A stretch of DNA of 64,000 bases, from the IMG/VR virus record IMGVR_UViG_3300033075_001920; one strand, written 5' to 3'. The notes below the pieces were generated by a model that had not been told where the DNA came from, did not search any database, and worked only from the letters and a program-made list of their open reading frames with translations. Shown here piece by piece: positions 1 to 64,000 of this stretch. Source of the DNA: a virus (taxonomy: Duplodnaviria > Heunggongvirae > Uroviricota > Caudoviricetes). Numbering within the stretch: position 1 is the first letter of the stretch; the number at the start of each line of letters is the position of its first letter. The position numbers and the translations under genes were made by a program.

Positions 1-119
1 ACAGGTATAGAATACAAAATAGAAGAATTAAAATGGCAATTATTATTGTACCACAATAAAAGCCGTCTTCATTTTGTTTCGTTTAAAATTTGCCTTTCGC
101 GTTGTAATTGATTAATAAA

Positions 120-371
120 TTATATTTTAATTTTTGTAACTATAGTATTTTTTATTTCAAATTGACAAGACTTATCGCTTATTATACCATTGGAAGAAAG
201 CAAAGGATTTACAATTCTTATATCTTTTGTTTCGGTATTTATAAGCTTATTTTTATCCGGGTGATTGAATCCGATAATGTGCCAATTTTCACAATCGCAA
301 CCCCTTATTATTATACAACCAATATATCCGCATTGATTCTCAATCCAAAGTTTTTTATTTATTGATTTCAT
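120..371 (-). CDS. hypothetical protein
   Basis: ORF in co-directional leftward gene run. Confidence 0.6.
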   Translation of the reverse strand: MKSINKKLWIENQCGYIGCIIIRGCDCENWHIIGFNHPDKNKLINTETKDIRIVNPLLSSNGIISDKSCQFEIKNTIVTKIKI

Positions 372-402
372 TTTTATATTTTACTTCAGGGTTTATAGGT
401 CT

Positions 403-867
403 TTAGGTGGTTAAATCAGCCCCATCAATCGTTTTAATTTCATCTGATTTTGGCAATAGTTTTTCAAGTATTCTAATTCTATTTTTCCTTGCTTCATTCT
501 CTCCCTTCAATCGGGAAATTTCCTCTTCTAAAACTTTAATATGGTCGTTTTTTCTGTTGCGTAAAAGAGTGTCGTTTTCTTCTGCCGACTTAATCAATCG
601 GGAAATTTCAGATTGGAGTTCTGAGGTTTTGGATTTGGCGTATTGCTCGGCAATTTTTATCATTTTATCAGCTTCATCTCTATCAGAGTTCTTTTCTTCT
701 TCTGATAAATTTGCATACTCTGTTTTCATCTGCCTTTGCCATCTCTCAACAGCCCATTGCGGTAACGTGAAATTAGCATCACATTTACTAAATAAGTATT
801 CCATCCACCCGGACCATTGTTTGTGCGCTAAGTCGGCAAATAGTTCTCTTAATTCCTTTTTGTTCAT
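403..867 (-). CDS. hypothetical protein with coiled-coil C-terminus
   Basis: ORF; shares IAEQYA..SEISRL module with neighbour. Confidence 0.75.
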   Translation of the reverse strand: MNKKELRELFADLAHKQWSGWMEYLFSKCDANFTLPQWAVERWQRQMKTEYANLSEEEKNSDRDEADKMIKIAEQYAKSKTSELQSEISRLIKSAEENDTLLRNRKNDHIKVLEEEISRLKGENEARKNRIRILEKLLPKSDEIKTIDGADLTT

Positions 868-1279
868 TTTATTTGATGGTTAATAATCAACATTCATAAG
901 GCACTTTAATCCATTTATCTTTTACTTTAGCATAAATAAAACCTGCATAACTGTCACCGGAATCACCTACACTCCATTGGTCAATGTGAACGTCTTTAAA
1001 TATCCCATAGCTTTCATTTGTTTTTGAGCCCGTAGGGGCATCAACTATCTCCACCTCTCCGCTTAATCCGCACGAATCTAATAACGCCCCAATATCTTCT
1101 CCCAAATCTTTAATTAAGACTTCCGCTATCGTCTTGTAAAGGCTTCGTTGACATTCTGTGTCGTATAAACACTTTGAATTCATACCCTGTGAAAACTGGA
1201 ACTTTTCATTCTCTCCTGTTAATCGGGAAATTTCAGATTGGAATTCTGAGGTTCTGGACTGAGCGTATTGCTCGGCAAT
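596..1279. repeat. 59-bp direct repeat (596-654 and 1221-1279) inside two adjacent genes
   Basis: aatcgggaaatttcagattgga(g/a)ttctgagg...gcgtattgctcggcaat, about 54/59 identical. Confidence 0.9.
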
Positions 1280-1510
1280 CGTAAGTAAATTAAAAATATT
1301 TTCCTCTCTCATTTTCTCACGACGGGCGGTTTTTTCAGGGTCGTAAACGGCTTGTATTGGAACATCTTTGTATAAATAATCCCATAGAGCGTTGTATGCA
1401 GCCATTTTAGAAGGGTCTTGGTTTAATTCTTCCCTATTCATTTTATTGAATTTAAATATTCTTGAAACACTTCTCTTGAAGTAAGATGACCTTTCCCATA
1501 CCAAAACCAT
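887..1510 (-). CDS. hypothetical protein
   Basis: ORF; true start probably the internal Met (MNREEL). Confidence 0.7.
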   Translation of the reverse strand: MVLVWERSSYFKRSVSRIFKFNKMNREELNQDPSKMAAYNALWDYLYKDVPIQAVYDPEKTARREKMREENIFNLLTIAEQYAQSRTSEFQSEISRLTGENEKFQFSQGMNSKCLYDTECQRSLYKTIAEVLIKDLGEDIGALLDSCGLSGEVEIVDAPTGSKTNESYGIFKDVHIDQWSVGDSGDSYAGFIYAKVKDKWIKVPYEC

Positions 1511-1746
1511 TTATGATTATTCTTATTGTACGTAAACCAAGAATCACAAACCATTTTATTACCTATCCATTCTAAAAAATCTGCAGATATTTTTTCATGC
1601 TCACTTTCTAAGACGTAGGGAGTATCATAATAAATTGTTTTGATCGAACAGTATTCATTATTCATAGAATCTTTTGGATTGTGAAGATAAATCACTTCGG
1701 GTAATTTATTCTCCATAGGTTTCTGATGTTCTTTATTTTTACTCAT
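1438..1746 (-). CDS. hypothetical protein
   Basis: ORF in leftward run. Confidence 0.7.
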   Translation of the reverse strand: MSKNKEHQKPMENKLPEVIYLHNPKDSMNNEYCSIKTIYYDTPYVLESEHEKISADFLEWIGNKMVCDSWFTYNKNNHKWFWYGKGHLTSREVFQEYLNSIK

Positions 1747-1969
1747 TAATTATGTATGTTTTTATTGGAGTTTTTAGCCATTCGCATATTTTGACATAGG
1801 TTTCAATGTCAGGAACCTGCCTGTTGTTTTCCAGCCTGGAAAGGGTAGTGTATGAAACACCTATCAGATATGCACATTGTCTTAAATTAATTTGACCAAC
1901 CAGCCTTCTTTTTTTAAAGATGTCGATTGCAAACGATTTACCATCAAAATATTTGCGTTTTTTAGCCAT
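1739..1969 (-). CDS. XRE/Cro-C1 family HTH protein
   Basis: LRQCAYLIGVSYTTLSRLENN...PDIETYVKICEWL HTH signature. Confidence 0.85.
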   Translation of the reverse strand: MAKKRKYFDGKSFAIDIFKKRRLVGQINLRQCAYLIGVSYTTLSRLENNRQVPDIETYVKICEWLKTPIKTYIINE

Positions 1970-2003
1970 GATTTATATTACTCTGGTTATATTGAAAACA
2001 ACA

Positions 2004-2492
2004 TTATGGGAGCAAAGGATCGCTATCGGCCCAGTCCTCCAAGTGTAATTTTTCTTTAAGTGCTTTTATCTTCTCTTTCAACTCTCCGACGATCCGCTTA
2101 TGCTCAGCTTGGAGTATGTAGGGAATATTATCAATATCGGTTGGTTCTCTTGTGATTTGACCATGACTAAATCCCCTTACTTTACATTGAATTGTCATAA
2201 AATCACTAATATGAATTTTAAGTGCTTTATTCTCTCTGGATTCCGGTATTTCACTATTAGGACCAGTAGAAGATAAAACTACATCATCCAGATTAGGCAA
2301 TACATGTTCGTCCGTAATATTTGTTACCAAAGGATTCATCAGGACTTCATAAGGCAGATAGCCGGTAGTTCCATCTTCCGGTGAGCCGTTTCCAAGCTGG
2401 ATTAGCCCATTTTCCACAAATAATCCATGAGTCCAATTGTAAGATTTTTTACTGAGTATATTCAACTCAAATTTAGTTAGGGGACGTTTCAT
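2004..2492 (-). CDS. hypothetical protein
   Basis: ORF in leftward run. Confidence 0.7.
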   Translation of the reverse strand: MKRPLTKFELNILSKKSYNWTHGLFVENGLIQLGNGSPEDGTTGYLPYEVLMNPLVTNITDEHVLPNLDDVVLSSTGPNSEIPESRENKALKIHISDFMTIQCKVRGFSHGQITREPTDIDNIPYILQAEHKRIVGELKEKIKALKEKLHLEDWADSDPLLP

Positions 2493-2538
2493 AATATTGA
2501 TAAAATAAGGTTGTATGTTGTATTGTCTGCAGGCATAA

Positions 2539-2829
2539 TCAATTCAGCTTGTTCTTTAAATATTCAATTCCGGATTCAGTTATTTTCCACTGATGGATGT
2601 TTAATCCCAGATTAATATTTTGCACAAAACCATCTGATTCTAAGGTGCGTAGACATTGTTTTATTTTTTGTCTATCCAGATGGTGCGCTTCTAATTCGGG
2701 AATAAAAGAAAAATAATGTGTGTATTGGGGCTCTCCATCCCTTAAAGACTCGAGAATTATCATCATCGAGCTCTTGTAGTATCTTTTCAGATCTTCGCTA
2801 AAAACAAGATAGTGTTTTTTCTCGCTCAT
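2539..2829 (-). CDS. hypothetical, possible winged-helix protein
   Basis: IKQCLRTLESDGFV...WKITESGIEYL resembles a wHTH wing. Confidence 0.55.
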   Translation of the reverse strand: MSEKKHYLVFSEDLKRYYKSSMMIILESLRDGEPQYTHYFSFIPELEAHHLDRQKIKQCLRTLESDGFVQNINLGLNIHQWKITESGIEYLKNKLN

Positions 2830-2832
2830 GGT

Positions 2833-3051
2833 CTATTTAACTTCTTTAACTAAAAGCTCGTAAGTTTTTCCCTTGGTTTGAAACTGGAGTTTTTGTTCGG
2901 TTTTCAATAGATGTTCAGCTACACTTGTAACTGCCGAATCTGTTACATCGTGTTTTTGACCGATCCAAAAACCTTTTGACGATACCCTGCCGGCATAGAT
3001 TATACCGGTTAATGGAGAAGTGCCGCATTTAAATTCTGATTTATTACTCAT
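2833..3051 (-). CDS. conserved-type small phage protein
   Basis: GTSPLTGIIYAGR...KHDVT motif typical of small phage proteins. Confidence 0.7.
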   Translation of the reverse strand: MSNKSEFKCGTSPLTGIIYAGRVSSKGFWIGQKHDVTDSAVTSVAEHLLKTEQKLQFQTKGKTYELLVKEVK

Positions 3052-3235
3052 TGGTTTTTTTAGTGATGTTTGCTGTTATGTATACTATCCTAACCTGTTC
3101 CATTAATGACAAAAAATGCTCGTAATGTTCTTTCGGCAGGTCGTTGATGTTGACAATCTCCTCACCTTTTATTTCAACTAAAATTTTAGTGAATAAAGGA
3201 GTTTTATTTTCTTTAGTTTCGCCGGTTTCACTCAT
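3044..3235 (-). CDS. hypothetical protein
   Basis: ORF, overlaps neighbour stop/start. Confidence 0.6.
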   Translation of the reverse strand: MSETGETKENKTPLFTKILVEIKGEEIVNINDLPKEHYEHFLSLMEQVRIVYITANITKKTNE

Positions 3236-3246
3236 GGTTTATTCTT

Positions 3247-3441
3247 TTAAAGGACATATCTTTCTAATAATTCAACCCTATAGTGCCTGCCTTTTGAATC
3301 AGCCCAGATGCTACGACAATTAATACGATTCACCTCATCGCCATAGACATTTCTAATGTGTGTTAATTCTAAGTGTATGGCTTGTTCATTCGAGATGACT
3401 TTAAAGGTTCTGAAATACCATAATTTTATTGCTTCTATCAT
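3247..3441 (-). CDS. hypothetical protein
   Basis: ORF in leftward run. Confidence 0.6.
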   Translation of the reverse strand: MIEAIKLWYFRTFKVISNEQAIHLELTHIRNVYGDEVNRINCRSIWADSKGRHYRVELLERYVL

Positions 3442-3479
3442 TTTATAATATATTAAATTTTGGATTATTACTTTAATTA

Positions 3480-3785
3480 TCAGATGTAATATTGTTTAAA
3501 ACCTTTTTCATCCACCACCATAATATGCCCCCAGGATTCCGAGGTTTGGCTATAAGAACTCCTTTCATACGCACTCACTTGCTTGTGCAATTTTCTATAC
3601 CTGCGCATGAAAATATGAATAGCCCTAACCGGGGTGCCGGCAGTTATTTCCATATCCGACATAATCAGACCCAATCTATTATGGCCGGTAAAGTCGCCAA
3701 ATAAGCCGGCAGACTCTCTAACTTTATATCGCTGGATAGTTCCATTAAACATTCGCCTAATCCTCCTGATGCGCCTTGCTTTCAT
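3480..3785 (-). CDS. hypothetical protein
   Basis: ORF in leftward run. Confidence 0.65.
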   Translation of the reverse strand: MKARRIRRIRRMFNGTIQRYKVRESAGLFGDFTGHNRLGLIMSDMEITAGTPVRAIHIFMRRYRKLHKQVSAYERSSYSQTSESWGHIMVVDEKGFKQYYI

Positions 3786-3823
3786 TTCTTCTTTAAAATT
3801 ATTCCGGTTTTTTTATGTACCGA

Positions 3824-4111
3824 TCAGTAACCCCGGCATTCCCTTAGTTTTTGTTCTAAATAAATAAAATTTTTATCCATAGAATCTATAGCCGTGGTAA
3901 GATACCTCACATCTTCGAGATGTTTAATTTCTCTAGCCTTTTGTTCGTCTTGAAATTCTTCGAATTGGTTTAAAATCTTGTAACACTCAGATTCAAATAA
4001 TGTTGTTTGGATTTGAGCTTCTTCCGCTTCCATCTTATACTTGCTAACAAAGTACAGTGAAATCACAAACAATAAAAGCATGGCGAAGAATGGTATTTTA
4101 TAATTTTTCAT
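3824..4111 (-). CDS. membrane-anchored coiled-coil protein
   Basis: N-terminal hydrophobic helix. Confidence 0.65.
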   Translation of the reverse strand: MKNYKIPFFAMLLLFVISLYFVSKYKMEAEEAQIQTTLFESECYKILNQFEEFQDEQKAREIKHLEDVRYLTTAIDSMDKNFIYLEQKLRECRGY

Positions 4112-4126
4112 ATCTAATTTCAGTGG

Positions 4127-4402
4127 TTAACAGGCGAGGGCAAATTGATAATAATTAGTCCAGTTCTTCTTGATATCTTGAAGTGCTTTTATCATTACAT
4201 CAACACTTTTTATGTTGGAAAATTCCAACAAAACCTTAGGCAGGTCGTTCACGTCCTCTTTTTCAAACCTTTCGCCTACCGGTATCTCGGAAACCAATTC
4301 CTGTAATTGAATTTCCAGCCCATTGACCTGAACACCAATTTTACCTTTGTTATCAATAGAGGCAAACTGAACTGTTGTAATGTTGTTTTCTGTGCTTATC
4401 AT
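4127..4402 (-). CDS. hypothetical protein
   Basis: ORF in leftward run. Confidence 0.65.
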   Translation of the reverse strand: MISTENNITTVQFASIDNKGKIGVQVNGLEIQLQELVSEIPVGERFEKEDVNDLPKVLLEFSNIKSVDVMIKALQDIKKNWTNYYQFALAC

Positions 4403-4432
4403 GTTATAAAAGTTATTGTAAATAATTAATTA

Positions 4433-4831
4433 TTAAGGCTTTTTGAGCTTTAAATCTTCTTCTTTATAAGATTTCCTTTTACCATCCGGAAAGATGCAAC
4501 AGCATACGCGATTAGCTAAAATCGTTTCAATGATCGCCGATCCATCTGAAGGTGTAATAACCTTCATCCCCTGACCTAAGGAGTTCTCATCCCACTCAAA
4601 ACCATCCCCAGGGGTAAACCATGCCGGAGCACTACCCATTCCGGGAAAATAGTCATATCCGACATTTATCCTTGCCTGACTTCCCATCGCATAAACATTT
4701 TCAACCGTGTATTCCCGGTCGTTACTGAATTTGAACTTTTGGCCGATATAAATATCCTTTGCAGCCCTGGTAGAAAACATCTGCTCAGCCAACGGCGTAT
4801 TAAGGTATTTTTCTTGAATAGTAGTTTTCAT
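4433..4831 (-). CDS. hypothetical protein
   Basis: ORF in leftward run. Confidence 0.65.
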   Translation of the reverse strand: MKTTIQEKYLNTPLAEQMFSTRAAKDIYIGQKFKFSNDREYTVENVYAMGSQARINVGYDYFPGMGSAPAWFTPGDGFEWDENSLGQGMKVITPSDGSAIIETILANRVCCCIFPDGKRKSYKEEDLKLKKP

Positions 4832-4834
4832 GGT

Positions 4835-5569
4835 TTAACGTTCAGTTTTTTCATCAGGGAATATGTCTGAATAGGTGATGAGTTTGTGAGGCTCACTATT
4901 GAAAATTTCTTCATCGTCACCATACTTCATTCTACCATCATTTGAAAAATATAAATAAGGTTTATCTATATATTGAGTTAAGCTACCCCCATTACTCCAT
5001 TTAAACCGTTGAATAAAAGCATATTCCTGAACTTTTCTACTCTGCATAGGTGTTACCTTTATTTTAGTGTCCGATAAATTAATATTTGAGCTTTTAGGTT
5101 TTGAAGCTTCAATATCTTTCAAGGTAGATTCATCAAAAGAACCATCTGGGGTCTCAGGCTGCTCAATCAGACCTTCAACGATAAACAGTATGAATCGATT
5201 TCTATCACCATCGGTATTAATCCAGTTTCCAAAATGCATAGATCCGCCATAATTTGCACCGTTAGATAATGGCACATACTCCAGCCGGAAACGCTCTGGG
5301 TCATCATAATCCATGCGAAGAGTTTTATTACCTTGCTTAAATTCAATATAGCCGCCAAGGTGAATAGCCCTTTTATCCTTCCGGTGATAAGAAAAGGTAA
5401 TACCTTCTTCCTTAAACATTGGAATAAACATTTCAAAAGCTTTTATAAACTCTATGGTCTTTGCAGCGCAAATGTCCGCATAAATATCGTCCAATGACTT
5501 TTGCGATTTGGTAGCCTTCTTTTCGTTTTCTTGTCTGATTTTATCAGCCAGTTCTCTTAATTTACTCAT
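4835..5569 (-). CDS. hypothetical protein, N-domain paralogous to 8472..8909
   Basis: PMF..GIT..YH...GGYIEFK.G.K.LRMDYD shared. Confidence 0.75.
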   Translation of the reverse strand: MSKLRELADKIRQENEKKATKSQKSLDDIYADICAAKTIEFIKAFEMFIPMFKEEGITFSYHRKDKRAIHLGGYIEFKQGNKTLRMDYDDPERFRLEYVPLSNGANYGGSMHFGNWINTDGDRNRFILFIVEGLIEQPETPDGSFDESTLKDIEASKPKSSNINLSDTKIKVTPMQSRKVQEYAFIQRFKWSNGGSLTQYIDKPYLYFSNDGRMKYGDDEEIFNSEPHKLITYSDIFPDEKTER

Positions 5570-5775
5570 AATTTTTCAATTTCGGTTTTGACTTGTAGCC
5601 ACCATTCTGAATTATATTCGTTTGCGGGTGTATTAGGTGGATTACCATTTGAGGAAGGTAGATATTTAATAAGTTCGTCGGCAACTAATGATGCACAATC
5701 TTTAGCGAAGAACGAATTGCCATTTATTTGTATAAACTTATCTACCAATTCTTTTGCTTTATTTTTTTCTTTCAT
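5566..5775 (-). CDS. hypothetical protein
   Basis: ORF with ATGA overlap. Confidence 0.65.
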   Translation of the reverse strand: MKEKNKAKELVDKFIQINGNSFFAKDCASLVADELIKYLPSSNGNPPNTPANEYNSEWWLQVKTEIEKL

Positions 5776-5779
5776 CGCT

Positions 5780-6037
5780 TTATATTTCCATTACAGTACC
5801 AGCTGGAAGGATGCGAACCATAAACTGATCGTCATCTTTCTCAAATTTAGTTCTAAATAATTCAAACCAGCTTTTTCCTTGCGGAAGCCCCAGAGAGATA
5901 AGTGAATTGTCGTATCTTTGAACCACCCTACCCACGTAGTGCTTTTGATTACTCCATTTTTCAATGATAGCAATATCTCCATCACTCATTTCAGTCACTT
6001 GGACAATGTTTCCGGTAATTTCAGAAGTTATTTTCAT
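5780..6037 (-). CDS. hypothetical protein
   Basis: ORF in leftward run. Confidence 0.65.
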   Translation of the reverse strand: MKITSEITGNIVQVTEMSDGDIAIIEKWSNQKHYVGRVVQRYDNSLISLGLPQGKSWFELFRTKFEKDDDQFMVRILPAGTVMEI

Positions 6038-6072
6038 GCAATTCTATATAAAGCTTAAATTTATTAAAACGT

Positions 6073-6267
6073 TTATTTCTCTATCAGTTTGTGGGCATGC
6101 AAGGCACCTTTCATTTTCCGTTTGGCAGATCTGACTCCGGAAGCCTGTACAACTATACTTCTATTTCCCGGATACGTAACAACATAATAAGACCTTTTTT
6201 TCACATTGGATCCAAATACTTTTTTTAGTAAGTTTTTTAAACGATATTGCACAGGTTTTTTCAGCAT
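6073..6267 (-). CDS. small basic hypothetical protein, first gene of leftward operon
   Basis: ORF directly after promoter at 6275-6302. Confidence 0.6.
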   Translation of the reverse strand: MLKKPVQYRLKNLLKKVFGSNVKKRSYYVVTYPGNRSIVVQASGVRSAKRKMKGALHAHKLIEK

Positions 6268-6274
6268 TACCCGA

Positions 6275-6302
6275 CAAAACTAACGTTATTTTTCAAAATA
6301 AC
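6275..6302 (-). promoter_or_regulatory. Bacteroidota-type promoter: palindrome GTTATTTTGAAAAATAAC plus -7 TAGTTTTG
   Basis: TAnnTTTG match; same palindrome at three other promoters. Confidence 0.75.
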
Positions 6303-6333
6303 AAAATAAATATTTAGAAACCGTATAACCAGC

Positions 6334-6651
6334 ATGATATTAAGCATATATAATTTAATCGCTTTTATAATCGCATATTTATCAGGGTGTATAATAGCGT
6401 ATAATTATCATACCAAGAACAGACCCCACAGCTGGCAAAGGGATGCGCGCAATACGATAGTAGATCTGCTGATAATTTCAGCTATTGTTATCACGTTTTT
6501 ATACCCTATAGATTACGAACCAGTCATACCATCCCAGTTGCGATTTAAAAAGGAAATGGTAAATTTGCTTGTATTTAATGGAATGATAATATGTTTTTCA
6601 ATTGTAGCCGGCACAGCTACCGTTACAATTATAAGAAGGTTGTTCAGTTAG
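6334..6651 (+). CDS. membrane protein (about 3 TM)
   Basis: hydrophobic segments. Confidence 0.6.
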   Translation: MILSIYNLIAFIIAYLSGCIIAYNYHTKNRPHSWQRDARNTIVDLLIISAIVITFLYPIDYEPVIPSQLRFKKEMVNLLVFNGMIICFSIVAGTATVTIIRRLFS

Positions 6652-6817
6652 ATGAATTGAGTTCCTTGGAAATCTTGGCAATTTGTAGCTTGGTAAGAGA
6701 AAGCTCTACATAATTTTTGTAGATCATGAATCCAAGACCTACGACAAGAACCGTGGTAACAACAGTTGCTGAAACACCGATGGCGCTAACGATACGATTG
6801 ATAGATTTTTCATCCAT
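6644..6817 (-). CDS. small single-TM protein (MDEKSINRIVSAIGVSATVVTTVLVVGLGFMIYKN...), not in ORF track
   Basis: manual translation, 57 aa. Confidence 0.55.
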   Translation of the reverse strand: MDEKSINRIVSAIGVSATVVTTVLVVGLGFMIYKNYVELSLTKLQIAKISKELNSSN

Positions 6818-6838
6818 GACACAAAGATAATAAAAGTT

Positions 6839-7165
6839 ATGAAAATAATCAAAAACCTGATTAGGAGATTTATAATGCTGCTCTGCTCGGCAGCCGAAGG
6901 ATATAACCAGGCTTCCTCCGGTAACTTTGCATTAAAGAAGTGCTATTACTGCGGCCGGCTGAATATTTACGAAGTAGGTCATTTTACAGCCGAGGATAAG
7001 GCAAAAGGAATTGCGTATGTCTGCAACCGGAAACCGTGCGTCGAAAAACTGGATCAGGATCTCAAAGATGTAAAAGAGGAAAACGAAAATTTGAGAAAAG
7101 TAAGAAGCGATTTATCTGTTATGATGGAAAAATACAAGGCAGAAAATCAGACAGATAGAAAATAA
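6839..7165 (+). CDS. hypothetical protein with CxxC...C-C Zn-binding motif
   Basis: CYYCG...VCNRKPC. Confidence 0.6.
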   Translation: MKIIKNLIRRFIMLLCSAAEGYNQASSGNFALKKCYYCGRLNIYEVGHFTAEDKAKGIAYVCNRKPCVEKLDQDLKDVKEENENLRKVRSDLSVMMEKYKAENQTDRK

Positions 7166-7179
7166 ATGAAAATTTATTA

Positions 7180-7208
7180 GTTATTTTCAAAAATAACTAT
7201 AATATTTG
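7180..7208 (+). promoter_or_regulatory. promoter: palindrome GTTATTTTCAAAAATAAC plus AATATTTG
   Basis: motif shared with 6285, 15827, 28215. Confidence 0.7.
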
Positions 7209-7228
7209 CTGCGTACTTTACAATTACG

Positions 7229-7558
7229 ATGGAAAATCCACTTTTTGAATTCTACGAAGCGTTTCATAACGCGGGTATTCAACCCATTTCAGATGAGCAG
7301 TGCTGCAAAATATTAGCCTGGCTTTACCGGTACGGCGGGGCAAATGAGGCGGTGGTATACAATAAGCGCTTAAATGCAGCCATACTCTATGCCCAGAAAA
7401 GGCTTAATATCATAGGAGGTGAAATTCCGAATCCTGAATTATTCTCTTTACTTCAGAACTATCTGCTCGAGGTAAAAGATTTTAATAGCAAAGAGCATCC
7501 CCAGTGGGCTTATGAAATTTGCGATCAGTACAATTTAAGCCGGACATGTATTAACTAA
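7229..7558 (+). CDS. hypothetical protein
   Basis: ORF after promoter. Confidence 0.7.
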   Translation: MENPLFEFYEAFHNAGIQPISDEQCCKILAWLYRYGGANEAVVYNKRLNAAILYAQKRLNIIGGEIPNPELFSLLQNYLLEVKDFNSKEHPQWAYEICDQYNLSRTCIN

Positions 7559-7569
7559 TTCTGCCAGAT

Positions 7570-8043
7570 ATGACTTTACCATTTATCAAATTTATAACAC
7601 CACTTCTGACAATAGAGGATGACGGTAATTGCTGCGGACCAAAAAGACCGGTTGCAATAGCGGACTCTATAACAACAAGGTTCAAAACCAAATACGATGG
7701 TCTGTCGAGAATTGTATTTTCAGATGAAGAAATGTATCAGAAGTTTGACGATACAAAAAAGCGGGGTGTTTCAGAATACGACATACTGGTAATAAGCGTA
7801 AAGCTTCCAGCAACCAAAGCGATATTTCTTATTTTAGATTTGGGCGATCGTTTCATTGATTTTGCACTCGTTTTCGAAAACGACAGAGAAATTACATATT
7901 GCGATAATCATCAGGCATACCTGAGGAGTTTTATCAAGTTTCTAAGCGACAAGCAGCTTAATGCTTTGGTTAATTATTTATTTGATAATTTTGAAAGAGT
8001 ATTTCAAGTTAAAAACCAATTATACAATTTATGCAGAAATTAG
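7570..8043 (+). CDS. hypothetical protein
   Basis: ORF in rightward run. Confidence 0.7.
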   Translation: MTLPFIKFITPLLTIEDDGNCCGPKRPVAIADSITTRFKTKYDGLSRIVFSDEEMYQKFDDTKKRGVSEYDILVISVKLPATKAIFLILDLGDRFIDFALVFENDREITYCDNHQAYLRSFIKFLSDKQLNALVNYLFDNFERVFQVKNQLYNLCRN

Positions 8044-8459
8044 ATGAAAAGGAGTGTAGATATTTAGAAGCTGTAAAGGCGATGCTCAATGCCGAGCTGC
8101 AGCCGTGGCATTCGCTTTATTACACAATAGATGATAATTTCTACATGTTTCGGGATAAAGACATTGAAGCCTCTGATCAAACGCGGATTGAAAAGCCATA
8201 CAGCGAAGTCTATAGCATTAATTTTATCTGCACCAATCCGGGGTGTATTCAAAAATTACACAGCATAGAAATACGGGTGTATAGCGAAATTGACGGGGGC
8301 GATAACGATGAATTGTTAAAAATCTATGGACCGAACAATCCAATGTGCCTTGAATTTGAAGTAAAACTTCCATTTGGAGAGCGTGAATTCAAAAAGTTCA
8401 ACCCCAACGATGCCAGTATCAAATATCTTTGGATGGCACTATTAAACGGAAATCATTAA
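8031..8459 (+). CDS. hypothetical protein
   Basis: ORF in rightward run. Confidence 0.7.
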   Translation: MQKLDEKECRYLEAVKAMLNAELQPWHSLYYTIDDNFYMFRDKDIEASDQTRIEKPYSEVYSINFICTNPGCIQKLHSIEIRVYSEIDGGDNDELLKIYGPNNPMCLEFEVKLPFGEREFKKFNPNDASIKYLWMALLNGNH

Positions 8460-8471
8460 TACATTCAAGCA

Positions 8472-8909
8472 ATGACAATAAAATCAGTATTTAAGCAAAA
8501 GGCAGAAAAGATCAGGTCTGAAATATCTAATCTCGAAAAAGCAAAACAAAAAGCCGAGAAAAGGGCATATGCTAAGGTGCAGAGGGAGAGAATAAAGCAG
8601 TTTGAGCAGAGATTCGAAAAATTCCTACCCATGTTTGCTGCCGATGGCATTACCTACAAGTATCATTTAAAAGACCCACGGTATCAATATCAGGGAGGAT
8701 ATATTGAGTTTAAAATGGGTAAAAAGAAGCTCAGGATGGATTATGACAGCAGTACAGACTACCGGTTTGAATTTAATGAATACGAAGGAAAAAGAAGTGG
8801 GCAAGATATATATTGGGACTGGCTAAACCAAGAAGACGGAGAAGAGCGATTCATCCTTTTTATAACCGAAGGTTTGATTGAGAAATCTGAACCCCAATAC
8901 GAATTTTAA
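8472..8909 (+). CDS. hypothetical protein, paralog of 4835..5569
   Basis: shared GGYIEFK/LRMDYD block. Confidence 0.75.
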   Translation: MTIKSVFKQKAEKIRSEISNLEKAKQKAEKRAYAKVQRERIKQFEQRFEKFLPMFAADGITYKYHLKDPRYQYQGGYIEFKMGKKKLRMDYDSSTDYRFEFNEYEGKRSGQDIYWDWLNQEDGEERFILFITEGLIEKSEPQYEF

Positions 8910-8911
8910 CA

Positions 8912-9760
8912 ATGAGTAATATACAAAACACATCTGAGATGGTTGTTACAAAGGGTATGGTTGAATTATATAAAGTCAGACCTTTAAAACCATACAACGG
9001 TATGCTGATTTGGGCGGATATAATCGTGCACGACACCGGACACAATTCCGGACGTATCACTATCAGTTCTATGTATGACAACTGGCAATGTTATTTCGAT
9101 GAATGTGGGATAGATTTTAAGCAGTTTCTTATTGGTCTTGAAAAGCAATATCTTGCTGATAAATTTCTATGTAACAAACAATTTAACTTTAAAGGCACTT
9201 TAGAACACTATAAATCTGAGGTGAACAAAGCTTTGAAAGAGAAAATAATTACACCTTACCTCGGTGAAATTATCTTGAAGGAAATCAAAGATATAGATGA
9301 AAACATTTTAAGTGAGCATGAAATTGCATTTGCAGCATACATTCAAACGAAGGCCAAACATTTACTGGAATTTTTTGGATATACACCCCAATTGATCAGG
9401 ACAATCAATTTTGCCTTTTCTGATTTTTGGGAACAGATCTGGCCGCATTTTATTGAACACTTAAAAAAGGAGCTTGCTGACGAGGAGTCGGCGCAGAGTT
9501 TTTATGATCACGATAAGCTGCCGCCAGAAAAGATAATCCCTGCAGAAGAGATTGATATGGAAACCTATGAAAAATTGGAAAATCAATCAACTGACGATAA
9601 TTCTAAATGGAAACATGGTGTTGTATCGCCTACCAAAAACGGGCATTATGTATGCTATGAAGACAATGTCAGAATGCTGCTTTATTTTGACGTAAAGAAG
9701 GATAATTGGTTGGACATGGCTGGAAAAGAGCATAAACCAGGCAAATGGCTTGATAAATAA
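8912..9760 (+). CDS. hypothetical protein
   Basis: 282-aa ORF. Confidence 0.75.
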   Translation: MSNIQNTSEMVVTKGMVELYKVRPLKPYNGMLIWADIIVHDTGHNSGRITISSMYDNWQCYFDECGIDFKQFLIGLEKQYLADKFLCNKQFNFKGTLEHYKSEVNKALKEKIITPYLGEIILKEIKDIDENILSEHEIAFAAYIQTKAKHLLEFFGYTPQLIRTINFAFSDFWEQIWPHFIEHLKKELADEESAQSFYDHDKLPPEKIIPAEEIDMETYEKLENQSTDDNSKWKHGVVSPTKNGHYVCYEDNVRMLLYFDVKKDNWLDMAGKEHKPGKWLDK

Positions 9761-9765
9761 GAAAT

Positions 9766-10167
9766 ATGGATACAAGATTTATACACTACAGAACACCTAT
9801 GTACAGAGATGGTCAGTTCAGCCACTTTTTTCTTTGGGGACAGATTGATATTCATAATCAATTTAGTGAAGAATGTTTTATCGCGCCACAGCGTTATTCT
9901 CATTTCGAAATGAAGCCGGCAGAGGCATACATTTATACCATTAAGGGTGGGGTAAGAATTTATGAACATGATTTAGTTCTTGTTCAAACCAGAAAGTTGA
10001 TGCCGGGAGGATATATTGATCAGGTGGTTTGGGATGGATTACAGGGATATAAATTGAAAAATTACAAAGGTAATATGCCGGTAGAAAAATCATTCAGATC
10101 AATTATTGAAAAAGCGGGAAACATCCATCAAAATCCGGACTTAATACCTTACACCAAAAAGCAATGA
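9766..10167 (+). CDS. YopX-like protein
   Basis: GVRIYEHDLV and C-terminal GNIHQNPDLI match the YopX pattern. Confidence 0.65.
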   Translation: MDTRFIHYRTPMYRDGQFSHFFLWGQIDIHNQFSEECFIAPQRYSHFEMKPAEAYIYTIKGGVRIYEHDLVLVQTRKLMPGGYIDQVVWDGLQGYKLKNYKGNMPVEKSFRSIIEKAGNIHQNPDLIPYTKKQ

Positions 10168-10739
10168 AAATAACACTAGCAGCCAAAGCAGGGGATACCC
10201 TTTTAGACAAAATGCGGAATATTGAATATCTGATTGTGGATACTCTTTCAAGTGATCCGGGAGCTGGTATTTATGAAAAGACTGTGCAGGAAGCATGCAT
10301 CTGCTTAAACTTTTATCCGATGCACTGGCATTTAAAGCCGGTAGCCCCCAGAGATATAAAATATGTTATCATTCAATCCCCTAATTGCGTCCTGCACCCG
10401 TTTGGCACGGTATGGGAGGTTGATAAGGAAGATAGTGAATCCTATCGCATCTTAAGCCGGTCTATGGATAAAATACCTGCATCCTGGTGCAGCGAACTCC
10501 CGCCGGACTTTATAGAATCGGATTGCTTTAAGGATGCATATGGTCATCTACACAAGGACAAATCCAGTATTTTTGGCCATATAACAACTCCTGCAGGGAT
10601 GCCTTTAAACTTTTTTCGAAAAGAAGGGTATTATTCAGACGGTACCAGAACCGGAAAGTTTACCATAGAAGAGTACAAACACTACGAGGCATTTAACCGT
10701 CGCCTCAATTCTATCAATACATTAATCCAAGAAATATAA
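10164..10739 (+). CDS. hypothetical protein
   Basis: ORF, ATGA overlap. Confidence 0.7.
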   Translation: MKITLAAKAGDTLLDKMRNIEYLIVDTLSSDPGAGIYEKTVQEACICLNFYPMHWHLKPVAPRDIKYVIIQSPNCVLHPFGTVWEVDKEDSESYRILSRSMDKIPASWCSELPPDFIESDCFKDAYGHLHKDKSSIFGHITTPAGMPLNFFRKEGYYSDGTRTGKFTIEEYKHYEAFNRRLNSINTLIQEI

Positions 10740-11395
10740 TGGACTTTGTTTACTTGGTTTTAAGTGCCTCTTCTACACTATTAGCCCTCTATCTTTACTA
10801 TAAGGCATGTTCAGCTATTAAACTGTATTACAAAAACCGAGATAAGCGCCGCCAGAGCCGGCAGGATGCATTAGATTTAGCCGACCAGCATGTAAATGTG
10901 TTCTCAGATGATATTGCATTTAAAAACACTTACTCTGTGCCTGAGTGGAAGAAATTGGTAACAGATCCACTGACCAAGGAGAACTTTATAAAATACTGGA
11001 AGCTCTTATATCGCCATGAGCCAAAAGAATGCGGTATTGAACTACCAAGGTCTTTTCATCAATTTTTTTTCGGAGAAAATGTAAAAATTATTTTTCCGGG
11101 TGGAGACCCTGCAAAAGGAATTGAGCCGAAAAAAGTACTGGTCAAAGATTTTATAAATTTTTCAGATTCTCCGGTTGTTTCTGATTATGAGGATCTTTTT
11201 CATGTATCTGCAATAATTGGCATAGATCTGCAGCAAAGATTCTATTATTATTTAGACAGGGAGACACTACTGCCCAAATGGTGGCATATTAACCAGATAC
11301 CTCAGGCAAGAGAATTTATCAGACTTTACTTTTTTAACTGCGGTCAGGAAGCTTTTTTATCTTTATTTAAAAACTATCAGGGATTAATCAATTAA
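10739..11395 (+). CDS. hypothetical protein, N-terminal TM
   Basis: hydrophobic N-terminus. Confidence 0.7.
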   Translation: MDFVYLVLSASSTLLALYLYYKACSAIKLYYKNRDKRRQSRQDALDLADQHVNVFSDDIAFKNTYSVPEWKKLVTDPLTKENFIKYWKLLYRHEPKECGIELPRSFHQFFFGENVKIIFPGGDPAKGIEPKKVLVKDFINFSDSPVVSDYEDLFHVSAIIGIDLQQRFYYYLDRETLLPKWWHINQIPQAREFIRLYFFNCGQEAFLSLFKNYQGLIN

Positions 11396-11397
11396 TT

Positions 11398-11910
11398 ATG
11401 AAACAAGAATATATACTTTACATTCTCGCATCCGGTGTTTTAATCATATTTATATGGATGATTGTCAACATGATTCGTGCAAAAGCACTACTCAAAAAAC
11501 CGCCACTCAACACGTATAGAAAGATCAAATGGTCGTGGGTGGAAAATCACAAAATAAATGAAGTTATTGATCTGCTTCAATTTATCCTTGAATTCTACAA
11601 AAACCAGTACAATGATTTTAAGGCGTATATTGATGTAAGTGATAATTCGACAAATCGTATGGAATTATATAACAAAATAGAAGCTTTGAATATGCATCTC
11701 GGTTTATGTAATTTTATGACAGGGGCCCTACCTACTATTAATGATTATTCTTTTGATTACAATATATATCGGATAACCAAAAATTTAATATTAAAATCAA
11801 TTACTCAAGGCTGCTTTATTTCACCAACACTTTCCAGAAAAAGCAGTGTAAATGAAATGTTACAACGAATCAAAGACAGAATCGACTACCTTGAATATCA
11901 ATTAAAATGA
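11398..11910 (+). CDS. hypothetical protein, N-terminal TM
   Basis: hydrophobic N-terminus. Confidence 0.7.
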   Translation: MKQEYILYILASGVLIIFIWMIVNMIRAKALLKKPPLNTYRKIKWSWVENHKINEVIDLLQFILEFYKNQYNDFKAYIDVSDNSTNRMELYNKIEALNMHLGLCNFMTGALPTINDYSFDYNIYRITKNLILKSITQGCFISPTLSRKSSVNEMLQRIKDRIDYLEYQLK

Positions 11911-12107
11911 AAGACAAAACATATGAATATATTGTGCTTACAATATCTTCGGCTATTGTGATAATCTGCATGTTTATACCTCAAATAAACACATTTGCAA
12001 GAATAATGGTTGGCGTAATTAATGGATTAAATGTTGGGTTTACCATCGCTAGAATTAACGCAATCACTAAAAAAGACAAAAACAATCAAAACGATAATCC
12101 AATATGA
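11907..12107 (+). CDS. small 2-TM protein
   Basis: hydrophobicity. Confidence 0.6.
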   Translation: MKDKTYEYIVLTISSAIVIICMFIPQINTFARIMVGVINGLNVGFTIARINAITKKDKNNQNDNPI

Positions 12108-12406
12108 ATCTATTACAAATATACTTTTTCGACACAGGCAACGCCGCTCCTTTGACCGATTATGATATCAAAGTACTTAAAGGTATTTTGTTAATCCTAA
12201 CCGTTATATGGATGCTAGCAAGCATCTATACCATCTACTTATATAGAAAGTGCAAGGGAAAAAACTTCTTAAATCACAAAATATCGTTTTGGGAATTCTA
12301 CTTTTGGCAAAGTCCTATAAGTGCGTTTCATTATATAATGACTTGGTTATACGGGGTTTTGGTCATTATTTATGGCGGAGTATTGGTTGCAAATCTATTA
12401 TTCTAA
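12104..12406 (+). CDS. small membrane protein
   Basis: hydrophobicity. Confidence 0.6.
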   Translation: MNLLQIYFFDTGNAAPLTDYDIKVLKGILLILTVIWMLASIYTIYLYRKCKGKNFLNHKISFWEFYFWQSPISAFHYIMTWLYGVLVIIYGGVLVANLLF

Positions 12407-12950
12407 AATGAAGAAGCTAAAAGATTATAATCCGAGCGCATGCTCTTGCAATGGATGTCAGGCTGCATGCATGTCATCCCCATGCTTTCCAACTCCTGAG
12501 CAGGTGGAGAGGTTGATTAATGCCGGGTATAAAGAAGACCTGCGAATTTCGTTTTGGGCAGATGTTACCGCTCAGGGAGCAGATGATAAAAAGTTTGACA
12601 TATTCAAACAACTTCGCATTGTTGTAGCGCCTAAATCCAAAGGAAAGATAGTTGTGGGCGATAATATACTCTCACCATGCTCTCTGTTTAAAGATGGGAA
12701 GTGTATGCTGCACAACAAGGGATTAAAGCCTTTAGAAGGCACCCTTATTGATCATAACATGACCCAGCAGGATACGGTAGATATCCGAAATATGGTATGC
12801 GACACCTGGGTGAGTGATAAGGGGGTAGAAATTTTAAAGCTTTTTGAAGACGATGCGGATTTAAAACAGGTTTTGAATAATGAAACGATGTCAGTTGAGG
12901 ATAAACTTAAGGCAATGAAAACAAAGGTTGTAAGCGTAGCGAATGATTGA
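12372..12950 (+). CDS. YkgJ-like cysteine-cluster (Zn/Fe-S) protein; start likely 12408
   Basis: CSCNGCQAAC...PC...CSLFKDGKCMLH...KPLEG. Confidence 0.7.
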   Translation: MAEYWLQIYYSKMKKLKDYNPSACSCNGCQAACMSSPCFPTPEQVERLINAGYKEDLRISFWADVTAQGADDKKFDIFKQLRIVVAPKSKGKIVVGDNILSPCSLFKDGKCMLHNKGLKPLEGTLIDHNMTQQDTVDIRNMVCDTWVSDKGVEILKLFEDDADLKQVLNNETMSVEDKLKAMKTKVVSVAND

Positions 12951-14349
12951 ATTTATCTTAGGAAACAATATTGAGGTTATGGCCGGCATGCCGGAAAACT
13001 ACTTTCACAGTATTGTTACGGATCCTCCATACGGGTTAGGTCAGGAGCCTGATCCGGTGGAGGTGATGAAGGCTTGGACGGAAAGCGGGCATTACGATGT
13101 GAAAAACAAATCCGGGTTCATGGGAAAACAGTGGGATGCTTTTGTTCCCCAGCCGGCCATGTGGAAACAGGCATTCAGAATTCTTCGTCCGGGCGGACAC
13201 ATGCTGGTTGCATGCGGAACAAGAACCGTGGACTGGATGGCTATGAGTATCCGGTTTGGCGGGTTTGAAATCAGGGATATTATTACCTGGCATTACGGCT
13301 CAGGCTTTCCAAAGTCATTGAATATTTCAAAAGAAATCGATAAGCAGCTCGGAGCTGAAAGAAAAGTAATTGGCGAAGGGAAGCCTGTTAAACGAATTAT
13401 TCCCGGAGCGGATCAGGAAAAAACCGGTTCATGGTTAAAGGATAATGGACGAGAATTTGTACCAACCCTGACCGAGGCTGCCTCTGAAGAGGCTAAACAA
13501 CACGATGGCTGGGGCACAGGGTTAAAACCGGCTACCGAGATGTGGATTCTGTGCCGTAAACCCATCTCTGAACCAACCATCACCCTGAACGTGCTAAAAT
13601 GGGGAACCGGCGGGATAAATATTGATGAAAGTAGAATAGAGACACTGGATTCTACTTTACGAGAAAATAAAGGTGTTGAATGGGGAAACAGAAAAGATGA
13701 ATATTACGAAAACAATAAACCAAAGGTATTTGGTTCTGAACTAGGGCGTTACCCTGCCAATGTTATACTTGATGAATTTTCTTCTGAAATTATGGATGAT
13801 CAGGCTCCGGAAGCCGGAGGATGTGCTCCCGTCAATTCAGGATACAATGGCGATAGTCGTGGAATATTTGGGGATTTTAATCAAAAAGGCGGCGGACCCT
13901 TTTACAATGAAGATTTATCCGGAGCATCCCGGTTCTTCTACTGTGCTAAACCAAGCCAGTCAGAACGCAATAAGGGACTGGAAAAGATGGGTAGAAGTAA
14001 GGATGTGCTGTGCCAGACCTGTCAAATGTTGATTATTAAAAATTTTCAGTATAAAGATGTTCCCGGTATTTGCTATTGTGAAAATCCGGTACCAATGCCA
14101 CCAACCGGTAGAAACATGCATCCAACCGTAAAGCCGGTCAAACTTATGCGCTACCTAGTAAAGATGATTACTCCAAAAGGAGGTATCTGTCTTGATATGC
14201 ACAACGGGAGCGGTACCACCGGTATAGCATGCGATGAAGAGGGTTTTGATTACAAAGGAATTGACAATGAGAAAGAATACATTGAAATTAGTAAGCTCAG
14301 AGCAGCTGCGTGGCAGAAGGAAAGAGATACCCAGTTGAAATTGCTATAA
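12943..14349 (+). CDS. DNA N6-adenine/N4-cytosine methyltransferase (beta class)
   Basis: TDPPY motif IV near N-terminus; HPTVKP and LDMHNGSGTT motif I near C-terminus. Confidence 0.92.
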   Translation: MIEFILGNNIEVMAGMPENYFHSIVTDPPYGLGQEPDPVEVMKAWTESGHYDVKNKSGFMGKQWDAFVPQPAMWKQAFRILRPGGHMLVACGTRTVDWMAMSIRFGGFEIRDIITWHYGSGFPKSLNISKEIDKQLGAERKVIGEGKPVKRIIPGADQEKTGSWLKDNGREFVPTLTEAASEEAKQHDGWGTGLKPATEMWILCRKPISEPTITLNVLKWGTGGINIDESRIETLDSTLRENKGVEWGNRKDEYYENNKPKVFGSELGRYPANVILDEFSSEIMDDQAPEAGGCAPVNSGYNGDSRGIFGDFNQKGGGPFYNEDLSGASRFFYCAKPSQSERNKGLEKMGRSKDVLCQTCQMLIIKNFQYKDVPGICYCENPVPMPPTGRNMHPTVKPVKLMRYLVKMITPKGGICLDMHNGSGTTGIACDEEGFDYKGIDNEKEYIEISKLRAAAWQKERDTQLKLL

Positions 14350-14352
14350 AAA

Positions 14353-14673
14353 ATGAAAACATTGGTATTTGTAGCGACAAAGCACAACACTCGCAGAAAT
14401 GATTCTCGAACAAAAACATATTGGTCAATTCAACAAGATGAAATTCCGGATGGCGATTTAGTTGACGAATTTGGGTTTTTAAAAATACCAATAAGTTTAC
14501 ATTGGGCTGAATCTATAATTCCAAAAAAGATTAGAGAAATTTTAGAAACAAGCGATAAGGACGAAACCGGTTATGGATTAAAGCAGGGAAAATTTTCAAT
14601 CACCCTAAATAAAGATTTCGAGGAAGGTGAAACATTTGAAATTGAAGATATTATTGAAATTAAAAAAGTATGA
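14353..14673 (+). CDS. hypothetical protein
   Basis: ORF. Confidence 0.65.
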   Translation: MKTLVFVATKHNTRRNDSRTKTYWSIQQDEIPDGDLVDEFGFLKIPISLHWAESIIPKKIREILETSDKDETGYGLKQGKFSITLNKDFEEGETFEIEDIIEIKKV

Positions 14674-15053
14674 ATAAGCGGGAAAAATATACACATAGAT
14701 TAAAACATACATCTTCTTTACTCCTTAGAATTGACGCCGAGATATTTGGCAACAAGATGGACATCGTTCTAAGGTCTGATGCTAAAGTGAAATATGGTAG
14801 ATTTTTTATTCAAATTCAATATACAGATATTTGCAAAAAAACAGGGGAGAAAAAAGTATGGCATGGTAGAAAGTGGTATCTAAGCGATCATATGACGGAC
14901 GATGAAATCGTAAAGACCGCATACGCCGCATTTGAAGCTGCTGTCAAACATGAAATTCTCGAGGGATTCACAGTTGATGGTAAACCGCTTTTTAACCCGC
15001 ATATTGACTTTGAGGAACTGTTGAAAATAAAAAAAGAAGTAAAAAGAAAATGA
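14670..15053 (+). CDS. conserved-type phage protein
   Basis: WHGRKWYLSDHMTDDEIVKTAYAA...EHEILEGF. Confidence 0.7.
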   Translation: MNKREKYTHRLKHTSSLLLRIDAEIFGNKMDIVLRSDAKVKYGRFFIQIQYTDICKKTGEKKVWHGRKWYLSDHMTDDEIVKTAYAAFEAAVKHEILEGFTVDGKPLFNPHIDFEELLKIKKEVKRK

Positions 15054-15424
15054 CCAGACTACCGGATAATTTAAAATGTGTACTTCACAACGGAGGGTAT
15101 TATACTCACTGGGTGTCAATAAATGTAAATAAGACAAAGGCAGCAGCCAGAACATTTACAATTTCATGTCTGCATGTCTCTTCGGAATATGCAGCCCCTC
15201 ATTCAGGATTACTGCGCGATTATGTATGTGCTGAGCTGCCCCCCAAAGATGTAAAATCCATCCCGACTTTACTCGGATTTAGAAAACCGGGTATTGAATG
15301 TTTTGAAATTCTTTTTAAGGATCTTCCGGAAAATGTCAAAAACCGGTTCAGGGAATTTGAGCACATGCTTGTACAAAGACACATTGAAAAGCTTGATATC
15401 TGTCTGCAGATACTTAAGCACTGA
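15050..15424 (+). CDS. hypothetical protein
   Basis: ORF, ATGA overlap. Confidence 0.65.
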   Translation: MTRLPDNLKCVLHNGGYYTHWVSINVNKTKAAARTFTISCLHVSSEYAAPHSGLLRDYVCAELPPKDVKSIPTLLGFRKPGIECFEILFKDLPENVKNRFREFEHMLVQRHIEKLDICLQILKH

Positions 15425-15788
15425 TATGGACATTCAGGAATTTATAAGCAAGGTAATAGAACGGGGCAAGGTAGCTGCCAAAAGGGATTATACCGATGCA
15501 AAAGACAAAGATAGGCTCGATGGCTCATTGGCCGGCTTTGAAGCATGCAGGGGACTGGATGAAGAAGGCGTACTGGATTTATTCAGAACTGCCAATAAGT
15601 ATAAAAATGAAGCTTGGAGAGATCAGGTAGATAATTACTGGTATTTTGTATGTTATGCACTTGAGGTAGAATGGGTTTTAAACTGTATAAGTGCTAAAAA
15701 TAAGATAGAAGGAAAGCCACCATTACTCTATTATCATCCTACTGTAAACGCAATGAGTGTAACGGTTCGCATCTTGGACAGCCCCTAA
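15294..15788 (+). CDS. hypothetical protein; start likely 15426
   Basis: ORF. Confidence 0.65.
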   Translation: MNVLKFFLRIFRKMSKTGSGNLSTCLYKDTLKSLISVCRYLSTDMDIQEFISKVIERGKVAAKRDYTDAKDKDRLDGSLAGFEACRGLDEEGVLDLFRTANKYKNEAWRDQVDNYWYFVCYALEVEWVLNCISAKNKIEGKPPLLYYHPTVNAMSVTVRILDSP

Positions 15789-15826
15789 TCAACAAAAAAA
15801 TGTTCAAAAAATAATAAAAAATAATT

Positions 15827-15855
15827 GTTATTTTGAAAAATAACATATAAGTTTG
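15827..15855 (+). promoter_or_regulatory. promoter: palindrome GTTATTTTGAAAAATAAC plus TAAGTTTG
   Basis: exact TAnnTTTG match. Confidence 0.75.
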
Positions 15856-15914
15856 CCTCAGGTTAGGTAATAAACACATATAAAGAGTTAGTTGATAAAA
15901 GTCTGTACCTGAAA

Positions 15915-16655
15915 ATGGTGCAGGCTTTTTTTCCCTTTCTCGACACAATTACAAATATGAAACAATACAAGCACTATTCCTTTTCTTTATGGAAGACGCT
16001 GATAGTATCGCATCCGGATTTTAAATGGCAGATGGCGAAGTATTTTGCCGAGCATTTTAACCCAACGGTAAAATCAATTGAAGAAATTATAAGAATCTTT
16101 AAAGTTGTTGATGATACATGTAGTTTCACTAATGAAATAATTGGGCAGAAAATTGATGCATTCGAAATGTATGCAATGGTATTGTTTCAGCTTAAATATA
16201 AAGAACCGGTTGAAATGCAATCAATATATTCAAATTGTGTTAAACTATTTGAAAAATATCCACCAATACTTATTGAACAGGATATTTTACCAGTATTAAG
16301 AAGCTTGAAACAGCATTCTACAATTTCAATTATTTCGAATACTGGATTTATAAAAAGCACAGAAATTCGATATGTATTACAGAATCTAGGGATAAAGTGG
16401 TTAATAGATTTTGATATATACTCCGATGAAATCGGATATTCTAAGCCATCAACAATAGCATATAACCATCTGCTGCATAAAATTGAAGAAATTAATCCAG
16501 GTATAGAAGAAAGTTCTATTTTACATATTGGAGACAACCCAAACGCTGATGGTGTTGGAGCAAAAAACGCTATGATAGATTTTATTCTTTTCAATCCGGA
16601 CACCGAAAAACTCTCAGATCTAGTAATTCCTAAAACGATAGCAGTAAATGCTTGA
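15915..16655 (+). CDS. HAD-superfamily hydrolase-like protein (motif I Asp replaced by Ser)
   Basis: YSFSLWKTL, IISNT, YSKP, LHIGDNPNADG. Confidence 0.8.
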   Translation: MVQAFFPFLDTITNMKQYKHYSFSLWKTLIVSHPDFKWQMAKYFAEHFNPTVKSIEEIIRIFKVVDDTCSFTNEIIGQKIDAFEMYAMVLFQLKYKEPVEMQSIYSNCVKLFEKYPPILIEQDILPVLRSLKQHSTISIISNTGFIKSTEIRYVLQNLGIKWLIDFDIYSDEIGYSKPSTIAYNHLLHKIEEINPGIEESSILHIGDNPNADGVGAKNAMIDFILFNPDTEKLSDLVIPKTIAVNA

Positions 16656-17070
16656 AGAAGAAAACATAGAGAGTATATTTACAGATGCTGAGCGAAAGAC
16701 GTTCAAGAGCCGGTATAAAGATATCGGGGCTGGATATTATGATCTGGACTACGATATATCCAACGAAGCAATTATTCTGAATCAAAAGCTGCAGGCGCAT
16801 GTGGATGCTATTGAAAAGTTAAAAGTAATGGTATTTGAACCCAAAGACATTTACCACTATCCGGACCTGATGCGCTGGTGCCATGTTCACAATATAAAAG
16901 CCAAGGGATGTAATCCGATAAAAGATACTCAAAATCCTTTAAATCCCTTTCTCTTCACCCAGATTATTATCAAAGACCATATATTTGAACATGCCAGAAA
17001 AGAGAGTGGTATGCTCTTCGGAAGTAAATTATATCAGATTGCTGAAAACGTTCAATTGAGTTTATTATGA
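16648..17070 (+). CDS. hypothetical protein
   Basis: ORF. Confidence 0.65.
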   Translation: MLEEENIESIFTDAERKTFKSRYKDIGAGYYDLDYDISNEAIILNQKLQAHVDAIEKLKVMVFEPKDIYHYPDLMRWCHVHNIKAKGCNPIKDTQNPLNPFLFTQIIIKDHIFEHARKESGMLFGSKLYQIAENVQLSLL

Positions 17071-17426
17071 AAATCAGCAATACCCAGCAGACCGGCCCAG
17101 TACAGATACCTTTGAAAGGATTATCGGTTAACGAAGCTTACACCGGAAAAAGGTATAAAACAGACAAGTATCGTAATTTCGAAAGGTCAGCGCTGTTCAT
17201 TTTGCCTAAATTAACACTGCCGGAGCCTCCCTACTGCATCCATTTAGAATTTGGCTTGACCAACATCGCATCTGACTTTGATAATCCAATAAAGCCATTT
17301 GTGGACGTTTTGCAGAAGAAGTATAAATTCAATGACAAACTGATTAACAAGGGAATTATTGAAAAAATACCGGTAAAGGAGGGACAGGAATACATAAAAT
17401 TTGAAATAACTCATCATGGGAATTAG
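17067..17426 (+). CDS. rusA: RusA-like Holliday junction resolvase
   Basis: LSVNEAY...SDFDNPIKPFVDVLQ...NDKLI acidic catalytic pattern. Confidence 0.8.
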   Translation: MKISNTQQTGPVQIPLKGLSVNEAYTGKRYKTDKYRNFERSALFILPKLTLPEPPYCIHLEFGLTNIASDFDNPIKPFVDVLQKKYKFNDKLINKGIIEKIPVKEGQEYIKFEITHHGN

Positions 17427-18282
17427 AACAAGAATAGTAAAATGGATAACCGGTGTTGATTACGCGGTTATTAAGACGCACAAAGCCTTATTGGATGCGG
17501 CTTTAGACAAGCTAAAAATTGAAAACGAAATCATGCGTGTACGGTCTAATGATGGATTGAATGAAACCTATCTTTTTGACTTTACTTCCTATTCTGCAGA
17601 AGTTAATATGGGATTCAGACCGATGCCGATACAGGGAGCAATTGCAACCATTACAGCCGAGGAACAGAGTCCTAACCCGACTCCACTGGCGATTGGGGAG
17701 CAAATGATGTTTGGTGATGGTGGTGATGTCGTTGACGGATCTGATTCAAAACTAAATCCTCCTAAGAAAATAAAGGTAAAACCTATTGATGTGCTCAATG
17801 AACTTGAAACGGTGCCTACGCCATTTTCACTGGCCTTGCTGGATGAAAAAATAAACATACTTGAAGATAAGGCGCAGCTCATAACGCAGGTTTATGCAAA
17901 GCGGGAAATACTGGGATTGAAGGAAAGGCTTGTCAATCGCAAGAAGTATACTGAGCATAAGGCTTTTTTCGACAAGTTTCTAAATACCACTCAGGAAAAA
18001 GTAGACAAATTGCTTTCAAAGTATGAATTGGTAATGAAAACTGCAGACATATTCATCCCGGAATTCCCAGAACAGGCAACGGCTATCATGAAGGCGTATA
18101 CAGAAAAATGCACAGAGATAGGAAGTAAGAAACCGGTGTTTTATGTGATTGCTGAAGAGAATATGTTTCGGAAGGCATACGAGAAAAGAGATCCTATTTT
18201 ACTTGTCCAAAGTCCGTTTGGATTCTATTGGCAGATTTTGGGAGCTTGGGATCAGGAAATGTTAATTTTATCAGAACTGTAA
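17416..18282 (+). CDS. hypothetical protein (C-terminal DPILLVQ..WQILGAW)
   Basis: 288-aa ORF. Confidence 0.75.
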   Translation: MGIRTRIVKWITGVDYAVIKTHKALLDAALDKLKIENEIMRVRSNDGLNETYLFDFTSYSAEVNMGFRPMPIQGAIATITAEEQSPNPTPLAIGEQMMFGDGGDVVDGSDSKLNPPKKIKVKPIDVLNELETVPTPFSLALLDEKINILEDKAQLITQVYAKREILGLKERLVNRKKYTEHKAFFDKFLNTTQEKVDKLLSKYELVMKTADIFIPEFPEQATAIMKAYTEKCTEIGSKKPVFYVIAEENMFRKAYEKRDPILLVQSPFGFYWQILGAWDQEMLILSEL

Positions 18283-18605
18283 TGCCACATAGTAATACTT
18301 TTTTAAAAATTTGCATAGGGGTTCAGATTGTTATAATAATCATTGTATTCATTTTGATGAATACCGACAATAAACCATTTACTTTGTCTCAGGCTCAGAA
18401 AGATTCTTTAGATAGAGTCGAGCAGATCAGGGCTGCTGAGAAAAAAGAAAGGCAATTAAGGGGAGAAAATTACGAACCGTACTCCGGAAGCGCTATTCAA
18501 ATATTGGAATTTACAAAAGACAGTTGTGAATTCCTGATGATCTACCACAAAAGAGGTCATATCAACACCATCCATAAACCAAAATGCAAAAACCATGAAA
18601 ATTAA
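18228..18605 (+). CDS. membrane-anchored hypothetical protein; start likely 18282
   Basis: TM segment. Confidence 0.55.
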   Translation: MADFGSLGSGNVNFIRTVMPHSNTFLKICIGVQIVIIIIVFILMNTDNKPFTLSQAQKDSLDRVEQIRAAEKKERQLRGENYEPYSGSAIQILEFTKDSCEFLMIYHKRGHINTIHKPKCKNHEN

Positions 18606-18828
18606 ACTCATAGTATTATTATTGCTTGCCGGCTGCGGACCAAGAGTAGATAAAAGGCAGATAGAATGGTTTAACTCTGAAATCCAAATATATAAAGACT
18701 TAGGGGATAAGGCATACAAATCCGGAGATATGAAAAGGTACAAAATCTATCATGACAGGGCAATGCATCTTTGCGATTCCGGTATCATAGTATTTAATCA
18801 AGAAATGAGAAAAATGGACAATTATTAA
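18595..18828 (+). CDS. putative lipoprotein
   Basis: MKIKLIVLLLLAGC lipobox. Confidence 0.65.
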   Translation: MKIKLIVLLLLAGCGPRVDKRQIEWFNSEIQIYKDLGDKAYKSGDMKRYKIYHDRAMHLCDSGIIVFNQEMRKMDNY

Positions 18829-19308
18829 ACCCTATTATATGATTTTACTGTTAAATAAAGAAGCATTGGGATGGTTTATGGATGATCTATTCAAAGTGGC
18901 AATATTTATTACTGTCCTGGTCATACTTGCTTATATCGTTTACACAACAGTATTGCTGGGTAGAATGATATTTACAATGGTTTTAAAGAAAAAACAAAAA
19001 GAACAATAAAATGGTAGTATTAGAAGCAAAGGTATTGGGATTAAGCATGGAACAATTCGCATTGATTGCGTTTATGATTTTTATTGTATTGATGGCCGCG
19101 AGCATTACAGTGCTTCTGGTAATCATTGCAAGAGGACAAGGAAAAGAAAAAAATAAAAATCTCCAAAAGTCTGATGCTGACCAATAACCCTAAATTACGC
19201 CCACAACATTACCTGGATACAATCAGGTATGAAGATATTTATCTGTTATATTTTACAGAATTTACGACATTTGTAACCAAGGCTAAATAAAAAACCTTAC
19301 TTAATAAC

Positions 19309-19800
19309 ATGAAAAAATTAACCAAAGAACAGGAGCAAGAAATATTCAACTTCGCCCTGCAAGTCTCTACCCACCTTTTAGGCGACAAGAAAAAGAAAAT
19401 TGAACCCTCATTTGCCGACACCACGATTTCACACGTGAATGGTGAAACTACTATGAAGGTTATTCTTGCCAATGATTGCCCTATCGCCCTAAGATCTGCC
19501 AGATACGCTAAAACCATCGAAATCAATCCGGTTTTACTTGCCAAGGAAGGAAAGCAGATGATTTTATTTATCTGCATCTGGGGAATGGTAAGAGTGCACG
19601 ACAACGACGTAGATTCTGAAGGTACACTAGAAATGCATCTGGAAGCCGATAAGGATGCTATTAGCTTGCTGAAAGCTAATTACAAAGACTTTGATGCACC
19701 ATCACTTCTGACTGAACTTACGGCTTATTTTGCCAAATACCCTACGCAATTAAACCAGGAGAGGCTAAAACAGTTTGCAAAAATCTTAAAGAAAAAATAA
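19309..19800 (+). CDS. hypothetical protein
   Basis: ORF. Confidence 0.7.
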   Translation: MKKLTKEQEQEIFNFALQVSTHLLGDKKKKIEPSFADTTISHVNGETTMKVILANDCPIALRSARYAKTIEINPVLLAKEGKQMILFICIWGMVRVHDNDVDSEGTLEMHLEADKDAISLLKANYKDFDAPSLLTELTAYFAKYPTQLNQERLKQFAKILKKK

Positions 19801-19821
19801 TTTAAAAATAAGTATTATCTT

Positions 19822-20730
19822 ATGTTACAAGAACTTAAATCCAGATTCTTTCCTTCTCAAAAAGAAAAGGAACAAAGAATCATCCAGCAGATCCATGACG
19901 ACATTGATTCTGCCGAGGAAAGACTTTTGGCTCAGGCTAACAGTATTCTCAAAGAACTTCACATCACAACGGAGTCTGATATTGAGAAGATTGCTGACCG
20001 GCTTGAAAAGATTGGATTTTCCAATGTGCCCACTATCAAAAAGGCCAGACAAATAAGCGATCAGCGCCAAAAGACGGAGTTGCAGAAGAAAATGACCAGT
20101 GAAATCGCCGCCTTAATTGAGTACTACAAGTTCACCTATCCGATGCATAAGTTTTTGACCGGATCCGAACTTGACAGAATATGTCTCAAATATGGGCTTA
20201 TTTATGCACCGGTATCCTGTTACACCAAGGATGTGCCTGAAAAGAATCTGGCAGAGATTGAAAAGGCTCAGGAGTTGAAAGAAAAAGACAAGGCAATAGA
20301 TAAAATCATTATTTCTATTGATTACAAAAATCAACTTCGAAGGCTTTTAGATGCTCCCGAAATGGCGGCAGAAAAATTCCTGCAAATGGCTAAAAAAGGC
20401 TTTCAGATCGACCCAAAGCATAAGAATATGGATGCCAACTGGCTTGGATACCAATATTTAAAGGCTAATGGAAATATTGTACCATTCCTCACCCAGACAG
20501 AAACGCATATTTCCACAAGCGTTCGTCAGGGAATGTTTATCGCAGCTCCCAAAGACCATTTTGATTTAAAATCCGTAATGCAATCCGGATACGGATTCTT
20601 TACCGAAAGAAAGTCAATTATTCAAAACGACCCTATTGTGTTCCGCGGGGTAAGAGGAGGAGTGCAGGTGCTTTCAAAATGGGGATTGGAAGGTAAAGAT
20701 GAGGCTCTTTTCAACGAAAAATTAAACTAA
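19822..20730 (+). CDS. hypothetical protein (C-terminal DPIVF..QVLSKWG)
   Basis: 302-aa ORF. Confidence 0.75.
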   Translation: MLQELKSRFFPSQKEKEQRIIQQIHDDIDSAEERLLAQANSILKELHITTESDIEKIADRLEKIGFSNVPTIKKARQISDQRQKTELQKKMTSEIAALIEYYKFTYPMHKFLTGSELDRICLKYGLIYAPVSCYTKDVPEKNLAEIEKAQELKEKDKAIDKIIISIDYKNQLRRLLDAPEMAAEKFLQMAKKGFQIDPKHKNMDANWLGYQYLKANGNIVPFLTQTETHISTSVRQGMFIAAPKDHFDLKSVMQSGYGFFTERKSIIQNDPIVFRGVRGGVQVLSKWGLEGKDEALFNEKLN

Positions 20731-20734
20731 TTGT

Positions 20735-21055
20735 ATGGAAAGTCAAGTTTATACCAGAGAACAATCAATAGAGGGAATTCAATGCGTTGTTACCGTGAGA
20801 CTCAATGCAAAAGTTGAAAGACGCCCCGGTGGAAAGGTGGAGCATCATATTCAAATTGCCGAAAAAGAAGTAGGACAAAACATTCTTTTGTATGACAAAC
20901 TTATAGAACTCGGTGGACGTACACTAATGAGTTGCCTTTTCGATGCATATACCGATGTTGAAAATTTTATCCGCTTAAGGGACAATAAAGATCCGCTCAC
21001 CAGCGAACTGATTGAAAACGGCTTTATTCCCTTAGATATAAACAATCCTGGTTAA
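20735..21055 (+). CDS. hypothetical protein
   Basis: ORF. Confidence 0.65.
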   Translation: MESQVYTREQSIEGIQCVVTVRLNAKVERRPGGKVEHHIQIAEKEVGQNILLYDKLIELGGRTLMSCLFDAYTDVENFIRLRDNKDPLTSELIENGFIPLDINNPG

Positions 21056-21066
21056 ATAGCATAAAA

Positions 21067-21228
21067 ATGAGAATAATTAAGTCGGGCAAAGTGCCCAGTA
21101 AAGAAAAGGAAAAAACATGTCCGACATGTAAAGCAATATTTGCTTATTTACCCAGTGATATTACATTTAATTCTCGTGAAAGAGATTTTGTAAAGTGTCC
21201 TTGCTACTCTTCATTAATTGACGTATAA
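21067..21228 (+). CDS. small Zn-ribbon protein (CPTC...CPC), not in ORF track
   Basis: manual translation MRIIKSGKVPSKEKEKTCPTCK... Confidence 0.6.
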   Translation: MRIIKSGKVPSKEKEKTCPTCKAIFAYLPSDITFNSRERDFVKCPCYSSLIDV

Positions 21229-21230
21229 CA

Positions 21231-22499
21231 ATGGGAGTAAACAGAAACAATACTTTAAGAAGATTAAACGTAAATCAAGCACGTGGAAGGGGTAGGTATT
21301 TTTTTCCAACACAGAAAAACGAATTTGATGGCCACTATTATCCACATTTTAGATGGCATAATGCAACTGGACGTCCTCAAACAGGGGAAGGAATTATAAA
21401 TGGCAGTATGATAGCAATGGATTACGCAGATTTTCCAGCACTTCAATACTACATTAACAAATATGAAACATACCCAGGAATTATAAAACACGAAGCCCTA
21501 TTTTCTTTGGAAAATATATATAATTGTGCAAGACTTTACGCTGCCGGCGGCTTATATATTGAGAGAAAAGGACCGGTTAGAAATTTTAGAGATTCTAAAA
21601 AAACCATAGAAACCACATCAATAACTTTTGAATCGGAAAGTCAAAAAATGTTATTTATGATTATTTTTGATATTCCCGAAAACAGTACCAAAAAACATAT
21701 AAATTTAGGTGTCAGAAATATTGCGATTTCTTGTTTCCATGATAATTCCAGAACAGCTGACGAGGTTCTGGAAATAATCAAAACACAGGTTTTTAATATT
21801 CCGGAAATTGAAATTGACGAAGATGATTCAAGAGGCTTTGTTAATATTTTGGCACTTAATGGTAATTCCGGATTTAGTCTGTCTCCTTATAAGACCACGG
21901 TTCCGGAAATAGACTTTGATCTCAATTATAACGAAGATTTCAAGGAAATTCATCGAATGATTGAAACTGGTCTTTCGGCAAATAATTCAAAAGGATTAGT
22001 TTTACTTCATGGGCAACCAGGTACTGGAAAAACTACCTATGTTCGCTATCTTATCAGTGTTCTTAAAAAGAAGGTAATATTTGTTCCACCGAATATGACT
22101 AATACCCTTTCGGAACCAGCGCTTATAAAGTTTATGCTTGATAATTCCAACTCTATCCTAGTGATAGAAGATGCGGAAAACGTATTAGGTAAAAGAACCG
22201 GAGGGGAGCAGCAGGCGGTAGCAAACATCTTAAATCTGACCGATGGTCTTTTGAGTGATTGTGCCCATATTCAGATTATTGCAACATTTAATACCGATAT
22301 CAACAAGATAGATGAGGCATTACTCAGAAAAGGACGCCTCATTGCCAGATATGAATTTAAGCCGCTCACCAACGATCGTGCTGAAGCTTTAGGTAAAAAA
22401 CTCGGGATAGTATCAATAAATGAACATACTTTGGCAGACATTTACAATGCTGCAGACAGTTCGTTTAAACAAGAGAAAAGAACAATAGGATTTAAATAA
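21231..22499 (+). CDS. AAA+ ATPase
   Basis: Walker A GQPGTGKT, Walker B LVIEDAE, LLRKGRL arginine finger. Confidence 0.9.
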   Translation: MGVNRNNTLRRLNVNQARGRGRYFFPTQKNEFDGHYYPHFRWHNATGRPQTGEGIINGSMIAMDYADFPALQYYINKYETYPGIIKHEALFSLENIYNCARLYAAGGLYIERKGPVRNFRDSKKTIETTSITFESESQKMLFMIIFDIPENSTKKHINLGVRNIAISCFHDNSRTADEVLEIIKTQVFNIPEIEIDEDDSRGFVNILALNGNSGFSLSPYKTTVPEIDFDLNYNEDFKEIHRMIETGLSANNSKGLVLLHGQPGTGKTTYVRYLISVLKKKVIFVPPNMTNTLSEPALIKFMLDNSNSILVIEDAENVLGKRTGGEQQAVANILNLTDGLLSDCAHIQIIATFNTDINKIDEALLRKGRLIARYEFKPLTNDRAEALGKKLGIVSINEHTLADIYNAADSSFKQEKRTIGFK

Positions 22500-23743
22500 T
22501 GGACCAAATATTTGCACCCTTCACGCCTGAGCAGGTAGAAGCTTTGAATGAATTTCAGAAGTCGGGGATTATGCATCCCTTTACCTGCGGCCCAAGCAAA
22601 ATACTGCACGAACCTCAAATAAGGCATCCTGAATGCGAAAAGAGTAAAGGAGGTGAGGGTATCCTTATTGCAACCAAGGATGGATGGGTATGCCCTTGCG
22701 GAAACTTTACTCAGAACTGGGCACATGCTTTTATGGCTGATAAAGAGCAGCATTCATCCATGCAGCGTATAAGGTTCAATGCCGGTGTTGCGGTTATTGT
22801 TGGCCGTTTTCAGACGAATGCTTTAACAGTCGCGCACAGCACTCTTATTTCTTATGCTCAACAAAACTATGCCAAAACATTCATTTTCATTGGTCAGCAC
22901 AGATCGCAGCCAACTGTTAAAAATCCATTATCCTTCGAATTGCGCAAAAAGATAGTGCAAAGTATGGGTGAGGATTTGACAATTGACCAGATATTAGATT
23001 GCCGGGACGATGAGCAGTGGTCTTTGTCTTTGGACGAATTGATAAAAAAGCACATACCGGACTCAGGAGTTAATGTAACTCTTTTAGGTTCAAGGGATAG
23101 TTTCATACAATACTATAAAGGTGCGTATCCGACAAAAGAAATTGAATTAAACCTTCCTGATATCAGCGCTTCCAAGGCAAGAGAATATTTGAAAGATAAG
23201 TCCATCTATGATCAGATTGGTAGGCATGATATTTGGTCTTTTACAGCCGGAGTAATACACGCAATATGTTCCAGACATCCAAGCCCGTTTATAGCGGTGG
23301 ATATAGCGATTGTAAAGCAAAAATTACACCCACAGATAAATCAGCCTTCGGATTATCTTGTTCTTATGGGCAGAAAGAAGCAGGATGGAAATAAATACCG
23401 CTTCATAGGCGGTTTTGTCGATTCATCCGACGAAAGCATCACATCTGCAGCTCACAGGGAAGTAGTGGAAGAAACAGGCGGAAATCTGATTACAGACCGG
23501 TATACCTTAGCAGGTGAAGCAAAGATTGATGACTGGAGGTACAAGGGCGCACCGGAGAATATATTTTCTAACTTCTTTATCTGTCGTTACGTATCCGGAG
23601 AGCCGGTAGCCAGCGACGATATAGACGAACTTATCTGGTGCAATATCCCAGCTTTAAAGCCTTACCACGTGGTAAAAGAACACCATCGTTTTTTACAAAT
23701 ATTACAATTACATGATTTTCATTTCAGCCCCCTATTCGCATAA
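22499..23743 (+). CDS. nadM: bifunctional NMN adenylyltransferase / Nudix (ADP-ribose) hydrolase with extra N-terminal Cys/His domain
   Basis: IVGRFQ...TVAH nucleotidyltransferase motif; GGFVDSSDESITSAAHREVVEETG Nudix box. Confidence 0.88.
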   Translation: MDQIFAPFTPEQVEALNEFQKSGIMHPFTCGPSKILHEPQIRHPECEKSKGGEGILIATKDGWVCPCGNFTQNWAHAFMADKEQHSSMQRIRFNAGVAVIVGRFQTNALTVAHSTLISYAQQNYAKTFIFIGQHRSQPTVKNPLSFELRKKIVQSMGEDLTIDQILDCRDDEQWSLSLDELIKKHIPDSGVNVTLLGSRDSFIQYYKGAYPTKEIELNLPDISASKAREYLKDKSIYDQIGRHDIWSFTAGVIHAICSRHPSPFIAVDIAIVKQKLHPQINQPSDYLVLMGRKKQDGNKYRFIGGFVDSSDESITSAAHREVVEETGGNLITDRYTLAGEAKIDDWRYKGAPENIFSNFFICRYVSGEPVASDDIDELIWCNIPALKPYHVVKEHHRFLQILQLHDFHFSPLFA

Positions 23744-24191
23744 AGATAAATCGGTTGTAAATTATCGTTACAACCAGACGCTTAAATATGCCCATCATTT
23801 AATGCTCGAGCAGTTGAATGCTATCAGCCCGGTTGTGTATGGACATGCCATTGTAGAACAGTATCCGGAAATAGATAACACCTGGGGTACATGGAATGCT
23901 TTTTGCGAAGAATTGATATCTTATTGCGACAAAATACACATCCTAATGCTTGACGGATGGGATGAATCGATTGGAATATTTTCTGAAATCGATTATTTTT
24001 TAGAGCAGAACCGAGAAAGACCAATTGAAAAAAGAATTGATGACCATTGGATGATCTTGAAAAAAATTGTATTCATCGATGCTCAAACCTTTAAACCAAT
24101 AGATGAGAAAGAAAATGCCGGGATATATAAAAAATGGCAAACAGATTGGCAAATAGATATTCCCGAAATTAATACAAAAACAAAGTTATGA
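23712..24191 (+). CDS. DUF1937-like / nucleoside 2-deoxyribosyltransferase-fold protein
   Basis: IFISAPYSH...SPVVYGH...LMLDGWDESIGIFSE. Confidence 0.7.
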   Translation: MIFISAPYSHKDKSVVNYRYNQTLKYAHHLMLEQLNAISPVVYGHAIVEQYPEIDNTWGTWNAFCEELISYCDKIHILMLDGWDESIGIFSEIDYFLEQNRERPIEKRIDDHWMILKKIVFIDAQTFKPIDEKENAGIYKKWQTDWQIDIPEINTKTKL

Positions 24192-24667
24192 TACAGCCAA
24201 AAACTCAGGCAGAAGCCAGAAAACGATTATCATCATTGGAAGCTGAAATGGAAGAAATCAAAAGTTTTCTTTTAAAGCAAACTTCGGTAAACATTATGGA
24301 AAGGGTAAAGACCTTTGATGATGCGCTTGAAATCTATAAGCAGGACCATGATATCAGCAGTGATATGCAGGCGATACTTGATTATAAAGGCAATGATACT
24401 GGAATGATCGCTATGCAGGGATTTGCTCAGATAAATATTATCAGGGCAGTACTTAATGAAGGTTGGGCGCCAAACTGGTACAATGAAAATGAGTATAAAT
24501 ACTACCCGTGGTTCAAGATGTTTGCCTCCGGCCTGTCTTACGACGACTGCATTTATGCACGCTTGAATTCGGTTGTCGGCTCCCGTCTTTGCTATAAATC
24601 CTTAGATTTGGCAAAATATGCAGGCACCCAATTCATCGACATATATCAAAAATTCTATACCATATAA
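24188..24667 (+). CDS. hypothetical protein, VKTFDDA family with C-terminal VGSRL
   Basis: paralog of next gene; possible DGR-type variable region. Confidence 0.75.
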   Translation: MIQPKTQAEARKRLSSLEAEMEEIKSFLLKQTSVNIMERVKTFDDALEIYKQDHDISSDMQAILDYKGNDTGMIAMQGFAQINIIRAVLNEGWAPNWYNENEYKYYPWFKMFASGLSYDDCIYARLNSVVGSRLCYKSLDLAKYAGTQFIDIYQKFYTI

Positions 24668-25061
24668 AATGGAAAATCAAGTAAAATCATTCGAACATGC
24701 CTGTCAGGTTTTAGGAAGAAGTACCGATGTTCCGGTAGTAAACATGCTTCCGGAAAAACATCAGAAGGCTATCATTGCTCATTATAAATTAATCACCATT
24801 TGTGAAGCTGCCAATTTTCTACACGCAGGAAAGTCCTGGGAGCCTGACTGGAATAACCATGCCCAGTGGAAGTACTTTTCTTGTTTTGAAGTAGAAGCCA
24901 GTGCTGAAAAACCTTCGGGCTCCCGCCTGTGGTACCAAGTCTATGATAGCACGCTCTCGTATGTATATGTCGGCTCCCGCCTTAGCTTTCAGACAAGTGA
25001 GCTGGCTGAGTACATCGGAGAAACATTTATAGACTTGTATAAGGATTTATTACTGTTATAG
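24618..25061 (+). CDS. hypothetical protein, paralog of previous gene; start likely 24669
   Basis: VKSFEHAC...W.PDW...VGSRLSF. Confidence 0.75.
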   Translation: MQAPNSSTYIKNSIPYKMENQVKSFEHACQVLGRSTDVPVVNMLPEKHQKAIIAHYKLITICEAANFLHAGKSWEPDWNNHAQWKYFSCFEVEASAEKPSGSRLWYQVYDSTLSYVYVGSRLSFQTSELAEYIGETFIDLYKDLLLL

Positions 25062-25121
25062 TTCTATAGCCCATTTTAAAACGAATAATTTTTAATTTAA
25101 TAAAACAAACATATTACATAT

Positions 25122-26549
25122 ATGAAACTTCCAAATAACTTTTGCGTCGACACAGACGCATACAAAATAACCCACCACTTACTGGATCGCGACGATTTAA
25201 CCGGAAGAATCTCTTATGGGGAATGTCGCATAGGTGCAAAATACCCTGATACTCTTCTTTTCGGACCTCAGATGATTTGCATTGAACATTTTGAAGGTCA
25301 GGTCATCGACAAGTATAAGATCGATGAAGCTCAGTATCTCAGCGCTGAGTGGTTTGGTACCGATAAGTATTTCAACCGAGCTATGTTTGACTACATCTTA
25401 AATCAATATGGTGGAATGCTTCCGGTAGAGATAAAAGCGGTCAGGGAAGGCTCTAGAGTGCCAATTTCCAATGTCCTGTTTACCCTCGAAGCATTAGACC
25501 GGAAGTGCCTGCCGCTGGTTCAACACATGGAAACTCTGTTTATGCAGTTCTGGTACCCGACCACCATTGCCACGGATTGTTTCTACATCCGTCAGGATAT
25601 AAAAGGATTTTTAGAGAAAACCGGCACTCCGGAACTTTTACCATACATGCTGCATAATTTTGGGTATAGAGCCACCTCATGTCAGGAGCAATCTGCGATT
25701 GGAGGAGTTGCCCATATGATTTCATTTGAAGGCTCAGATACGCTGGTGAGCGATCGGGCTATTCAATTCTATTACGGGTATGATAAACTAACCAGATTGA
25801 AATCTGTGCTGGCTACCGAGCATTCTGTTGCCCTGCAGTACGGACCGGGCGAAGGTGAATATGAATATGTCAAGGCGGCGCTTAAAGCCACACCCGACCA
25901 TCTTATAGCTTCCATTGTTATTGACACATATGATGCCGAAAACTTTATCGACAATGTTGTTACCAGACCCGATATTATGGAGATGGTAAAAGCCAGATCC
26001 GGTAAGACCGTATGGAGACAGGATAGTGGTGAGGCAAAGCAATGCACTTTACGCAATTTAGACAGCCTTTCCAGAAGCTATGGCATGGATTTCAATAGCA
26101 AGGGCTATAAAGTGCTGCATCCAAAAATAGGATTACTTCAGGGCGATCATATTGAGCGCGCCACCTGCAAGGAATTGTACGAATACATTATCAGCTATAA
26201 ATGGTCTGCAGATAACGTGGTTATGGGCTCAGGGGGAGGTATTATGGTTAAAAACTTTGAAAGGGATACCCAAAGAATTGCCATCAAGCCAAGCCTGATA
26301 AGATTGGATGGTATTGATAAACCGGTTCAGAAAACAGTAAAATCACAACCGGACAAGGCATCCAAGCCCGGACATCTGAAATTACACAGATCTGGCAACA
26401 CCTTTCATACCTTTAGTTCTGTTACTACTCCGGAAGCTGAGTTTAAAGGATATGTGGATTCACTGGAGGTTATATTCCGCAATGGAGAACTCAAAAGAAG
26501 GCAGACATTCAACGATGTAATCAACATTGCAAGAAGTTATGAATATTAG
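25122..26549 (+). CDS. nadV: nicotinamide phosphoribosyltransferase (Nampt)
   Basis: DTDAYKITH, LHNFGYRA, ATEHSV, SIVIDTYD, RQDSG, LLQGD, GSGGG. Confidence 0.93.
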   Translation: MKLPNNFCVDTDAYKITHHLLDRDDLTGRISYGECRIGAKYPDTLLFGPQMICIEHFEGQVIDKYKIDEAQYLSAEWFGTDKYFNRAMFDYILNQYGGMLPVEIKAVREGSRVPISNVLFTLEALDRKCLPLVQHMETLFMQFWYPTTIATDCFYIRQDIKGFLEKTGTPELLPYMLHNFGYRATSCQEQSAIGGVAHMISFEGSDTLVSDRAIQFYYGYDKLTRLKSVLATEHSVALQYGPGEGEYEYVKAALKATPDHLIASIVIDTYDAENFIDNVVTRPDIMEMVKARSGKTVWRQDSGEAKQCTLRNLDSLSRSYGMDFNSKGYKVLHPKIGLLQGDHIERATCKELYEYIISYKWSADNVVMGSGGGIMVKNFERDTQRIAIKPSLIRLDGIDKPVQKTVKSQPDKASKPGHLKLHRSGNTFHTFSSVTTPEAEFKGYVDSLEVIFRNGELKRRQTFNDVINIARSYEY

Positions 26550-27129
26550 ACTGACAGCGAAAAGACATACTTCGTCGGAGGTTTATGAAGAAAATTTTTC
26601 GCGGAAGGCAACTGCGGTTTTTGCACAAGACCTATATGAGCGATATTTAAAAATGGTGGAACAGGAAAAAATATTGGAGGCAAACAATGTATCCTCAAAT
26701 CAAAGAAATTGGCAAATTGTACAATTGCATGAATTGATAGTAGAATCCGAAAAAGAATTCACAGCTAATTTTCCGGACAAGGTATTTGATCCTGCCGTAA
26801 GTTTGCTTCGTATTTTTGAAAATGGAGTAGTTATAAAAGCCTCGCCGGCAGATATCCATCTTCACGATATTATTACGGCCGATTCATTTTCGGTGCACGA
26901 AAATAACATCGTCGGAACCCAAATAAAAGAAAAAAAATTAGAAATAGCCATAAGAGGATTAATCCAAGTTTTATATAATGATGTGCATCTATTTCGTATG
27001 CAGTTTGTTGTTGTAAAAAGGATATGGAAAAATTCAGAACTAATTTTACAACTTGAAGCTTGCACAAGTCAACAAAGTCTTAAAAACTTTCTTAGAGGGC
27101 TGAAAAAGGGAGAGTTTATAATATCATAA
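26527..27129 (+). CDS. hypothetical protein
   Basis: ORF. Confidence 0.65.
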   Translation: MQEVMNIRLTAKRHTSSEVYEENFSRKATAVFAQDLYERYLKMVEQEKILEANNVSSNQRNWQIVQLHELIVESEKEFTANFPDKVFDPAVSLLRIFENGVVIKASPADIHLHDIITADSFSVHENNIVGTQIKEKKLEIAIRGLIQVLYNDVHLFRMQFVVVKRIWKNSELILQLEACTSQQSLKNFLRGLKKGEFIIS

Positions 27130-27141
27130 TCATTTAGTGAC

Positions 27142-27456
27142 ATGAATAGCGAAAATCCATTTGATTCACTTGATGAGCAGACAATAAAGGAATTAATTGT
27201 CGGAATCGAAAAGAATTTTTGTACTGCTTACAAGACAGATAAAAACGGACATTTAACTGAAAAAATGTATGATTATTCAAAGCATCTATTTTTATTTGCC
27301 AAACTGGTTAATTGGACATATATTCATCAAAGTCAAATAAAAGAAAAATATAATCCCACTACCGGATTTAGTGAAAAAGAGAAATTACAGAGGGAATTTA
27401 GTACAAGGGGCATAGTTTACAGAATATTGGAGTCTAAATTAAAAAATAATGAATAG
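27142..27456 (+). CDS. hypothetical protein (MNSENPF paralog 1)
   Basis: tandem paralog. Confidence 0.7.
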   Translation: MNSENPFDSLDEQTIKELIVGIEKNFCTAYKTDKNGHLTEKMYDYSKHLFLFAKLVNWTYIHQSQIKEKYNPTTGFSEKEKLQREFSTRGIVYRILESKLKNNE

Positions 27457-27997
27457 CGAAAATCCATTTCAAGCCCTTAGTTTAGAAACTCTCGAGCAGT
27501 TGGAGGCGGGTATAATTAAGAATTTTTCAAGGGCTTGGAAGTACGGAAAGGATAAAGAGCTGATAATGATTCATGACTATTCCCAGCAGTTTCCATTGTA
27601 TATAGAACTTATAAAATGGGTATGGGAACAAGGAGTGGAAATATATGAAAAACATAATTTCCGACAAGAGTTTACTGTTGGTAATATTATATGGTATTTT
27701 GTTGATAATCAAATCAAGTATAAAAAAGAGCAAATTTCGCTTATGAAGATGAAAGAAGATAGCCAAGAGAAGATTATTAAAAAGGTAGAATTTATGCAGG
27801 ATATTAAGGAGTATACACTTCAATACAAGGTGGATCCGGAATATGGAAAATTGAATATTCCCCCTTTGACATATGACGATATTGAGGTGGCAAGGGGAGA
27901 TGCAGATAAATTCTTAAATGAATATCCTCAGATACAGGAGATTGAAATTATCATGCAACATACCTTTGCCTATGAAACAGTCAGAAGAAAAGAGTAG
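27449..27997 (+). CDS. hypothetical protein (MNSENPF paralog 2)
   Basis: tandem paralog. Confidence 0.7.
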   Translation: MNSENPFQALSLETLEQLEAGIIKNFSRAWKYGKDKELIMIHDYSQQFPLYIELIKWVWEQGVEIYEKHNFRQEFTVGNIIWYFVDNQIKYKKEQISLMKMKEDSQEKIIKKVEFMQDIKEYTLQYKVDPEYGKLNIPPLTYDDIEVARGDADKFLNEYPQIQEIEIIMQHTFAYETVRRKE

Positions 27998-28025
27998 TTT
28001 TTCGGTTTGAAAACTTCTTATAAAG

Positions 28026-28070
28026 CAGAAAAGGCCACTTTTCAGGCGACCTTTTCTGTGTTGGTGTAAG
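28026..28070 (+). terminator. probable intrinsic terminator hairpin
   Basis: gcagaaaagg...ccttttctgt after end of gene run. Confidence 0.55.
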
Positions 28071-28214
28071 CTCGTTACCCTTTCCGACTCGGTAACAGAG
28101 CCAGACGTCGACTGATCCGGGTTAATACCTTTTGTACTCGATCTCTTTATGTATTGAAGAGAGCATTACAGGGACGAAATTAAAGAAATTTGTAAACAAA
28201 AACAAAATACGTAT

Positions 28215-28242
28215 ATTATTTTCAAAAATAACCATATATTTG
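28215..28242 (+). promoter_or_regulatory. promoter: ATTATTTTCAAAAATAAC plus TATATTTG
   Basis: shared motif, 7 nt before HTH start. Confidence 0.75.
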
Positions 28243-28249
28243 CATCGTT

Positions 28250-28534
28250 ATGATGGAAGCAGTAAAGAAAGAAAGGGGCAGACCCGTTCAGAAAAAAGGC
28301 TCACAACAGGCACAGGTTCCGATAAGTGAAACCAAGTTGTCTTTAATATTGATTTCCAGGGGGATGAGCCAGCAGGATTTGATTGATAAAATCAAGGAAG
28401 TCAGTGGTAAAACCATAGGCAGAGACCGTATATCCAAGATAGTAAGCGGTAAGCTCAGGGATTACATGATTTCCACGGCTCGCATTATAGCCAGTTCGTT
28501 AGACCTCACAATAGAAGAAATTGTTGAAATTTGA
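28250..28534 (+). CDS. XRE-family HTH regulator
   Basis: RGMSQQDL...DRISKIVSGK...TARIIASSLDLTIEEI. Confidence 0.85.
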   Translation: MMEAVKKERGRPVQKKGSQQAQVPISETKLSLILISRGMSQQDLIDKIKEVSGKTIGRDRISKIVSGKLRDYMISTARIIASSLDLTIEEIVEI

Positions 28535-29159
28535 TGAATTCATAAAGCACCTGATCACCCGACCATCCGGATATCAGCTTTTTTGGCTTTATCTGATAGC
28601 ATACGCAGAAGAGCCAATTACCATTGCGGATGCATCGCGCCACGCAGGCTTCTCCCGCACGCACGGCATGAGAGTGTTACAATGGGGAGAGGGGATGCTG
28701 AAAAAGCTTAAAATACCCTTTTCAAGACAGGACTCCGGCAGTCAGGTTGTATTTAGCTTTAAGGAAATAGAAACTGAATTATCCGAGCTGCAGCAGCGCC
28801 ATCAGAGAATAGTTTTGCGGGCAATAGCCTATCTGAATGAGGTGGCAGGCACATCTTACCGGCCGGAACTGGTAAAAAACCAAAAAAACCTCAAAGCGAG
28901 GCTGAATGAAAACTTTACCGCTATACAGATAAAGCAGGTTATCGATACCAAGGTGGCGGAGTGGAAGGGTACAACCCAAGAAAAATATCTTCGTCCGGAA
29001 ACTTTATTCGGACCCAAATTCGAATCGTATTTAAATCAGAAGCAAAATGACCAACCAATTAGTCAAAAACTCACAGGAGATGAGCTTGCAAAGGCAAACA
29101 TTGCCATTGGGCGAAATGTGGCCTCAGGCATATTCAAGCCAGATACCAAAGCTGAGTGA
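28521..29159 (+). CDS. phage replication initiator with conserved phage C-terminal (Phg_2220_C-like) domain
   Basis: YLNEVAG...VIDTKVAEW...YLRPETLFGPKFESYLNQ. Confidence 0.85.
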   Translation: MLKFDEFIKHLITRPSGYQLFWLYLIAYAEEPITIADASRHAGFSRTHGMRVLQWGEGMLKKLKIPFSRQDSGSQVVFSFKEIETELSELQQRHQRIVLRAIAYLNEVAGTSYRPELVKNQKNLKARLNENFTAIQIKQVIDTKVAEWKGTTQEKYLRPETLFGPKFESYLNQKQNDQPISQKLTGDELAKANIAIGRNVASGIFKPDTKAE

Positions 29160-29955
29160 TCGTAAAATATACCTTGCCCATTTTGATAAGCAGGTTCAGG
29201 ACTTTACCGAATCCGATGGCAAAGCTTTAACCGATACGCTTGCTTACTGGAAAACATGCATTGGAATAAAAGACATGCCTTCGGAGGTCGAAATTTCTAT
29301 AAACACTTTGTTTATTGTAGAAAATTACCCGAGCCTTACCATTAAGCAGATCCGTATGGCAATAGATTTATCCCTTACCGGTGTTTTGGATATTGATCCA
29401 AAGCTTTATAACAATTCCTTTGCCCCTTTGTATATTGGTAGGGTACTGACCGCTTATCAGAAGTACCAGGCAGAGGTAATGAACCGTATTGCAAAAGAAA
29501 AGCTTGCAGCTGACATGCAGGTAGTTTTAAAACCGGAAGCCAGAACTTATGAGCAGAAGGTTCAAGATATTCGCGGAATCATTATTTCTTATGCTAAATT
29601 AGTCAAAAAAACAAAAAGCTTTGAAATAGATTTCAGGAGTAATACCTTCCATTTCTTAAAAAAGCATGGACTTGGAGATTGGTCAAAAGAATCACTGGAT
29701 GAAATAAAAGCACTTGCCAAACAGGATGTAGACAATTCAATCGCTGTTGGCTTGATGAAAAAGATTCAGGAATCGCTAAATGTGAATGAAGCCGAAAGGG
29801 AACAAGATAAATTACTGAAAAACTTCGGTCGTTATCACTTCTGTAAAAGATTCTTTGATACCATAGAAGATGTCGATAAATGGGCAGCAATGTTTACGGA
29901 TGAAGATTTTTACCCCAGACCCAAAGAGCGGCCAAAAGAATTGAAAGAAAAATAA
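29047..29955 (+). CDS. hypothetical protein, possible replication partner
   Basis: follows initiator gene. Confidence 0.65.
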   Translation: MTNQLVKNSQEMSLQRQTLPLGEMWPQAYSSQIPKLSDRKIYLAHFDKQVQDFTESDGKALTDTLAYWKTCIGIKDMPSEVEISINTLFIVENYPSLTIKQIRMAIDLSLTGVLDIDPKLYNNSFAPLYIGRVLTAYQKYQAEVMNRIAKEKLAADMQVVLKPEARTYEQKVQDIRGIIISYAKLVKKTKSFEIDFRSNTFHFLKKHGLGDWSKESLDEIKALAKQDVDNSIAVGLMKKIQESLNVNEAEREQDKLLKNFGRYHFCKRFFDTIEDVDKWAAMFTDEDFYPRPKERPKELKEK

Positions 29956-29967
29956 TACATTTGTCCA

Positions 29968-30315
29968 ATGAGAAGTGAAAAAAGTATATTCTATGCCAAT
30001 CGGGGTGTGAAACGAAACAAAAAGCCGATTCAGAATATCATTTACTGGTTTATATTACTTCCGGTTGAAAAAATAGAAGCCATTGTTCCGGGCAGAGCTC
30101 AGGAGTATGATATATACAAGTTCAAAGATCTTGGCTACCTTTGGATGGACTGGGCTCACCAAAAGGATTATAATAAATGCAAAATCAAAAACATTCATGG
30201 ATTTATTACTCCGGAGCGATTAAGAAAGACACTTGGTCAGGAGCAATATTCTAAATTTTGCCAAGGCAAAAGAGAATTCATCATCCAGCGCAGAATTAAT
30301 GGGAATAACACTTAA
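29968..30315 (+). CDS. hypothetical protein
   Basis: ORF preceded by TACATTTG. Confidence 0.7.
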   Translation: MRSEKSIFYANRGVKRNKKPIQNIIYWFILLPVEKIEAIVPGRAQEYDIYKFKDLGYLWMDWAHQKDYNKCKIKNIHGFITPERLRKTLGQEQYSKFCQGKREFIIQRRINGNNT

Positions 30316-30331
30316 AATAGTAGAATAGTAA

Positions 30332-30538
30332 TTGGATAAAGTCAGACAGAAATGCATGGTAAAATGCAGCATAGGGCCTTATACCGGCCTTGAAACAATA
30401 TACTGCTGGTCGAGCGATTCGGAAGAAGAAATAAAAAAAATATGCAAGCAGCAAGTTTTATCCAGGCTTAATCAAAAACCATTCGGAAAAGAGATCTATA
30501 CAATTATTGAGAGAAAAGATGAAAAGCATAAAGCTTAA
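30332..30538 (+). CDS. hypothetical protein
   Basis: ORF. Confidence 0.55.
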   Translation: MDKVRQKCMVKCSIGPYTGLETIYCWSSDSEEEIKKICKQQVLSRLNQKPFGKEIYTIIERKDEKHKA

Positions 30539-30698
30539 TAGCGCGACTACTGTAATAGATGAAGAGAAGTTTGTAAAGAGCCATCAGGATATAATTGAGT
30601 TTAATAAAGGCAAGGATTTCATTGCTCCGTATCAGGAGCGCTTAGATACTTATTTAGAGATTAAACGCAAGGAAAAAGAAGAAGGTGCTGCCGGCTGA
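30507..30698 (+). CDS. hypothetical protein
   Basis: ORF. Confidence 0.55.
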   Translation: MREKMKSIKLNSATTVIDEEKFVKSHQDIIEFNKGKDFIAPYQERLDTYLEIKRKEKEEGAAG

Positions 30699-30705
30699 TT
30701 CGAAC

Positions 30706-30900
30706 TCAACATCTTTTTCCATATGAATTCAGATTGCAATTAGGACATAGCCTAAGCCGCTTTACATTCATTTTAAACTCAGCTTCATTAGTTTTTGTAA
30801 CGTTGGGGGCTTCAATTCTTTGTTCATGACCGCAATGCTCACAGACAATTTTTGCACTTGTCTCAAATCCCTTAAATGTATCAATACTTAATACTCTCAT
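30706..30900 (-). CDS. small Zn-finger protein (CEHC...CPNC)
   Basis: two CxxC pairs. Confidence 0.6.
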   Translation of the reverse strand: MRVLSIDTFKGFETSAKIVCEHCGHEQRIEAPNVTKTNEAEFKMNVKRLRLCPNCNLNSYGKRC

Positions 30901-30943
30901 TTTTATGACATAAAAAAAACTTCAGTTAATCCAAAGTATGTAT

Positions 30944-31179
30944 ATTGTAGCGCATATCCTGCAAATGTTGTTTATGAATATAGCAAATTTGTTGTAAATA
31001 CTTTATTAATCATAATTATACAGAAGTGTCCCAGCTTTGTTACGGGGACAGAACTGTTGTAAATATGAATACAAAATTGTAAGATATCGTTTCCTGGTTC
31101 ATCGGCTTCACAAGGAAGTCTCCACAGGCACACCGCGGGTACACTCCCGCTGCAATCAGAGAACTGATGTGCAAATCTA
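30944..31179 (-). ncRNA. TnpB/Cas12f-like guide-RNA scaffold copy C with degenerate mini-array
   Basis: homolog of 45387-45522 and 47319-47427; promoter TAGATTTG; TTTACAAC repeat ends at 31056 and 30991. Confidence 0.7.
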
Positions 31180-31881
31180 GTGGATTTTACAAAGTATAAA
31201 AATTTTTTAGCAATTTATTTAGTATTATTATTGAAAATAATTCTAATGGTAACAGTTTCACTGGGAATTCCTACTATAAATCAGGCTGACAATCTAAAGG
31301 TTGCAATGGCTGAATATAATAGCCTTTGGCACCATCGGCATGTTATCATTATAGACAACGGAAACCAGAATATTGACCTTGAAAATAAATTCTTAAAAAA
31401 GGTTGCAGTCATGCCTTATAACATGGGTGTTGCCGGCTCTTGGAATATAATAGTCCAAAATATGATACAGAAAGGTTACACGCATGTAGCACTTTTAAAC
31501 GATGATATCATATGGAGAAAAAGCGCAAACCAGATAGAGGAATTTATAGCCCAGAATCCGGCTGATCTATACCTTGGAAACCGTGCTTGGTGTATTGCTG
31601 TATTGCCGGTTGATACATACTTAAAGATTGGCAAATTCGACACAGAATTTAAAGGTGCTTACTTTGAGGATAACGATTATGAATACCGTATAAAGCTCGC
31701 CGGAATGAAAATTCTCAAACATGAATTCTTTAACCCGGATGTATTTGACTCTTCCGCATCTATTCGAAAAGACCCAGCCTTAAATGTCAATTTTGAGATG
31801 AACAAGTGGAGATATCAGCAGAAGTGGGGCGGAGCACCCGGTTATGAAAAATATTCAACACCAATGAATGGAGGGTTATAA
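31180..31881 (+). CDS. GT2-family glycosyltransferase; start likely 31246
   Basis: IIIDNG, NMGVAGSWN, LLNDD, YFEDNDY. Confidence 0.88.
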   Translation: MDFTKYKNFLAIYLVLLLKIILMVTVSLGIPTINQADNLKVAMAEYNSLWHHRHVIIIDNGNQNIDLENKFLKKVAVMPYNMGVAGSWNIIVQNMIQKGYTHVALLNDDIIWRKSANQIEEFIAQNPADLYLGNRAWCIAVLPVDTYLKIGKFDTEFKGAYFEDNDYEYRIKLAGMKILKHEFFNPDVFDSSASIRKDPALNVNFEMNKWRYQQKWGGAPGYEKYSTPMNGGL

Positions 31882-32572
31882 AATGAATTTAAATCAAAAA
31901 ATCAATATTGTTCTCATCTTGGCGCTGGTTGTGCTTATACTCCTCAATATTGATTCATGCAACAGGGCGCAGGATACCGAAAGAAGGCTCACTTCAGTTA
32001 CAGAAAAATTTACAGTTAAGGTAGGTAAGGACAGCGCCATCATTGCCACTCAGGCACAGAATGTATTGACACTAAAAGAAGCTTTGGCTCTCGGAACTAT
32101 CGAAAGGGAAAAATACATGAAGGATATTGTCAGTCAGATAAAGGCTGAAATAGGCTTCTCTGTAAAAACCATTCCGGTACCATACATTGATTCAGTGGAT
32201 AGGCTTGTATATATAGACAGCAATACCCTTGACACTTCAATTTATATCAAAACTCCGCTCCGCGTAGCCCGGCATTCAAAATTCTTTAACTTTGCCGGCA
32301 CAGTAAAGTCCAAAGATTTTACAATTGATTCCTTTTCAATGTTCACAGATCTTCGTGTTACGGTTTTCGAGCAGAAGGATTCCAATTGGTTTAGGCGTAA
32401 TATTTTAGGCAAATCAACTCCGGTGGTTGAAATAAAGAGCAGTAATCCGGATACAAAGTTTAAATCCATGAGCAATGTGCAGATTAAGACCAATAAACCA
32501 TTTTACAAAAAAGTATGGTTTGGAGGTATAATAGGTGCAGCTGCAGCGTTTTGGATATCATCAAAAATATAA
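31868..32572 (+). CDS. membrane protein with N- and C-terminal hydrophobic segments (possible spanin-like)
   Basis: TM-coiled-coil-beta region-TM layout; function inferred. Confidence 0.55.
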   Translation: MEGYKMNLNQKINIVLILALVVLILLNIDSCNRAQDTERRLTSVTEKFTVKVGKDSAIIATQAQNVLTLKEALALGTIEREKYMKDIVSQIKAEIGFSVKTIPVPYIDSVDRLVYIDSNTLDTSIYIKTPLRVARHSKFFNFAGTVKSKDFTIDSFSMFTDLRVTVFEQKDSNWFRRNILGKSTPVVEIKSSNPDTKFKSMSNVQIKTNKPFYKKVWFGGIIGAAAAFWISSKI

Positions 32573-33201
32573 AGTCCAATCTTATGACCACAAAAAAAAC
32601 CGTCGATTCAAAACACGCAAAAGCTAAAAAATTTGGGGCTCCAAATATTGTTGATTCTCCACCTGTAAAGGAAAAAAAGGACAAGAAGACCGGGGCTATA
32701 AAATTGCAAATTGAAGAACGAAAAAATCCGGATTCTGATCCATATGTAATTATGGTCAAGAATGCCAGTGATAACACGGAGACTATCAGAATCTTTGCTG
32801 AAAATGCCAAAGGACCGATCAACCATCCGTATGTTCATGTGTATTCCCGCGACCCTAATGCAAATTATGAGAACATATTAAAGGAATTCAGGGCAAAGAA
32901 TGTTGTAATAGGCTTGGTCTACATTCAAAAAGATGATTTATGCAAGCGCTTGCCTTTTATTTTGAAATATAAAGTACGAACCTCTGCAAAACATGTTCGC
33001 ACTGTGGTGCATAAAGTTACCATAGACCCATATCAGATGCAAACCTCTGTTATAGGGTTCAAACCTCCGATACAGAAGGTAGGAAGGCAAATGCTTTTAA
33101 ATCAAAATTCATGGATTGAAGTGGAGCTTGGTGCTGATGAAAAAATGTGCATCAGTTTCTATCCACACAGCAAAGAAACAATGGGCTATGAGCCAAAATA
33201 A
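32515..33201 (+). CDS. hypothetical beta-rich protein; start likely 32584
   Basis: ORF. Confidence 0.7.
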   Translation: MVWRYNRCSCSVLDIIKNIKSNLMTTKKTVDSKHAKAKKFGAPNIVDSPPVKEKKDKKTGAIKLQIEERKNPDSDPYVIMVKNASDNTETIRIFAENAKGPINHPYVHVYSRDPNANYENILKEFRAKNVVIGLVYIQKDDLCKRLPFILKYKVRTSAKHVRTVVHKVTIDPYQMQTSVIGFKPPIQKVGRQMLLNQNSWIEVELGADEKMCISFYPHSKETMGYEPK

Positions 33202-33268
33202 GCAAAAATATAGACTGATTATACCATAAAATCAAAAAAAGCATAAAATCACGCATAAATAGACATAT

Positions 33269-34099
33269 ATGATTTCCCCTATTATTACCATAATCCATCC
33301 ATCGCGTTCCAGACCCGAGATGGCATTTGAAACAGCAAAGAACTGGATGTATAAGGCTTTATCCCCAGAGGGTATTCAGTACGTTCTAAGCTTGGATACA
33401 GATGAACCTATGATGGAAGAATACGACAGGCTTTTTAATTTTGACGAGATTTTACCACTTCCTGCCAGAGATTCCTTTGTGAAATGTATTGCTCCGAACA
33501 AAACTGCGGTAGAGGCAATTAATGTTGCAATGAAGGCATTATGTCTAATGAAATCCGAAGGAGGGTACAATGTTATTTTTCCAAGGCGATCTACGGGCTT
33601 AGATAACTCAGAAAAAGATAAATCTAATAACCTGATCATTGTGGTATCGGATGATTTTGACTGCCCTAAGCACTGGGATGATTTTCTAAGAAGTCATCTT
33701 AAAGCTATGCAGGATTATATCGTCAAAGTGGACGATGGTAATCAGCCTTGGCTTATTACCCTACCCATCATGGATAGGGTGTATTACAATCGCTTTGGAT
33801 ACATCTACAACCCACTTTACAAACACATGTTCTGCGACACAGAAATGACGGCAGTAGCAGACATGCTGGGCAAGACTGTTAACTTAATAGATCCGAACTA
33901 TGTGTTTCGCCATAAACATTACACCACCGGCGGAATGACCAAGGATGCTATTAATGAGAAAAACGATGCTACCTGGAAGCACGGTGAATCTGTATTTTAT
34001 CCAAGGCTGGATAGAAACTTTGATTTACCACCAGAACAGATAGTGAGCACGGAGTGTAAAGAAAAGTATTTTGCCGGTTATAAAAGCAGGTTAGGATAA
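33269..34099 (+). CDS. GT-A fold glycosyltransferase
   Basis: IIHPSRSRP, VVSDDF, HMFCDTE. Confidence 0.8.
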   Translation: MISPIITIIHPSRSRPEMAFETAKNWMYKALSPEGIQYVLSLDTDEPMMEEYDRLFNFDEILPLPARDSFVKCIAPNKTAVEAINVAMKALCLMKSEGGYNVIFPRRSTGLDNSEKDKSNNLIIVVSDDFDCPKHWDDFLRSHLKAMQDYIVKVDDGNQPWLITLPIMDRVYYNRFGYIYNPLYKHMFCDTEMTAVADMLGKTVNLIDPNYVFRHKHYTTGGMTKDAINEKNDATWKHGESVFYPRLDRNFDLPPEQIVSTECKEKYFAGYKSRLG

Positions 34100-34659
34100 T
34101 GGAACTGAGTATTTTGATATGTACCATTCCATCCAGAACAGCTATGTTCACCAGGCTGCTTGAATCGATTCATTCTCAGATTCAGGGAGCAGGACCAAAA
34201 GCTTTTGAGGAAATTGAAATTATTTCCAACAGAAGTGCCGTTGATATTGTAGGGAAGAAAAGAAATGATCTTCTTCAAAAAGCGCAAGGCAAGTTCATTG
34301 TCTTCATAGACGATGATGATTATATTCTGGATGGATATGTGCACGATATTTACCATGCTATAAAAAACAATCCGGACATTGACTGCATTGGAATATCAGG
34401 GTTTATGACAACCAATGGTGCTGGTAAGAGAGAATGGCATATTTCAAAAGAGTACGGAAGCTGGTTTGAACAGGATGGCATTTATTTCCGTACACCCAAT
34501 CATATTTCACCGGTTAAAGCAGAAATTGCAAAATCGGTTGGATTTCCGGAAAAGAATTATTCGGAAGATTACGAATACAGCATGGGGATATTACCTTTGC
34601 TGCGAAAAGAAGTAAAAATAGAAAAGCAAATTTACCACTATAATTATAACAGCAAATGA
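34099..34659 (+). CDS. GT2-family glycosyltransferase
   Basis: LSILICT, KKRNDLL, FIDDDD, YSEDYEY. Confidence 0.88.
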   Translation: MELSILICTIPSRTAMFTRLLESIHSQIQGAGPKAFEEIEIISNRSAVDIVGKKRNDLLQKAQGKFIVFIDDDDYILDGYVHDIYHAIKNNPDIDCIGISGFMTTNGAGKREWHISKEYGSWFEQDGIYFRTPNHISPVKAEIAKSVGFPEKNYSEDYEYSMGILPLLRKEVKIEKQIYHYNYNSK

Positions 34660-34913
34660 ACAACTTAATGAGCGATCAGGAGTATCAACAGCTCGAAAAA
34701 TTACTCCAAAAAATGCATGCCGATGTTGAATCTGACTTTGTGATTGTTGCAGAAGCCCATAATCATACTTCAGAGCAGGGACAGGTATCAAAGGTTGTGC
34801 AATTTCAGGTCAATGTCAGAACCAATGAAACCCTGTTTCAACCACCGATGGAAAACGGCATCTATCAGCAGTTGGTTCTGATTGAACAGCACTTAAAACA
34901 ACAGCAAGGATAA
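34656..34913 (+). CDS. hypothetical protein
   Basis: ORF. Confidence 0.6.
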   Translation: MNNLMSDQEYQQLEKLLQKMHADVESDFVIVAEAHNHTSEQGQVSKVVQFQVNVRTNETLFQPPMENGIYQQLVLIEQHLKQQQG

Positions 34914-34914
34914 T

Positions 34915-35283
34915 ATGAAAGAATATATGTATATCGCGCTTTCTTTTACCCTAAAGGGTCAGGATCAAGACGCCATTATTAAGGAAATAAAAGCGCTGGC
35001 GCTAGTATATCCGAACACTATCTTAGTACATGGCTTCATGCCTAGAAAGTTAGTGATTGAAAAAGGTTTCAGCACGGCTATTGTTGATGCGCTGGAAGAA
35101 AACTTCCCAATACAACTTAATCTTTATGACAATGGACCCCTGAGGAAAGAAATGGCATCATTGATTTCCCAAATGAACGGCTTTGTAGTAATTATAGGCG
35201 AGATTAAAGAAGGTGTTGAAGAGGAAAAGTTGTTTTATAAAAATGCTGGGATTACGCGCTTTATATCTATTAGTTTAAATTAA
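34915..35283 (+). CDS. hypothetical protein
   Basis: ORF. Confidence 0.6.
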   Translation: MKEYMYIALSFTLKGQDQDAIIKEIKALALVYPNTILVHGFMPRKLVIEKGFSTAIVDALEENFPIQLNLYDNGPLRKEMASLISQMNGFVVIIGEIKEGVEEEKLFYKNAGITRFISISLN

Positions 35284-35289
35284 CTATTA

Positions 35290-36573
35290 ATGACTCAGCC
35301 AAGATTATCTATACTGATTCCTTCGGTGCCAACCAGATTTCATCAGACCACAGCTCTGTATCGCAAGATTATGAATATGATCGGGGATATGGACATAGAG
35401 GTTCTGATGTTCATGGACAATAAGAAGCGAACCATTGGTGAAAAAAGAGAAAGTCTTAAAAATATCAGTCAGGGAAAGTACTTTTTGTTTGTCGATGACG
35501 ATGATGATTTGGTATCAATTAAGCCGGTGTACGAAGCAGCCATGCAGGATGTGGATGTAATTACCTACAAGCAGAGATGTCGCAATCAGGACGGTTCTAA
35601 TTACATTATTACTTTCGGACTCGGGAACGAAATAGAGCATAACACTGAAAACGGCAGGTATAAAGATTCTAAACGACCACCTTTTCACGTTTGCGCCTGG
35701 AATGAGAAATTCAAAAGCTATCAATACCCGGCAGTCAACTACGCAGAAGATTGGGGATGGTTAAAACAGGTAATACCGCTTGCAAAAACCGAGATACATA
35801 TTCCGGAGATTGTGCACAGTTATAATTTTGACATCAATGTATCGGAAGCCTCTACTGAGAGTAATCCGGAATGGAAGAATCCCAATGAGGTTAAACCACA
35901 GCCGCCAAGGATAAAAAGAAGAGCAATTGTCAATCTGGTTACAAGAAATTCACCCCATTATATTCAGGCTCAAGCAAGACTCATAGATAGCCTCACCCGC
36001 GTAAATTCGGCTTCCCAGTTTGATGTATATACAATTATTGGAGAAGAATCAGTAAGTGCGGATCCGCACAGCCAGAATCCTTATGCATTTAAAATCAATG
36101 CCATTCAGATGGTAAGAGATCAAGGATACGACCAGGTTTTCTGGTTTGATGCCTCCATTGTTGCCACAAAGGATTTAACCCCTATATGGCAAAGGCTCGA
36201 GCAGAATGGAATATTTATGGAAGAAGCCGGCCACTGGGCAGGTACTTGGTGCAATGATTATGCGCTCAAATACTTTGGACTCACAAGGGAGCAAGCCATG
36301 ACCATCCCGATGTTTGCGGCCGGTTATGTAGGATTTGATTTCACTCATCCGGATGCAATTGAATTCTTTGCAGCCTGGAGAGAATCTATGCTCAATGGTT
36401 GTTTTAAAGGTAGCTGGAGCGATCATCGCCATGACATGACATGCGCCAGCATCATAGCTCACAAAATGGGTATTACAAACAAGTACGGAAGCGGAGGCGA
36501 ATTCTTCGCTTATATCGGACCGTCATTTAGTAATCCAAAACCAACAGTAGTGGCAGAACTAAGAGGTATATGA
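35290..36573 (+). CDS. two-domain glycosyltransferase (GT2 plus second GT-A domain)
   Basis: FVDDDD in domain 1; AFKINAI...WFDAS...HRHD in domain 2. Confidence 0.85.
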   Translation: MTQPRLSILIPSVPTRFHQTTALYRKIMNMIGDMDIEVLMFMDNKKRTIGEKRESLKNISQGKYFLFVDDDDDLVSIKPVYEAAMQDVDVITYKQRCRNQDGSNYIITFGLGNEIEHNTENGRYKDSKRPPFHVCAWNEKFKSYQYPAVNYAEDWGWLKQVIPLAKTEIHIPEIVHSYNFDINVSEASTESNPEWKNPNEVKPQPPRIKRRAIVNLVTRNSPHYIQAQARLIDSLTRVNSASQFDVYTIIGEESVSADPHSQNPYAFKINAIQMVRDQGYDQVFWFDASIVATKDLTPIWQRLEQNGIFMEEAGHWAGTWCNDYALKYFGLTREQAMTIPMFAAGYVGFDFTHPDAIEFFAAWRESMLNGCFKGSWSDHRHDMTCASIIAHKMGITNKYGSGGEFFAYIGPSFSNPKPTVVAELRGI

Positions 36574-37178
36574 ATACAAAATTTGACATAGAATTATACA
36601 ACGACGATTTCTTTTTATGGCATAAAACACATGCCCATGAATACAGTATGAAAAACATGCAGTGGTATGTTGAAACATTTCATCCGTATTCGGTAATTGA
36701 TTTCGGATGTGGTATTGCCTCTTACCTGGAAGCCGCCTTTTTTAAAGGAGTAAAGATTCTGAGCGGACTTGATATTGCAAGAGATCAAGCTTTGCCTCAC
36801 ATGCATCCGGAAATAAGGGTATATACACACCAAATGGATTGTGCCGCGCCACTTCCGGATGATTTTGTGTACAAAAATGCGTTTGAATGCGTGCTGAGCT
36901 TTGAAACAGCTGAGCACATTGAGCCGGAAGGTTCAGAGCAGTTTGTAAAAAACATAGTGGAGGCAAAAGCCCTGCAGGGAAGAATTCTCTTTACCGCAGC
37001 ACCTCCCGGTCAGGAAGGTACCGGCCATATCAACTGCCAGCCAAAGGAATATTGGATAGATCTGTTTGAAAAAAATGGAGTAAAGAACAAACCGGATATT
37101 CAGCAGCATATTGCCGGTATATGGCAATCACAGGGCTGCCCAAGATACATACACGATAATTTATTGATATTTGAATGA
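36570..37178 (+). CDS. class I SAM-dependent methyltransferase
   Basis: VIDFGCG, SFETAEHI, TGHINCQ. Confidence 0.88.
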   Translation: MNTKFDIELYNDDFFLWHKTHAHEYSMKNMQWYVETFHPYSVIDFGCGIASYLEAAFFKGVKILSGLDIARDQALPHMHPEIRVYTHQMDCAAPLPDDFVYKNAFECVLSFETAEHIEPEGSEQFVKNIVEAKALQGRILFTAAPPGQEGTGHINCQPKEYWIDLFEKNGVKNKPDIQQHIAGIWQSQGCPRYIHDNLLIFE

Positions 37179-37825
37179 ACCAACCAAAAAAATATTCACA
37201 AAATGACGAGGAGTTAGTTATCAAACAATACTTCTTTGGTCAAAACCCCGAAGAGCTTACTGTTCTGGACATCGGCGCCAATGACGGGATAACGTTTTCC
37301 AATTCTTATGGCCTTATAGCCGATGGGTGGAACGCGCATCTACTAGAGCCATCCGCTAAGGCATACAGCCTGATGGTAAGCCTGCATAGCGAGAATCCAA
37401 GGGTAAAATGCCACGGATACGGCATTGCTGATTTTACAGGCACTGCAGCATTTTTAGAATCCGGAAGCTTTGAAAACAAGGGGGAAGATATTGCCCTCCT
37501 GAGCACCTTACACGAGAAAGAATTAAAGCGCTGGGGAGATAAAGTAAAATTCGAGCAGGTGCAGGCCCACTTCTACACCTTCGCAGATTTTATGCGCAAT
37601 CCCCTTTTAAACCATAACCAGAAGTTTGATTTCATCACCATTGATGCAGAAGGTTCGGACTGGGATATACTCCAGCAGATTGATTTGGATGCGGTAGGAT
37701 GCAAAATGTTATGCGTAGAATACAACTCCTTGCCTCTGTTTAGAAATCTGTTTACCGATTACGCTTCGAAATTCAATATGAAACTCAGGTCTTTTAACGC
37801 TGAAAATTTGCTATTTATAAAATGA
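37175..37825 (+). CDS. FkbM-family methyltransferase
   Basis: YSQNDEE, LDIGANDG..SNS, ITIDAEG. Confidence 0.9.
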   Translation: MNQPKKYSQNDEELVIKQYFFGQNPEELTVLDIGANDGITFSNSYGLIADGWNAHLLEPSAKAYSLMVSLHSENPRVKCHGYGIADFTGTAAFLESGSFENKGEDIALLSTLHEKELKRWGDKVKFEQVQAHFYTFADFMRNPLLNHNQKFDFITIDAEGSDWDILQQIDLDAVGCKMLCVEYNSLPLFRNLFTDYASKFNMKLRSFNAENLLFIK

Positions 37826-38952
37826 AAGAATTTAAATCATATAACCAGATTCCGATGGGAAGGGAAGGACTGGTAGATCTATTCAATGAATTTGCCAAGG
37901 ATGGTTGGACTCCTATTCATATTGAGCAAGTTACAAAAGGCGAGCAGGGTGATTCTCCTGGGTATAACTTTGATCCAATTGAAGGGGTATCTCAGGAAAG
38001 AAGTGGCACCGGTGCAAAGCAAGGGTCTACAACTTGGCAAAGAAGTGGTTATTTCATCATTTTCAGCCGGGAAAAATTAAAGCTGCCCAATTGGAACAAA
38101 CAACCTTTGGAAAATAAAGATGTTTTCCCAAATGTGGTGTCTATCGAGCTGGGGCAAGACATTGAAGTTCATAAAGCTAAAATTACTCAAGAATCGACAC
38201 CTGAAGTATTAAACCACTCACCGGCAGTTACCCAGGAAGGACCTACAGGATTATCAGGACCTATTGATACTATTGTTCAATCAAAAATTGCGGAAGATTC
38301 GAGTCCGGAATTTATGCTAAACGACGGGCCCAGACAGCTATTCCCAATCACCATTGTAATGCCGGTATTCGGCAGACCGGAGCAGACCGCCAGAGCAATA
38401 CAGTCTATCATTGATCAGAAAATGCCAAGGTTTCAGGCAATTATCATTGGGGATGCATGCCCTGACTTTGAAGCTAAGATGATAGATGGTTCATATGCAA
38501 AAATCAGGGAGGAACAGGCAGCATTAGGCAGGGAGTTTATCTTTATCAATTATGCGACTCATAAAGGCGGATGGGGATACAGCCAGCGCAACGGAGCAAA
38601 AAAGCTTATTAAAGGAGATTATGTCTGCTTTTTAGATAACGATGACTTTATCATTCCTGATCACCTGACAAATTACTATAATTCAATAGCCGGTCAAAAT
38701 TACAGGTTTGTGATTCACGACGTACAAGTTACCACCGGTAATGGAGGACATATAAGAACTTGCCGCGCGGAAAGGGGATTTGTAGGACATGCCGAGATGG
38801 TGATAGAATCGTCGTACTATCAATCTATGGCCGATCAAAGTGACCAGTATGGACACGACTGGGAACTGTTTTTAAACCTCCAGAAGCATTGTGTTGGCCG
38901 TTGGGCAGAATCGCATAAAATGGCATCTTACATCATTGTACAAGGAAAATAA
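37822..38952 (+). CDS. GT2 glycosyltransferase with N-terminal extension
   Basis: ITIVMPVFGR, IIIGDAC, CFLDNDD, GHDW. Confidence 0.82.
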   Translation: MKEFKSYNQIPMGREGLVDLFNEFAKDGWTPIHIEQVTKGEQGDSPGYNFDPIEGVSQERSGTGAKQGSTTWQRSGYFIIFSREKLKLPNWNKQPLENKDVFPNVVSIELGQDIEVHKAKITQESTPEVLNHSPAVTQEGPTGLSGPIDTIVQSKIAEDSSPEFMLNDGPRQLFPITIVMPVFGRPEQTARAIQSIIDQKMPRFQAIIIGDACPDFEAKMIDGSYAKIREEQAALGREFIFINYATHKGGWGYSQRNGAKKLIKGDYVCFLDNDDFIIPDHLTNYYNSIAGQNYRFVIHDVQVTTGNGGHIRTCRAERGFVGHAEMVIESSYYQSMADQSDQYGHDWELFLNLQKHCVGRWAESHKMASYIIVQGK

Positions 38953-39242
38953 TGGCATCAAATAAATACATACCAAGACCTATTGAAGTGGAAGCTGAGC
39001 AGCTTGTGGTATATACTCAAAAGGAAGTACCGGATTTTATCCAGATACACGGCATTACCTTTCCTGTATACACCGATTTGTTGATTAATAACAAAAACAG
39101 TCGGCCGTATATCCTAATTCCAACAGGAGATCTATTACGCCCGATGCAGGCAAATAATATGGATTGGATAATAAAGGATTCACAAGGTAAGTTTTGGGTC
39201 AAAACCGATTCACAATTCGAAAGAGAATATCAAAAAAAATAA
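38952..39242 (+). CDS. conserved-type phage protein
   Basis: YIPRPIEVEAEQ...DWIIKDSQG..W...F..EY. Confidence 0.65.
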   Translation: MASNKYIPRPIEVEAEQLVVYTQKEVPDFIQIHGITFPVYTDLLINNKNSRPYILIPTGDLLRPMQANNMDWIIKDSQGKFWVKTDSQFEREYQKK

Positions 39243-39255
39243 AAACAAACCACAT

Positions 39256-39618
39256 ATGAACGAAGAAAAAAAAGAACCAAAATTCTATCCGGCAGATACC
39301 TATTCCTTAGGTGCGTTGCCGGATAACAAAGAAGTGAAAGTACTGCTTAAAAATGGCATTATGTGTAAGTGCCATAAAGTTAGCGCTATATTAGTCAATG
39401 GTAAAATAGCCGGCACACTTGACAAAGTATATGAGCAATGCAATTCACTTTGCTCCCGGTTTGAGATTGGCGTAATAAAAACATCTGAGCAGGATGAAGG
39501 CGTTTACGTTGTAAGACAGACCTGTGAAACGTTAGGAAAGCAGTTTGCCCTGACTAATGCAGTAGATCCGGCATCTTTGCTTCCGGAGAAAAAGAAAAGC
39601 AATTTGTTAGTGAACTGA
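39256..39618 (+). CDS. hypothetical protein
   Basis: ORF. Confidence 0.65.
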   Translation: MNEEKKEPKFYPADTYSLGALPDNKEVKVLLKNGIMCKCHKVSAILVNGKIAGTLDKVYEQCNSLCSRFEIGVIKTSEQDEGVYVVRQTCETLGKQFALTNAVDPASLLPEKKKSNLLVN

Positions 39619-39620
39619 TT

Positions 39621-39983
39621 ATGCGCTCTCCGGAAGAGTATCAACAAACGCAAGAATGGGAGCCAAAGCCGAGGGTGTGGGGATATACGTGCTTAAAACA
39701 CCGCATCTTAAGGCTTTTTGGTTTTTTCATATATGAGTTTGAAGCCGAGCTTCCAAGTGAAAAAATCATACACTTAAACGGATATGATATTGATATAGTT
39801 AAAGAATATGCATCAGACACTTTATTGAAAATAGGGTATCATCACTATCAGACCGCCAAGATTATTCAAAAAGACACGATTACAAACCATATCACCGGAA
39901 TGTATAAATTCAATTTGGATAAGAAAGAATGGTATTTCGAGGATTACACTCCTATACTTTACGCAAAAAAAACCACAAAATAA
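39621..39983 (+). CDS. hypothetical protein
   Basis: ORF. Confidence 0.6.
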   Translation: MRSPEEYQQTQEWEPKPRVWGYTCLKHRILRLFGFFIYEFEAELPSEKIIHLNGYDIDIVKEYASDTLLKIGYHHYQTAKIIQKDTITNHITGMYKFNLDKKEWYFEDYTPILYAKKTTK

Positions 39984-39992
39984 CATACATAT

Positions 39993-40346
39993 ATGCTACT
40001 AAGCTTTGCTGATAATTCCATCAATATTGACTCTCTAAAAGGCATTATTGCCTCAGAGAAAAAGAACCTCAGGGATGATAGAGATTATTTCAACATCGTC
40101 CATAGTGAAAAACTACAGCTTGAGGATGAAAAATCAAAATTGCTCGACAAGCTTCTGACTACAATGACCAAGATTAAGGAGCTTACAAATGAAATGGTCC
40201 GGATTGACACGCACATGAATAAAACCGTTGAAATGATTGTCAATCGTCAAAAGGACATCGAGCAGCGCAAGCTGGAAAAAGCCCGGCTTAAACAGGAACA
40301 AATGGATGCAGAGCAATCAGAAGCAAACGATACAATAGAAGAATGA
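39993..40346 (+). CDS. coiled-coil protein
   Basis: heptad-rich. Confidence 0.65.
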   Translation: MLLSFADNSINIDSLKGIIASEKKNLRDDRDYFNIVHSEKLQLEDEKSKLLDKLLTTMTKIKELTNEMVRIDTHMNKTVEMIVNRQKDIEQRKLEKARLKQEQMDAEQSEANDTIEE

Positions 40347-41593
40347 TAAGAATACTTGTTTACGCCGACTTTCTGGCTCCTTCCGGGTTTAGCCAGGTGA
40401 CAGAAAATATATTTTCTCGCATGGAACCATTTTTAGAAAAATACAATATAAAAATGGATGTCTTGGCTTACAATCTGCGCTCAACTGAGGATATTGAGTA
40501 TAGCCCGAGAATAAAAGTGCATCACCCTAAAAATTATGCTAAAAACATGTCCGATCCTTTTTATGTGGATGGGTTTTTAAAGTATTTGCAGAAAAAGCCT
40601 TTTGATCTGGTTTGGATAATCAATGACTATCCATTGGTTGCCCCTTTTATTTCTTTGCTCAATGGATTGAAAAAATGGAAGAAGGAACAAAGGGAAAGAA
40701 TATTTAAGATGATGATTTATTTTCCGGTGGACAGCATCATTGCCGGAGATTATCTGGAAGGACTCAAATTCTTTCATAAATCCGTAACATATACCAATTA
40801 CGGAGCCGAGATGATTTTTAATCAGACCAAGGATGCAGACTATACCTACGATTTAAGTATTATTCCGCACGGCATTGATACCGTTAATTTTTTCCGGATG
40901 CCGGACGATCAAAGGCTGGCTTTGAGAGAAAAATACGGACTGCCGAAGGATGTTTACATTTTTGGAACGGTTAATAAGAACGGGCCAAGAAAAGATATCG
41001 GAGGCACCCTGCTAGCCTTCTCGTATTTCAAAAAGAGAAATCCGGATGCCAAAGTAGCTTTGTATCTGCATACCTACCATGCCGATACAACCGGTATAAA
41101 TGTGAAAATGGCGGCAAAGAATCTGAATCTGAAAGAAGGCAAGGATTATTTTCTTCCGGTGGAGGGTAAATACAACAATGCCGATTATACCACTTCAGAT
41201 ATGAATGAGGTATACAACTGTTTTGATTGTTTTGTTTCAACCTCTATGGGAGAAGGATGGGGGCTTACTGTTACCCAGGCAATGGCTACCGAGCTGCCGA
41301 TAGTTTGTGGCGATCACACCTCTCTTTCAGAAATTTGCAACGAAGATCTGTCGCAAGAGAATCGTGCTCAGGCGGTGTACTCAGTTCCAAGTTCCAGATT
41401 GAGCGAAGTTATAGTCCCTAATGAATTTGCTCCCCAGCCAATCAGGTACCGCCTTGATCCGGTAGCCGTGGCCGAACAGATGGAAGAGGCAATGAAAGAT
41501 GGTAATAGAAAAACATACCAGCCCATTATTGACAGATACAACTGGGATGATATTACCAGGGAATGGGAAAAGTTAATTTTGGAAGTTTTATAA
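40343..41593 (+). CDS. GT4-family (GT-B) glycosyltransferase
   Basis: IPHGID, GTVNKNGPRKD, SMGEGWGLTVTQAMA. Confidence 0.9.
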   Translation: MIRILVYADFLAPSGFSQVTENIFSRMEPFLEKYNIKMDVLAYNLRSTEDIEYSPRIKVHHPKNYAKNMSDPFYVDGFLKYLQKKPFDLVWIINDYPLVAPFISLLNGLKKWKKEQRERIFKMMIYFPVDSIIAGDYLEGLKFFHKSVTYTNYGAEMIFNQTKDADYTYDLSIIPHGIDTVNFFRMPDDQRLALREKYGLPKDVYIFGTVNKNGPRKDIGGTLLAFSYFKKRNPDAKVALYLHTYHADTTGINVKMAAKNLNLKEGKDYFLPVEGKYNNADYTTSDMNEVYNCFDCFVSTSMGEGWGLTVTQAMATELPIVCGDHTSLSEICNEDLSQENRAQAVYSVPSSRLSEVIVPNEFAPQPIRYRLDPVAVAEQMEEAMKDGNRKTYQPIIDRYNWDDITREWEKLILEVL

Positions 41594-41600
41594 GAAGAAC

Positions 41601-41912
41601 ATGCCTTTTTTAAAGAATATAAGAATAGACAATATTCAGAATGTTACTGTAATGGTAAACAGTTCTATTGACATCAGGCATGCCATCAGACCGGATGGAC
41701 GAATACATATTTGTTTTGCAGATAGCGATAGCGTTTTGCAAGATACACTTGTGGATTTTCAAGATGGAACAGGGCTTGCTATTTCAGACAAGACCAGTCA
41801 TATAGATTTACTAATTGATACCGATGCCGAACACTTGGACGCATTAATTATAGGTTTATTAAGAATCCGCAATAAAGCCAAGAAGGAAGGTTTAACAAAC
41901 AATCGCCCATGA
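41601..41912 (+). CDS. hypothetical protein
   Basis: ORF. Confidence 0.6.
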   Translation: MPFLKNIRIDNIQNVTVMVNSSIDIRHAIRPDGRIHICFADSDSVLQDTLVDFQDGTGLAISDKTSHIDLLIDTDAEHLDALIIGLLRIRNKAKKEGLTNNRP

Positions 41913-42391
41913 AAATAACATGCCTTCCAAAAGACTATTTCGATGATCTGATGAAATCCAAAAAGATAACAGACCAGAACGTAAACCTACGTTCTGAGTG
42001 CTTTATCAGCATTAATGACTCTTGTGAAACAGACCAAAAACCTTATTTTAAAAACAATGAAAATGTACTTGTACTTTTCTTTGATGATATCGATAAAGAT
42101 TTGTTTGTAAGAAAGGCGGAAGATGGTTCTGAAATATGGCACAGGGCTTTTACACAGCAGCAAGCTGAGCAGGTAATAGAATTCATCAACCGTAATAGAA
42201 ATAAGACCACTTGTGTTATTCATTGCACTGCAGGAGTGAGAAGAAGTGGTACCATTGCAGAATTCATAAACCGGTATTTAAATCTTGCTTGGCCGGAGTT
42301 CAGGGAGGCGAACAGACATATTCAGATAAGACAATCCATAAAAGACACACTACAATCATGTATTCAAAAAGATTCTGGTTTAATAAAATAG
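41909..42391 (+). CDS. protein-tyrosine/dual-specificity phosphatase-like protein
   Basis: HCTAGVRRSG = CX5R P-loop; upstream FFDD. Confidence 0.85.
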   Translation: MKITCLPKDYFDDLMKSKKITDQNVNLRSECFISINDSCETDQKPYFKNNENVLVLFFDDIDKDLFVRKAEDGSEIWHRAFTQQQAEQVIEFINRNRNKTTCVIHCTAGVRRSGTIAEFINRYLNLAWPEFREANRHIQIRQSIKDTLQSCIQKDSGLIK

Positions 42392-42720
42392 GGATACCAG
42401 CAAATCAGACTGAGGTCAGAAGGGTCTTTCAAATAAAAGACAACTTTTTGAGCATCGTTCGAACCGAAGGATCCTTATATTTTCCAAAAGATATTTCAGA
42501 TGTTTCTTTTGGGCTTTGTAAGATAAACATTGTAAAGCCAAACATTGTATTCTACTCAGACCCAATCTGTGGATTTATGATTGAAATGCCGCAGCTCGTG
42601 GATATGCTTAAAAATAAAAATCACGTTGAATATCTTTCCGGACTAACCTGGATATATCAAGCTAATTCAATGATTGATGAATTTACAGTACTAAACCTTA
42701 AGAAAAGAAAAAGGGCATAA
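42211..42720 (+). CDS. hypothetical protein (true start probably internal)
   Basis: ORF overlaps phosphatase gene. Confidence 0.5.
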   Translation: MCYSLHCRSEKKWYHCRIHKPVFKSCLAGVQGGEQTYSDKTIHKRHTTIMYSKRFWFNKIGIPANQTEVRRVFQIKDNFLSIVRTEGSLYFPKDISDVSFGLCKINIVKPNIVFYSDPICGFMIEMPQLVDMLKNKNHVEYLSGLTWIYQANSMIDEFTVLNLKKRKRA

Positions 42721-42777
42721 CATCTCGTTACACCCGCTTTCCAAGATCTGCTCAGGCATACCCTTACAAGGCAAGAA

Positions 42778-42891
42778 TTACTTCTTGAATGCTTTGTAAG
42801 TTAGGGCAGCGAGCATTACCACACTGGCAGTCATAAGCACGTTAGCGCCTCCTAACCAGTTTGGACTTTTAATGTTGAAGAAATCTCCCAT
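42778..42891 (-). CDS. 37-aa single-TM peptide MGDFFNIKSPNWLGGANVLMTASVVMLAALTYKAFKK
   Basis: manual translation. Confidence 0.5.
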   Translation of the reverse strand: MGDFFNIKSPNWLGGANVLMTASVVMLAALTYKAFKK

Positions 42892-43326
42892 AGGAATTTT
42901 ATTTTGATAATAAACTAATTACAAAGTTCTTATAAATAAGGTCATAAATTTCAAGCACTTGCACTTATTTATTAGCTTAAAAAATAATTTTGCTCATTTT
43001 ACCTTGTCGCAGTAAGCATCTTCGAGGATTTATAAAATTAAAAAAAAAAATAAGTGCAAGTCGCATCTTGTAAAATCAACCCCTAAAAAGCTGATTTTTC
43101 ATTATTTTAGAGTATAACCAGCCTCACTTTTTAAATTTCAATTCGCATGAAATAACATAGAAATCACTCCGGATGCCGGCAGGGGCTATAAACACATTAC
43201 CCCACCTTGGGCAAAAGGCAGGGTAACATGTAAATTATGAATACTATCAGGTATCAGGGCAAATGTACGGGAAAGAAAAAAGACCGGCCATATACAGACC
43301 GATCTTTTTTTACACAAATACACAAA

Positions 43327-43401
43327 TGGTTGCGGGGGACGGACTCGAACCGCCGACCTGGGGGTTATGAGCCACCCGAGCTACCGCTGCTCCACCCCGC
43401 G
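43327..43401 (-). tRNA. trnfM: tRNA-fMet (CAT), initiator
   Basis: cloverleaf, C1:A72 mismatch, encoded CCA. Confidence 0.92.
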
Positions 43402-43564
43402 ATAAAATGGAATGTATGGTCAGTCAGCAAAAGCCCACGGACCAAAATGGGGCAAAGTTAAAATCAGCACGAAAACAACTTTCTCATCTTTTACATTCCA
43501 GTGGACAAATATAGAAGAAAAGAAATAATCCTAAAAATATTTTTTCAGATAATAAAAAATCCAT

Positions 43565-43730
43565 TATTTTTGTTTTGTCTATGCGAAAGAGCCCTGCGCC
43601 AAAAGAACCCTCAGCTAAAAGTGAGATACTGTCTCCAAACAGCCTCATCTAGGATAGTATCCTGGATCTGATTGGTCAATTGCAGACCAATTTCACAAAA
43701 GAACCGGTTATGCATGACCGGTTTTTTTTT
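43565..43730 (+). ncRNA. putative small RNA with own promoter and terminator
   Basis: TATTTTTG at 43565; serial hairpins; terminator aaccggtt..gaccggtt plus T-run. Confidence 0.55.
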
Positions 43731-44007
43731 ATTCCGGAATATGAACAATAGTCCATCCGTCTGGTTCTGTAAACTTATGCTTCACACAATAAGTCATCGC
43801 TTTGCCATAGGTTTTTAAATTCATTGCCAACTGGGTATTAAGTGTAGTGGTATGGTCTTTCATAAGGTATTCTAAGGTAGTTTTATTCTGTATTAGATAA
43901 ATTCCTTCGGAAGTAAAGATTTTGTGCATCCTACGAATGGAAGATGCATCATCCCTTGAAAAAAATAGTTGTCTCATATAATAAATACGACGGAGCGTGA
44001 CATTCAA
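43729..44007 (-). CDS. hypothetical protein
   Basis: ORF between tRNAs. Confidence 0.55.
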   Translation of the reverse strand: MNVTLRRIYYMRQLFFSRDDASSIRRMHKIFTSEGIYLIQNKTTLEYLMKDHTTTLNTQLAMNLKTYGKAMTYCVKHKFTEPDGWTIVHIPE

Positions 44008-44141
44008 TTACATTAATCGAAATTAACAATTAACAAAACAAGGGTATAAGGCAAAGACTGCCAGTGCTGTATGTCTGCAAATACCATCTTCACATTTAAC
44101 AAATGATTTGCACAAAATTGTGCAAATTTTATAGAAACTTT

Positions 44142-44215
44142 GTCTCCCGAAGAGGAGTCGAACCTCTAATTGCAGGGTCGTAACCTACTGGTTTGTCCAT
44201 TAGCCTACCGAGAGA
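44142..44215 (-). tRNA. trnR: tRNA-Arg (ACG)
   Basis: cloverleaf, loop TTACGAC. Confidence 0.88.
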
Positions 44216-44220
44216 AATTT

Positions 44221-44293
44221 GGGTGTAACACCGGATTCGAACCGATACCAGCTGATTCACAGTCAGCCCGCCTGCCATTAGCGTAGAAACACC
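44221..44293 (-). tRNA. trnH: tRNA-His (GTG)
   Basis: loop CTGTGAA, G-1 present. Confidence 0.9.
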
Positions 44294-44302
44294 ATATATT
44301 TT

Positions 44303-44376
44303 GTACTCCCCAAAGGATTTGAACCTCTATTTCCAGAATCAAAGTCTAGCGTCCTGCCAGTTAGACGAGAGGAGTA
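44303..44376 (-). tRNA. trnQ: tRNA-Gln (TTG)
   Basis: loop CTTTGAT. Confidence 0.88.
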
Positions 44377-44424
44377 TGTAATTACTACTAATCTGTATTA
44401 AAATTAGTAGTAACTCACCATTTG

Positions 44425-44510
44425 AGCCACTTGTAGGATTTGAACCCACGATGAACTTTCGTTTTCTGCTTACAAGGCAGGTGCAATCGACCAGGCTATG
44501 CGAAAGTGGC
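44425..44510 (-). tRNA. trnT: tRNA-Thr (TGT) with long variable arm
   Basis: loop CTTGTAA; variable arm AAC-GAAA-GTT. Confidence 0.85.
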
Positions 44511-44524
44511 ATTTTAAAGAACTG

Positions 44525-44596
44525 TGGAAATGACTGGAATCGAACCAGTCCGCACGGATTTTCAGTCCGCTGCTCTACCAACTGAGCTACATCTCC
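44525..44596 (-). tRNA. trnF: tRNA-Phe (GAA)
   Basis: loop CTGAAAA. Confidence 0.92.
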
Positions 44597-44602
44597 ATTT
44601 TG

Positions 44603-44675
44603 AGCCTAGTACTGGATTTGAACCAGTGTACACATGATTTTGCAGACCATGACCTAACCACTCGGACAACTAGGC
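44603..44675 (-). tRNA. trnC: tRNA-Cys (GCA)
   Basis: loop CTGCAAA. Confidence 0.9.
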
Positions 44676-44682
44676 TTTTATT

Positions 44683-44762
44683 TGCGGTTCAGTCTCCCTC
44701 CTAATTAGAAGTTGTAGGCGTGCACTAACGCCTCGTTATTCGGACATTTCCTACGCTGAACC
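44683..44762 (-). ncRNA. tRNA-sized structured element of unclear type
   Basis: closing stem GGTTCAG/CTGAACC, inner AGGCGT/ACGCCT hairpin. Confidence 0.4.
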
Positions 44763-44837
44763 TAGAGGGGGTGGCTTGCCGTTAGCCGATTGCCGTTTTC
44801 ACAGTTTACAGGATTCGAACCCGCATTTCCCCCAACG
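44763..44837 (-). ncRNA. circularly permuted tRNA-like element Y (opened at anticodon loop)
   Basis: 3' half (GGGGG-AAAT-T arm-acceptor), GAAA, then 5' half (acceptor-TC-D arm-CCCCC). Confidence 0.7.
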
Positions 44838-44913
44838 TGGCATAAGCAGGATTCGAACCTGCGCATTCCTGCTCCCAAAGCAGGTCGGAAAAACCGGACT
44901 TCCGTATTACGCC
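44838..44913 (-). tRNA. trnP: tRNA-Pro (TGG)
   Basis: loop TTTGGGA. Confidence 0.88.
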
Positions 44914-44933
44914 ATTTTTTTATATGTAAGAAC

Positions 44934-45010
44934 TCATAAGAGCATCGTCCTTCCATTAAACGATCACCCATTAAACGGGTGAGCCGGGGTTGAACCGACA
45001 TAATGCCTCG
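44934..45010 (-). ncRNA. circularly permuted tRNA-like element X (opened at anticodon loop)
   Basis: GGCAT-TAT-T arm-TCACCC, loop, GGGTGA-TC-D arm-G-ATGCT. Confidence 0.7.
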
Positions 45011-45085
45011 TACTCGGTGCGGGGATCGAACCCGCTGCAACAGGATGAAAACCTGCCGTTTTAACCTACCGTGAACTAACCGAGC
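45011..45085 (-). tRNA. trnE: tRNA-Glu (TTC)
   Basis: loop TTTTCAT. Confidence 0.88.
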
Positions 45086-45087
45086 AT

Positions 45088-45116
45088 AAAAAAACCCTGA
45101 TTGTTAGTCAGGGTTT
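45088..45116 (-). terminator. attenuator terminator of leftward tRNA operon
   Basis: AAAACCCTGA-ctaacaa-TCAGGGTTTT plus T-run immediately before tRNA-Glu. Confidence 0.85.
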
Positions 45117-45143
45117 TAAAATATCGTAGTATTTTCAATTATC

Positions 45144-45224
45144 TCACGACACAATAAACCCTGATTCGCATGTAAAACATGGGAATTGCTCGGGGGTGTG
45201 TCGCTGAATAAGATTTAAAATCAC
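45144..45224 (-). CDS. leader peptide 1: MILNLIQRHTPEQFPCFTCESGFIVS (GTG start)
   Basis: codons 7-20 use only Q,R,H,T,P,E,F,C, the amino acids of the downstream tRNAs. Confidence 0.85.
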   Translation of the reverse strand: MILNLIQRHTPEQFPCFTCESGFIVS

Positions 45225-45333
45225 GTTGCAATTATAAAGAAAAAAATAGAATAAACAAATTAATATTTTTGGAATGGGAAAATATAAACCAATACCTTTA
45301 GAGAATATGAAATATTACAGTTTTTGCGAGACT

Positions 45334-45522
45334 GTTGTATATGCCTTTCAAATTGAGGTTATTCACAACATGAATCGCAGATAGAAGTTGTAAAAGCCAT
45401 TAGTGATAACTGGGCTGTGTTGTAAGGCATTATTTCCTGATTCATCGGCTTCGCAAGGAAGACTCCACAGGCGCATCGCGGGTACACTCCCGCTGAAATC
45501 AGAGAACTGATGTGCAAATATA
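45334..45522 (-). ncRNA. TnpB/Cas12f-like guide-RNA scaffold copy B with mini-array
   Basis: promoter TATATTTG; scaffold to 45387; spacer 45354-45386; repeat ATTTGAAAGGCATATACAAC 45334-45353. Confidence 0.8.
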
Positions 45523-45563
45523 GGAAAATTCTTGAATTCTGTTAGTAATTTAGAAAAAAATAT

Positions 45564-45571
45564 TATATTTG
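45564..45571 (+). promoter_or_regulatory. -7 promoter element of Leu/Ser/Tyr tRNA operon
   Basis: TATATTTG. Confidence 0.75.
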
Positions 45572-45579
45572 CACTCCCG

Positions 45580-45642
45580 ATGAGACAACAATTATCACTC
45601 AGTTATTCGTACCTATCAGCCTTTGCTGATCAGCTCGGATAA
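45580..45642 (+). CDS. leader peptide 2: MRQQLSLSYSYLSAFADQLG
   Basis: codons 5-13 use only L,S,Y, the amino acids of the downstream tRNAs. Confidence 0.88.
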   Translation: MRQQLSLSYSYLSAFADQLG

Positions 45643-45667
45643 CCTATGTGATTAAAATCTTGCATAG

Positions 45668-45695
45668 AAACCCCGGCTGAAAAGTCGGGGTTTTT
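45668..45695 (+). terminator. attenuator terminator of Leu/Ser/Tyr operon
   Basis: AAACCCCGGCT-GAAA-AGTCGGGGTTTTT. Confidence 0.85.
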
Positions 45696-45705
45696 GTGTT
45701 TATAT

Positions 45706-45779
45706 ACCCCTTTAGCCCAACGGAAGGAGGCGCGTGCCTTAGGAGCATGACAGTATCGGTTCGAATCCGATAGGGGGTA
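45706..45779 (+). tRNA. trnL: tRNA-Leu (TAG), short variable loop
   Basis: loop CTTAGGA, A73, 5-nt variable region. Confidence 0.8.
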
Positions 45780-45815
45780 CAAAAAAAAGTACACTGTACA
45801 AAAAGTGTACAAAAT

Positions 45816-45889
45816 GCACCCGTAGTCCAACGGCAGGAGACGAAGAGTTTAAGCCTCTGACAGTGTGGGTTCGAATCCCTCCGGGTGTA
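45816..45889 (+). tRNA. trnL: tRNA-Leu (TAA), short variable loop
   Basis: loop TTTAAGC, A73, 5-nt variable region. Confidence 0.78.
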
Positions 45890-45894
45890 CAAAT

Positions 45895-45985
45895 GGAAAG
45901 TGAAGCAGCTGCATTGGAGCGGCGATCAGTCTTGAAAACTGAGTCAGGTTTTGCCTGTGGGGATCGGGTCCTCCTCTTTCCGCCA
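45895..45985 (+). tRNA. trnS: tRNA-Ser (TGA), atypical T-loop
   Basis: loop CTTGAAA, long variable arm, G73, CCA. Confidence 0.82.
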
Positions 45986-45990
45986 GTTAT

Positions 45991-46079
45991 GGAAGATAGT
46001 CAGATATGGCTCGCTGAGTCTGTTTGCTAAACAGATCTGCTTTAAAGGAGCAGTGAGGGTTCGAATCCCTTGTCTTCCG
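45991..46079 (+). tRNA. trnS: tRNA-Ser (GCT)
   Basis: loop TTGCTAA, long variable arm. Confidence 0.88.
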
Positions 46080-46087
46080 CTAAATAT

Positions 46088-46173
46088 GGGTGTGCTGTCG
46101 CGATTGGTGGAGCGGCGCCGGTCTGTAAAATCGGTACTTTGATACGCTGTGGGTTCGAATCCTACCACACCCT
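46088..46173 (+). tRNA. trnY: tRNA-Tyr (GTA)
   Basis: loop CTGTAAA, long variable arm. Confidence 0.88.
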
Positions 46174-46214
46174 CTAAATAAACATAAATATACAAAAGTG
46201 TGTATATTTACATT

Positions 46215-46820
46215 TTAATGTATGTTTGGCAGTATATTCAACTCCGAGTATTCCTTTCCGAAATTTTCAATCGCAGCTTGATTATATGCCATTGCAGCAT
46301 CTTCCTCGTTTATAAAATAACCCAGATGCTTTTTAACGTAATCTAATTTTATATAAGCAGCCCATTTTTTTGCAAAATTACTCCAGCTAACTCCCTTGTA
46401 AACACTGGATGGCTCATCGCCGTTTGCTGTTTTGGGTTTCTTCTCCTTGTAATGTGCTTTACGATGATCAATGATTTCAATATTGTCTCGTCTTAAATTG
46501 AGCGGGTTTTTATCCTTATAATGGATAATAGATTTACCTTCAATATCCATCATTAATTTTGCTACCGGCGCAACAACCCTCTTACCTTGTTTTGAAATCC
46601 ACAATGCCATTACTATACCCCTCTTTTTATCAAAGAAGATTGCCTGCTGTCTTAAAATTTCATAATCTAAATCATCAAATTCAATGATTTTACCGCAGGT
46701 TGTTTTGACCCATCTGAATTGATTCGCAAATATCCGCATTGCTTTTATTGCATCATTTTTTGAGATATTTTCGGTTTTCTTTCCAAAAATGTCGTGCAAT
46801 ATTTCAATTTCGGTTTTCAT
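46215..46820 (-). CDS. HNH-AP2 homing-endonuclease-like protein
   Basis: IHYKDKNPLNLRRDNI (degenerate HNH) plus SSVYKGVSW...HLGYF..EEDAAMAYNQAA AP2 domain. Confidence 0.85.
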   Translation of the reverse strand: MKTEIEILHDIFGKKTENISKNDAIKAMRIFANQFRWVKTTCGKIIEFDDLDYEILRQQAIFFDKKRGIVMALWISKQGKRVVAPVAKLMMDIEGKSIIHYKDKNPLNLRRDNIEIIDHRKAHYKEKKPKTANGDEPSSVYKGVSWSNFAKKWAAYIKLDYVKKHLGYFINEEDAAMAYNQAAIENFGKEYSELNILPNIH

Positions 46821-47073
46821 CTGTTTTGCAAAGTAAATCTATTTAAAATAAATTGTTGTTATTGTTTAGTTTGAAAATGTCGAACTTTAAAATGTTTTCC
46901 GGAATAAGGGTTTATGAAAGAGCAAATACTATATGTTACTGAGGCGGGAGTTCTTATGTTAAATGTATGTGATATTGTTTACGGAATACAATATTTTGAG
47001 TATGAAACGCTGCAAAACCAAGTTTATTGGCTGCATTGTCCTGTTTGGTTTTATGATAGATATAATTAAATCT

Positions 47074-47265
47074 AAACCGAGAACTATAAAAATATTAGTA
47101 GTGTCTCAGTTTGAAATTTTAGACCGTTTGGTTTTTTATATCCTTACAAATTTACCGTACAAGAAAGAACTATGTATTTAATATTCATCTTTTTATAAGT
47201 GTATGGTTTTTTTGTATCCTTACAAATAACCATACACATAGGTCAAACCGAGAACTATAAAAATA
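47074..47265. repeat. AT-rich non-coding region with nested direct repeats
   Basis: AAACCGAGAACTATAAAAATA at 47074 and 47245; TATCCTTACAAAT at 47139 and 47215. Confidence 0.85.
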
Positions 47266-47294
47266 ATTTTAATTTATTTTCCCGGTTTTTTGTG

Positions 47295-47427
47295 TACATT
47301 TGCCTTGTTCTTTGAACCCAGCGGGAGTGTACCCGCGATGCGCCTGTGGAGTCTTCCTTGCGAAGCCGATGAATCAGGAAATAATGCCTTACAACACCGC
47401 CCAGTTATTACTAAAGGCTTTTACAAC
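47295..47427 (+). ncRNA. TnpB/Cas12f-like guide-RNA scaffold copy A
   Basis: promoter TACATTTG; 109 nt nearly identical to reverse complement of 45387-45495. Confidence 0.8.
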
Positions 47428-47530
47428 TAGTACGAAATTGTCGATTTCTTTAGTTTGAAAGGTATTTACAACTCGTATGAGTATCATAAATTTGAAAGGC
47501 AATACAACATTCCCTCCAGCTCACATCTTT
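47411..47530 (+). CRISPR. minimal CRISPR-like array with short repeats
   Basis: CTAAAGGCTTTTACAAC / GTTTGAAAGGTATTTACAAC (47453-72) / ATTTGAAAGGCAATACAAC (47490-508) separated by unique 25- and 17-nt spacers. Confidence 0.65.
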
Positions 47531-47558
47531 CCGTTATGCACCTAGTTGTAAAACTTAA

Positions 47559-50474
47559 GTGGATAATACGCATTTATCCATTTTAGCTTTGCCGAACCAT
47601 ATGAAAAATATATTTTTAATGCTGTTCTGCCTTTTGTCTCAGATCAGCTTCGGACAAACTCCGACCGACACCATCTATCTGAATGGGAAGACAAAAACGA
47701 CATTCAGCCTTGGCAAAACAATACCATTTTATTACATCGATTGCATTCAGTTCACAACAAGAACCACTTCCAGATCTATTTCGGGAGTTGGAACAGTAGT
47801 TTTTAAATCCGATGGCTCAGGCTACATTACGCCTTCATCAGCCGCTTATACTGCCAAATGGGATTACTATGTTTCAAATTGTGGATATGAAAAAAGGCAT
47901 CTTTTTTTTATGCAGAAGCCTACCATCCCGCCCCCGCCGGCCAATAAAGTACCTATACCAATATCAGATGCTTATACGATAGATCAAGATGCTACACTTT
48001 CTGAAAATATACTTATCAATGATTCAGATCCGGATTCAGATCCAATAACAGTTGCCTCATTTGCAATAAACGGAATTATTTATTCTCCCGGCACTCAGGT
48101 TATCCCATCGGTTGGAACTATAACCATTTTATCTTCCGGAGCACTATCTTTTTTAAATGCCGCAGGTATAACAGGAGATATTCCTATTATCAGTTATCTT
48201 ATCAAAGACAGTAAAGGAGCGCAAGCTGCATCATCTGTTTTAATTTCTGTAAAATCCAAACCGACCCTTCCGCCCAATACATTTGTTCTGGATAAAACAT
48301 CTACTACTTCAGCAGGAGTATACATCGGCAATAAACTAATCAGAACCCTTTGGAACAATGTTTCTAAACCGGCAGGCACTTATACCGTATCCTGGGATGG
48401 AAAAGACGATGCAGGGAACACAGCTCCTCCGGGAGGAAAAATAGCAGTTCTTTACCATCAGATGACCTACCAGTGGAAGGCAAGTATTGGAAATTCTTCC
48501 AGAGTGGATACAGGTTCTCATAAGCTCAGAGGGTTACGCACCCCGTTTGCTGGAGTTGAGGCTGGTGGCTACATTTATATATGTAAAGGTAACACAGAAG
48601 GTAACAGCCCGATATTCAAAATAGCCAAGTCGGATCCTCAATATATGTATTCTCTCCGTGAATCAGGTTGTGGGGATTGCGATATGCAAACTGAGTTTGT
48701 AGCCTCGGATGGTAATTTGGTTTATTGGGCAGGTTATGACGCTTGGACCGGTTACTGGCCTGTTACCAATAAAGTTCCACCGGATACCAATTCAAGAGTA
48801 AAGTCGATTATCTATGCGACCAAGGTAAGCGATGATCAGGATTATACATTTCCATCCGGAAAAAAGACAAAAGCTTCCCTTGCGGCATGTAATACATATT
48901 CCGGCATTGGTATAGTGCTGGACGATGACCTTGCCCGCCCTACGGGTCTTGCTGTCATGTCCACGGGGAATTATCTGTATTCTACCCATCTGGGCAAGTC
49001 GTGGGTTAGGTGCTATAATAAGACTACCGGTTCGCTGATAAGAACAATGGTCAATACTTTATCCAATATTGCAATCGATGGCAATTATCTGTATGGAATA
49101 AGCGGATCAACCATTAAAAAATATGCAATTAATTCAGATGGCACCCTGACAGATCAGAATGTAAATATTGCCATGCAAAGTCCTTTAAATATCTCTGTAA
49201 AAAATGGCACAATCATGGTCATAGAGGCAGCAACACAGCAGGTCTTAGCATACAATACCTCGGGTGTACTTCAATGGACTCTTGGTCAAAGCGGAGGATA
49301 TAAATCTAACCCTTATGTCAGCGCAGACAGGTTTAACTTCATAGAATTTAATAGAGATGAAAAAAAAGGATTTATTATACCTCAGGCAGATGGTTCGTTT
49401 TGGGTAGGAGATGCAGGCAATTGCAGAACTATCCATTTTGCAGCCGACAGAACGTATATTGAAAATGTAGCATATCTTCCTACCAATTATAATTGTGGAG
49501 TTGATCAGAATGCCCCTACAAGGGTATTTGCCGGATTTTTAGAATACGATGGACCTACCGGAACACTGGTAGCTAATTGGAGCGCAAACCTAACAGCCAA
49601 CTACAATTACATTGATAATCGTGCAATTTTTTCAAGCATACAAACCATATTAGGCAGAACCTATGGATTGATACTTTATTATCCAAATCCACCTTCTTCT
49701 GAAAATGTCGCTCAGGAATTAGTAGAACTTACATCCACGGGAATCAGGTTTACCGGCATTCGAAGGAATAATGACAATCGCTATGTATTTGACAAAAACG
49801 GCGATTTGCTGCATCCGGAAAGCGATTACTACGCATTATCGGGCACCGGAAAAATCATCCGGGAAAGATTTACAGGAATTAATACTTCAGGTAATCCTAC
49901 CTTTTCAGCTCCGGAAACCTTGTACACCTTTCCACTTGGTAAAAATTATCCTTCCTATGCTTCTTTGAACTATGGCACTAATGCCAAAGGAATTGTATTT
50001 TCGGATCATTATAATAATACCGGTTATCACTTAGGACGCATTGAAAACGGACAATGGATATGGATGACATGCAAATCTACTTCCAGAAACTATACTGGGG
50101 ATATGCCTACGGATGGCACCTTTGATTGCGGGAATGGAACACAGTATGCAGGATGGAATCTTTATAACATAGATTCATTTTTTGTCTGGTCTTTTCATGG
50201 AGAATTTTGGAAAAACTCTCAAACCAATATATGGAATCTGTTTCATGAGGATGGTTTAATGCTTATGCAGCTGGGTAAAACCGGTCCGCAGGCAGACATC
50301 TATAATGGAGGACATGATGCACCCAGGGAAGCTGCTGGAAACATGCTTGGAGGCCAGATTGTTAAAATCGGAAACGATTACTGGATCTTCTATTGCGATG
50401 AATCCAGACATGGTGCTATACATTACTTTAGGATATCCGGGGCAAACACGGTAAAAATAATTTATTTAAAATAA
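47559..50474 (+). CDS. secreted multidomain protein (signal peptide, Big/cadherin-like Ig, FlgD-Ig, beta-propeller); start likely 47601
   Basis: MKNIFLMLFCLLSQISFGQ; SDAYTIDQD..NILINDSDPD; LIRTL..YTVSWDGKDDAG. Confidence 0.82.
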   Translation: MDNTHLSILALPNHMKNIFLMLFCLLSQISFGQTPTDTIYLNGKTKTTFSLGKTIPFYYIDCIQFTTRTTSRSISGVGTVVFKSDGSGYITPSSAAYTAKWDYYVSNCGYEKRHLFFMQKPTIPPPPANKVPIPISDAYTIDQDATLSENILINDSDPDSDPITVASFAINGIIYSPGTQVIPSVGTITILSSGALSFLNAAGITGDIPIISYLIKDSKGAQAASSVLISVKSKPTLPPNTFVLDKTSTTSAGVYIGNKLIRTLWNNVSKPAGTYTVSWDGKDDAGNTAPPGGKIAVLYHQMTYQWKASIGNSSRVDTGSHKLRGLRTPFAGVEAGGYIYICKGNTEGNSPIFKIAKSDPQYMYSLRESGCGDCDMQTEFVASDGNLVYWAGYDAWTGYWPVTNKVPPDTNSRVKSIIYATKVSDDQDYTFPSGKKTKASLAACNTYSGIGIVLDDDLARPTGLAVMSTGNYLYSTHLGKSWVRCYNKTTGSLIRTMVNTLSNIAIDGNYLYGISGSTIKKYAINSDGTLTDQNVNIAMQSPLNISVKNGTIMVIEAATQQVLAYNTSGVLQWTLGQSGGYKSNPYVSADRFNFIEFNRDEKKGFIIPQADGSFWVGDAGNCRTIHFAADRTYIENVAYLPTNYNCGVDQNAPTRVFAGFLEYDGPTGTLVANWSANLTANYNYIDNRAIFSSIQTILGRTYGLILYYPNPPSSENVAQELVELTSTGIRFTGIRRNNDNRYVFDKNGDLLHPESDYYALSGTGKIIRERFTGINTSGNPTFSAPETLYTFPLGKNYPSYASLNYGTNAKGIVFSDHYNNTGYHLGRIENGQWIWMTCKSTSRNYTGDMPTDGTFDCGNGTQYAGWNLYNIDSFFVWSFHGEFWKNSQTNIWNLFHEDGLMLMQLGKTGPQADIYNGGHDAPREAAGNMLGGQIVKIGNDYWIFYCDESRHGAIHYFRISGANTVKIIYLK

Positions 50475-50514
50475 TTTTGTTATTTCAATAATAGTAATTA
50501 TAATTGCAGTGCAA

Positions 50515-50601
50515 ATGAGCAAAAACGTCAATATAGCCGGCATGAATAAAGATTGGAGAGGAATTCTTCACTCAGGGGCTCTATTGCGCACAATGATATA
50601 A
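50515..50601 (+). CDS. leader peptide 3: MSKNVNIAGMNKDWRGILHSGALLRTMI
   Basis: codons 3-17 use only K,N,V,I,A,G,M,D,W,R, the amino acids of the downstream tRNAs. Confidence 0.85.
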   Translation: MSKNVNIAGMNKDWRGILHSGALLRTMI

Positions 50602-50625
50602 AACCGTTCGGAAACGCGCCAAGAA

Positions 50626-50655
50626 AAGCCCCAGAGAAATCTGGGGTTTTTTTTT
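50626..50655 (+). terminator. attenuator terminator of third tRNA operon
   Basis: AAGCCCCAGA-GAAA-TCTGGGGTTTTTTTTT. Confidence 0.88.
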
Positions 50656-50692
50656 GCACTTATGTTCTTTGACATTTAAATAGTTTCATTAC

Positions 50693-50765
50693 GGGCCCGA
50701 AGCCAACGGCAGGCCGGCTGCTTTGCAAGCAGATCGTTTGGGTTCAACTCCCACGGTGTCCACCA
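50693..50765 (+). tRNA. trnA: tRNA-Ala (TGC)
   Basis: loop TTTGCAA, G3:U70, CCA. Confidence 0.85.
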
Positions 50766-50857
50766 GTTGGCTCATTTTTGAGCCAGTTAGTGTCTCAAAA
50801 ATCATTGATTATGAGACGCAATGTAGTTTTGTGGCTCATTTTTGAGCCACAAAACAG

Positions 50858-50968
50858 GTAGTGGGTCGATCACCGGATATATCCATTCTTATGGTAAATG
50901 CTAGGTTCGAATCCTGCCGGCGGGTTGCCCTCTAAAATTGGAAGGGGAACCCGCCGTAGACTCACTAC
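50858..50968 (+). ncRNA. circularly permuted tRNA-like element Z (opened at D-loop)
   Basis: 10-bp GTAGTGGGTC/GACTCACTAC stem; TTCGAAT T-loop; CGGCGGG..CCCGCCG-TA acceptor. Confidence 0.6.
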
Positions 50969-50976
50969 TTTTTTAC

Positions 50977-51052
50977 TCTCCTTTAGTTCAGTCCGGCTAG
51001 AACATCCCACTTTTAATGGGTAAGGTCACTGGTTCAAATCCAGTAGGGAGAA
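50977..51052 (+). tRNA. trnK: tRNA-Lys (TTT)
   Basis: loop CTTTTAA. Confidence 0.9.
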
Positions 51053-51058
51053 CAATAA

Positions 51059-51133
51059 GCAGATCTAGCTCAATTTGGACAGAGCAACGGCCTTCTAATC
51101 CGTAGGTTTGGGGTTCGAATCCCTGGTTCTGCA
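51059..51133 (+). tRNA. trnR: tRNA-Arg (TCT)
   Basis: loop CTTCTAA. Confidence 0.85.
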
Positions 51134-51144
51134 CAAGCAAATAT

Positions 51145-51215
51145 ACGTCTGTGGTGTAATGGTAGCATAAGTGATTCCAAACCATTTGATGGCAGTTCGA
51201 ATCTGTCCGGGCGTG
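51145..51215 (+). tRNA. trnW: tRNA-Trp (CCA)
   Basis: loop TTCCAAA. Confidence 0.85.
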
Positions 51216-51271
51216 CAAATTTAGTTCATTTATGAAAAAGACTAAATTTAGTGTTACAGCTAAATTTCTAT

Positions 51272-51346
51272 AGAAGTATGGCCAAGTTGGTAAAGGCATC
51301 TCACTGATAATGAGAAAATGCGGAGGTTCAAATCCTTCTACTTCTA
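51272..51346 (+). tRNA. trnI: tRNA-Ile (GAT)
   Basis: loop CTGATAA. Confidence 0.9.
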
Positions 51347-51355
51347 CAAATATAT

Positions 51356-51427
51356 TGCGGGGTGGAGTAGCGGTAGCTTGCTGGGCTCATAACCCAAAGG
51401 TCGCGGGTTCGAATCCCGCTCCCGCAA
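51356..51427 (+). tRNA. trnM: tRNA-Met (CAT), initiator-like body
   Basis: three G-C pairs in anticodon stem; U1:A72. Confidence 0.85.
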
Positions 51428-51431
51428 CATC

Positions 51432-51502
51432 AAGATTGGGTGGCGTGAATAACCAATAAGCGCGACATGTGCACCCAGCGCATGCTAATGACATCCAATC
51501 TT
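51432..51502 (+). ncRNA. unidentified structured RNA between tRNAs
   Basis: closing stem AAGATTGG/CCAATCTT. Confidence 0.35.
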
Positions 51503-51509
51503 TATTCAT

Positions 51510-51582
51510 GCACGATATAGCTCAATTGGCTAGAGTATCTGACTTCCAATCAGAGGGTGCGGTTCGAATCCGATATTGTGCT
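51510..51582 (+). tRNA. trnG: tRNA-Gly (TCC)
   Basis: loop CTTCCAA. Confidence 0.9.
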
Positions 51583-51629
51583 CGTAGAGGCGAGAAGCCG
51601 CAGTTAAAGTTCTGCTTAAAAACTTACAT

Positions 51630-51705
51630 TCTCTGGTAGCTCAGCCTGGTTTAGAGCAAATCCCTTACAAGGATAAGGTCGTTGGTTCGAATCCAACCCG
51701 GAGAA
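51630..51705 (+). tRNA. trnV: tRNA-Val (TAC)
   Basis: loop CTTACAA. Confidence 0.88.
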
Positions 51706-51715
51706 CAAGATTATT

Positions 51716-51791
51716 GGACCTTTAGCTCAGTCTGGTTAGTAGCAACTCACTCATAATGAGAAGGCCGGTGGTTCAAATCCATCAGGGTCCA
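51716..51791 (+). tRNA. tRNA (CAT): Ile2 (lysidine) or elongator Met
   Basis: loop CTCATAA; ATA codon in leader peptide 3 favours Ile2. Confidence 0.8.
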
Positions 51792-51859
51792 CAACATGCA
51801 TAAAAAATCACTGTTTTCTGTACATGTTTAAGTTATATGCACTGATTTTGTGCATTTAT

Positions 51860-51945
51860 TGTGCCTTGACCGAGTGGCCGATGGTAGCAGACTGTTAATC
51901 TGCCGGGAGTAATCCCCATCGTAGGTTCGAATCCTACAGGTACAG
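51860..51945 (+). tRNA. trnN: tRNA-Asn (GTT) with long variable arm
   Basis: loop CTGTTAA; variable arm GGGA-GTAA-TCCC. Confidence 0.85.
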
Positions 51946-51954
51946 CAAATAATA

Positions 51955-52032
51955 CGGTTCTATAGGGGAGTCCGGCCGTCCCCGTCTGCCTGTCACGCAG
52001 AAGACCACGGATTCGAATTCCGTTAGAACCGC
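51955..52032 (+). tRNA. trnD: tRNA-Asp (GTC)
   Basis: loop CTGTCAC. Confidence 0.85.
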
Positions 52033-52034
52033 AA

Positions 52035-52162
52035 AGGTCATTGTGTATAAAAAGACGAGTGCTGATCAGCAGATTTTTGGAGTCCAATCCCAAAAATTAC
52101 ATACGTGAGGTAGACAAGATTCCCGATGCAATATCCGTTAATGCTGATTTGCACAATGACCT
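52035..52162 (+). ncRNA. putative 128-nt structured RNA at end of tRNA operon
   Basis: 12-bp closing stem AGGTCATTGTGT/GCACAATGACCT. Confidence 0.5.
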
Positions 52163-52424
52163 GGCAAAAAAAAACCTTTTAAGCCAAATAAGGATAGGCT
52201 GAACTTCTATTATTTTCCAATTCTTCCTTAGACCTGACTTTAAAATTGAAAAGAGGCGCATTAGGTTTGATAAACAATATGAATGCCATATCACCGGCAA
52301 CTACATAAGCTGCAGTGGAATTATGTGTTACAATTTCTTTCATATTATTTTCAAAGGTCTTTAATTTTTAGCTTTTTTTCAAAAATAAAAAAGCGGAAGC
52401 ACTTTAAAATACTTCCGCCCCTTA

Positions 52425-52751
52425 GGTGGAGCTGGGGGGCTTCGAACCCCCGTCCGGTCGCAGGAACCCTTACATATTTATAGTAATAGAGAGATTAAGA
52501 CCTCACAAACCATGATGGGTATTTTGAATTTCTTTCAAAATTCTGTGCAAATAGTCGCTTGCATCAATTTTGCGGATTTGTGACACCGCGGTTTCACCTT
52601 AGGCGGCAAGCTTAACGCTGGCGGGCTGAGGACGGAAAGCAATCACTTTGCAGTTTTTGTCTTTTGTTTTATGAATGTTGTTTTAGCAGTGCAAACAAAC
52701 TGCTACTAAATGTAAGAACTCATATCTACCCCGTCAATTCCAGTCAACCCC
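52425..52751 (-). ncRNA. ssrA: tmRNA
   Basis: 5' GGGGTTGACTGGAATTGAC; 3' GGTTCGAAG..CAGCTCCACC with G3:U70; tag ...KNCKVIAFRPQPASVKLAA*; promoter TATCTTTG at 52756-63. Confidence 0.92.
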
Positions 52752-52852
52752 GCTTCAAAGATAAAATAGCACTTGCACTTATGCAAATCCAAAAGTTTGT
52801 TTCTTTGTTTTTTCAATTTATTTTTGTAAAGGATATAAAACCAACGTAATCC

Positions 52853-53377
52853 GTGCAAAAAACATTAAATCAGAGATATGGTCACCTTCTGGGCACATCT
52901 CCTCTGACAGATATACTTGATAATAAGGTAGTTGAAACATCTGCCATGTTTGAAGTAGGAGGATCTGTTCAGGGTAAAGGAGTCAATCCCTCGGATGGTA
53001 AAAGAGGAGGGTATTTTAAGGGTCGATCGCACAGGGAAGGTGGAATTAAGGCATACAATGTTACCACCGGTCAGCCAATCGAAGTGGAAGGCGATGAAGT
53101 AATCATTACCAAACCAGCAGTATTGGACGAAACAAAAAGAGAATTTGAGGGAGAGATGCTCACTAATAAAGAAATTCTTTCCCGGATAAACGAAGGTGGA
53201 GGCGGAGTAAAGTTCGAAGATGGCGGAGAAATTGAAAGATGCGCATGCGGCGGAAAAACTTACAAATATGGCGGAGAAGTTCTTGAAGACAGTATAATTA
53301 TTTCAAGACTTGAAAGAGATTACCAGGAACGGGAAATCAGCCGTGCCTACAAACAATTTTTAAGTAAAATACGATAA
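52853..53377 (+). CDS. hypothetical protein with GRSHREGGI/EVEGDE motif and FEDGG/YKYGG motifs
   Basis: ORF. Confidence 0.75.
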   Translation: MQKTLNQRYGHLLGTSPLTDILDNKVVETSAMFEVGGSVQGKGVNPSDGKRGGYFKGRSHREGGIKAYNVTTGQPIEVEGDEVIITKPAVLDETKREFEGEMLTNKEILSRINEGGGGVKFEDGGEIERCACGGKTYKYGGEVLEDSIIISRLERDYQEREISRAYKQFLSKIR

Positions 53378-54507
53378 TGGCAAAAGAAAAAGGCAAAATA
53401 AGCTTTAAGGCATGGGGAGTAGACTTTGTTGATATTCCATACATGAAAGGTGACTACTGGGAAAAACAACCGGAAAGAATATATCTTGGTGTAGCCGGCA
53501 CTGCCGCTATGGTTCGCCAGTTTCTAAAAGCTTTGTATCCAGGAGTAAAATTTTGGGTAAAGTCTGAGAGTTATTCAATGGGAAATTCTATCAATGCTTA
53601 TAGCTGGGGTTTTCCTGAGAATGAAGAAGCTGCCAGAGTAATAGATCGAGAACTCTCTGCTAAATTTCAAGAAGGCCATTTCAATAGCATGGAAGATATT
53701 TATGAGTATGGTAAAATGGAAGAGATTAAAACCGATGATGGTAGGACTATTGACTATGGCACTAAGTATATGCATTATTATACCAAACCGCCATACGGCT
53801 CTCCAGAATACAATTTACCACCACCGGATTATAGCAAGATAGGAAACACAAAAAAAGAAGTTCCCCGTGGAACAGGATCAGGCAAAAAATGGAAAAAGTT
53901 TGAGAAAAAGCCTGACGTAATCAAAGACAGTGGAGATTATAAACTCTTAGTCAAGCTCACAACAGGTTGGGAATTGTTTTACAAGGAAGAACCTTCCGGT
54001 GATGTTGAAATGGTTTTCAAATTCAATTATTCAGTTGGAAAGGCAGTTTACGACAAAGAGAAGTGGTCTAAATTAAAAAGCCTATTGGAATCAACAGGAT
54101 TAATCTGGTCGCTTCGCTTAAAAGGATTTTTCCTTTCGCAAGACAGAGGCGGTGTTCAGTCCTTGGTTGTAAATAAGCAGTATGCAATAGAACAATTGCT
54201 GGATGCGGCTTCCGGAATAGCATGGCCTTACGTGGACAATCTTTTTGCTGAAAATGGATATAAGAGAGTTTTAGATCAGGCTGTGGTCAACTATGATGTT
54301 ACTGACGGGAAACTTCAAATATTAAGTGAAGGTAAAATACAGCCCCAGCCAGATCCTGAACCCGTTCCGGCACCAACACCCAAACTTTCAGGAAAAGAAG
54401 AAATCGCTCAAATGATAAAATCGCTTTACACGCTCAATAAGCTATCGCCGAGCGATGAAATTACTAAAAAAATAAAAGCCCTCGAAACTTTACAAAAATA
54501 CTCATGA
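53377..54507 (+). CDS. LPD29 (large polyvalent protein-associated) domain protein
   Basis: VRQFLKALYPGVKFWVKSESYSMGNSI...FNSMEDIYEY. Confidence 0.75.
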   Translation: MAKEKGKISFKAWGVDFVDIPYMKGDYWEKQPERIYLGVAGTAAMVRQFLKALYPGVKFWVKSESYSMGNSINAYSWGFPENEEAARVIDRELSAKFQEGHFNSMEDIYEYGKMEEIKTDDGRTIDYGTKYMHYYTKPPYGSPEYNLPPPDYSKIGNTKKEVPRGTGSGKKWKKFEKKPDVIKDSGDYKLLVKLTTGWELFYKEEPSGDVEMVFKFNYSVGKAVYDKEKWSKLKSLLESTGLIWSLRLKGFFLSQDRGGVQSLVVNKQYAIEQLLDAASGIAWPYVDNLFAENGYKRVLDQAVVNYDVTDGKLQILSEGKIQPQPDPEPVPAPTPKLSGKEEIAQMIKSLYTLNKLSPSDEITKKIKALETLQKYS

Positions 54508-56063
54508 CAAGAAGAGAAGAAATATCCGCCGAACTTGCAGATCTTCAATTTCTATTGGACGATACAAGTGGAACCATCTCCCAGGAGGTGAAAAATATTG
54601 CTGCCGCAACAATGTCCGAGCTGCAAAAGGAATTGGATGACTTGATAGACAATCCAAGTCCTGAACCGGAACCTGTTCCCGAGCCTCCAAAAGGTCCTTC
54701 GGCGGCTAAAAAGAAAGGTAAAACGGTTGTAAAAACAGAACCGATACCCGAGCCTCCGGCGCCTGCTCCACCAATACCGGCTGAAGGTAAAACAGACCTG
54801 AGAGCAGCTGTTATAATAGCTATCAAAGAATTGATGGACTTAGGCAGAGGCAGTGGCGTAGATTCCGACCAGGTACAAGGCATTATCAAAGAGTATCTTG
54901 CCATTAAAAAGATTACTCTTGAAGAACTGGATAAATCAGTTCTGGAAGAAATTAAGCGCAACCAAACAGTTGTCTTAGAAATTCCAAGATTTGGCTTAAA
55001 AGTCTCTTTAAGCAAAGAAATTGCCGAAATTCCAAATATCTTCTCCATTATTGATGATGTACTGGCCGGCAATAACGTTATGCTGATTGGAGAAGCAGGT
55101 GGAGGTAAGACATTCACAGCTGAAAAGGTTGCACAAATCTTAAAAAGAAAGGTTGCAATTATCAACTGCAGCCAATATACATCGCCGGTTGAAATTCTTG
55201 GCGGTCAGACCATCGAAGGATATAAAGACGGAAAGCTTATTGTTGCATGGAGAGAAGGTTATATTCTCATTCTGGATGAGATGGCTAAACTCGATAGCAA
55301 TACAGCCGGTCTATTTAACGATGCTCTGGCTAAGAGCACAAAAACAACTCCTTCCGAAAATGCAATGATCAGCACTGCAAATCCGGAAGAACCGCCAATT
55401 CAGCGTAATAATAATTTTGGGGTTATTGCAACCGCAAACATCTACGCCAACAAGCCTCCGCAGGGTGGTTATGTAGGAAATAATCAGCAGGATTTATCCT
55501 TGCTTGACCGTTTTTCCGGATCTGTTTACTTCGTGGAATTTTCCAATTACATAGACCAAAGCAGTTGCAGATATAAATTTCTGTATGACTTTTTGGTAGG
55601 TAATTACCATGAGTATATTGCAGCAGTCCGAGATAACAAGACACCTGGGGATGCAAGAGGGCTTAGAACCATCATTGAAAAGAACAATTACAAGAATATG
55701 GCCCTGATGTCTTACAGGACGATCACCGCATTCAGGGTGGCATTCGAAATGCAGCTTGTCAGAGCTTTTCAGAAAAAAGCCGGTCAGCCGGTTCTTGAAA
55801 AAGGTGGTAAAACGGTCAGACAGACATATGAGAACTATCTGATAGCGTTTTCGGAAGATGCGCGTCAATCCATTATTCGAACAGTTGGCACTCCGGATGC
55901 GCTTGAAAGGATGGCTAGAAACACGATTGAATCCATTGTTGATGGAGATGAAAACACGTTTAGAAACTCACTTACAGATGCTATCAGGGATGTTGCTTCG
56001 GAATTGTATGAAGAATCAAAACAATGGCTGCTTGCTGAAAACTACGATGTAAAAGGTAGATAA
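54504..56063 (+). CDS. MoxR/CobS-like AAA+ ATPase with Pro-rich N-terminal linker
   Basis: GEAGGGKT, LILDEM, IATAN, LLDRF. Confidence 0.88.
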   Translation: MTRREEISAELADLQFLLDDTSGTISQEVKNIAAATMSELQKELDDLIDNPSPEPEPVPEPPKGPSAAKKKGKTVVKTEPIPEPPAPAPPIPAEGKTDLRAAVIIAIKELMDLGRGSGVDSDQVQGIIKEYLAIKKITLEELDKSVLEEIKRNQTVVLEIPRFGLKVSLSKEIAEIPNIFSIIDDVLAGNNVMLIGEAGGGKTFTAEKVAQILKRKVAIINCSQYTSPVEILGGQTIEGYKDGKLIVAWREGYILILDEMAKLDSNTAGLFNDALAKSTKTTPSENAMISTANPEEPPIQRNNNFGVIATANIYANKPPQGGYVGNNQQDLSLLDRFSGSVYFVEFSNYIDQSSCRYKFLYDFLVGNYHEYIAAVRDNKTPGDARGLRTIIEKNNYKNMALMSYRTITAFRVAFEMQLVRAFQKKAGQPVLEKGGKTVRQTYENYLIAFSEDARQSIIRTVGTPDALERMARNTIESIVDGDENTFRNSLTDAIRDVASELYEESKQWLLAENYDVKGR

Positions 56064-57379
56064 TGCCTGAAATAATCAAAGATACCGCTACTAGAACAAC
56101 AAACATCTATTTTAAAAATGGATTGTTTGAAAGTTTTGATTATGTTGCAAAAAGAAAAAGAGAAGCTCGCCATCCTAATATTGTATCACTATTTCAGAGA
56201 GAAGATAATGATTATACGCATCAAAATAATTTAAACAGATTTAAAAAGGAATGGTTTGGTACACTTGATTTAGAAGAGGTAAAACGACCTAAAACTTCAT
56301 TTTTATTTTCTGAAAAGATATATGGGATGATTGATAAATTTGAGAAGAAAACGGATAAAATTGATGTTTCGGCATTGAATCAGAAAAAAAAGATAGTGTT
56401 CAATGACCGTCAACTGGGTATTTTCTCTTTTGATTTGGCATCCTTGGGTCTTATTCCGGTTGTGGAATATTACAGCCCTTATTTGAAGTATATCGTAAGC
56501 CCTAATCTTGTAAGAAGCAGAAAAGTGGATGGAAAGCTTGAATTTTATCATATTGAGCAAATAAGAATACCGGAGCATAAGCTTCAAGAAAAGGGAGCAG
56601 ACCTATATAGTCCTATTTTAAAACGGAATGTCACAAGATCGGAAGCAAGGGTAATTACGGATGACGACGGAAATATTATTTTTATTTTTCCGGAAAGACC
56701 GGCTGTAGCTGAGCACACTGTTGAGCAGCGCCAAGTGAACCTTCCCAATGGAACAAGAAAATTCTCATCTACCTGGAAGAAGTCATTTATTTTCTTAGAA
56801 AAGAATCCTCATCAATTACCAACAATTGATATCATTATTAATAGTTCATTTTCTTGGAAAATAAAGGCAGACTCAGAAATGTTATTTAATTGTCTCCCTT
56901 TGGTAGTGATGATGAAAATGTTAGAAAAAAATAACGTCAAATTTCGTGTTTTTACTGTAAAAGCATTAATGTTTCAAAAGGATAATGGTACGCCAAATTC
57001 TGTTAATGCTTTTGTGAAATTAAAAGACACAAATGATCCTATAGATTATACAACATTAATGATTACCTCTTCTGATGCAAGATACTGCAGATTTGAAAGT
57101 TTGAAATTAAACATTGTTGCAGCTATGGATTCAGGCAGTGAAGATAAAATAACTAATGGATTGGGTTATCCAGTTAATGATTATAATTTATTGAAAAAAA
57201 ACTTCAATCAGGTTATAAGGGAAACTAAGGATTATGGAGAGGCTGACCCGAAATTTTATCAAGGCGATAATGAAAATAACAAGTTGATATTTACAACTTC
57301 CCTTTCAGAGCAGCAAGCTTTCGAGCGCTATGAGGAAAACGTAAATAAAATCAAGGACATGTTAAAAAGAGCAGGATGA
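56063..57379 (+). CDS. putative vWA/CobT-like partner of the AAA ATPase
   Basis: gene adjacency; C-terminal Rossmann-like IDIIINSS strand; fold inferred. Confidence 0.6.
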   Translation: MPEIIKDTATRTTNIYFKNGLFESFDYVAKRKREARHPNIVSLFQREDNDYTHQNNLNRFKKEWFGTLDLEEVKRPKTSFLFSEKIYGMIDKFEKKTDKIDVSALNQKKKIVFNDRQLGIFSFDLASLGLIPVVEYYSPYLKYIVSPNLVRSRKVDGKLEFYHIEQIRIPEHKLQEKGADLYSPILKRNVTRSEARVITDDDGNIIFIFPERPAVAEHTVEQRQVNLPNGTRKFSSTWKKSFIFLEKNPHQLPTIDIIINSSFSWKIKADSEMLFNCLPLVVMMKMLEKNNVKFRVFTVKALMFQKDNGTPNSVNAFVKLKDTNDPIDYTTLMITSSDARYCRFESLKLNIVAAMDSGSEDKITNGLGYPVNDYNLLKKNFNQVIRETKDYGEADPKFYQGDNENNKLIFTTSLSEQQAFERYEENVNKIKDMLKRAG

Positions 57380-57678
57380 CCGCAGAGCAGAAGATGCAAA
57401 TACAGATACTCCGTGAGCAATATACTCAGAATTGCAGCAAATATGCTACAAAAGGGAGCCATCATATCTGCAGTTTTACGGTACAGAAATCCTCAAATCC
57501 GGAAGATAAATCCGTTACAGTAGTTTGGAATCAGATTACCGGAATTGATGATAACCTGATACCCGAAAGCGAGCTGGTGTTTTACAACATTACCGAGGAT
57601 GGAAACTGTGTTAACCTGGCTTTAATTCTTGATTTTAAACAAATGGCGGATTACACCGGTAAATTGATAGACCTATGA
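57376..57678 (+). CDS. hypothetical protein
   Basis: ORF. Confidence 0.65.
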   Translation: MTAEQKMQIQILREQYTQNCSKYATKGSHHICSFTVQKSSNPEDKSVTVVWNQITGIDDNLIPESELVFYNITEDGNCVNLALILDFKQMADYTGKLIDL

Positions 57679-58034
57679 AAGAGATAAAAATGTTAAATTT
57701 CCTGAGGATCACTAAAAGTGAATACAAGTATATTCCGGATGACTGCATTCAGCTTGCCGAAATGGTAGACGATGTGAGTACAGAGCTTTTGGATGCATAT
57801 GAAAAGGAGCCTGAAAAATCATTAGCTGTCAGAATCCTCGGAAGCAAACTGTTCACTATTTTAACAGATTCTTTAAAGCAAATACCATCTTTCACCAATC
57901 GTGTAACGGACGTTGTGTCCGAGCTGGAAAATGCACCGGCTGAGCAAATAAAGGAAATCGTTGAAGAAACTATTGAAACTCAAAAAAAGAAAGACGAAGA
58001 TATTTTAGATATTATTGATAACTTAGAATTATAA
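57675..58034 (+). CDS. hypothetical acidic protein
   Basis: ORF. Confidence 0.65.
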   Translation: MKEIKMLNFLRITKSEYKYIPDDCIQLAEMVDDVSTELLDAYEKEPEKSLAVRILGSKLFTILTDSLKQIPSFTNRVTDVVSELENAPAEQIKEIVEETIETQKKKDEDILDIIDNLEL

Positions 58035-58038
58035 CATT

Positions 58039-59685
58039 ATGGCAAAACCAATAAAAGCAAATGAATATTTTTATTCAAAGATTGTTTTATCAAGGCTGAG
58101 TCCTGCGGCTGTGGCTATCTTAAAGAAAATCAAAAAAGACACCAATAAATTTAAGGATGTAGATGCTCAGAATGAAGCTGCATTCATAAAACTGGCAACA
58201 AAGATTAGGGCTGAAAAGCCGGAAGCTTGGAAAGACACCAAAGAAAACTTAGCGGCTAATGCAGCCAAAAGACCAGTTCCTGCGCCAAAGCCCGAGCCAG
58301 AACCCGAGCCCAAACCTGAACCACCAAAGAGAAAACCGGTAAAAAGGGTAACTCTTACCAATAAAGAAAAGGATGCTGCCAGACTTGGCAAACGTCCTGG
58401 ATGGAGAATACCTGGTTCAAACAGAGTTCCTCTGAGAAAGGATATCAGTTCAGGACTTGCCTATTTTGAAAACAGAAGTAATCGGGCTGATGTGAATAGA
58501 AAGGGATATCCGTACTTGAACAAGGGCGGTAAAACAAAAGGAACAGGGGTTGGAAAAGTGTTTTATCAGCAGCACGGCATTGGTAGTTCTAAATACACCA
58601 TTAGCTATCACGATGGAGAACAGACTCATAAAGACGGAAGTCCTTTTTACGGAATAAAAATATTCAACAATAAAAAAGACTTGGAATCTGCTATAAGTAA
58701 GTTTAAAGCTGAAGGATACACAGAAACTAGTGGGTTTGGCTATGCTAAAGGTGGTAAACTAGCTGATGAAAAATTAGCTAATTTAGCTTATCAAATACAT
58801 GCTGCCGATCAAGGTTGGAAGAAAAATCATCCGGAAGAATTCAAAAAAATGGTAGAAGAATACCAAAAAGAATTTTCAAAAATGCATGGAGGAAAAAGGG
58901 ACCAGAGCCAGTTTGCCAGAGGTGGCAAAGTAATCAGTGTTACTAAAATCAGCGATATACCCGATATTAAACAAAAGGTAAGGGCGGGTAAGGTTTCTTA
59001 CCGTGGTCTTGGCTTTGGAAAGCTGTACAATGATTTTCGTAAGTTGGCTGGCGAGAGCGGCACAAGAATCAAGGTGGATGGAAAAGAGTATTACATTACC
59101 GATACAGACTATGAAAAGCTAAGGGAATACAACGGTGGCAATCATCTGAGGTTTGATGCCCCTTACCGTAAATATGCCAAAGGGGGGCAAACAGATCTGA
59201 ATTCTATCATAGCAGACATAGACCTCCAACTTGAAAAACTAGTAAAAGATGATTATTGGGAATCTGATGAGTATCATAATAAGCAAGATGAAATTTATCA
59301 AAAGATAGGCGCCATAAAACCTTGGACTGATCAGGACGATGACTATATGCTTAAAGCTACTGCGGAAGAAATTCTTGAATATATGAAAGAACGTGCTCAG
59401 GGGTTGAATTCAAAAGCAAAAATTACGGAAAAAGATATTACCGTCGGATCTATATTTCGAATGGATAATGGAATTGAATGGGAAATCGATGAAATTGAAG
59501 ATGATCCAAAATTTGGGAAGTTAGTATCTACAAGTATTACCGGTGGTAAAAAGGGAGACTACCGCGATCCTATCGATGATTTAGTCGATTTTCTTAATGA
59601 AAATAATTCAATAAAAGTCAGCAATGCCGGCGAAAAATTCGCGATGGGAGGTCGGATAAAAGAAAAAACACACAGAACGATATGA
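58039..59685 (+). CDS. modular protein with repeated (Y/F)xxGG linkers
   Basis: LNKGG, YAKGG x2, FARGG, FAMGG. Confidence 0.82.
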   Translation: MAKPIKANEYFYSKIVLSRLSPAAVAILKKIKKDTNKFKDVDAQNEAAFIKLATKIRAEKPEAWKDTKENLAANAAKRPVPAPKPEPEPEPKPEPPKRKPVKRVTLTNKEKDAARLGKRPGWRIPGSNRVPLRKDISSGLAYFENRSNRADVNRKGYPYLNKGGKTKGTGVGKVFYQQHGIGSSKYTISYHDGEQTHKDGSPFYGIKIFNNKKDLESAISKFKAEGYTETSGFGYAKGGKLADEKLANLAYQIHAADQGWKKNHPEEFKKMVEEYQKEFSKMHGGKRDQSQFARGGKVISVTKISDIPDIKQKVRAGKVSYRGLGFGKLYNDFRKLAGESGTRIKVDGKEYYITDTDYEKLREYNGGNHLRFDAPYRKYAKGGQTDLNSIIADIDLQLEKLVKDDYWESDEYHNKQDEIYQKIGAIKPWTDQDDDYMLKATAEEILEYMKERAQGLNSKAKITEKDITVGSIFRMDNGIEWEIDEIEDDPKFGKLVSTSITGGKKGDYRDPIDDLVDFLNENNSIKVSNAGEKFAMGGRIKEKTHRTI

Positions 59686-62600
59686 AACTATTCACCAAAG
59701 AAATAGATAAAAAGCTTTTTGCCAATTTTGATCCACTGGCGAAGGAAGAAAAGCATTGGGACGAAATGGATGTAGTTTGTAAAATATTCAATCCATACGG
59801 ACGGGGGTATTGGTACATCATCAGTTCAGACCCTAATGATCCTGATTATCTTTGGGGAATAGTAAAATTATATGAAACTGAGGTGGGTTCTTTCAGTAGA
59901 AGTGATTTAGAGGGTATAAAATTTGGTCCGTTTAAACTTGGACTTGAAAGAGATTTAAGTTTTAGAGATCAAAATGCCGGTGAATTGTACGAAGGTCTTC
60001 TTAAGGGTAAGCATTATGCCAATGGTGGACGCATTGTTTCTCTTGGTACTGAATTTGGAGCCGGTTCGTCATCTGACTACAGTTATTCTATTCTCCCGCT
60101 TTCTTCCGCTTTAAAAGTGTTCAATGATGGCAAAGTTGATGTATTTGTCCTTTATCCGGATAAAAAAACCAAAAAGATTGAATCCGTTGAAGAACTCAAA
60201 GAACATTCCGGGAAAAATAAATTGTTTGCAAACTTCGATAAGCTGTACCAAAACTATGAAGTATACGATAAATCCGAAGAAGGCATGTTTGCCCAAGGTG
60301 GTAGCGTAAATAGTAATGAGGATATTAAAAAACTACTCGAAGCCTTAAAAAAGAAACTTGAAGCAAAATACAGTTTCCTTACATGGTCTGTAGATTCTTA
60401 CGATACAAAACACCCATTCTTGCAAGAGGGATATGCTATAAACTTTAAAGCACCAAAACTTTTCAGTCAGAACTTTATTGTTGTAACAAAAATCACAGAC
60501 ACAAGTGAACATTGGAAGCGTTTTAATAAGGGTTTAAACTACTTTTTGCAGATCTACTATTATCCGATAGTGCATATTTATGGCAGTGATGATAGAGATC
60601 AAAACCCAACATATACAGAAATGGCTGAAAAGTTATTTTCTTTAAAGTATTTAGAGAAAATGATTGTGGATATGGATAAGTCGTTTACTTACGTAAATAA
60701 AGATAAGCCTAAATACGCCCAAGGTGGTAAAACGCCAAGCAACTTAAAATACAAGCCTGGTGATATTGCCTATGTTTTTCAGTATCACAATGAGCAATAT
60801 GATAAATCTCTTCCGGAAAAATACATTATTCGTGGCGAAGGTGACATGAACATTCAAAAGTGGTGCAAGGTAAAGGTATTGAATGTTATAAGCGATGAAA
60901 AGTACTTTGAAAGATACAGGGTAGAACAAATTGATGGTTATAGACCGGATAAAATATTTACCGTCTATCAGTCTGCAATGGCAGATTCAAATAAAAAAAG
61001 AATTGCTATAGGATATGCCCAAGGTGGTAAAATACAGGATTATACCAAACTGGAAGGATATTATCTCCATGTGTTTGAACCGGGGGATGATGAACCGTTT
61101 GTAAAAACCATAAAAAGTGTCAAGAAAAGCGATCCGAAATTTGATAAGGTAACATATAAGATTGATGCCGGGTATCCTGGTCAGCCTGATTCCTATTTGG
61201 AATATACATTTACCGAGGCTGAAATGAAAAAATTGCTTACCGAGGGGGTAAAGGCGCGTCAGTTTGGCGCTAAGGAGCCTTACATGTTTTACCTTCATGA
61301 TATGAATAATAATTTTCTCTATGATAAAGGTGGAGAAATAAATTCCGATTCAGAAATGCTTGCCGGTTGGCTTCCATCATCTGTAGTTATGGCTGGTTAT
61401 CAATCCTATTGTGATTTCATCTGGAATGGAGATGATTCAAGATTAAATAAAGCGGGAACGGAAAATCGCTTACAGGAATATAAGCAAATGAAAGAGGATT
61501 TTGACAATAAGCTTATTCCACCAAGAAAGATTATTGGAACAGGTTACAAGCCTCAATACGTCAGAAAAATTGCGAATGAATACCTGGATAAAATGATTAA
61601 GGAATTTACTTTAAATGTAAATACAAAGGGAACGACCAGTGATATTAATCAAGCTAATTTCAAACATTGGCTTAGAAAATTGCGCGATGACGGAAAAGTA
61701 AGTCAGGAAAAATACGATTCACTTGTAAAAGAAATGGAGGATATAGTATTTGGAAACGGGCTTGGTGTCTTTAAAAAAGGCGGTTCTACTGAAGCAAAAA
61801 AATATGTAGTAGTAGGATATAATAAGCCCGGTGATGTCACCGGCTTTGTTGAATCCTCTCCTACTTCACTGGAAAATGCCAAGCGGGTTATAGAAGGAGC
61901 AAAGAAAGTTGATGCATTGGTAGGTGGTGATTCAAAAATCAGAAAGGCTATACCGCTTAGTGATGCTGAAAAAATGGATCTAGTGGGTAAAGAATACTTC
62001 AAATATGCTTCCGGAGGTAAATTGAGCGATAGAACAATATATGTTCCTAATCGCGACATCAAAGAACTCACAATTGCCTTAAAAAATGAATTGAAGACCG
62101 TCTCTGGTAGTCAGGTGGTAGATGGTGTTTACTTGAAAAAGAAAGCAACATTGAGTAAGAAAAAAGATGATCTTATTGAAAAGTTGCACGGTTTTATAAA
62201 TTCCGATAAAACCAAATCTGAGGAGTTTAAAAAAGCAGCGATAAAATTTATCAATACTTCACATATAAATAAATTGAGAAAAGATGGATTAACCGATAGG
62301 CAAATCATTGGCTATATGGTAGGTCCTGCATTTATTTTCGATATAAAATGTGATGCAGAATTTAATAATAGCTCAGTTGAGGGCATATTTGATTACAGAG
62401 AAGAATTCTGGGAAGATAATTTAAAAACAGCCACAATTTCTGTAAAAGAAGGTTATTATGAAGCTGGCATCAAATACGTATTTGATGCAGACTGGAAGAA
62501 AATATTTAAAGAAAATAATATTTCTTTTGATAATACGAAGAAGATAATTAAAGTCAAAAGTAAATCGCATCCAAAGTATGGATGGCAGGAAATAGAATAT

Positions 62601-63152
62601 GAAACCTACAGCAATGGTACGCTCATTTTTGGACGTGAAATCGGAAGAAAAGTGTATAATTTAGATGGTACCCTTGAAAGAGAAACTGATATTTACGAAG
62701 AACTTGGATTAGAAAAAAGATCCAAAATTGACTTAAATGGTGGGCATTATTGGGGAGTGGTTTCAAAAACTTCGCCCGCAATGGACAAATTTCTTGAATC
62801 TATTTTTTCTCAAACACAAGCCTACGTAAAAGATTGTAATTATATATACAACGGTCTTGGAGGAATTAACTACAAGGATGTTGAAGGTAAATTTGCCAAA
62901 GGAGGTCGAATCAGTATTCGTGGAAATGAATACAAAGACCGGGTTACTAAGGTTATTGATGGGAAAAAATACGAATACGAGATGGTATATAGCAAGCTCT
63001 ACAAAACCTTCAATATTCGAATTACATCCGATGCCGGCGGTCCTGCGGAATATACCTGGTCAATCCAACATCTTCCGGAAGAAATGGCAGATCTGATTAT
63101 GAACAGCATGGATGGCATGGTGCATTACTTTGCTACCGGAAAACCAATGTAA
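59682..63152 (+). CDS. large modular (polyvalent-type) protein, N-terminal DUF2958-like domain, repeated (Y/F)xxGG linkers
   Basis: KIFNPYGRGYWY..E.GSFS..L..LERDLSF; YANGG, FAQGG, YAQGG x2, YDKGG, FKKGG, YASGG, FAKGG. Confidence 0.85.
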   Translation: MKLFTKEIDKKLFANFDPLAKEEKHWDEMDVVCKIFNPYGRGYWYIISSDPNDPDYLWGIVKLYETEVGSFSRSDLEGIKFGPFKLGLERDLSFRDQNAGELYEGLLKGKHYANGGRIVSLGTEFGAGSSSDYSYSILPLSSALKVFNDGKVDVFVLYPDKKTKKIESVEELKEHSGKNKLFANFDKLYQNYEVYDKSEEGMFAQGGSVNSNEDIKKLLEALKKKLEAKYSFLTWSVDSYDTKHPFLQEGYAINFKAPKLFSQNFIVVTKITDTSEHWKRFNKGLNYFLQIYYYPIVHIYGSDDRDQNPTYTEMAEKLFSLKYLEKMIVDMDKSFTYVNKDKPKYAQGGKTPSNLKYKPGDIAYVFQYHNEQYDKSLPEKYIIRGEGDMNIQKWCKVKVLNVISDEKYFERYRVEQIDGYRPDKIFTVYQSAMADSNKKRIAIGYAQGGKIQDYTKLEGYYLHVFEPGDDEPFVKTIKSVKKSDPKFDKVTYKIDAGYPGQPDSYLEYTFTEAEMKKLLTEGVKARQFGAKEPYMFYLHDMNNNFLYDKGGEINSDSEMLAGWLPSSVVMAGYQSYCDFIWNGDDSRLNKAGTENRLQEYKQMKEDFDNKLIPPRKIIGTGYKPQYVRKIANEYLDKMIKEFTLNVNTKGTTSDINQANFKHWLRKLRDDGKVSQEKYDSLVKEMEDIVFGNGLGVFKKGGSTEAKKYVVVGYNKPGDVTGFVESSPTSLENAKRVIEGAKKVDALVGGDSKIRKAIPLSDAEKMDLVGKEYFKYASGGKLSDRTIYVPNRDIKELTIALKNELKTVSGSQVVDGVYLKKKATLSKKKDDLIEKLHGFINSDKTKSEEFKKAAIKFINTSHINKLRKDGLTDRQIIGYMVGPAFIFDIKCDAEFNNSSVEGIFDYREEFWEDNLKTATISVKEGYYEAGIKYVFDADWKKIFKENNISFDNTKKIIKVKSKSHPKYGWQEIEYETYSNGTLIFGREIGRKVYNLDGTLERETDIYEELGLEKRSKIDLNGGHYWGVVSKTSPAMDKFLESIFSQTQAYVKDCNYIYNGLGGINYKDVEGKFAKGGRISIRGNEYKDRVTKVIDGKKYEYEMVYSKLYKTFNIRITSDAGGPAEYTWSIQHLPEEMADLIMNSMDGMVHYFATGKPM

Positions 63153-63160
63153 TAAATAAA

Positions 63161-63853
63161 ATGGATAAAATTAATCCAAATAGCATAGCTCAGATAGATT
63201 ATTGCTCAAAAGAGTATGGAGTTGATTTGCTACATGTACGAAAAGGTCAACCAAGCAATATATTGACAAAAGTAAGATATTCTATTGACGATGAGAGTGA
63301 TATTGATATAATTCACACTTTTCAATTAATGTTTATAGGAATATCCAAAGTTGACCAGTCAAAGCCATTCGCGGTTGCATTTTTTGGAGATAATAATTTG
63401 AATCGATATGAGTATGCCACTGCTTCGAATACTATAGGGGACATTGTAGAAGTTCTTAAAAACTGGGATCAGCAGGAAGCTGTTGTTGAAATTTATAATC
63501 CAAACTCAAAGAAAATATTTATCTTTACAATTTATCCAATTGATCTTGAATATACTAATGAATCAGTAGGATTAACTCCCAAAGCAAAAAATGGTATGAA
63601 ATTAAAGAAAAAAGCAACATTAAAATCGCTTAGTTCAAAATACTCAGAAGGTGGAAGTACTGATTCTGAAAATCAATACAATCTTTTATATATTCCTGAA
63701 AACAAGCTGGTTCAGCAAAATATATCTGAGCAGGAAGTTATCAGCATAGTAAATTCGATGATTGCAGATCCAAGCAATCTGGTTCAATCATTTGATGATG
63801 CCAAAGTCTACCTTGAAATGAATGGGTATGATCTTGTAAAAAAAAAGCCCTGA
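63161..63853 (+). CDS. hypothetical protein with YSEGG motif
   Basis: ORF; shares LKKKATL segment with preceding gene. Confidence 0.7.
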   Translation: MDKINPNSIAQIDYCSKEYGVDLLHVRKGQPSNILTKVRYSIDDESDIDIIHTFQLMFIGISKVDQSKPFAVAFFGDNNLNRYEYATASNTIGDIVEVLKNWDQQEAVVEIYNPNSKKIFIFTIYPIDLEYTNESVGLTPKAKNGMKLKKKATLKSLSSKYSEGGSTDSENQYNLLYIPENKLVQQNISEQEVISIVNSMIADPSNLVQSFDDAKVYLEMNGYDLVKKKP

Positions 63854-64000
63854 CCACAACGGAACTTAAAGGCTATGCTAATAAGATAAAAGCCAATATG
63901 GAGCATATGGGCTCCTCTACCAATGATTGGACATCTACTCCTATTACCGGCTTTAATATTATTGATGTCAACGGCAAAGACAAGAGTATGCCTACTTTTG

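What the first reader, a model, noticed from the sequence alone, without database searches (positions are those of the whole stretch)
44763..44837. Circularly permuted tRNA-like element Y directly behind tRNA-Pro
Minus strand reads cgtt-GGGGG-aaat-GCGGG ttcgaat CCTGT-aaactgt-GAAA-acggcaa-tc-GGCT aacggca AGCC-a-CCCCC-tcta. Every tRNA element has canonical length, but the 3' half comes first, the acceptor stem is capped by a GAAA tetraloop (only 4 bp pair), and the anticodon loop is open. Permuted tRNA genes are established in Cyanidioschyzon and Thermofilum. I know of none in phages. Inference: either matured by ligation, or a non-chargeable tRNA mimic or decoy for anticodon nucleases. The anticodon cannot be assigned.
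Basis: partly seen in the sequence, partly recalled or inferred. Interest (0 to 1): 0.8.

Follow-up and report, generated by a model that had tools for sequence, protein, structure and literature searches.

The report
Sealed, permuted tRNA mimic in phage
Behind the phage's proline tRNA gene sits a 70-base RNA that has all the parts of a tRNA in swapped order, with a closed amino-acid end and no anticodon; it is most likely a non-decoding tRNA look-alike of the kind already known from bacterial and phage Y RNAs (YrlA), not a new kind of tRNA gene.

Summary
On the minus strand, 44833-44767 folds as a four-way junction. The order is closing stem, 4-nt variable loop, T arm, sealed 7+7-nt acceptor-like hairpin with a GAAA cap (only 4 bp), UC, D arm, A, closing stem.

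Y is not alone. Element X behind tRNA-Glu has the same plan with a perfect 7-bp sealed stem. A model built from X finds the same architecture in many IMG/VR phage contigs, with covariation in all four helices. One of these sits beside a Ro60 gene and a weak Rfam YrlA match.

The topology is that of the published YrlA tRNA-like domain, described as a circularly permuted tRNA with a closed acceptor stem and reported in phages. This scan has also noted it repeatedly on other DNA.

Y differs from YrlA. It has no Ro60-binding handle and no Rfam hit, and I found no Ro60 gene in the 64 kb. It sits flush in a tRNA slot.

Y is the weaker copy: ARAGORN never calls the un-permuted form a tRNA, and I found no orthologue.

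I found no support for maturation into a decoding tRNA: no anticodon loop, no CCA, no ligase. Verdict: new variant of a known kind, modest interest.

The parts
44763..44837 (-). Element Y as flagged: sealed, circularly permuted tRNA-like module
   Evidence: Sequence. MFE is a four-way junction. Scores 39.9 bits with family model R2, which was trained without it.
44829..44833 (-). Closing stem, 5' strand GGGGG (position of the 3' strand of a tRNA anticodon stem)
   Evidence: Pairs with 44767-44771 at probability 0.93.
44825..44828 (-). AAAT, a variable-loop-like linker of 4 nt. Its last T can form the Levitt-type pair with the second A of the D loop.
   Evidence: Sequence; tRNA numbering by inference.
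44808..44824 (-). T arm: GCGGG / TTCGAAT / CCTGT (5 bp including two G-U pairs; canonical T loop; G53-C61 equivalent)
44790..44807 (-). Sealed acceptor-like hairpin: AAACTGT-GAAA-ACGGCAA. It has 7+7 nt, but only CTGT/ACGG pair, under a GNRA cap. No discriminator-CCA.
   Evidence: The three mismatches are flagged in the model alignment.
44788..44789 (-). TC linker in the position of U8-N9
   Evidence: Identical in X and in most family members.
44773..44787 (-). D arm: GGCT / AACGGCA / AGCC (A14, A15, GG and A21 equivalents present)
44767..44772 (-). A (position-26 equivalent) plus closing stem 3' strand CCCCC
44838..44913 (-). tRNA-Pro(TGG). Its discriminator lies 4 nt before Y's closing stem, so its 3' processing would set Y's 5' end (inferred).
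   Evidence: ARAGORN; Rfam 56.4 bits.
44936..45009 (-). Element X behind tRNA-Glu: same architecture, perfect 7-bp sealed acceptor stem, and a 7-8 bp closing stem with one bulge
   Evidence: The un-permuted form is called a tRNA by ARAGORN in 10 of 12 constructs. Model R1 built from X finds Y as its best non-self hit and finds IMG/VR elements at 20-42 bits.
44676..44762 (-). Stretch Z between Y and tRNA-Cys: a separate cloverleaf-shaped fold closed by a 7-bp stem (GGTTCAG/CTGAACC), with no tRNA-type loops. It would be released together with Y unless cut apart.
   Evidence: Fold z = -2.5. The fold is kept in the Y+Z and Pro+Y+Z contexts. No Rfam hit.

Best explanation
Y is a small non-decoding RNA module that imitates the body of a tRNA. 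It is made as part of the phage's Glu-to-Arg tRNA transcript.

Release (inferred): the cut that trims tRNA-Pro's 3' end frees Y's 5' end. The RNase P cut at tRNA-Cys, perhaps with a further cut in front of the Z fold, frees its 3' side.

Fold (inferred from sequence): the T loop and D loop keep the nucleotides that lock a tRNA elbow together, namely the U8, A14, G18-G19, A21, T54-psi55-C56 and A58 equivalents. The RNA can therefore adopt the L shape, as shown by crystallography for the same topology in YrlA.

What it cannot do: its acceptor end is closed by a GAAA loop and it has no anticodon arm, so it can neither be charged nor read a codon.

Most likely mode of action (inferred): it occupies a protein that recognises the upper half or core of tRNA. 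Candidates are a host Ro60-type protein, a tRNA-modifying or tRNA-processing enzyme, or a tRNA-cleaving defence nuclease that it would inhibit competitively.

Y is the more degenerate of two paralogous modules. X keeps a 7-bp stem that RNase P could open; Y probably stays sealed.
For: - Architecture and fold.
- Second copy X with the same plan: 39 identical columns, compensated differences in all stems, and the identical UC linker.
- A model from X alone retrieves Y first. It also retrieves stand-alone elements in IMG/VR phages at 20-42 bits, including copies not selected by my pattern.
- In that 16-row alignment, 94% of cells pair and 19 of 23 pairs show double changes. Slid controls give 37-53%. 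The alignment was fitted to the structure.
- Y scores 39.9 bits with the family model built without it.
- Link to Y RNAs: in L102 such an element lies next to a weak Rfam YrlA match (40.5 bits) and a TROVE + Ro60-vWA protein.
- An independent handle-less case flush between tRNA-Pro and tRNA-Phe occurs in L131, a provirus rated 100% complete that has no TROVE gene.
- No promoter-like or terminator-like site separates Y from the operon start.
- Published background: the YrlA domain order T - closed acceptor - D, modification by TruB and DusA, and RNase P cutting only with a 7-bp stem (PMC4201824); the L-shaped crystal structure (bioRxiv 10.1101/312249); the competitive-inhibitor idea (PMC7790460).
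Against: - No orthologue of Y could be found, so conservation of Y itself is untested. The nearest retrievable relative, L001, has tRNA-Pro behind the same kind of leader but no X- or Y-type module anywhere in its 170 kb.
- Y's sealed stem has three mismatches.
- Its pairing statistics are only mildly unusual against ordinary junctions, and its folding energy is not unusual.
- No partner protein is identified. I found no TROVE/Ro60 in the window by Pfam or by tblastn with two phage Ro60 proteins.
- There is no expression data.
Confidence: 0.55

Rival explanations
1. Y is a decaying, functionless relic. It would be a worn copy of an X-type module, or a scrambled tRNA left by rearrangement in a fast-changing tRNA array, carried along because it lies inside the operon.
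For: - Three mismatches in the acceptor hairpin.
- ARAGORN never accepts the un-permuted form, even at a 60% threshold, whereas X passes at default.
- Only 14.3 bits with the X-only model.
- Pairing features are only mildly above the junction null.
- Absent from the nearest relative.
- HNH homing endonucleases sit in these arrays and reshuffle them.
Against: - All four helices still pair with probability >=0.9.
- Every loop and linker keeps tRNA-type length, and all elbow nucleotides are kept.
- It fits exactly into a tRNA-sized slot with a 5/5 G-C closing stem.
- Its halves are not recent copies of any resident tRNA.
- GNRA-capped, imperfect sealed stems also occur in family members, for example L167, L102 and L090.
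Confidence: 0.27
2. Y and X are cis-acting processing or folding spacers. As tRNA-shaped modules they would recruit or position RNase P, RNase Z or the CCA-adding enzyme, or keep neighbouring tRNAs from mispairing, and have no function once released.
For: - Both modules start 1-4 nt after a tRNA discriminator and fill the gaps between tRNAs.
- Three consecutive independent cloverleaf folds are predicted for Pro-Y-Z.
- A 7-bp YrlA acceptor stem is an RNase P substrate (PMC4201824).
Against: - Most tRNAs of the same operon are packed 5-10 nt apart without such modules.
- The same architecture occurs away from tRNAs next to Ro60 genes, in L102 and L090, which argues for a trans-acting RNA.
Confidence: 0.1
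3. Y is a true circularly permuted tRNA gene. On this reading its ends are ligated to make an anticodon loop and its sealed acceptor is opened and given CCA, yielding a decoding tRNA.
For: - The gene order of the halves and the segment lengths match.
- The third acceptor pair is G-U, as in alanine tRNAs.
- Some related elements in other phages (L131, L150, L153, L193) carry ACCA right after the 3' acceptor strand.
Against: - No anticodon-loop sequence with U33 and a purine at 37 can be assembled from the flanks.
- No CCA or usable discriminator, and only 4 of 7 acceptor pairs.
- No bulge-helix-bulge motif, and bacteria are not known to have the splicing endonuclease (bioRxiv 10.1101/312249, discussion).
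- No ligase or end-healing enzyme found in the window.
- The phage already has a tRNA for every amino acid once the weak tRNA-Ala at 50693-50765 is counted.
Confidence: 0.04

Closest known systems
YrlA, the tRNA-like Y RNA of bacteria and phages (Rfam RF02553; Chen et al. 2014, PMC4201824; structure in bioRxiv 10.1101/312249)
   Same: - Same 5'-to-3' order: stem strand, variable region, T arm, closed acceptor stem-loop, 2 nt, D arm, stem strand.
- Same conserved elbow nucleotides.
- No free CCA and no anticodon loop.
- Described in print as resembling a circularly permuted tRNA with a closed acceptor stem.
- Found in phages.
   Different: - Y has only a 5-bp closing stem. It lacks the long Ro60-binding helix and the GNCGAA motif.
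- No Rfam YrlA hit even at E<=10.
- No Ro60/TROVE gene found in the 64 kb.
- It sits flush in a tRNA slot of a tRNA operon rather than next to rsr.
Phage small RNAs built on a stem plus (A)CAGCAA 'handle' with permuted tRNA interiors. These were noted repeatedly by this scan on other DNA (e1-1841663, e1-1835814, e1-5427507); I found no publication.
   Same: Same sealed, permuted tRNA interior. My IMG/VR hits L103, L139, L171, L150, L153 and L193 carry that handle around an X-like module, often inside tRNA arrays.
   Different: X and Y have no handle (and the sequence). Their closing stems abut neighbouring tRNAs directly. In my sample only L131 shares this handle-less, flush arrangement.
Circularly permuted tRNA genes of Cyanidioschyzon merolae (Soma et al. 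2007, as described in bioRxiv 10.1101/312249)
   Same: The 3' half is encoded before the 5' half. The acceptor ends are joined by a short linker, and the transcript ends lie in the anticodon region.
   Different: Those genes give real decoding tRNAs through a circular intermediate made by the splicing endonuclease and a ligase. Y has no anticodon loop, no bulge-helix-bulge motif, a weak acceptor stem and no CCA, and its un-permuted form fails tRNA detection.
mascRNA-type tRNA-like RNAs released from longer transcripts by RNase P and RNase Z (Wilusz et al. 2008, as cited in bioRxiv 10.1101/312249)
   Same: A non-decoding tRNA look-alike that is set free by the tRNA-processing enzymes.
   Different: mascRNA has normal tRNA strand order and open ends and is eukaryotic. 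Y is permuted and sealed.

Membership tests
YrlA (Rfam RF02553) | tRNA-like domain in the order T arm - closed acceptor stem-loop - D arm, with tRNA-type conserved loop nucleotides | tested here: met
   Sequence and fold. Model alignment. Order as described in PMC4201824 and bioRxiv 10.1101/312249.
YrlA (Rfam RF02553) | Ro60-binding module: a long helix formed by the RNA's 5' and 3' ends, carrying the GNCGAAN0-1G motif | tested here: not met
   The closing stem is only 5 bp and its flanks do not pair. No GNCGAA motif on either strand of 44600-45100.
YrlA (Rfam RF02553) | Score at or above the Rfam gathering threshold (69 bits) | tested here: not met
   No YrlA match on 44650-45100 even at E<=10. 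The same model does respond (40.5 bits) in the control locus L102 next to a Ro60 gene.
YrlA (Rfam RF02553) | Encoded next to a Ro60/Rsr (TROVE) gene | tested here: not met
   No TROVE in Pfam scans of the window ORFs. tblastn with two phage Ro60 proteins gives a best E of 0.53. The other ~68 kb of the 132-kb contig could not be searched.
Circularly permuted tRNA genes (Cyanidioschyzon type) | 3' half encoded upstream of the 5' half, with acceptor ends joined by a short linker | tested here: met
Circularly permuted tRNA genes (Cyanidioschyzon type) | Rotating the halves back gives a sequence that passes a tRNA detector | tested here: not met
   ARAGORN made no call for Y with native or generic anticodon loops at thresholds down to 60%. 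X passes at the default threshold.
Circularly permuted tRNA genes (Cyanidioschyzon type) | Anticodon loop recoverable by joining the transcript ends, with a processing motif (bulge-helix-bulge) at the junction | tested here: not met
   The flanks (CGTT upstream, TCTA downstream) give no U33/purine-37 loop in any split. No extended helix lies beyond the 5-bp stem.
Circularly permuted tRNA genes (Cyanidioschyzon type) | Circular intermediate and a mature charged tRNA | not testable with these tools
   Needs RNA from infected cells.
Phage 'handle' RNAs (stem + ACAGCAA) noted by this scan | Enclosing stem followed by the (A)CAGCAA motif | tested here: not met
   ACAGCAA does not occur between 44600 and 45100. 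The motif is present around the IMG/VR relatives of X.

The most novel reading that the evidence does not exclude
Handle-less sealed tRNA mimics such as X, Y and the L131 element would form a separate class. They would be cut out of phage tRNA operons by the tRNA-processing enzymes themselves and would act without a phage Ro60. Their role would be as competitive inhibitors of host tRNA-cleaving defence nucleases, or as baits that capture the host's own Ro60 or tRNA-binding proteins, produced together with the replacement tRNAs.
Probability: 0.2. Interest if true: 0.6.

Novelty: new variant of a known kind. Interest (0 to 1): 0.35.

Why it matters
Large phages carry tRNA sets partly to withstand host attacks on translation. 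If the sealed tRNA look-alikes that travel inside those tRNA operons are made and stable, they would be a second RNA-based layer of that contest: decoys rather than spares.

They would also show that the YrlA-type tRNA mimic can work without its Ro60-binding handle.

For annotation, the practical point is that such modules are invisible to tRNA finders and to Rfam, and they score like ordinary tRNA-tRNA junctions. They are recognised only by context and by their sealed stems.

For Y itself the value is limited. It is the weaker of two copies and has no retrievable orthologue.

Tried and rejected
1. Close relatives by DNA. megablast and blastn of the region against 50,697 phage records gave only a tRNA-Cys match. 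An exact 26-mer of Y in IMG/VR gave nothing.

2. Relatives by neighbouring proteins.
- The 971-aa and 376-aa proteins gave nothing in IMG/VR.
- The HNH endonuclease gave L001 in IMG/VR and L204-L207 in metagenomes. None of these carries X or Y.
The Logan/ENA contigs of up to 40 kb that hold HNH homologues of up to 75% identity (70% for the 40-kb contig) could therefore not be read.

3. The idea that Y is the phage's missing tRNA-Ala, based on its G3-U70-like pair. Dropped: a weak but complete tRNA-Ala(TGC) with G3-U70 and an encoded ACCA lies at 50693-50765.

4. The idea that Y is a recent copy of tRNA-Pro's 3' half. The best local alignment (score 31) is barely above those to other tRNAs (26-28).

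5. Using the covariance-model score as proof of membership. Rejected: ordinary tRNA-tRNA junctions reach 38-51 bits.

6. Relatives of the L131 element in the phage records. Only tRNA matches were found.

7. MAFFT alignment of X with Y was one column out of register in the acceptor region, so the models were built from X alone and then from model-guided alignments.

Full report
**What is there.**
The window is part of an uncultured large phage, on a 132-kb contig. No whole genome is held for it. ARAGORN finds 23 tRNAs and a tmRNA in three clusters.

On the minus strand one cluster reads tRNA-Glu, X, tRNA-Pro, Y, an 87-nt stretch Z, then Cys, Phe, Thr, Gln, His and Arg.

RNAfold gives this four-way junction as the minimum-energy and centroid structure. 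Pair probabilities are >=0.9 for Y alone or with Z, and >=0.71 with tRNA-Pro attached. In the Pro-Y-Z context three independent cloverleaf-shaped folds are predicted side by side.

**Is it more than chance?**
- The folding energy is unremarkable: z = -1.1.
- The architecture is not. Every linker has tRNA length: 4-nt variable loop, no gap between T stem and acceptor strand, 2 nt at positions 8-9, and 1 nt at position 26.
- The loops hold the nucleotides that build the tRNA elbow and core: the U8, A14, A15, G18-G19, A21, G53-C61, T54, T55, C56 and A58 equivalents.
- The weak point is the acceptor, where only the four pairs under the GAAA cap form.
- Rotating Y back into normal order, with native flanks or a generic anticodon loop, never gives an ARAGORN call, even at a 60% threshold.

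**The sibling X and the family.**
The same reader flagged X behind tRNA-Glu (e1-5429321). X has the same plan, with a perfect 7-bp sealed stem. Its un-permuted form is called a tRNA by ARAGORN at the default threshold in 10 of 12 constructs.

A covariance model made from X alone, run over the whole window without filters, finds Y as its best non-self hit. The margin is small: 14.3 bits against noise at 12.4.

A degenerate pattern shared by X and Y was scanned over IMG/VR.
- 99 were ordinary tRNA-tRNA junctions.
- 16 were cases where neither arm belongs to a called tRNA.

The X model scores these stand-alone elements at 20-42 bits. It also finds further copies in the same loci that the pattern had not selected.

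In the resulting 16-row alignment, 94% of cells pair and 19 of 23 pairs show changes on both sides. The sealed 7-bp stem is 95% paired with many different sequences. Slid controls give 37-53%. The alignment was fitted to the model, so this leans towards the structure, but the compensation is plain to the eye.

A family model built from that alignment, without Y, scores Y at 39.9 bits. That is far above the window's ordinary junctions, which reach at most 26.4 bits.

**A caveat that matters.**
With the same model, ordinary junctions between tightly packed tRNAs in other phages reach 38-51 bits. Chen et al. gave the same warning about dimeric tRNAs (PMC4201824). The score therefore shows only that Y is made of a tRNA-type 3' half followed by a tRNA-type 5' half.

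Against 89 distinct ordinary junctions:
- A canonical 5/5 closing stem occurs in 4.
- At least 4 of 7 complementary acceptor positions occur in 27.
- 7 of 7 occurs in none.

Y (5/5 and 4/7) is only mildly unusual on these counts. X (7/7) is clearly so.

What makes Y a unit of its own is context. A complete tRNA-Pro ends 4 nt before its closing stem. Z begins 4 nt after it. No T arm follows its D arm and no D arm precedes its T arm. Its halves are also not recent copies of any resident tRNA.

**What kind of thing it is.**
[quoted passage not shown] The published record on YrlA:
- It is the Y RNA partner of Ro60/Rsr, found near Ro60 in more than 250 bacterial and phage species (PMC4201824).
- YrlA is modified by TruB and DusA. 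The one YrlA with a 7-bp stem is cut by RNase P and receives CCA (PMC4201824).

My sample makes the link directly. In L102 an X-like element lies next to a weak Rfam YrlA match (40.5 bits against a threshold of 69) and directly upstream of a protein with TROVE and Ro60-vWA domains. L146's record also holds a TROVE gene.

Several other hits (L103, L139, L171, L150, L153, L193) are wrapped in a stem plus (A)CAGCAA. This is the 'handle' that earlier agents of this scan described on other phages (e1-1841663, e1-1835814, e1-5427507). The scan has therefore found this kind of element before, on other DNA.

**How Y differs.**
- Y and X have no handle.
- They have no GNCGAA motif.
- They have no Rfam YrlA match at E<=10.
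- No Ro60 gene appeared in the window by Pfam or by tblastn with two phage Ro60 proteins.
- They sit flush in tRNA slots.

In my sample only L131 is like this. That element lies between tRNA-Pro and tRNA-Phe with 2-nt gaps, in a provirus rated 100% complete that has no TROVE gene.

Y therefore fails membership of YrlA as defined, but it works like the YrlA tRNA-like domain.

**How it probably works.**
- Shown: the sequence, the predicted fold, the family resemblance, and the position inside the operon with no consensus promoter or terminator between the leader terminator (45117-45091) and Y.
- Inferred: transcription with the tRNAs; release by the 3' trimming of tRNA-Pro and by RNase P at tRNA-Cys, and perhaps a cut at Z; an L-shaped fold; and action by occupying a tRNA-recognising protein.
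- Y lacks an anticodon arm, so enzymes that read the elbow or the acceptor-T domain are more likely targets than anticodon-loop cutters.
- X, with its 7-bp stem, may be opened by RNase P. Y probably is not.

**Rivals.**
- Decaying relic. This cannot be dismissed, because I found no orthologue. The nearest relative, L001, has tRNA-Pro behind a similar leader but carries an HNH gene where Y would be. It has nothing above junction level in its 170 kb.
- Processing spacer. Possible but less likely, because the same architecture occurs away from tRNAs.
- True permuted tRNA matured by ligation. Poorly supported: no anticodon loop, no CCA, a weak acceptor stem, no ligase found, and a full tRNA set already present.

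**Limits.**
The other half of the phage genome could not be searched. There are no expression data.

Noticed in passing
window 44936-45009 (-): Element X behind tRNA-Glu is the better-preserved sealed, permuted tRNA mimic. It has a perfect 7-bp closed acceptor stem, and ARAGORN calls its un-permuted form a tRNA at the default threshold. It may be an RNase P substrate.
   Followed up: yes
window 44676-44762 (-): The stretch Z between Y and tRNA-Cys folds as its own cloverleaf, closed by a 7-bp stem (GGTTCAG/CTGAACC), z = -2.5. It lacks tRNA-type T and D loops and has no Rfam match. It contains GUCCGAA, which resembles the conserved 5' strand of metazoan Y RNAs (from memory); this may be coincidence.
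   Followed up: partly
window 50693-50765 (+): A weak tRNA-Ala(TGC) that ARAGORN misses (Rfam 24.8 bits, below the threshold of 29). It has G3-U70, A73 and an encoded CCA, but two mismatches in the acceptor stem and a 3-bp D stem. It completes the phage's set of 20 amino acids.
   Followed up: partly
window 50858-50976 (+): A strongly structured RNA (z = -5.6) closed by a 10-bp stem and followed by a T run. It contains a T arm with a TTCGAAT loop and a long inserted hairpin.
   Followed up: partly
window 46215-46820 (-): An HNH/AP2-type homing endonuclease lies between the tRNA clusters. A different HNH-like ORF sits directly behind tRNA-Pro in the relative L001 (13373-14116), where Y would be. 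This suggests that endonuclease-driven turnover reshapes these arrays.
   Followed up: partly
L131:2222-2292 (-), L150:759-839 (-), L153:3482-3560 (+), L193:12170-12255 (-): Some sealed modules in other phages carry ACCA directly after the 3' acceptor strand, inside the 'loop'. This is what a true permuted tRNA or a two-piece tRNA-like RNA would need. L131's module is flush between tRNA-Pro and tRNA-Phe.
   Followed up: partly
L103:6573-6646 (-), L139:3737-3809 (-), L146:3899-3967 (-): In these handle-bearing elements the D arm is followed by a complete anticodon-type hairpin. The order is therefore T arm, sealed acceptor, D arm, anticodon arm, which is a permutation opened in the variable region rather than in the anticodon loop.
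   Followed up: no
L102:7715-9383 (-): An IMG/VR contig has two tandem sealed tRNA-like RNAs directly upstream of a Ro60 (TROVE + Ro60-vWA) gene. One matches Rfam YrlA at 40.5 bits, below threshold.
   Followed up: yes
window 44838-44913 (-): tRNA-Pro(TGG) has an unusual D arm, predicted as a 6-bp stem with a 7-nt loop. It still scores 56 bits with the Rfam tRNA model.
   Followed up: no

Follow-up and report, generated by a model that had tools for sequence, protein, structure and literature searches.

Leader ORFs matched in codon content to three tRNA clusters of a Caudoviricetes virus as probable transcription attenuators

tRNA genes are generally regarded as being growth-rate-controlled at the promoter, and the tRNA arrays of phages as passive codon-usage supplements or as decoys against tRNA-cutting defences. 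Three tRNA clusters in a 64,000-nt stretch of a Caudoviricetes genome (virus record IMGVR_UViG_3300033075_001920; the whole stretch is referred to here as the window) raise the question of whether translation of a short ORF could decide if the tRNAs behind it are transcribed. In all three units, a promoter-like element is followed by a near-leaderless ORF of 20–28 codons, an intrinsic terminator and the tRNA cluster. This architecture had been proposed in a sequence-only reading of the DNA, and all three units were found where that reading had placed them:

45229..45259, minus strand: unit 1 promoter-like element, with -33 TTTG (45259-45256), a 19-nt spacer and -7 TATAATTG (45236-45229)
45144..45224, minus strand: leader ORF 1, 26 codons plus stop, GTG start
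45165..45206, minus strand: control run 1, QRHTPEQFPCFTCE, 14 codons
45156..45164, minus strand: predicted anti-terminator strand 1, TCAGGGTTT, a perfect complement of the terminator 1 5′ arm
45086..45117, minus strand: intrinsic terminator 1 (hairpin 45117-45091), 10-bp stem, 7-nt loop, T tract adjoining tRNA-Glu
44142..45085, minus strand: tRNA cluster 1, Glu, Pro, Cys, Phe, Thr, Gln, His, Arg(acg)
45542..45571, plus strand: unit 2 promoter-like element, with -7 TATATTTG (45564-45571) 8 nt upstream of the ATG and a weaker -33-like TTAG
45580..45642, plus strand: leader ORF 2, 20 codons plus stop
45592..45618, plus strand: control run 2, LSLSYSYLS, 9 codons
45630..45638, plus strand: predicted anti-terminator strand 2, one-bulge pairing with the terminator 2 5′ arm and loop
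45669..45700, plus strand: intrinsic terminator 2 (hairpin 45669-45692), 10-bp stem, GAAA loop, T tract
45706..46174, plus strand: tRNA cluster 2, Leu(tag), Leu(taa), Ser(tga) (45902-45981, sub-threshold), Ser(gct), Tyr
50476..50506, plus strand: unit 3 promoter-like element, with -33 TTTG, a 19-nt spacer and -7 TATAATTG, 8 nt upstream of the ATG
50515..50601, plus strand: leader ORF 3, 28 codons plus stop
50521..50565, plus strand: control run 3, KNVNIAGMNKDWRGI, 15 codons
50571..50580, plus strand: predicted anti-terminator strand 3, 9 bp with one A-A mismatch against the terminator 3 5′ arm
50625..50659, plus strand: intrinsic terminator 3 (hairpin 50625-50650), 11-bp stem, GAAA loop, 9 T
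50693..52032, plus strand: tRNA cluster 3, Ala(tgc), Lys, Arg(tct), Trp, Ile(gat), Met, Gly, Val, Met, Asn, Asp

Each leader starts 4–8 nt downstream of a -7-like TAnn(T/A)TTG box, and the promoter-like elements are presumably of the Bacteroidota type, judging from the -33/-7 consensus of that phylum. The unit 1 element lies only 4 nt upstream of the leader's GTG, and the mRNA of this unit is therefore probably leaderless; reliance on a GTG start in such an mRNA is a point against an attenuator. The GC-rich terminator stems, of 10–11 bp and followed by T tracts, lie 23–26 nt past the stop codon and 6–43 nt before the first tRNA in every unit. As regards the composition of the clusters, cluster 2 holds all the long-arm (class II) tRNAs.

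The control runs draw exclusively on the amino acids of their own cluster, and coverage is complete: 8 of 8 in unit 1, 3 of 3 in unit 2 and 10 of 10 in unit 3. Combined, the three runs include all 20 amino acids; both the restriction and the joint coverage had been claimed beforehand, and both held. All 14 codons of run 1 are distinct, with two synonymous codons for each of six amino acids. When leaders were scored against the wrong cluster in leader-by-cluster swaps, runs did not exceed 3, and runs of such length were absent from the remaining 937 short ORFs of the 64-kb window. The notion that short AT-rich ORFs resemble tRNA sets by accident is scarcely credible. Shuffling gave chance levels, per 170-nt upstream region and three frames, of 1.5e-5, 2.5e-4 and 7e-4 for units 1, 2 and 3, which are one to two orders of magnitude weaker than the ~1e-5 to 1e-6 originally estimated for each unit and leave units 2 and 3 with only modest individual values, but the joint probability is still tiny (~3e-12) and effectively refutes a chance origin of the runs. 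Full set coverage, the codon-level match and the recurrence of the design, with co-variation, in unrelated phages and cellular genomes likewise stand against accident.

This match extends to isoacceptors. CGA occurs in the run ahead of Arg-ACG (unit 1) and AGA in the run ahead of Arg-UCU (unit 3), 8 of the 9 codons of run 2 can be read by cluster 2 anticodons under strict wobble, and for 8 of the 9 Arg/Leu/Ser codons that are informative in the window, the leader's own cluster supplies an anticodon able to read them. In a set of 12 units drawn from several phages, the same was true for 37 of 40 informative Arg/Leu/Ser/Ile codons, versus 23.3 expected (P=1e-7), and Ile codon choice followed the tRNA, ATA occurring with cluster Ile-UAU and ATT/ATC with cluster Ile-GAU. 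Against attenuation, six run codons (ACC, CCC, CTC, GTC, GCC and GGC) would depend on four-way wobble by U34 tRNAs or on reading by host tRNAs, and the Ala tRNA needed to complete set 3 falls below standard score thresholds. This tRNA-Ala (50693-50765; G3:U70) and the tRNA-Ser(tga) of cluster 2 do not reach the ARAGORN and Rfam default thresholds, and at a 90% threshold they are the sole two additional calls in the 64 kb. Without the tRNA-Ala, run 3 breaks into 5 + 9 codons.

An attenuator also requires alternative RNA pairings, and these could be predicted for each leader. The top duplex partner of the terminator 5′ arm lies just past the run, at codons 17–24, in all three units, with duplex energies of -13.7 kcal/mol (p=0.004), -12.9 kcal/mol (p=0.01) and -16.2 kcal/mol (p=0.01) for units 1, 2 and 3, respectively. 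The sequence-only reading had placed such a segment directly after each run; pairing with the 5′ arm was borne out in every unit, but the segment adjoins the run in unit 1 only, being offset by 11 nt in unit 2 (with one bulge) and by 5 nt in unit 3 (with one mismatch). In folds of the naked leader RNA, the terminator hairpin is intact and the run sequence sequesters the post-run segment, a 1:2/3:4 topology. With a ribosome modelled codon by codon, the 5′ arm was pre-paired with P ~0.7–0.9 when the A site was in the run and 0–0.2 just beyond it, placing the modelled switch point at the end of the run. In an equilibrium model, unit 1 alone among the three switches with ribosome position; the terminator is favoured in units 2 and 3 at any ribosome position (P_term ~0.9–0.99), except for one codon position in unit 2. 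This equilibrium preference counts against attenuation, and the switch in units 2 and 3 must therefore be kinetic. Kinetic switching is accepted for trp attenuation. A further difficulty is that, in unit 3, the prediction allows the anti-terminator to form again with a ribosome at the stop codon.

Taking these data together, we consider it quite probable that all three elements act as ribosome-mediated (leader-peptide) transcription attenuators through which each tRNA cluster receives feedback from decoding speed, although evidence from expression, Term-seq or Ribo-seq data is lacking. Each tRNA set would then probably be made only when ribosomes read its codons slowly. According to this model, transcription would initiate a few bases before the leader start codon and a ribosome would load immediately. 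If every run codon were decoded quickly, the ribosome would advance over the segment just past the run, which could then no longer pair with the terminator 5′ arm; the hairpin would form 23–26 nt past the stop codon and RNA polymerase would halt ahead of the first tRNA. Scarcity of any charged tRNA in the cluster's set would stall the ribosome within the run, leaving the segment free to capture the emerging 5′ arm, and the whole cluster would be transcribed, with the leader presumably removed from the transcript by RNase P. The run would thus operate as an OR gate across all tRNA species of its cluster, and the tRNAs produced would shut down their own synthesis. What the analysis shows is how the units are built, how unlikely the matches are by chance, that codons and tRNAs co-vary, and that alternative pairings are predicted; translation of the leaders, its coupling to transcription, the direction of the switch and a rise in read-through upon stalling or scarcity of charged tRNA are all inferred. 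On-demand tRNA synthesis via stalling on cognate codons, as originally suggested, has passed every computational test of an attenuator (match, constant geometry, pairing switch and co-variation), but the accompanying link to host defence is unsupported.

Co-variation of codons and tRNAs in related phages had been set beforehand as a test that could refute the idea, and it survived. Three such units also occur in Cellulophaga phage phi4:1, where the 20 amino acids are divided among them in another way and the leaders match their own sets and show the same kind of Arg split (CGT/AGA). In two homologous viral units (L089 and L111), the runs have been rewritten together with the tRNA sets, and in an unbiased sample of viral tRNA arrays, the unit's own tRNA set ranked best in 11 of 30 units, versus ~1 expected. 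In phiCbK, the layout is there and the amino-acid match is just partial, which weighs against the model. The same design also occurs ahead of some Bacteroidota chromosomal Leu/Ser/Cys/Tyr tRNA operons, beside housekeeping genes.

Other readings of the same units must be weighed against attenuation by stalling. The codon/tRNA match alone leaves the sign of the response unfixed, and translated leaders could conceivably act on the terminator with opposite or different logic, efficient translation licensing read-through or stabilising or processing the precursor in a feed-forward manner; the ability of the unit 3 anti-terminator to form with a ribosome at the stop codon would suit such a scheme. 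It is nevertheless quite improbable, since the stop codon lies 16–29 nt ahead of the terminator (16 units), which is too distant for a ribosome terminating there to prevent hairpin formation, and the arm-sequestering segment sits in the 3′ part of the ORF, where a translating ribosome would cover it, as in the classical trp/his arrangement. Alternatively, the runs might act as RNA, the codon string pairing directly with the anticodons of the cluster, to which its codons are complementary, as a multi-specifier, T-box-like sensor. We find this hardly plausible: each run lies in one open frame that starts just past a promoter and stops at a constant distance from the terminator, neither a Stem-I-like platform nor an acceptor-binding bulge is evident, an Rfam search of 42500-53500 at E<=1 gave no RF00230 (T-box) or other cis-regulatory match, and the sole substitution between the phi4:1 and phi17:2 leaders is synonymous (n=1).

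It is also possible, but unlikely, that the same attenuators were selected as a counter-defence alarm that senses anticodon nucleases (PrrC, RloC, PARIS, retron or VapC-type toxins) and triggers replacement tRNAs. As a matter of logic only, if any decodable tRNA were lost, the ribosome on the leader would stall and the circuit would respond to cleavage. Moreover, backbone relatives of the studied phage lack tRNA arrays, from which its tRNA module is inferred to be an acquired island. Sensing all 20 amino acids, however, goes beyond the handful of targets known for such nucleases, the units are not linked to any defence or anti-defence gene, and the reading is further weakened because the same design is found in Bacteroidota chromosomes, where no phage defence is involved.

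Preferring attenuation by stalling, the units can be compared with known systems. Enterobacterial amino-acid operons carry the leaders trpL, hisL, pheL and leuL as well as multivalent ones, ilvGMEDA with Ile/Leu/Val codons and thr with Thr/Ile. The phage units resemble them in having a short ORF with regulatory codons, a terminator and an anti-terminator overlapping the 3′ end of the ORF, in the expected read-through upon stalling and in sensing several amino acids per leader. They differ in regulating tRNAs rather than biosynthetic enzymes, in sensing up to ten amino acids with one to four codons each rather than through long same-codon runs, in codons that fit specific isoacceptors, in near-leaderless mRNAs with putative Bacteroidota-type promoters and in belonging to no Rfam leader family. 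Among aminoacyl-tRNA synthetase genes, attenuators include the pheST leader pheM and the Streptomyces leuS leader. In these, as in the phage units, a leader ORF senses the level of charged tRNA and switches on a gene that restores decoding, but the product is a charging enzyme for one amino acid, whereas the phage units control tRNA genes for whole amino-acid sets. The cysS attenuator, with its uORFC-8-2 motif, is a further member of this group (Brewer et al. 2021, PMC8632094). T-box riboswitches share terminator/anti-terminator control by the state of a specific tRNA and a codon-anticodon match, but they bind uncharged tRNA directly, with one specifier codon and no ribosome, and the phage sensor is a putatively translated ORF. 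Mycobacterial leaderless polycysteine short ORFs are reported to be Cys-responsive attenuators (bioRxiv 10.1101/834739); they too are leaderless short ORFs that open an operon at its 5′ end, but sense a single amino acid, precede protein genes and belong to another phylum. Searches with Rfam leader families (Trp, His, Leu and Thr leaders, Bacteroid-trp and others) matched neither the window nor the cellular counterparts, where only tRNA, tmRNA and sub-threshold noise were returned. The supposition that no earlier description existed for tRNA operons proved sound, in that literature and Rfam searches found none of leader-peptide attenuation for tRNA genes.

It seems likely that these units represent a general control class, namely on-demand transcription of tRNA operons in many large phages and some Bacteroidota chromosomes, with a translated mini-gene serving as a codon census and providing isoacceptor-resolved feedback. 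If true, such feedback from decoding speed on tRNA transcription would add a new layer to translational homeostasis, would account for many tiny “hypothetical” ORFs and terminators in phage tRNA arrays and would offer compact natural sensors of supply for any chosen codon set. The idea is directly testable, as phi4:1 and its host are both cultured. tRNA identities would also become predictable: because run 3 contains an ATA codon, one of the two CAT tRNAs in cluster 3 is implied, and predicted, to be a lysidine-type Ile tRNA.

In the window, ARAGORN and Rfam detect 23 tRNA genes plus one tmRNA within 43.3–52.8 kb, and an ARAGORN rerun at 90% of threshold over all 64 kb added exactly two tRNAs, both within arrays. 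Strand changes and protein genes set the limits of three natural tRNA clusters:

45085–44142, minus strand: tRNA cluster 1
45706–46174: tRNA cluster 2
50693–52032: tRNA cluster 3
43401–43327: separate initiator-like tRNA-Met
45902–45981: tRNA-Ser(tga), sub-threshold, seen at 90% of the ARAGORN threshold
50693–50765: tRNA-Ala(tgc) candidate with a G3:U70 pair, seen at 90% of the ARAGORN threshold

Each of the three clusters is immediately preceded by a strong, T-tract-bearing hairpin. A short leader ORF (26, 20, and 28 codons in units 1, 2, and 3, respectively) ends in a stop codon 23–26 nt upstream of the hairpin. A TAnn(T/A)TTG box occurs 4–8 nt ahead of each ORF start, accompanied in two units by TTTG 19 nt further upstream, a spacing that we take to be the −7/−33 promoter geometry of Bacteroidota. 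Because the box is so close to the start codon, the leader mRNAs are probably leaderless or nearly so. The shared layout of promoter-like element, leader ORF, terminator, and tRNAs described in the sequence-only reading is present in all three units.

The leaders contain unbroken runs of 14, 9 (LSLSYSYLS), and 15 codons, each specifying every amino acid of its own cluster and no other, and the three runs combined cover all 20 amino acids, as had been claimed from the sequence. Scoring each leader against the two non-cognate clusters gave runs of at most 3 codons, and only 3 of 940 short ORFs in the window, the leaders themselves, reach such lengths. In composition-preserving shuffles of each 170-nt upstream region (all three frames, 200,000 trials), the observed run was reached 3, 50, and 142 times for units 1, 2, and 3, respectively; the per-unit chance levels first estimated thus overstated the rarity of each match, yet for the three units jointly the probability is still ~3e-12. 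The fit extends to the level of the codon. Arginine is encoded by CGA in leader 1, whose cluster carries Arg-ACG, and by AGA in leader 3, whose cluster carries Arg-UCU, and the Leu and Ser codons of leader 2 track the anticodons UAA, UAG, UGA, and GCU, such that 8 of 9 informative codons in the window match their own cluster. Moreover, all 14 codons of the leader 1 run are distinct (P=0.018). The anatomy of the units and its non-randomness are established.

A similarity search with tRNAs led to the cultured Bacteroidota phage phi4:1 of Cellulophaga (NC_021788), which possesses three units of the same design, each behind a TAnnTTTG box:

Unit A: run QRLHLQELEQP; tRNAs Pro, Glu, Gln, His, Leu, Leu, Arg(acg)
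Unit B: run TKTGITVIDKTKGARA; tRNAs Ala, Lys, Ile, Gly, Met, Asp, Thr, Val, Arg(tct), Met
Unit C: run NYC-T-YNNSNWSFSY; tRNAs Tyr, Ser, Ser, Asn, Trp, Phe, and a Cys-like tRNA

Unlike the window, phi4:1 divides the 20 amino acids among its units in a different manner, and its leaders track its own division. Arg is again split, with CGT as its codon in one unit and AGA in a second. The almost identical phage phi17:2 adds only one synonymous difference.

An unbiased sample comprised 119 viral loci, chosen solely for three consecutive tRNA T-loops. Any terminator no more than 70 nt upstream of a tRNA with at least 110 nt of free space was accepted, and the best in-set codon run in the upstream 170 nt was ranked against scores obtained with the tRNA sets of all other units. 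The unit's own tRNA set ranked first in 11 of 30 evaluable viral units, where about one was expected. New viral cases include a 19-codon run of T/N/V/I/C preceding tRNAs for Asn, Asn, Ile, Val, Val, Cys, Cys, Thr, and Thr, and a run of 16 codons in which each of the cluster's eight amino acids is represented. Among the 16 best units, the stop codon stands 16–29 nt from the terminator, and the anti-terminator, which can pair with the terminator's first strand (5′ arm), begins where the run ends. Among informative Arg, Leu, Ser, and Ile codons from 12 units, 37 of 40 are readable by an anticodon of the same cluster (23.3 expected, P=1e-7); for example, the Ile codon is ATA in units with Ile-UAU, and ATT or ATC in units with Ile-GAU.

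Two viral units, L089 and L111, are homologous, with a common promoter, Shine-Dalgarno sequence, terminator, and 3′ end of the ORF. The run is SIIGWPS in L089 (tRNAs Trp, Pro, Gly, Ser, Met, Ile) and PIYWYPI in L111 (Trp, Ile, Tyr, Pro), and the differences between runs are in step with those between tRNA sets. The co-variation of leader codons with operon tRNA content, put forward in the sequence-only reading as a check, is borne out by phi4:1, by this pair, and by the 11 top-ranked viral units. In phiCbK, the layout is present three times with only a partial match between leader and tRNA set.

The segment directly behind each run had been described as complementary to the terminator's 5′ arm, and such complementarity was found in all three units (p=0.004–0.01 against dinucleotide shuffles). 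The predicted duplexes have energies of −13.7 kcal/mol (unit 1, p=0.004), −12.9 kcal/mol (unit 2, p=0.01), and −16.2 kcal/mol (unit 3, p=0.01); in each unit, the post-run segment is the best partner of the 5′ arm in the entire leader and sits at codons 17–24. When the leader RNA is folded alone, the terminator is kept and the post-run segment pairs back into the run. With a ribosome footprint masked at each codon in turn, equilibrium folding switches unit 1 (terminator probability of 0.04–0.4 with the A site at codons 3–11), and no switch is seen in units 2 and 3. In the trp attenuator, the terminator is likewise the more stable helix, and the absence of an equilibrium switch is accepted there. 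Equilibrium folding was replaced by a co-transcriptional snapshot of the RNA at a stage when the terminator's 3′ arm has yet to be transcribed; here the 5′ arm is already paired (probability of ~0.7–0.9) with the A site anywhere in the run, and pairing drops to 0–0.2 after the ribosome leaves it. This switch at the run's end occurs in 3/3 window units and 2/3 phi4:1 units; a weak point is unit 3, where the model allows 5′-arm pairing to return when a ribosome occupies the stop codon.

The proposed mechanism, in which a ribosome stalled in the run permits read-through into the tRNAs, is strongly supported by computation and has no experimental read-out. Its logic is that of classical attenuation, here applied to tRNA genes and with a census of multiple codons. 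Full-text literature searches and Rfam 15 yielded no account of tRNA genes controlled by a leader peptide. A supposed precedent, a Phe-codon leader for E. coli tRNA-Phe, was not borne out at pheV, where the promoter abuts the tRNA.

Such units could conceivably serve solely to counter host defences that deplete tRNAs, or more generally to maintain tRNA homeostasis, and cellular genomes bear on the choice. In a pattern scan, terminator-preceded array starts numbered 7/168 in cellular genomes vs 42/431 in viral loci. One chromosomal Bacteroidota locus adjoining xseA has the leader run YCSSSYCY followed by Cys, Ser, and Tyr tRNAs, and four more genomes from the same taxonomic order display an L/S/C/Y-rich leader, a terminator, and then Leu, Leu, Ser, Cys, Tyr, and Ser tRNAs (one lacks a Cys call, and one locus is truncated); one of these units sits within a contig of >1.17 Mb. 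None of the leaders at these cellular loci (L244/L310–L313, L317) matches an Rfam family. Since chromosomal tRNA operons carry a matching leader and terminator, the design is not phage-specific, and their existence speaks more for general tRNA homeostasis than for a role in anti-defence alone. Recent capture of operon 2 from cellular Leu/Ser/Tyr operons was also considered and rejected, as DNA similarity is limited to tRNA fragments. Cluster 2 consists of exactly the tRNAs with a long variable arm (class II), Leu, Ser, and Tyr; in the cellular counterparts these occur together as well, joined by Cys.

A synteny search with two window proteins (54504–56063 and 52853–53377) returned 10 viral loci (L001–L005 and L010–L014, some on the same contigs) and 52 metagenome loci. 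These backbone relatives are freshwater phages of 41–84 kb; tRNA arrays are absent from them (zero to three tRNAs each), leaving no homologous leaders to compare. Given relatives without arrays, the whole 9-kb tRNA/tmRNA module looks, judging from sequence, like an acquired island. Viral contigs contained no relatives of the neighbouring 971-aa and 376-aa proteins and no match to a degenerate nucleotide pattern encoding leader peptide 3, and a megablast search of GenBank phages with the region returned just two tiny matches. The nearest backbone relatives (window 40343–57379 compared with L001–L070) show 52–70% identity for the 174-aa and AAA_5 proteins and have at most one to three tRNAs.

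Several other features were observed. In phi4:1, the ‘hypothetical proteins’ gp075 and gp076 (6513–6632 and 8641–8742 between them) are probably mis-annotated; gp075 is the unit B leader with a TTG further upstream, within the promoter, taken as its start, gp076 overlaps a tRNA-Ser(tga) missed by the annotation, and a ‘pseudo’ tRNA at 9377–9450 has a GCA (Cys) anticodon. In the window, a near-identical inverted repeat of ~110 nt (45387–45495 and 47319–47427) encloses cluster 2 and a 201-aa minus-strand ORF (46215–46820) that has no Pfam match; the locus was separately called guide-RNA-like by an earlier reader. The 211-nt gap between tRNA-Ala and tRNA-Lys (50766–50976) contains the hairpin GGCTCATTTTTGAGCC twice, together with a tRNA-like T-arm that lacks a full cloverleaf. 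Directly after cluster 3 is a phage-encoded tmRNA (52425–52751, minus strand, Rfam 61 bits), and the proximity of this ribosome-rescue RNA to stalling-based sensors may be more than coincidence. Finally, a possible fourth unit lies on the minus strand at 43327–43513, with a TATATTTG box, a start-stop ‘ATG TAA’ 9 nt later (43496–43491), a 7-codon ORF (43487–43464), and a weak hairpin with CTTTTG (43451–43434); it ends in the initiator-like tRNA-Met, which has a C1xA72 mismatch and is very like E. coli tRNA-fMet.

What the first reader, a model, noticed from the sequence alone, without database searches (positions are those of the whole stretch)
45088..45224. Attenuator 1 (minus strand) for the Glu-Pro-Cys-Phe-Thr-Gln-His-Arg operon
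GTG-started leader 45224-45144. Codons 7-20 (45206-45165) are CAG CGA CAC ACC CCC GAG CAA TTC CCA TGT TTT ACA TGC GAA, mostly two synonymous codons per amino acid. The next 9 nt (TCAGGGTTT, 45164-45156) duplicate the terminator's 3' arm and can pair perfectly with its 5' arm AAACCCTGA. A ribosome stalled in the run leaves this segment free (anti-termination), while one reaching the stop covers it.
Basis: partly seen in the sequence, partly recalled or inferred. Interest (0 to 1): 0.85.

Follow-up and report, generated by a model that had tools for sequence, protein, structure and literature searches.

The report
Codon-matched attenuator gating phage tRNA operon
In front of eight tRNA genes, an uncultured phage carries a 26-codon "test" gene spelled in exactly those eight amino acids and wired to a switchable transcription stop. 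It therefore probably makes these tRNAs only when ribosomes read their codons slowly, a control I could not find described for tRNA genes.

Summary
On the minus strand, in order:
- a Bacteroidota-type promoter box;
- a GTG-started 26-codon ORF (45224-45144);
- an unbroken run of 14 codons (45206-45165) that uses only Gln, Arg, His, Thr, Pro, Glu, Phe and Cys;
- a 9-nt copy of the terminator's 3' arm (45164-45156);
- an intrinsic terminator (45117-45088);
- three bases later, tRNA-Glu, Pro, Cys, Phe, Thr, Gln, His and Arg.

The run is the longest for that amino-acid set in all six frames of the 64-kb window (0 of 20,000 shuffles reach it). Folding with a ribosome mask opens the terminator only when the A site is at codons 8-17, which include all eight amino acids. 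No other promoter box lies in the operon.

The window's two other tRNA operons have the same layout with their own amino-acid sets. A second phage (IMG/VR contig, 169 kb) splits its tRNAs differently, and its three leaders follow that split. One block of Caulobacter phage Karma shows the pattern too.

Translation and regulated termination are inferred; no RNA data could be used. This scan has noted the same idea on other phage DNA. Five literature searches found no published account. I read it as a new variant of leader-peptide attenuation.

The parts
45229..45259 (-). Promoter-like element, TTTG-N19-TATAATTG (Bacteroidota -33/-7 type); the box ends 4 nt before the GTG
   Evidence: Pattern match (14 in the window against 6.2 expected). 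It is 71% alike to the element before leader C (I4). It is the only such box on this strand between 45300 and 44050.
45144..45224 (-). Leader ORF, 26 codons plus TGA, GTG start, essentially leaderless
   Evidence: In the second phage an ATG sits at the same distance from the box (spacing compared by eye).
45165..45206 (-). Cognate run, codons 7-20: Q R H T P E Q F P C F T C E. These are all eight amino acids of the operon and no others. Each of the six amino acids that occur twice is written with two different codons.
45197..45204 (-). Segment 1 (protector): pairs with 45153-45146. Together with CCC 45194-45192 pairing with GGG 45161-45159, it locks segment 2 away in the untranslated leader.
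   Evidence: MFE fold, -38.7 kcal/mol, z -4.6.
45156..45164 (-). Segment 2 (antiterminator 5' strand), TCAGGGTTT, codons 21-23; an exact copy of the terminator's 3' arm
45121..45152 (-). Hairpin nested inside the antiterminator; it stabilises the 2:3 structure (-19.6 kcal/mol in all)
45108..45117 (-). Segment 3: terminator 5' arm, AAAACCCTGA; it pairs with either segment 2 or segment 4
45088..45100 (-). Segment 4: terminator 3' arm TCAGGGTTT running into a T7 tract
   Evidence: The same hairpin ends ordinary protein genes in two other viral contigs.
45010..45085 (-). tRNA-Glu (UUC), starting 3 nt after the T tract
44837..44913 (-). tRNA-Pro (UGG)
44602..44675 (-). tRNA-Cys (GCA)
44524..44596 (-). 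tRNA-Phe (GAA)
44424..44510 (-). tRNA-Thr (UGU)
44303..44375 (-). tRNA-Gln (UUG)
44221..44292 (-). tRNA-His (GUG)
44142..44214 (-). tRNA-Arg (ACG); the leader's only Arg codon is CGA, which this anticodon reads as ICG
   Evidence: The wobble reading comes from established knowledge.
44106..44127 (-). Terminator-like hairpin closing the operon

Best explanation
This is a ribosome-mediated (leader-peptide) transcription attenuator that gates an eight-tRNA operon of a phage.

Transcription starts a few bases before the GTG, so the leader is translated as a (near-)leaderless mRNA. If the aminoacyl-tRNAs for Gln, Arg, His, Thr, Pro, Glu, Phe and Cys are plentiful, the ribosome runs through the 14-codon census to the TGA. 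There it covers segment 2 (or, after release, segment 1 recaptures segment 2). The terminator 3:4 then forms and RNA polymerase stops at about 45088, three bases before tRNA-Glu.

If any one of the eight is scarce, the ribosome stalls at codons 8-17. Segment 1 is then covered and segment 2 is free. Segment 2 pairs with the terminator's 5' arm before the 3' arm is made, the polymerase reads through, and all eight tRNAs are made (OR logic). As the new tRNAs restore decoding speed, the operon shuts again, which gives demand-driven negative feedback.

Shown here: the sequence anatomy, the alternative folds, the statistics and the covariation. Inferred: the transcription start, translation, stalling, termination and the physiological trigger. 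Likely triggers are depletion or cleavage of host tRNAs, or the phage's own codon demand.
For: 1. Codon census. The 14-codon run covers 8 of 8 amino acids of the downstream tRNAs. It is the longest such run in six frames of 64 kb, and 0 of 20,000 shuffles reach it. The cross-matrix shows that each leader matches only its own operon.
2. Structure. The terminator scores -12.2 kcal/mol and the antiterminator with its nested hairpin -19.6. The untranslated leader (1:2 plus 3:4) scores -38.7 against -28.4 when 2:3 is forced. With a ribosome mask, P(terminator core) drops from 0.91 to 0.05-0.25 only for an A site at codons 8-17, which hold all eight amino acids. A ribosome at the stop codon overlaps segment 2.
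3. Segment 2 to arm complementarity: p<0.001.
4. No alternative promoter box for the tRNAs, and tRNA-Glu starts 3 nt after the T tract.
5. Two paralogous units in the same window: LSLSYSYLS before Leu, Leu, Ser, Ser, Tyr, and KNVNIAGMNKDWRGI before Ala, Lys, Arg(UCU), Trp, Ile, Met, Gly, Val, Met, Asn, Asp. The Arg codon follows the anticodon: CGA in leader A and AGA in leader C.
6. Covariation. IMG/VR contig L050 has a near-identical terminator and segment-2 region, but its operon is Pro, Phe, Gln and its leader run is QQFFPQQPQF. His sits with Ser, Tyr and Leu there, and that leader reads SLHSYLSLY. Glu, Cys and Thr sit in the large operon, whose leader contains them.
7. The same hairpin ends protein genes in L051 and L053, so it is a working terminator type.
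8. Unrelated Caulobacter phage Karma has RQFVRQIQVVR plus an annotated terminator before Phe, Val, Ile, Ile, Val, Gln, Gln, Arg.
Against: The start codon is GTG on a probably leaderless mRNA, and its efficiency in the unknown host is uncertain.

ACC and CCC in the run need U34:C reading by the UGU and UGG tRNAs.

Only this unit opens its terminator in the equilibrium model. Units B and C, and the matching unit (L3) of the second phage, keep the terminator at every ribosome position. Their antiterminator complementarity is weak in two of six cases (p 0.15 and 0.29). The class therefore has to rely on co-transcriptional kinetics, or partly on another mechanism.

Amino-acid starvation would also stall the ribosome and would switch tRNA genes on to no benefit.

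Phage L015, with 15 tRNAs, shows no such leaders, so the device is not universal.
Confidence: 0.75

Rival explanations
1. The leader ORF does sense decoding, but the output is not an intrinsic-terminator switch. A translating or stalled ribosome would instead protect the nascent transcript from Rho or from RNases, or would set RNA processing, and the hairpin would serve mainly as a constitutive partial terminator or processing signal.
For: In five of the six units examined the equilibrium model never opens the terminator, and antiterminator complementarity is weak in two of them. The codon census itself is as strong in those units.
Against: In this unit the antiterminator is a perfect 9-bp copy (p<0.001). 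It is more stable than the terminator and is opened exactly by stalls inside the run. In all six units the best complement to the terminator arm lies just after the run and before the stop.
Confidence: 0.12
2. The hairpin is simply the terminator of an upstream transcript (for example the small-RNA-like locus at 45386-45507, minus strand). The tRNAs are made by constitutive leaky read-through, and the ORF is a chance reading frame.
For: A TATATTTG box lies about 300 nt upstream on the same strand. The same hairpin is an ordinary gene-end terminator elsewhere.
Against: A chance origin of the run is excluded. The pattern recurs three times in the window and three times in a second phage, and follows a different tRNA partition there. 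The ORF has its own promoter box 4 nt upstream.
Confidence: 0.05
3. The ORF encodes a functional micropeptide, and its composition is unrelated to tRNA control.
For: None specific; short ORFs can encode peptides.
Against: The peptide sequence is not conserved between the two phages, while its composition tracks the tRNA set. The synonymous codon pairs point to selection on codons rather than on the peptide.
Confidence: 0.02

Closest known systems
Multivalent leader-peptide attenuators of enterobacterial amino-acid operons (thr: Thr/Ile; ilvGMEDA: Ile/Leu/Val) and the single-amino-acid ones (trp, his, pheA, leu); from established knowledge
   Same: A short translated leader with regulatory codons, alternative 1:2 / 2:3 / 3:4 pairings, an intrinsic terminator before the first regulated gene, and a ribosome position that decides termination.
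   Different: The regulated genes are tRNAs rather than biosynthetic enzymes. The leader is a census of eight amino acids with one or two codons each, not a homopolymeric run. The mRNA is essentially leaderless with a GTG start. The output directly replenishes the sensed molecule.
pheST (pheM leader) attenuator of E. coli, which controls phenylalanyl-tRNA synthetase according to charged tRNA-Phe; from established knowledge
   Same: A leader-peptide attenuator whose target belongs to the translation apparatus and whose signal is the supply of aminoacyl-tRNA.
   Different: It senses one amino acid and controls a synthetase, not tRNA genes.
Leaderless polycysteine uORF attenuators of mycobacteria (bioRxiv 10.1101/834739, abstract seen)
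   Same: Leaderless short ORFs starting at the 5' end of the transcript that sense decoding of specific codons and control the operon downstream.
   Different: They sense a single amino acid (Cys), control cysteine-related protein genes, and occur in a different phylum. I did not read that paper's mechanism in detail.
T-box riboswitches (from established knowledge)
   Same: They control transcription read-through through a terminator/antiterminator choice according to tRNA status.
   Different: They bind uncharged tRNA directly, use no translation, recognise one specifier codon, and control synthetase and amino-acid genes. No T-box match was found here.
Codon-matched leader-plus-terminator units before tRNA blocks in other phages
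   Same: The same layout and the same logic.
   Different: The sequences are unrelated. This window is a Bacteroidota-type, apparently tailless phage whose three units partition all 20 amino acids, and unit A has an unusually clean 9-bp antiterminator.

Membership tests
Ribosome-mediated (leader-peptide) transcription attenuators | Short ORF on the same transcript upstream of the regulated genes | tested here: met
   26-codon ORF at 45224-45144, with a promoter box 4 nt upstream and no other box before the tRNAs. Translation itself was not observed.
Ribosome-mediated (leader-peptide) transcription attenuators | Regulatory codons for the sensed amino acid(s) concentrated in the leader | tested here: met
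   14-codon run covering 8 of 8 amino acids; unique in the window; 0 of 20,000 shuffles.
Ribosome-mediated (leader-peptide) transcription attenuators | Intrinsic terminator between the leader and the first regulated gene | tested here: met
   10-bp stem and T7 tract at 45117-45088. The same hairpin ends genes in L051 and L053.
Ribosome-mediated (leader-peptide) transcription attenuators | Antiterminator mutually exclusive with the terminator, exposed by a ribosome stalled at the regulatory codons | tested here: met
   Perfect 9-bp 2:3 pairing; -19.6 against -12.2 kcal/mol. The terminator opens only for an A site at codons 8-17.
Ribosome-mediated (leader-peptide) transcription attenuators | Protector (1:2) pairing, and a stop codon placed so that an unstalled ribosome blocks segment 2 | tested here: met
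   1:2 pairing in the MFE fold. A ribosome at the TGA masks 45161-45134.
Ribosome-mediated (leader-peptide) transcription attenuators | Regulated read-through shown by experiment | not testable with these tools
Classical amino-acid operon attenuators (trp/his/thr/ilv/leu/pheA) | The target genes are amino-acid biosynthesis (or synthetase) genes | tested here: not met
   The targets are eight tRNA genes. It works like these attenuators but is not a member of those families.
T-box riboswitch | Stem I specifier loop and a conserved T-box sequence (Rfam model) | tested here: not met
   No T-box hit at the gathering threshold or at E<=1.

The most novel reading that the evidence does not exclude
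Phage tRNA islands carry a modular "decoding-capacity homeostat". A small number of codon-census attenuators together sample all 20 amino acids; here that is three units covering a complete minimal set of 25 tRNAs. Each switches on its tRNA block only when that part of the host's tRNA pool fails. The leaders are re-written whenever tRNA genes move between blocks, and the device recurs in unrelated phage lineages (a Bacteroidota-type phage, a second 169-kb phage, and Caulobacter phages). If this is right, phage tRNAs are demand-driven replacements for a failing host pool rather than constitutive codon-usage helpers.
Probability: 0.55. Interest if true: 0.9.

Novelty: new variant of a known kind. 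Interest (0 to 1): 0.82.

Why it matters
Why phages carry tRNA genes is a long-standing question. The two main answers are matching codon usage and replacing host tRNAs that are degraded or cleaved by defence nucleases.

An attenuator that reads the very codons served by the tRNAs behind it implies that the phage measures decoding speed and supplies tRNAs on demand. That makes the question directly testable: deplete or cleave one tRNA and watch one operon switch on.

It would also extend leader-peptide attenuation, a textbook mechanism known for amino-acid and synthetase genes, to RNA genes. It would do so with an eight-input OR gate packed into 14 codons.

Such units are compact, portable sensors of individual aminoacyl-tRNA pools, and they could help annotate phage tRNA islands.

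Tried and rejected
- **Whole genome:** none is held for this window.
- **Relatives through the 971-aa Ig-like protein:** viral scan and protein search, followed by contig look-ups. The homologous loci have no tRNAs.
- **Relatives through the AAA ATPase**, singly and as a profile. I reached 28 IMG/VR contigs of the backbone lineage. Almost none have tRNA arrays and none has a comparable leader, so the island is not a lineage-wide trait.
- **Degenerate back-translation of the run** in viral contigs: no hit.
- **tRNA-Cys anticodon-arm pattern:** it hit an unrelated phage group (L013-L016) whose tRNA blocks show no cognate leaders, which serves as a negative control.
- **Terminator pattern:** apart from the G029 contig it hit only ordinary gene-end terminators.
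- **Metagenome scan with the HNH profile:** nothing useful.
- **Backbone kinship of G029:** G029 has no detectable homologue of the ATPase, and same-anticodon tRNAs of the two phages are only about 62% identical. The backbone relationship is therefore unclear, and the homology of the two attenuators is secure only for the terminator and segment-2 part.
- **Equilibrium ribosome-mask model** for units B and C and for G029 L3: the terminator never opens (in one search the start of leader B was mis-set by 4 nt and the true ATG is at 45580; the conclusion is unchanged).
- **Antisense pairing between leader A and its own operon:** none above shuffles.
- **Extra tRNAs in the long spacers of operon A:** none called, even at relaxed thresholds.
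- **One script timed out**.

Full report
**What is there**

The window is part of a 132-kb uncultured phage contig. Earlier notes of this scan describe it as a tailless, jelly-roll, Bacteroidota-type phage; I did not test that. Between 43.3 and 52.8 kb it carries a tmRNA and 23 tRNAs called by ARAGORN and Rfam. Two weaker calls add to these: tRNA-Ser(UGA) at 45895-45981 and tRNA-Ala(UGC) at 50693-50765. That gives 25 tRNAs: 22 distinct elongator anticodons, mostly with U34, plus three CAU species. From general knowledge this is about the minimal set able to read every codon.

The tRNAs lie in three operons plus a separate initiator tRNA:
- A, minus strand, 45085-44142: Glu, Pro, Cys, Phe, Thr, Gln, His, Arg(ACG).
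- B, plus strand, 45706-46174: Leu, Leu, Ser, Ser, Tyr.
- C, plus strand, 50693-52032: Ala, Lys, Arg(UCU), Trp, Ile, Met, Gly, Val, Met, Asn, Asp.

**Check of the observation**

The minus strand reads as follows:
- TTTG-N19-TATAATTG;
- 4 nt;
- the ORF GTG ATT TTA AAT CTT ATT, then 14 run codons, then TCA GGG TTT ATT GTG TCG TGA;
- 26 nt;
- the terminator AAAACCCTGA / 7-nt loop / TCAGGGTTTT followed by more T;
- tRNA-Glu three bases after the T tract.

**Is it more than chance?**

For the amino-acid set E, P, C, F, T, Q, H, R (six-frame frequency 0.34), the window holds one run of 12 or more codons. That run is this one, 14 long, and it covers 8 of 8.

The same is true for the other two operons. 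The longest run in 64 kb for L, S, Y is LSLSYSYLS, just upstream of operon B. The longest for A, K, R, W, I, M, G, V, N, D is KNVNIAGMNKDWRGI, just upstream of operon C, and it covers 10 of 10.

Each leader scores only with its own operon's set. Shuffles of the 250 nt upstream reach the observed run in 0, 8 and 12 of 20,000 trials for A, B and C.

The six amino acids that occur twice in run A are each written with two different codons. By my own estimate that has a chance of about 0.035.

Arg codons follow the anticodons: CGA in leader A (tRNA-Arg ACG) and AGA in leader C (tRNA-Arg UCU).

**Structure and mechanism**

- The untranslated leader folds to -38.7 kcal/mol (z -4.6). Segment 1 (45204-45197) pairs with 45153-45146, part of segment 2 is locked in, and the terminator is formed.
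- Segment 2 with the terminator's 5' arm, closed over a nested hairpin, gives -19.6 kcal/mol. The terminator alone gives -12.2.
- I masked everything up to 12 nt past the A-site codon. The probability of the terminator core is then 0.91 without a ribosome, with the A site at codons 1-3, and at codon 18 through the stop. It falls to 0.05-0.25 at codons 8-17.
- Codons 8-17 are R H T P E Q F P C F, so every one of the eight amino acids has a codon in the effective window.
- A ribosome at the TGA overlaps segment 2.
- The only TAnn(A/T)TTG box on this strand between 45300 and 44050 is the one before the leader, so the eight tRNAs depend on read-through.
- The complement of the terminator arm in the leader beats all 1000 shuffles.

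**Comparative evidence**

Backbone relatives found through an AAA ATPase lack the tRNA island.

A homologue (70% identity) of the HNH endonuclease at 46215-46820 led to IMG/VR contig 3300043411_001575, 169.7 kb, held as L047 and L050. It has 24 tRNAs and three leader-plus-terminator units, but it partitions the tRNAs differently:
- MKRRNIIVENMWSENTGDKACTQGASVYCLITTMGV, with 30 of 35 residues in the set and 13 of 13 amino acids covered. It stands before Thr, Met, Ile, Met, Asn, Asp, Trp, Glu, Gly, Cys, Met, Ala, Val, Lys, Arg, Arg.
- A leader with the run SLHSYLSLY before His, Ser, Tyr, Leu, Leu.
- A leader with the run QQFFPQQPQF before Pro, [inserted HNH gene], Phe, Gln.

The third unit has a terminator almost identical to the one studied here and a conserved segment-2 region. 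By my own ungapped comparison of the two sequences, its ATG lies at the same distance from the promoter box as the window's GTG.

So His, Glu, Cys and Thr sit in different operons in the two phages, and in every case the core run of the matching leader follows the move.

The tRNAs themselves are only about 62% identical and the ATPase is absent from that contig. The two phages are therefore distant. The island may be a mobile module, or the two designs may be partly independent.

The same hairpin closes ordinary protein genes in two further viral contigs, which supports its being a real terminator.

In the unrelated, cultured Caulobacter phage Karma, the block Phe, Val, Ile, Ile, Val, Gln, Gln, Arg follows an ORF containing RQFVRQIQVVR and a terminator annotated by the depositors.

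A phage group with 15 tRNAs (L015) shows nothing of the kind. The statistic does not therefore fire by default, and the device is not universal.

**Weak points**

Nothing about transcription or translation was observed.

Among the six units, only this one switches in the equilibrium model. In the others the terminator is much stronger than the candidate antiterminator. In truncated transcripts that end before the 3' arm, units A, B and C do pair the segment after the run with the 5' arm. In all six units the best complement lies at codons 17-27, after the run and before the stop. The p-values are <0.001, 0.013, 0.022, 0.044, 0.15 and 0.29.

The class must therefore work kinetically, as classical attenuators do, or partly by another route.

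**Known or new**

Rfam has no family for this element, and it is not a T-box. Five full-text searches for leader-peptide or attenuation control of tRNA operons or phage tRNA genes returned only classical amino-acid, antibiotic-resistance and synthetase cases.

This scan's own notes hold the same idea for many other phage genomes. They are unpublished AI notes. I used them as a lead for Karma and checked one block myself.

**Verdict**

It is a new variant of leader-peptide attenuation, applied to tRNA genes with a multi-amino-acid census leader. This unit is the cleanest example among those I examined.

Noticed in passing
window 45580-45705 (+) and 50515-50660 (+): Two more units of the same design. 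Leader MRQQLSLSYSYLSAFADQLG plus a terminator stands before Leu, Leu, Ser, Ser, Tyr. Leader MSKNVNIAGMNKDWRGILHSGALLRTMI plus a terminator stands before Ala, Lys, Arg, Trp, Ile, Met, Gly, Val, Met, Asn, Asp. Together the three runs cover all 20 amino acids.
   Followed up: partly
window 50532-50557 versus 51494-51519: The codon run of leader C is 23/26 complementary to a stretch inside its own operon, at the spacer and start of tRNA-Gly (19/22 ungapped against a maximum of 16 in shuffles). This could be a long-range or trans antisense pairing, or the relic of an inverted duplication. Nothing similar exists for leaders A and B.
   Followed up: partly
window 43327-43530 (-): The initiator tRNA (CGCGGGG...CAACCA) has its own TATATTTG box. 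An ATG TAA start-stop pair follows 9 nt later, and a weak terminator-like hairpin lies at 43451-43434. This may be a minimal sensor for initiator tRNA, but that is speculative.
   Followed up: no
window 45386-45507 and 47307-47428: A 122-nt inverted duplication, 94% alike, brackets leader B, operon B and the HNH endonuclease gene 46215-46820. Each copy follows a TAnnTTTG box and looks like a small-RNA gene.
   Followed up: no
window 44676-44836 and 44914-45009 (-): The long spacers inside operon A hold T-arm-like pieces and a cloverleaf-like fold (GGUUCAG...CUGAACC) that neither ARAGORN nor Rfam calls. They may be decayed or non-canonical tRNAs.
   Followed up: partly
window 50766-50976 (+): The spacer between tRNA-Ala and tRNA-Lys is extremely structured (-97.6 kcal/mol, z -9.6). 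It ends in a long stem plus U6 directly before tRNA-Lys, which may be a second gate inside operon C.
   Followed up: no
window 52425-52787 (-): A phage-encoded tmRNA (Rfam 61 bits), with a TTTG-N-TATCTTTG box ending 5 nt before its 5' end. ARAGORN's tag peptide is atypical.
   Followed up: no
L050 (G029:C1:43800-63700), minus strand: In the second phage the large tRNA operon is cut up by at least three HNH endonuclease genes and other ORFs inserted between tRNAs, while a single leader and terminator remain at its head. tRNA islands look like homing-endonuclease hot spots, as around segB in T4 (the T4 comparison is from memory).
   Followed up: partly
L051:946-970 and L053:604-628: The hairpin AAACCCTGACTAAnnATCAGGGTTTTT recurs almost letter for letter as a gene-end terminator in otherwise different viral contigs. 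It appears to be a shared terminator module.
   Followed up: partly
window 25122-26549 (+): The phage encodes a nicotinamide phosphoribosyltransferase (PHROG 448, E 2e-107). From memory, this NAD-salvage gene is often linked to countering NAD-depleting defences.
   Followed up: no

Follow-up and report, generated by a model that had tools for sequence, protein, structure and literature searches.

Results

Locus B, on the minus strand of the window, most probably encodes the guide RNA of a TnpB-type, TranC-like effector that is provided in trans, a reading to which we assign a probability of roughly 0.6. The window, that is, the whole stretch of 64,000 nucleotides analysed here, is part of a large phage (contig of 132,469 bases) whose hosts are probably Bacteroidota-type bacteria, and 23 tRNA genes and a tmRNA were detected in it by ARAGORN. 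Three cassettes combining a tracrRNA with a mini-array were found in the window, of which locus B is one, with its own putative promoter. The others are a sister cassette (47295-47553, plus strand; the 47-kb copy), comprising promoter, scaffold, fused repeat, two further repeats and a partial one, and a diverged third cassette (30944-31179, minus strand; the 31-kb copy), in which the anti-repeat and the distal repeat are altered together.

Organization of Locus B

Locus B begins with the promoter element TAnnTTTG (45515-45522), which we take to be a Bacteroidota-type promoter -7 element. It is also found ahead of the other two copies and of the related phage locus L003, and on its own the motif is common, with 29 occurrences in the window vs 18 expected. 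The 5' leader hairpin (45498-45511) has exactly the sequence found in the 31-kb copy and holds a variant of the GTTCTTTGA element, which is also found after the promoter in effector-bearing phage cassettes. A separate GTTCTTTGA element was observed at 50664-50672 of the window, after a T-run and before the third tRNA cluster, and is possibly an antitermination signal. The leader is followed by a stem-loop with the loop AGUGUA (45478-45493), by the omegaRNA core GCCTGTGGAG ... GATGAATCAGGAA (45434-45472), which is homologous to the RNA at the 3' ends of IS605-type tnpB genes, and by an anti-repeat (45419-45431) complementary to the 3' half of the repeat. A linker and a fused degenerate first repeat (45387-45418, the repeat being 45402-45387) then form a natural single-guide junction, which also occurs in loci L050, L045 and L044.

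The array proper consists of spacer 1 (45370-45386; 17 nt, with boundaries taken from the repeats of the ortholog L003), a full 36-nt CRISPR repeat (45334-45369) identical at 33/36 positions to the repeat of the phage Cas12f-like locus L022, spacer 2 (45301-45333), whose 3' limit is uncertain, and a 10-nt segment (45291-45300) that, judging from its letters, is probably the remnant of a terminal repeat and retains only the part pairing with the anti-repeat. The initial annotation had proposed a spacer/repeat/spacer layout downstream of the scaffold; this layout is present, and its boundaries were redrawn according to the full-length repeats of L003, by which the supposed 33-nt spacer resolves into the 17-nt spacer (45386-45370) and the 5' half of the 36-nt repeat (45369-45334). 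Locus B is codirectional with the Glu-Pro-Cys operon and points away from the Leu-Ser-Tyr operon. Between 45300 and 45091 no terminator was found before the one belonging to the tRNA-Glu leader itself (45117-45091), and the B transcript may therefore use this terminator as well and read into the tRNA-Glu leader or operon.

Copies of the Cassette and Their Setting

As initially annotated, 45387-45495 (minus strand) and 47319-47427 (plus strand) are reverse complements over 109 nt with 3 substitutions, and the identity ends directly after the common ...TTTTACAAC. The first 79 nt of the two copies are identical, and the inverted repeat extends to 122 nt (94%) once the patchy 5' identity is counted. 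An independent Logan unitig equals window positions 45466-47348 base for base, ending 30 nt inside both copies, and because it matches exactly across this segment both copy junctions are real. A third, more diverged scaffold copy lies at 31056-31170 (minus strand), 14 kb away. Locus B is a mosaic, with a leader equal to that of the 31-kb copy and a body equal to that of the 47-kb copy, and this mosaic, taken with the arrangement of L003 described below, suggests an inverted duplication together with exchange between copies.

The gene placed by the initial annotation inside the inverted repeat as HNH-AP2 (ORF 46215-46820) does look HNH-AP2-like by eye, but gave no Pfam match at E<=0.01. Within the same segment, 45895-45981 is a tRNA-like gene, probably Ser, which was missed by ARAGORN and has a weak match to the Rfam tRNA clan. 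Upstream of the 47-kb cassette, a palindromic operator-like element occurs in two copies (47130-47153 and 47206-47231); it is kept upstream of the L003 cassette (L003 220-245) and is absent at locus B. About 3 kb past the window end (L010 5338-5586), a protein of 82 amino acids carries the Pfam Acb2/Tad1 hairpin (PF24729) and is possibly an anti-defence protein.

Spacer Turnover in a Related Phage

A metagenome scan retrieved the related phage locus L003, in which the same Leu-operon tRNA leader is followed by the scaffold at approximately 85% identity. Its array holds six spacers of 25-31 nt between 36-nt repeats, with periods of 66, 66, and 67, and all of these spacers are unlike those of the window. 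Together with the fused repeat, the full repeat and the remnant of locus B, this difference in spacers identifies a CRISPR array, and the constant scaffold with variable guides that had been noted between two loci of one genome is thereby supported between phages as well. The comparison across related phages also bears on the idea of a fixed structural RNA, for which conserved downstream spacers had been anticipated: none were seen, and this idea is refuted, as all spacers of L003 differ beside a conserved scaffold. Ahead of the L003 scaffold, the sequence corresponds to that preceding the 47-kb copy (77% over 266 nt). For the L003 phage, no contig of greater length exists. Five further related phages, found via an AAA ATPase, contained neither the scaffold nor PF07282; they are distant, and their loci are devoid of the tRNA cluster.

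Pairing and Predicted Fold

Of the 13 anti-repeat positions of locus B, 10 pair with the repeat's 3' half, as in a tracrRNA. GCC stands opposite GGC in locus B and ACC opposite GGT in L003, while in the 31-kb copy both the anti-repeat and the repeat sides are changed again. The consensus fold contains three compensated pairs between the anti-repeat and the fused first repeat, a covariation drawn from only four scaffold sequences. The loop UGUA and the repeat-end UACA are complementary and invariant in these four copies, so that their pairing is a prediction, covariation being seen only in the analogous cassettes L024, L062, and L063, where the loop and the repeat end vary together. A pseudoknot occupies this position, between the 5' loop and the repeat end, in TnpB/Cas12 guides (PMC10097598). 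Repeat columns 1-9 and 18-36 are conserved at 93-94%, and the middle at 60%. The scaffold of locus B alone folds no better than shuffled sequences (z -0.18).

Origin of the Scaffold

A covariance model of the four scaffolds matched the tail of the tnpB gene P0170 with an E value of 5e-5, and the alignment scored above all 300 shuffles with z 6.7-9. Pairwise scores of the scaffold against three tnpB-end RNAs exceeded those of all 300 shuffles (z 5-9), and against four phage tracrRNAs of other, Cas12f-family lineages they were at chance level (z -0.1 to 1.7). The best match of the model to the cassettes of Bacteroidota-phage Cas12f-like loci (P0001 family) had an E value of 0.035, and only layout and repeat are common to both. 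The scaffold core occurs at IS-type right ends and, in L030, directly after a real tnpB, and looser scaffold patterns also reached such ends (L020, L021). Thus, the scaffold of locus B has the hairpin and core of a TnpB omegaRNA. Its placement is another one: a promoter and a tRNA leader lie upstream and an anti-repeat with an array at the 3' end, with neither a tnpB upstream nor a transposon right end at the locus.

P0170-like TnpBs were present in 11/401 Bacteroidota genomes, and among the closest of these, two have loci that carry the same core at the tail, without arrays. The scaffold with an array was absent from the 151 Bacteroidota genomes searched; the sole match in them (L043) lay inside an enzyme gene and was rejected, as was a match on a Hymenobacter plasmid inside a gene. 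Exact scaffold patterns had zero matches in viral contigs or species genomes, and the looser ones also gave chance matches inside genes (L001, L002, L004, L018, L019). No Rfam family was found for the scaffold; in particular, RAGATH-18 (RF03064) had no match at E<=10 over 45200-47700 or at E<=0.5 in L003. Reading the scaffold as a peptide revealed no parent protein. On a 217-kb phage contig, a stand-alone core of the omegaRNA type without an array was observed (L026 720-776), and no PF07282 was found on that contig.

Searches for Effector and Targets

A tblastn search with six queries, in which the positive control was found, detected no TnpB/Cas12f in the window and the next 19 kb (83 of 132 kb), and the gene tables of the same DNA listed no TnpB family. 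No RuvC effector was thus found at the locus within the 83 kb read of the 132,469-base contig, and the effector is probably encoded elsewhere, since no matching nuclease occurs in these 83 kb. Among the 240 TnpB homologues listed as top matches, none lay on a contig of 132,469 bases, which is weak evidence. At first, the Cas12f-like family that uses the same repeat was favoured as partner, and it was then dropped; as its tracr core is unrelated in sequence, it is probably not the partner. No large ORF that could be a cas13b candidate was found near the arrays.

The spacer search that the initial annotation had called for gave no protospacers in the collected loci, phages, plasmids, and 301 Bacteroidota genomes, spacer 1 being too short for a firm test. 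Spacer matches were at chance level or missing, and none started at the guide 5' end of spacer 2. In the genomes searched, none of the guides matched a host promoter.

Repeat Family and Related Phage Cassettes

The repeat is of a Bacteroidota family that occurs both in a Cas13b array and in several CRISPR loci of phages with TnpB/Cas12f. A Cas13b gene (NF038190, E 2e-76) with a closely similar 36-nt repeat was found in 1/401 Bacteroidota genomes. In a Bacteroidota MAG, a Cas13b gene with array (L042 1365-3036) has lysozyme- and Rz-like genes as neighbours and is possibly prophage-borne, and a second array was observed on another contig.

The layout of locus B (promoter, leader, loop hairpin, anti-repeat, fused half repeat, and array) adjoins intact TnpB/Cas12f-like genes in other phages. 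In large phages, tracr and array cassettes with the same promoter and a GTTCTTTGAA-like leader accompany at least three TnpB/Cas12f lineages that are unrelated to one another (L022, L024, L044, L048, L050, L051, L052, L062, L063), most of them with the VI-B-type repeat family. Cassettes far from a nuclease also occur: in G006 a second tracr-array cassette lies approximately 24 kb from the nuclease gene. A 476-aa Cas12f-like gene (L016 250-1925, L015 690-1443) has its array upstream and a separate tracr-array cassette approximately 24 kb off, and its fused single-guide RNA overlaps the gene's own 3' end. In G411 (L045 3600-4150), a tracr and array cassette was observed on a 91-kb contig (31% complete) on which no TnpB was found.

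Discussion

Proposed Mechanism

Locus B would be a self-promoted guide-RNA gene with type V geometry. If expressed and processed as proposed, a single transcript would comprise a tracrRNA that descends from the 5' portion of a TnpB omegaRNA of IS605 type, the anti-repeat, the fused repeat, and a two-spacer array. The anti-repeat would pair with the 3' half of each repeat and the 5' stem-loop with the last bases of the repeat, leaving as guide the 16-20 nt after each repeat; ISDra2 TnpB functions with a 16-nt guide (PMC10097598). A TnpB-type protein from elsewhere, encoded in the rest of the phage genome, in a host transposon or in a co-infecting element, would bind this RNA and be aimed at DNA, most likely that of rival phages or mobile elements. 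Action in trans has a precedent in stand-alone omegaRNAs (PMC10691335). Host Cas1-Cas2 probably adds new spacers, because the repeats follow the 36+30 pattern seen in VI-B arrays of Bacteroidota; the supply of Cas1-Cas2 in trans is a plausible route by analogy with Flavobacterium (F.) columnare, where II-C Cas1-Cas2 acts in trans to insert spacers into a VI-B array (PMC8092290). The fullest form of this reading, which we put forward tentatively, would be an RNA-only CRISPR in a nuclease-free phage, in which host Cas1-Cas2 fills an array of VI-B format and the omegaRNA-like tracrRNA captures the TnpB of a host transposon and directs it against rival DNA.

Alternative Readings

The cassettes might instead be a relic, in which the nuclease of a TnpB-CRISPR (TranC-like) system was lost and three decaying cassettes were kept alike by recombination. 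This is rather unlikely, although the negative searches for effector and spacer targets and the mosaic structure of locus B speak for it, and all three window arrays are more eroded than that of L003, showing half repeats and spacer lengths of 17, 9, and 17 nt where L003 has intact 30-nt units. However, the promoter, both predicted pseudoknot partners, and the anti-repeat are intact in every copy, the changes are compensatory, and the erosion leaves the repeat 3' half and, in locus B, a guide that is long enough for use. Such erosion is moreover found beside intact nucleases, whose cassettes also carry shortened units (periods 40, 54, and 58).

It is less probable still that the RNA acts as a decoy or regulator, titrating a TnpB-type protein of the host or a rival or steering its non-cutting binding, in the manner of vsgRNAs and Cracr RNAs. 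Three promoted copies with short guides and no effector nearby are consistent with such a role, Bacteroidota genomes do carry TnpBs of the same lineage, of which two also have this core at their tail, and precedents exist for Cas9 and Cas12a (10.64898/2026.06.01.729453; 10.1101/2024.10.29.618823). The normal array of six different spacers in the ortholog, however, fits immunity better, and the guides gave no match to a host promoter in the genomes searched.

Use of the array by a host Cas13b (type VI-B), with the scaffold incidental, would explain the closely similar repeat beside a Cas13b gene in a Bacteroidota genome, but is very improbable given that the inner repeat stem is eroded (-3.9 kcal/mol vs -8.7 to -10.6 in intact arrays) and that the repeat part pairing with the anti-repeat is retained and covaries. 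Perfect identity over 79 nt could support homologous recombination, and the assembly breaks at both copies; nevertheless, that the inverted repeat is kept to flip the 1.8-kb tRNA/HNH segment, or that the RNA is a fixed structural one, can hardly be credited when the downstream sequence of L003 is entirely different, a third copy lies 14 kb off, neither a recombinase nor a short inversion site was seen, and inversion between the two scaffolds would not, from the gene order, yield the arrangement of L003.

Comparison With Known Systems

Locus B would work in the manner of a TranC or small type V guide module. Phage arrays without effectors have been described (PMC7162821), and our literature search found no report of an effector-less tracrRNA derived from an IS605 omegaRNA with a turning-over array. 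Locus B would represent a TnpB omegaRNA recast as the tracrRNA of an array with Cas13b-type repeats, with no neighbouring protein.

Type VI-B arrays (PMC8092290) share with locus B the 36-nt repeat, the 30-nt spacers, and the conserved GTTG...CAAC ends; locus B differs from them in the absence of cas13b, in its eroded inner repeat stem, and in a tracrRNA predicted to pair with the repeat. The vsgRNAs and Cracr RNAs (10.64898/2026.06.01.729453; 10.1101/2024.10.29.618823) are likewise guide-like RNAs of phages without an adjacent effector, but act on Cas9, Cas12a or class 1 complexes, TnpB being unmentioned, whereas the spacers of locus B vary as in an array. The Cas12f-like/TnpB loci of Bacteroidota jumbo phages (L022, L050, L015/L016, L051, L052; V-F/V-U in PMC7162821) resemble locus B in repeat family (up to 33/36), promoter, leader, loop hairpin, anti-repeat, fused repeat, and far-off extra cassettes, while their tracr core is unrelated in sequence. 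Several unrelated TnpB/Cas12f lineages of Bacteroidota phages use one repeat format.

The IS605 omegaRNA (ISDra2 structure, PMC10097598; stand-alone, PMC10691335) has a homologous 5' hairpin and core, a 3'-terminal guide, and, as predicted for locus B, a pseudoknot of the 5' loop with the last bases before the guide. Locus B is distinguished by its own promoter without an upstream tnpB and by an anti-repeat and an array of changing spacers in place of the terminal hairpin or transposon end. In TranC (Jin et al., 2025, via PMC13639567 and 10.64898/2026.03.27.714800) and Cas12n, the right-end RNA of TnpB is likewise split into tracrRNA and crRNA, the arrays are short, and one TranC member is phage-borne. 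Their effector lies beside the array, whereas locus B has none in 83 kb, its cassette occurs three times, and assignment to a clade would require the protein; because no effector was found within the DNA read, locus B is not filed as a TranC or small type V module. If the remaining genome is without tnpB, the phage would reprogram a host transposon nuclease by RNA alone, of which we found no description; if tnpB is present there, locus B would be part of a further small type V system in a phage, one whose guide cassettes are scattered. Together with the systems compared here, it would form a natural series in which to ask how CRISPR effectors arise from transposon nucleases and from what source effector-only phage systems obtain their spacers.
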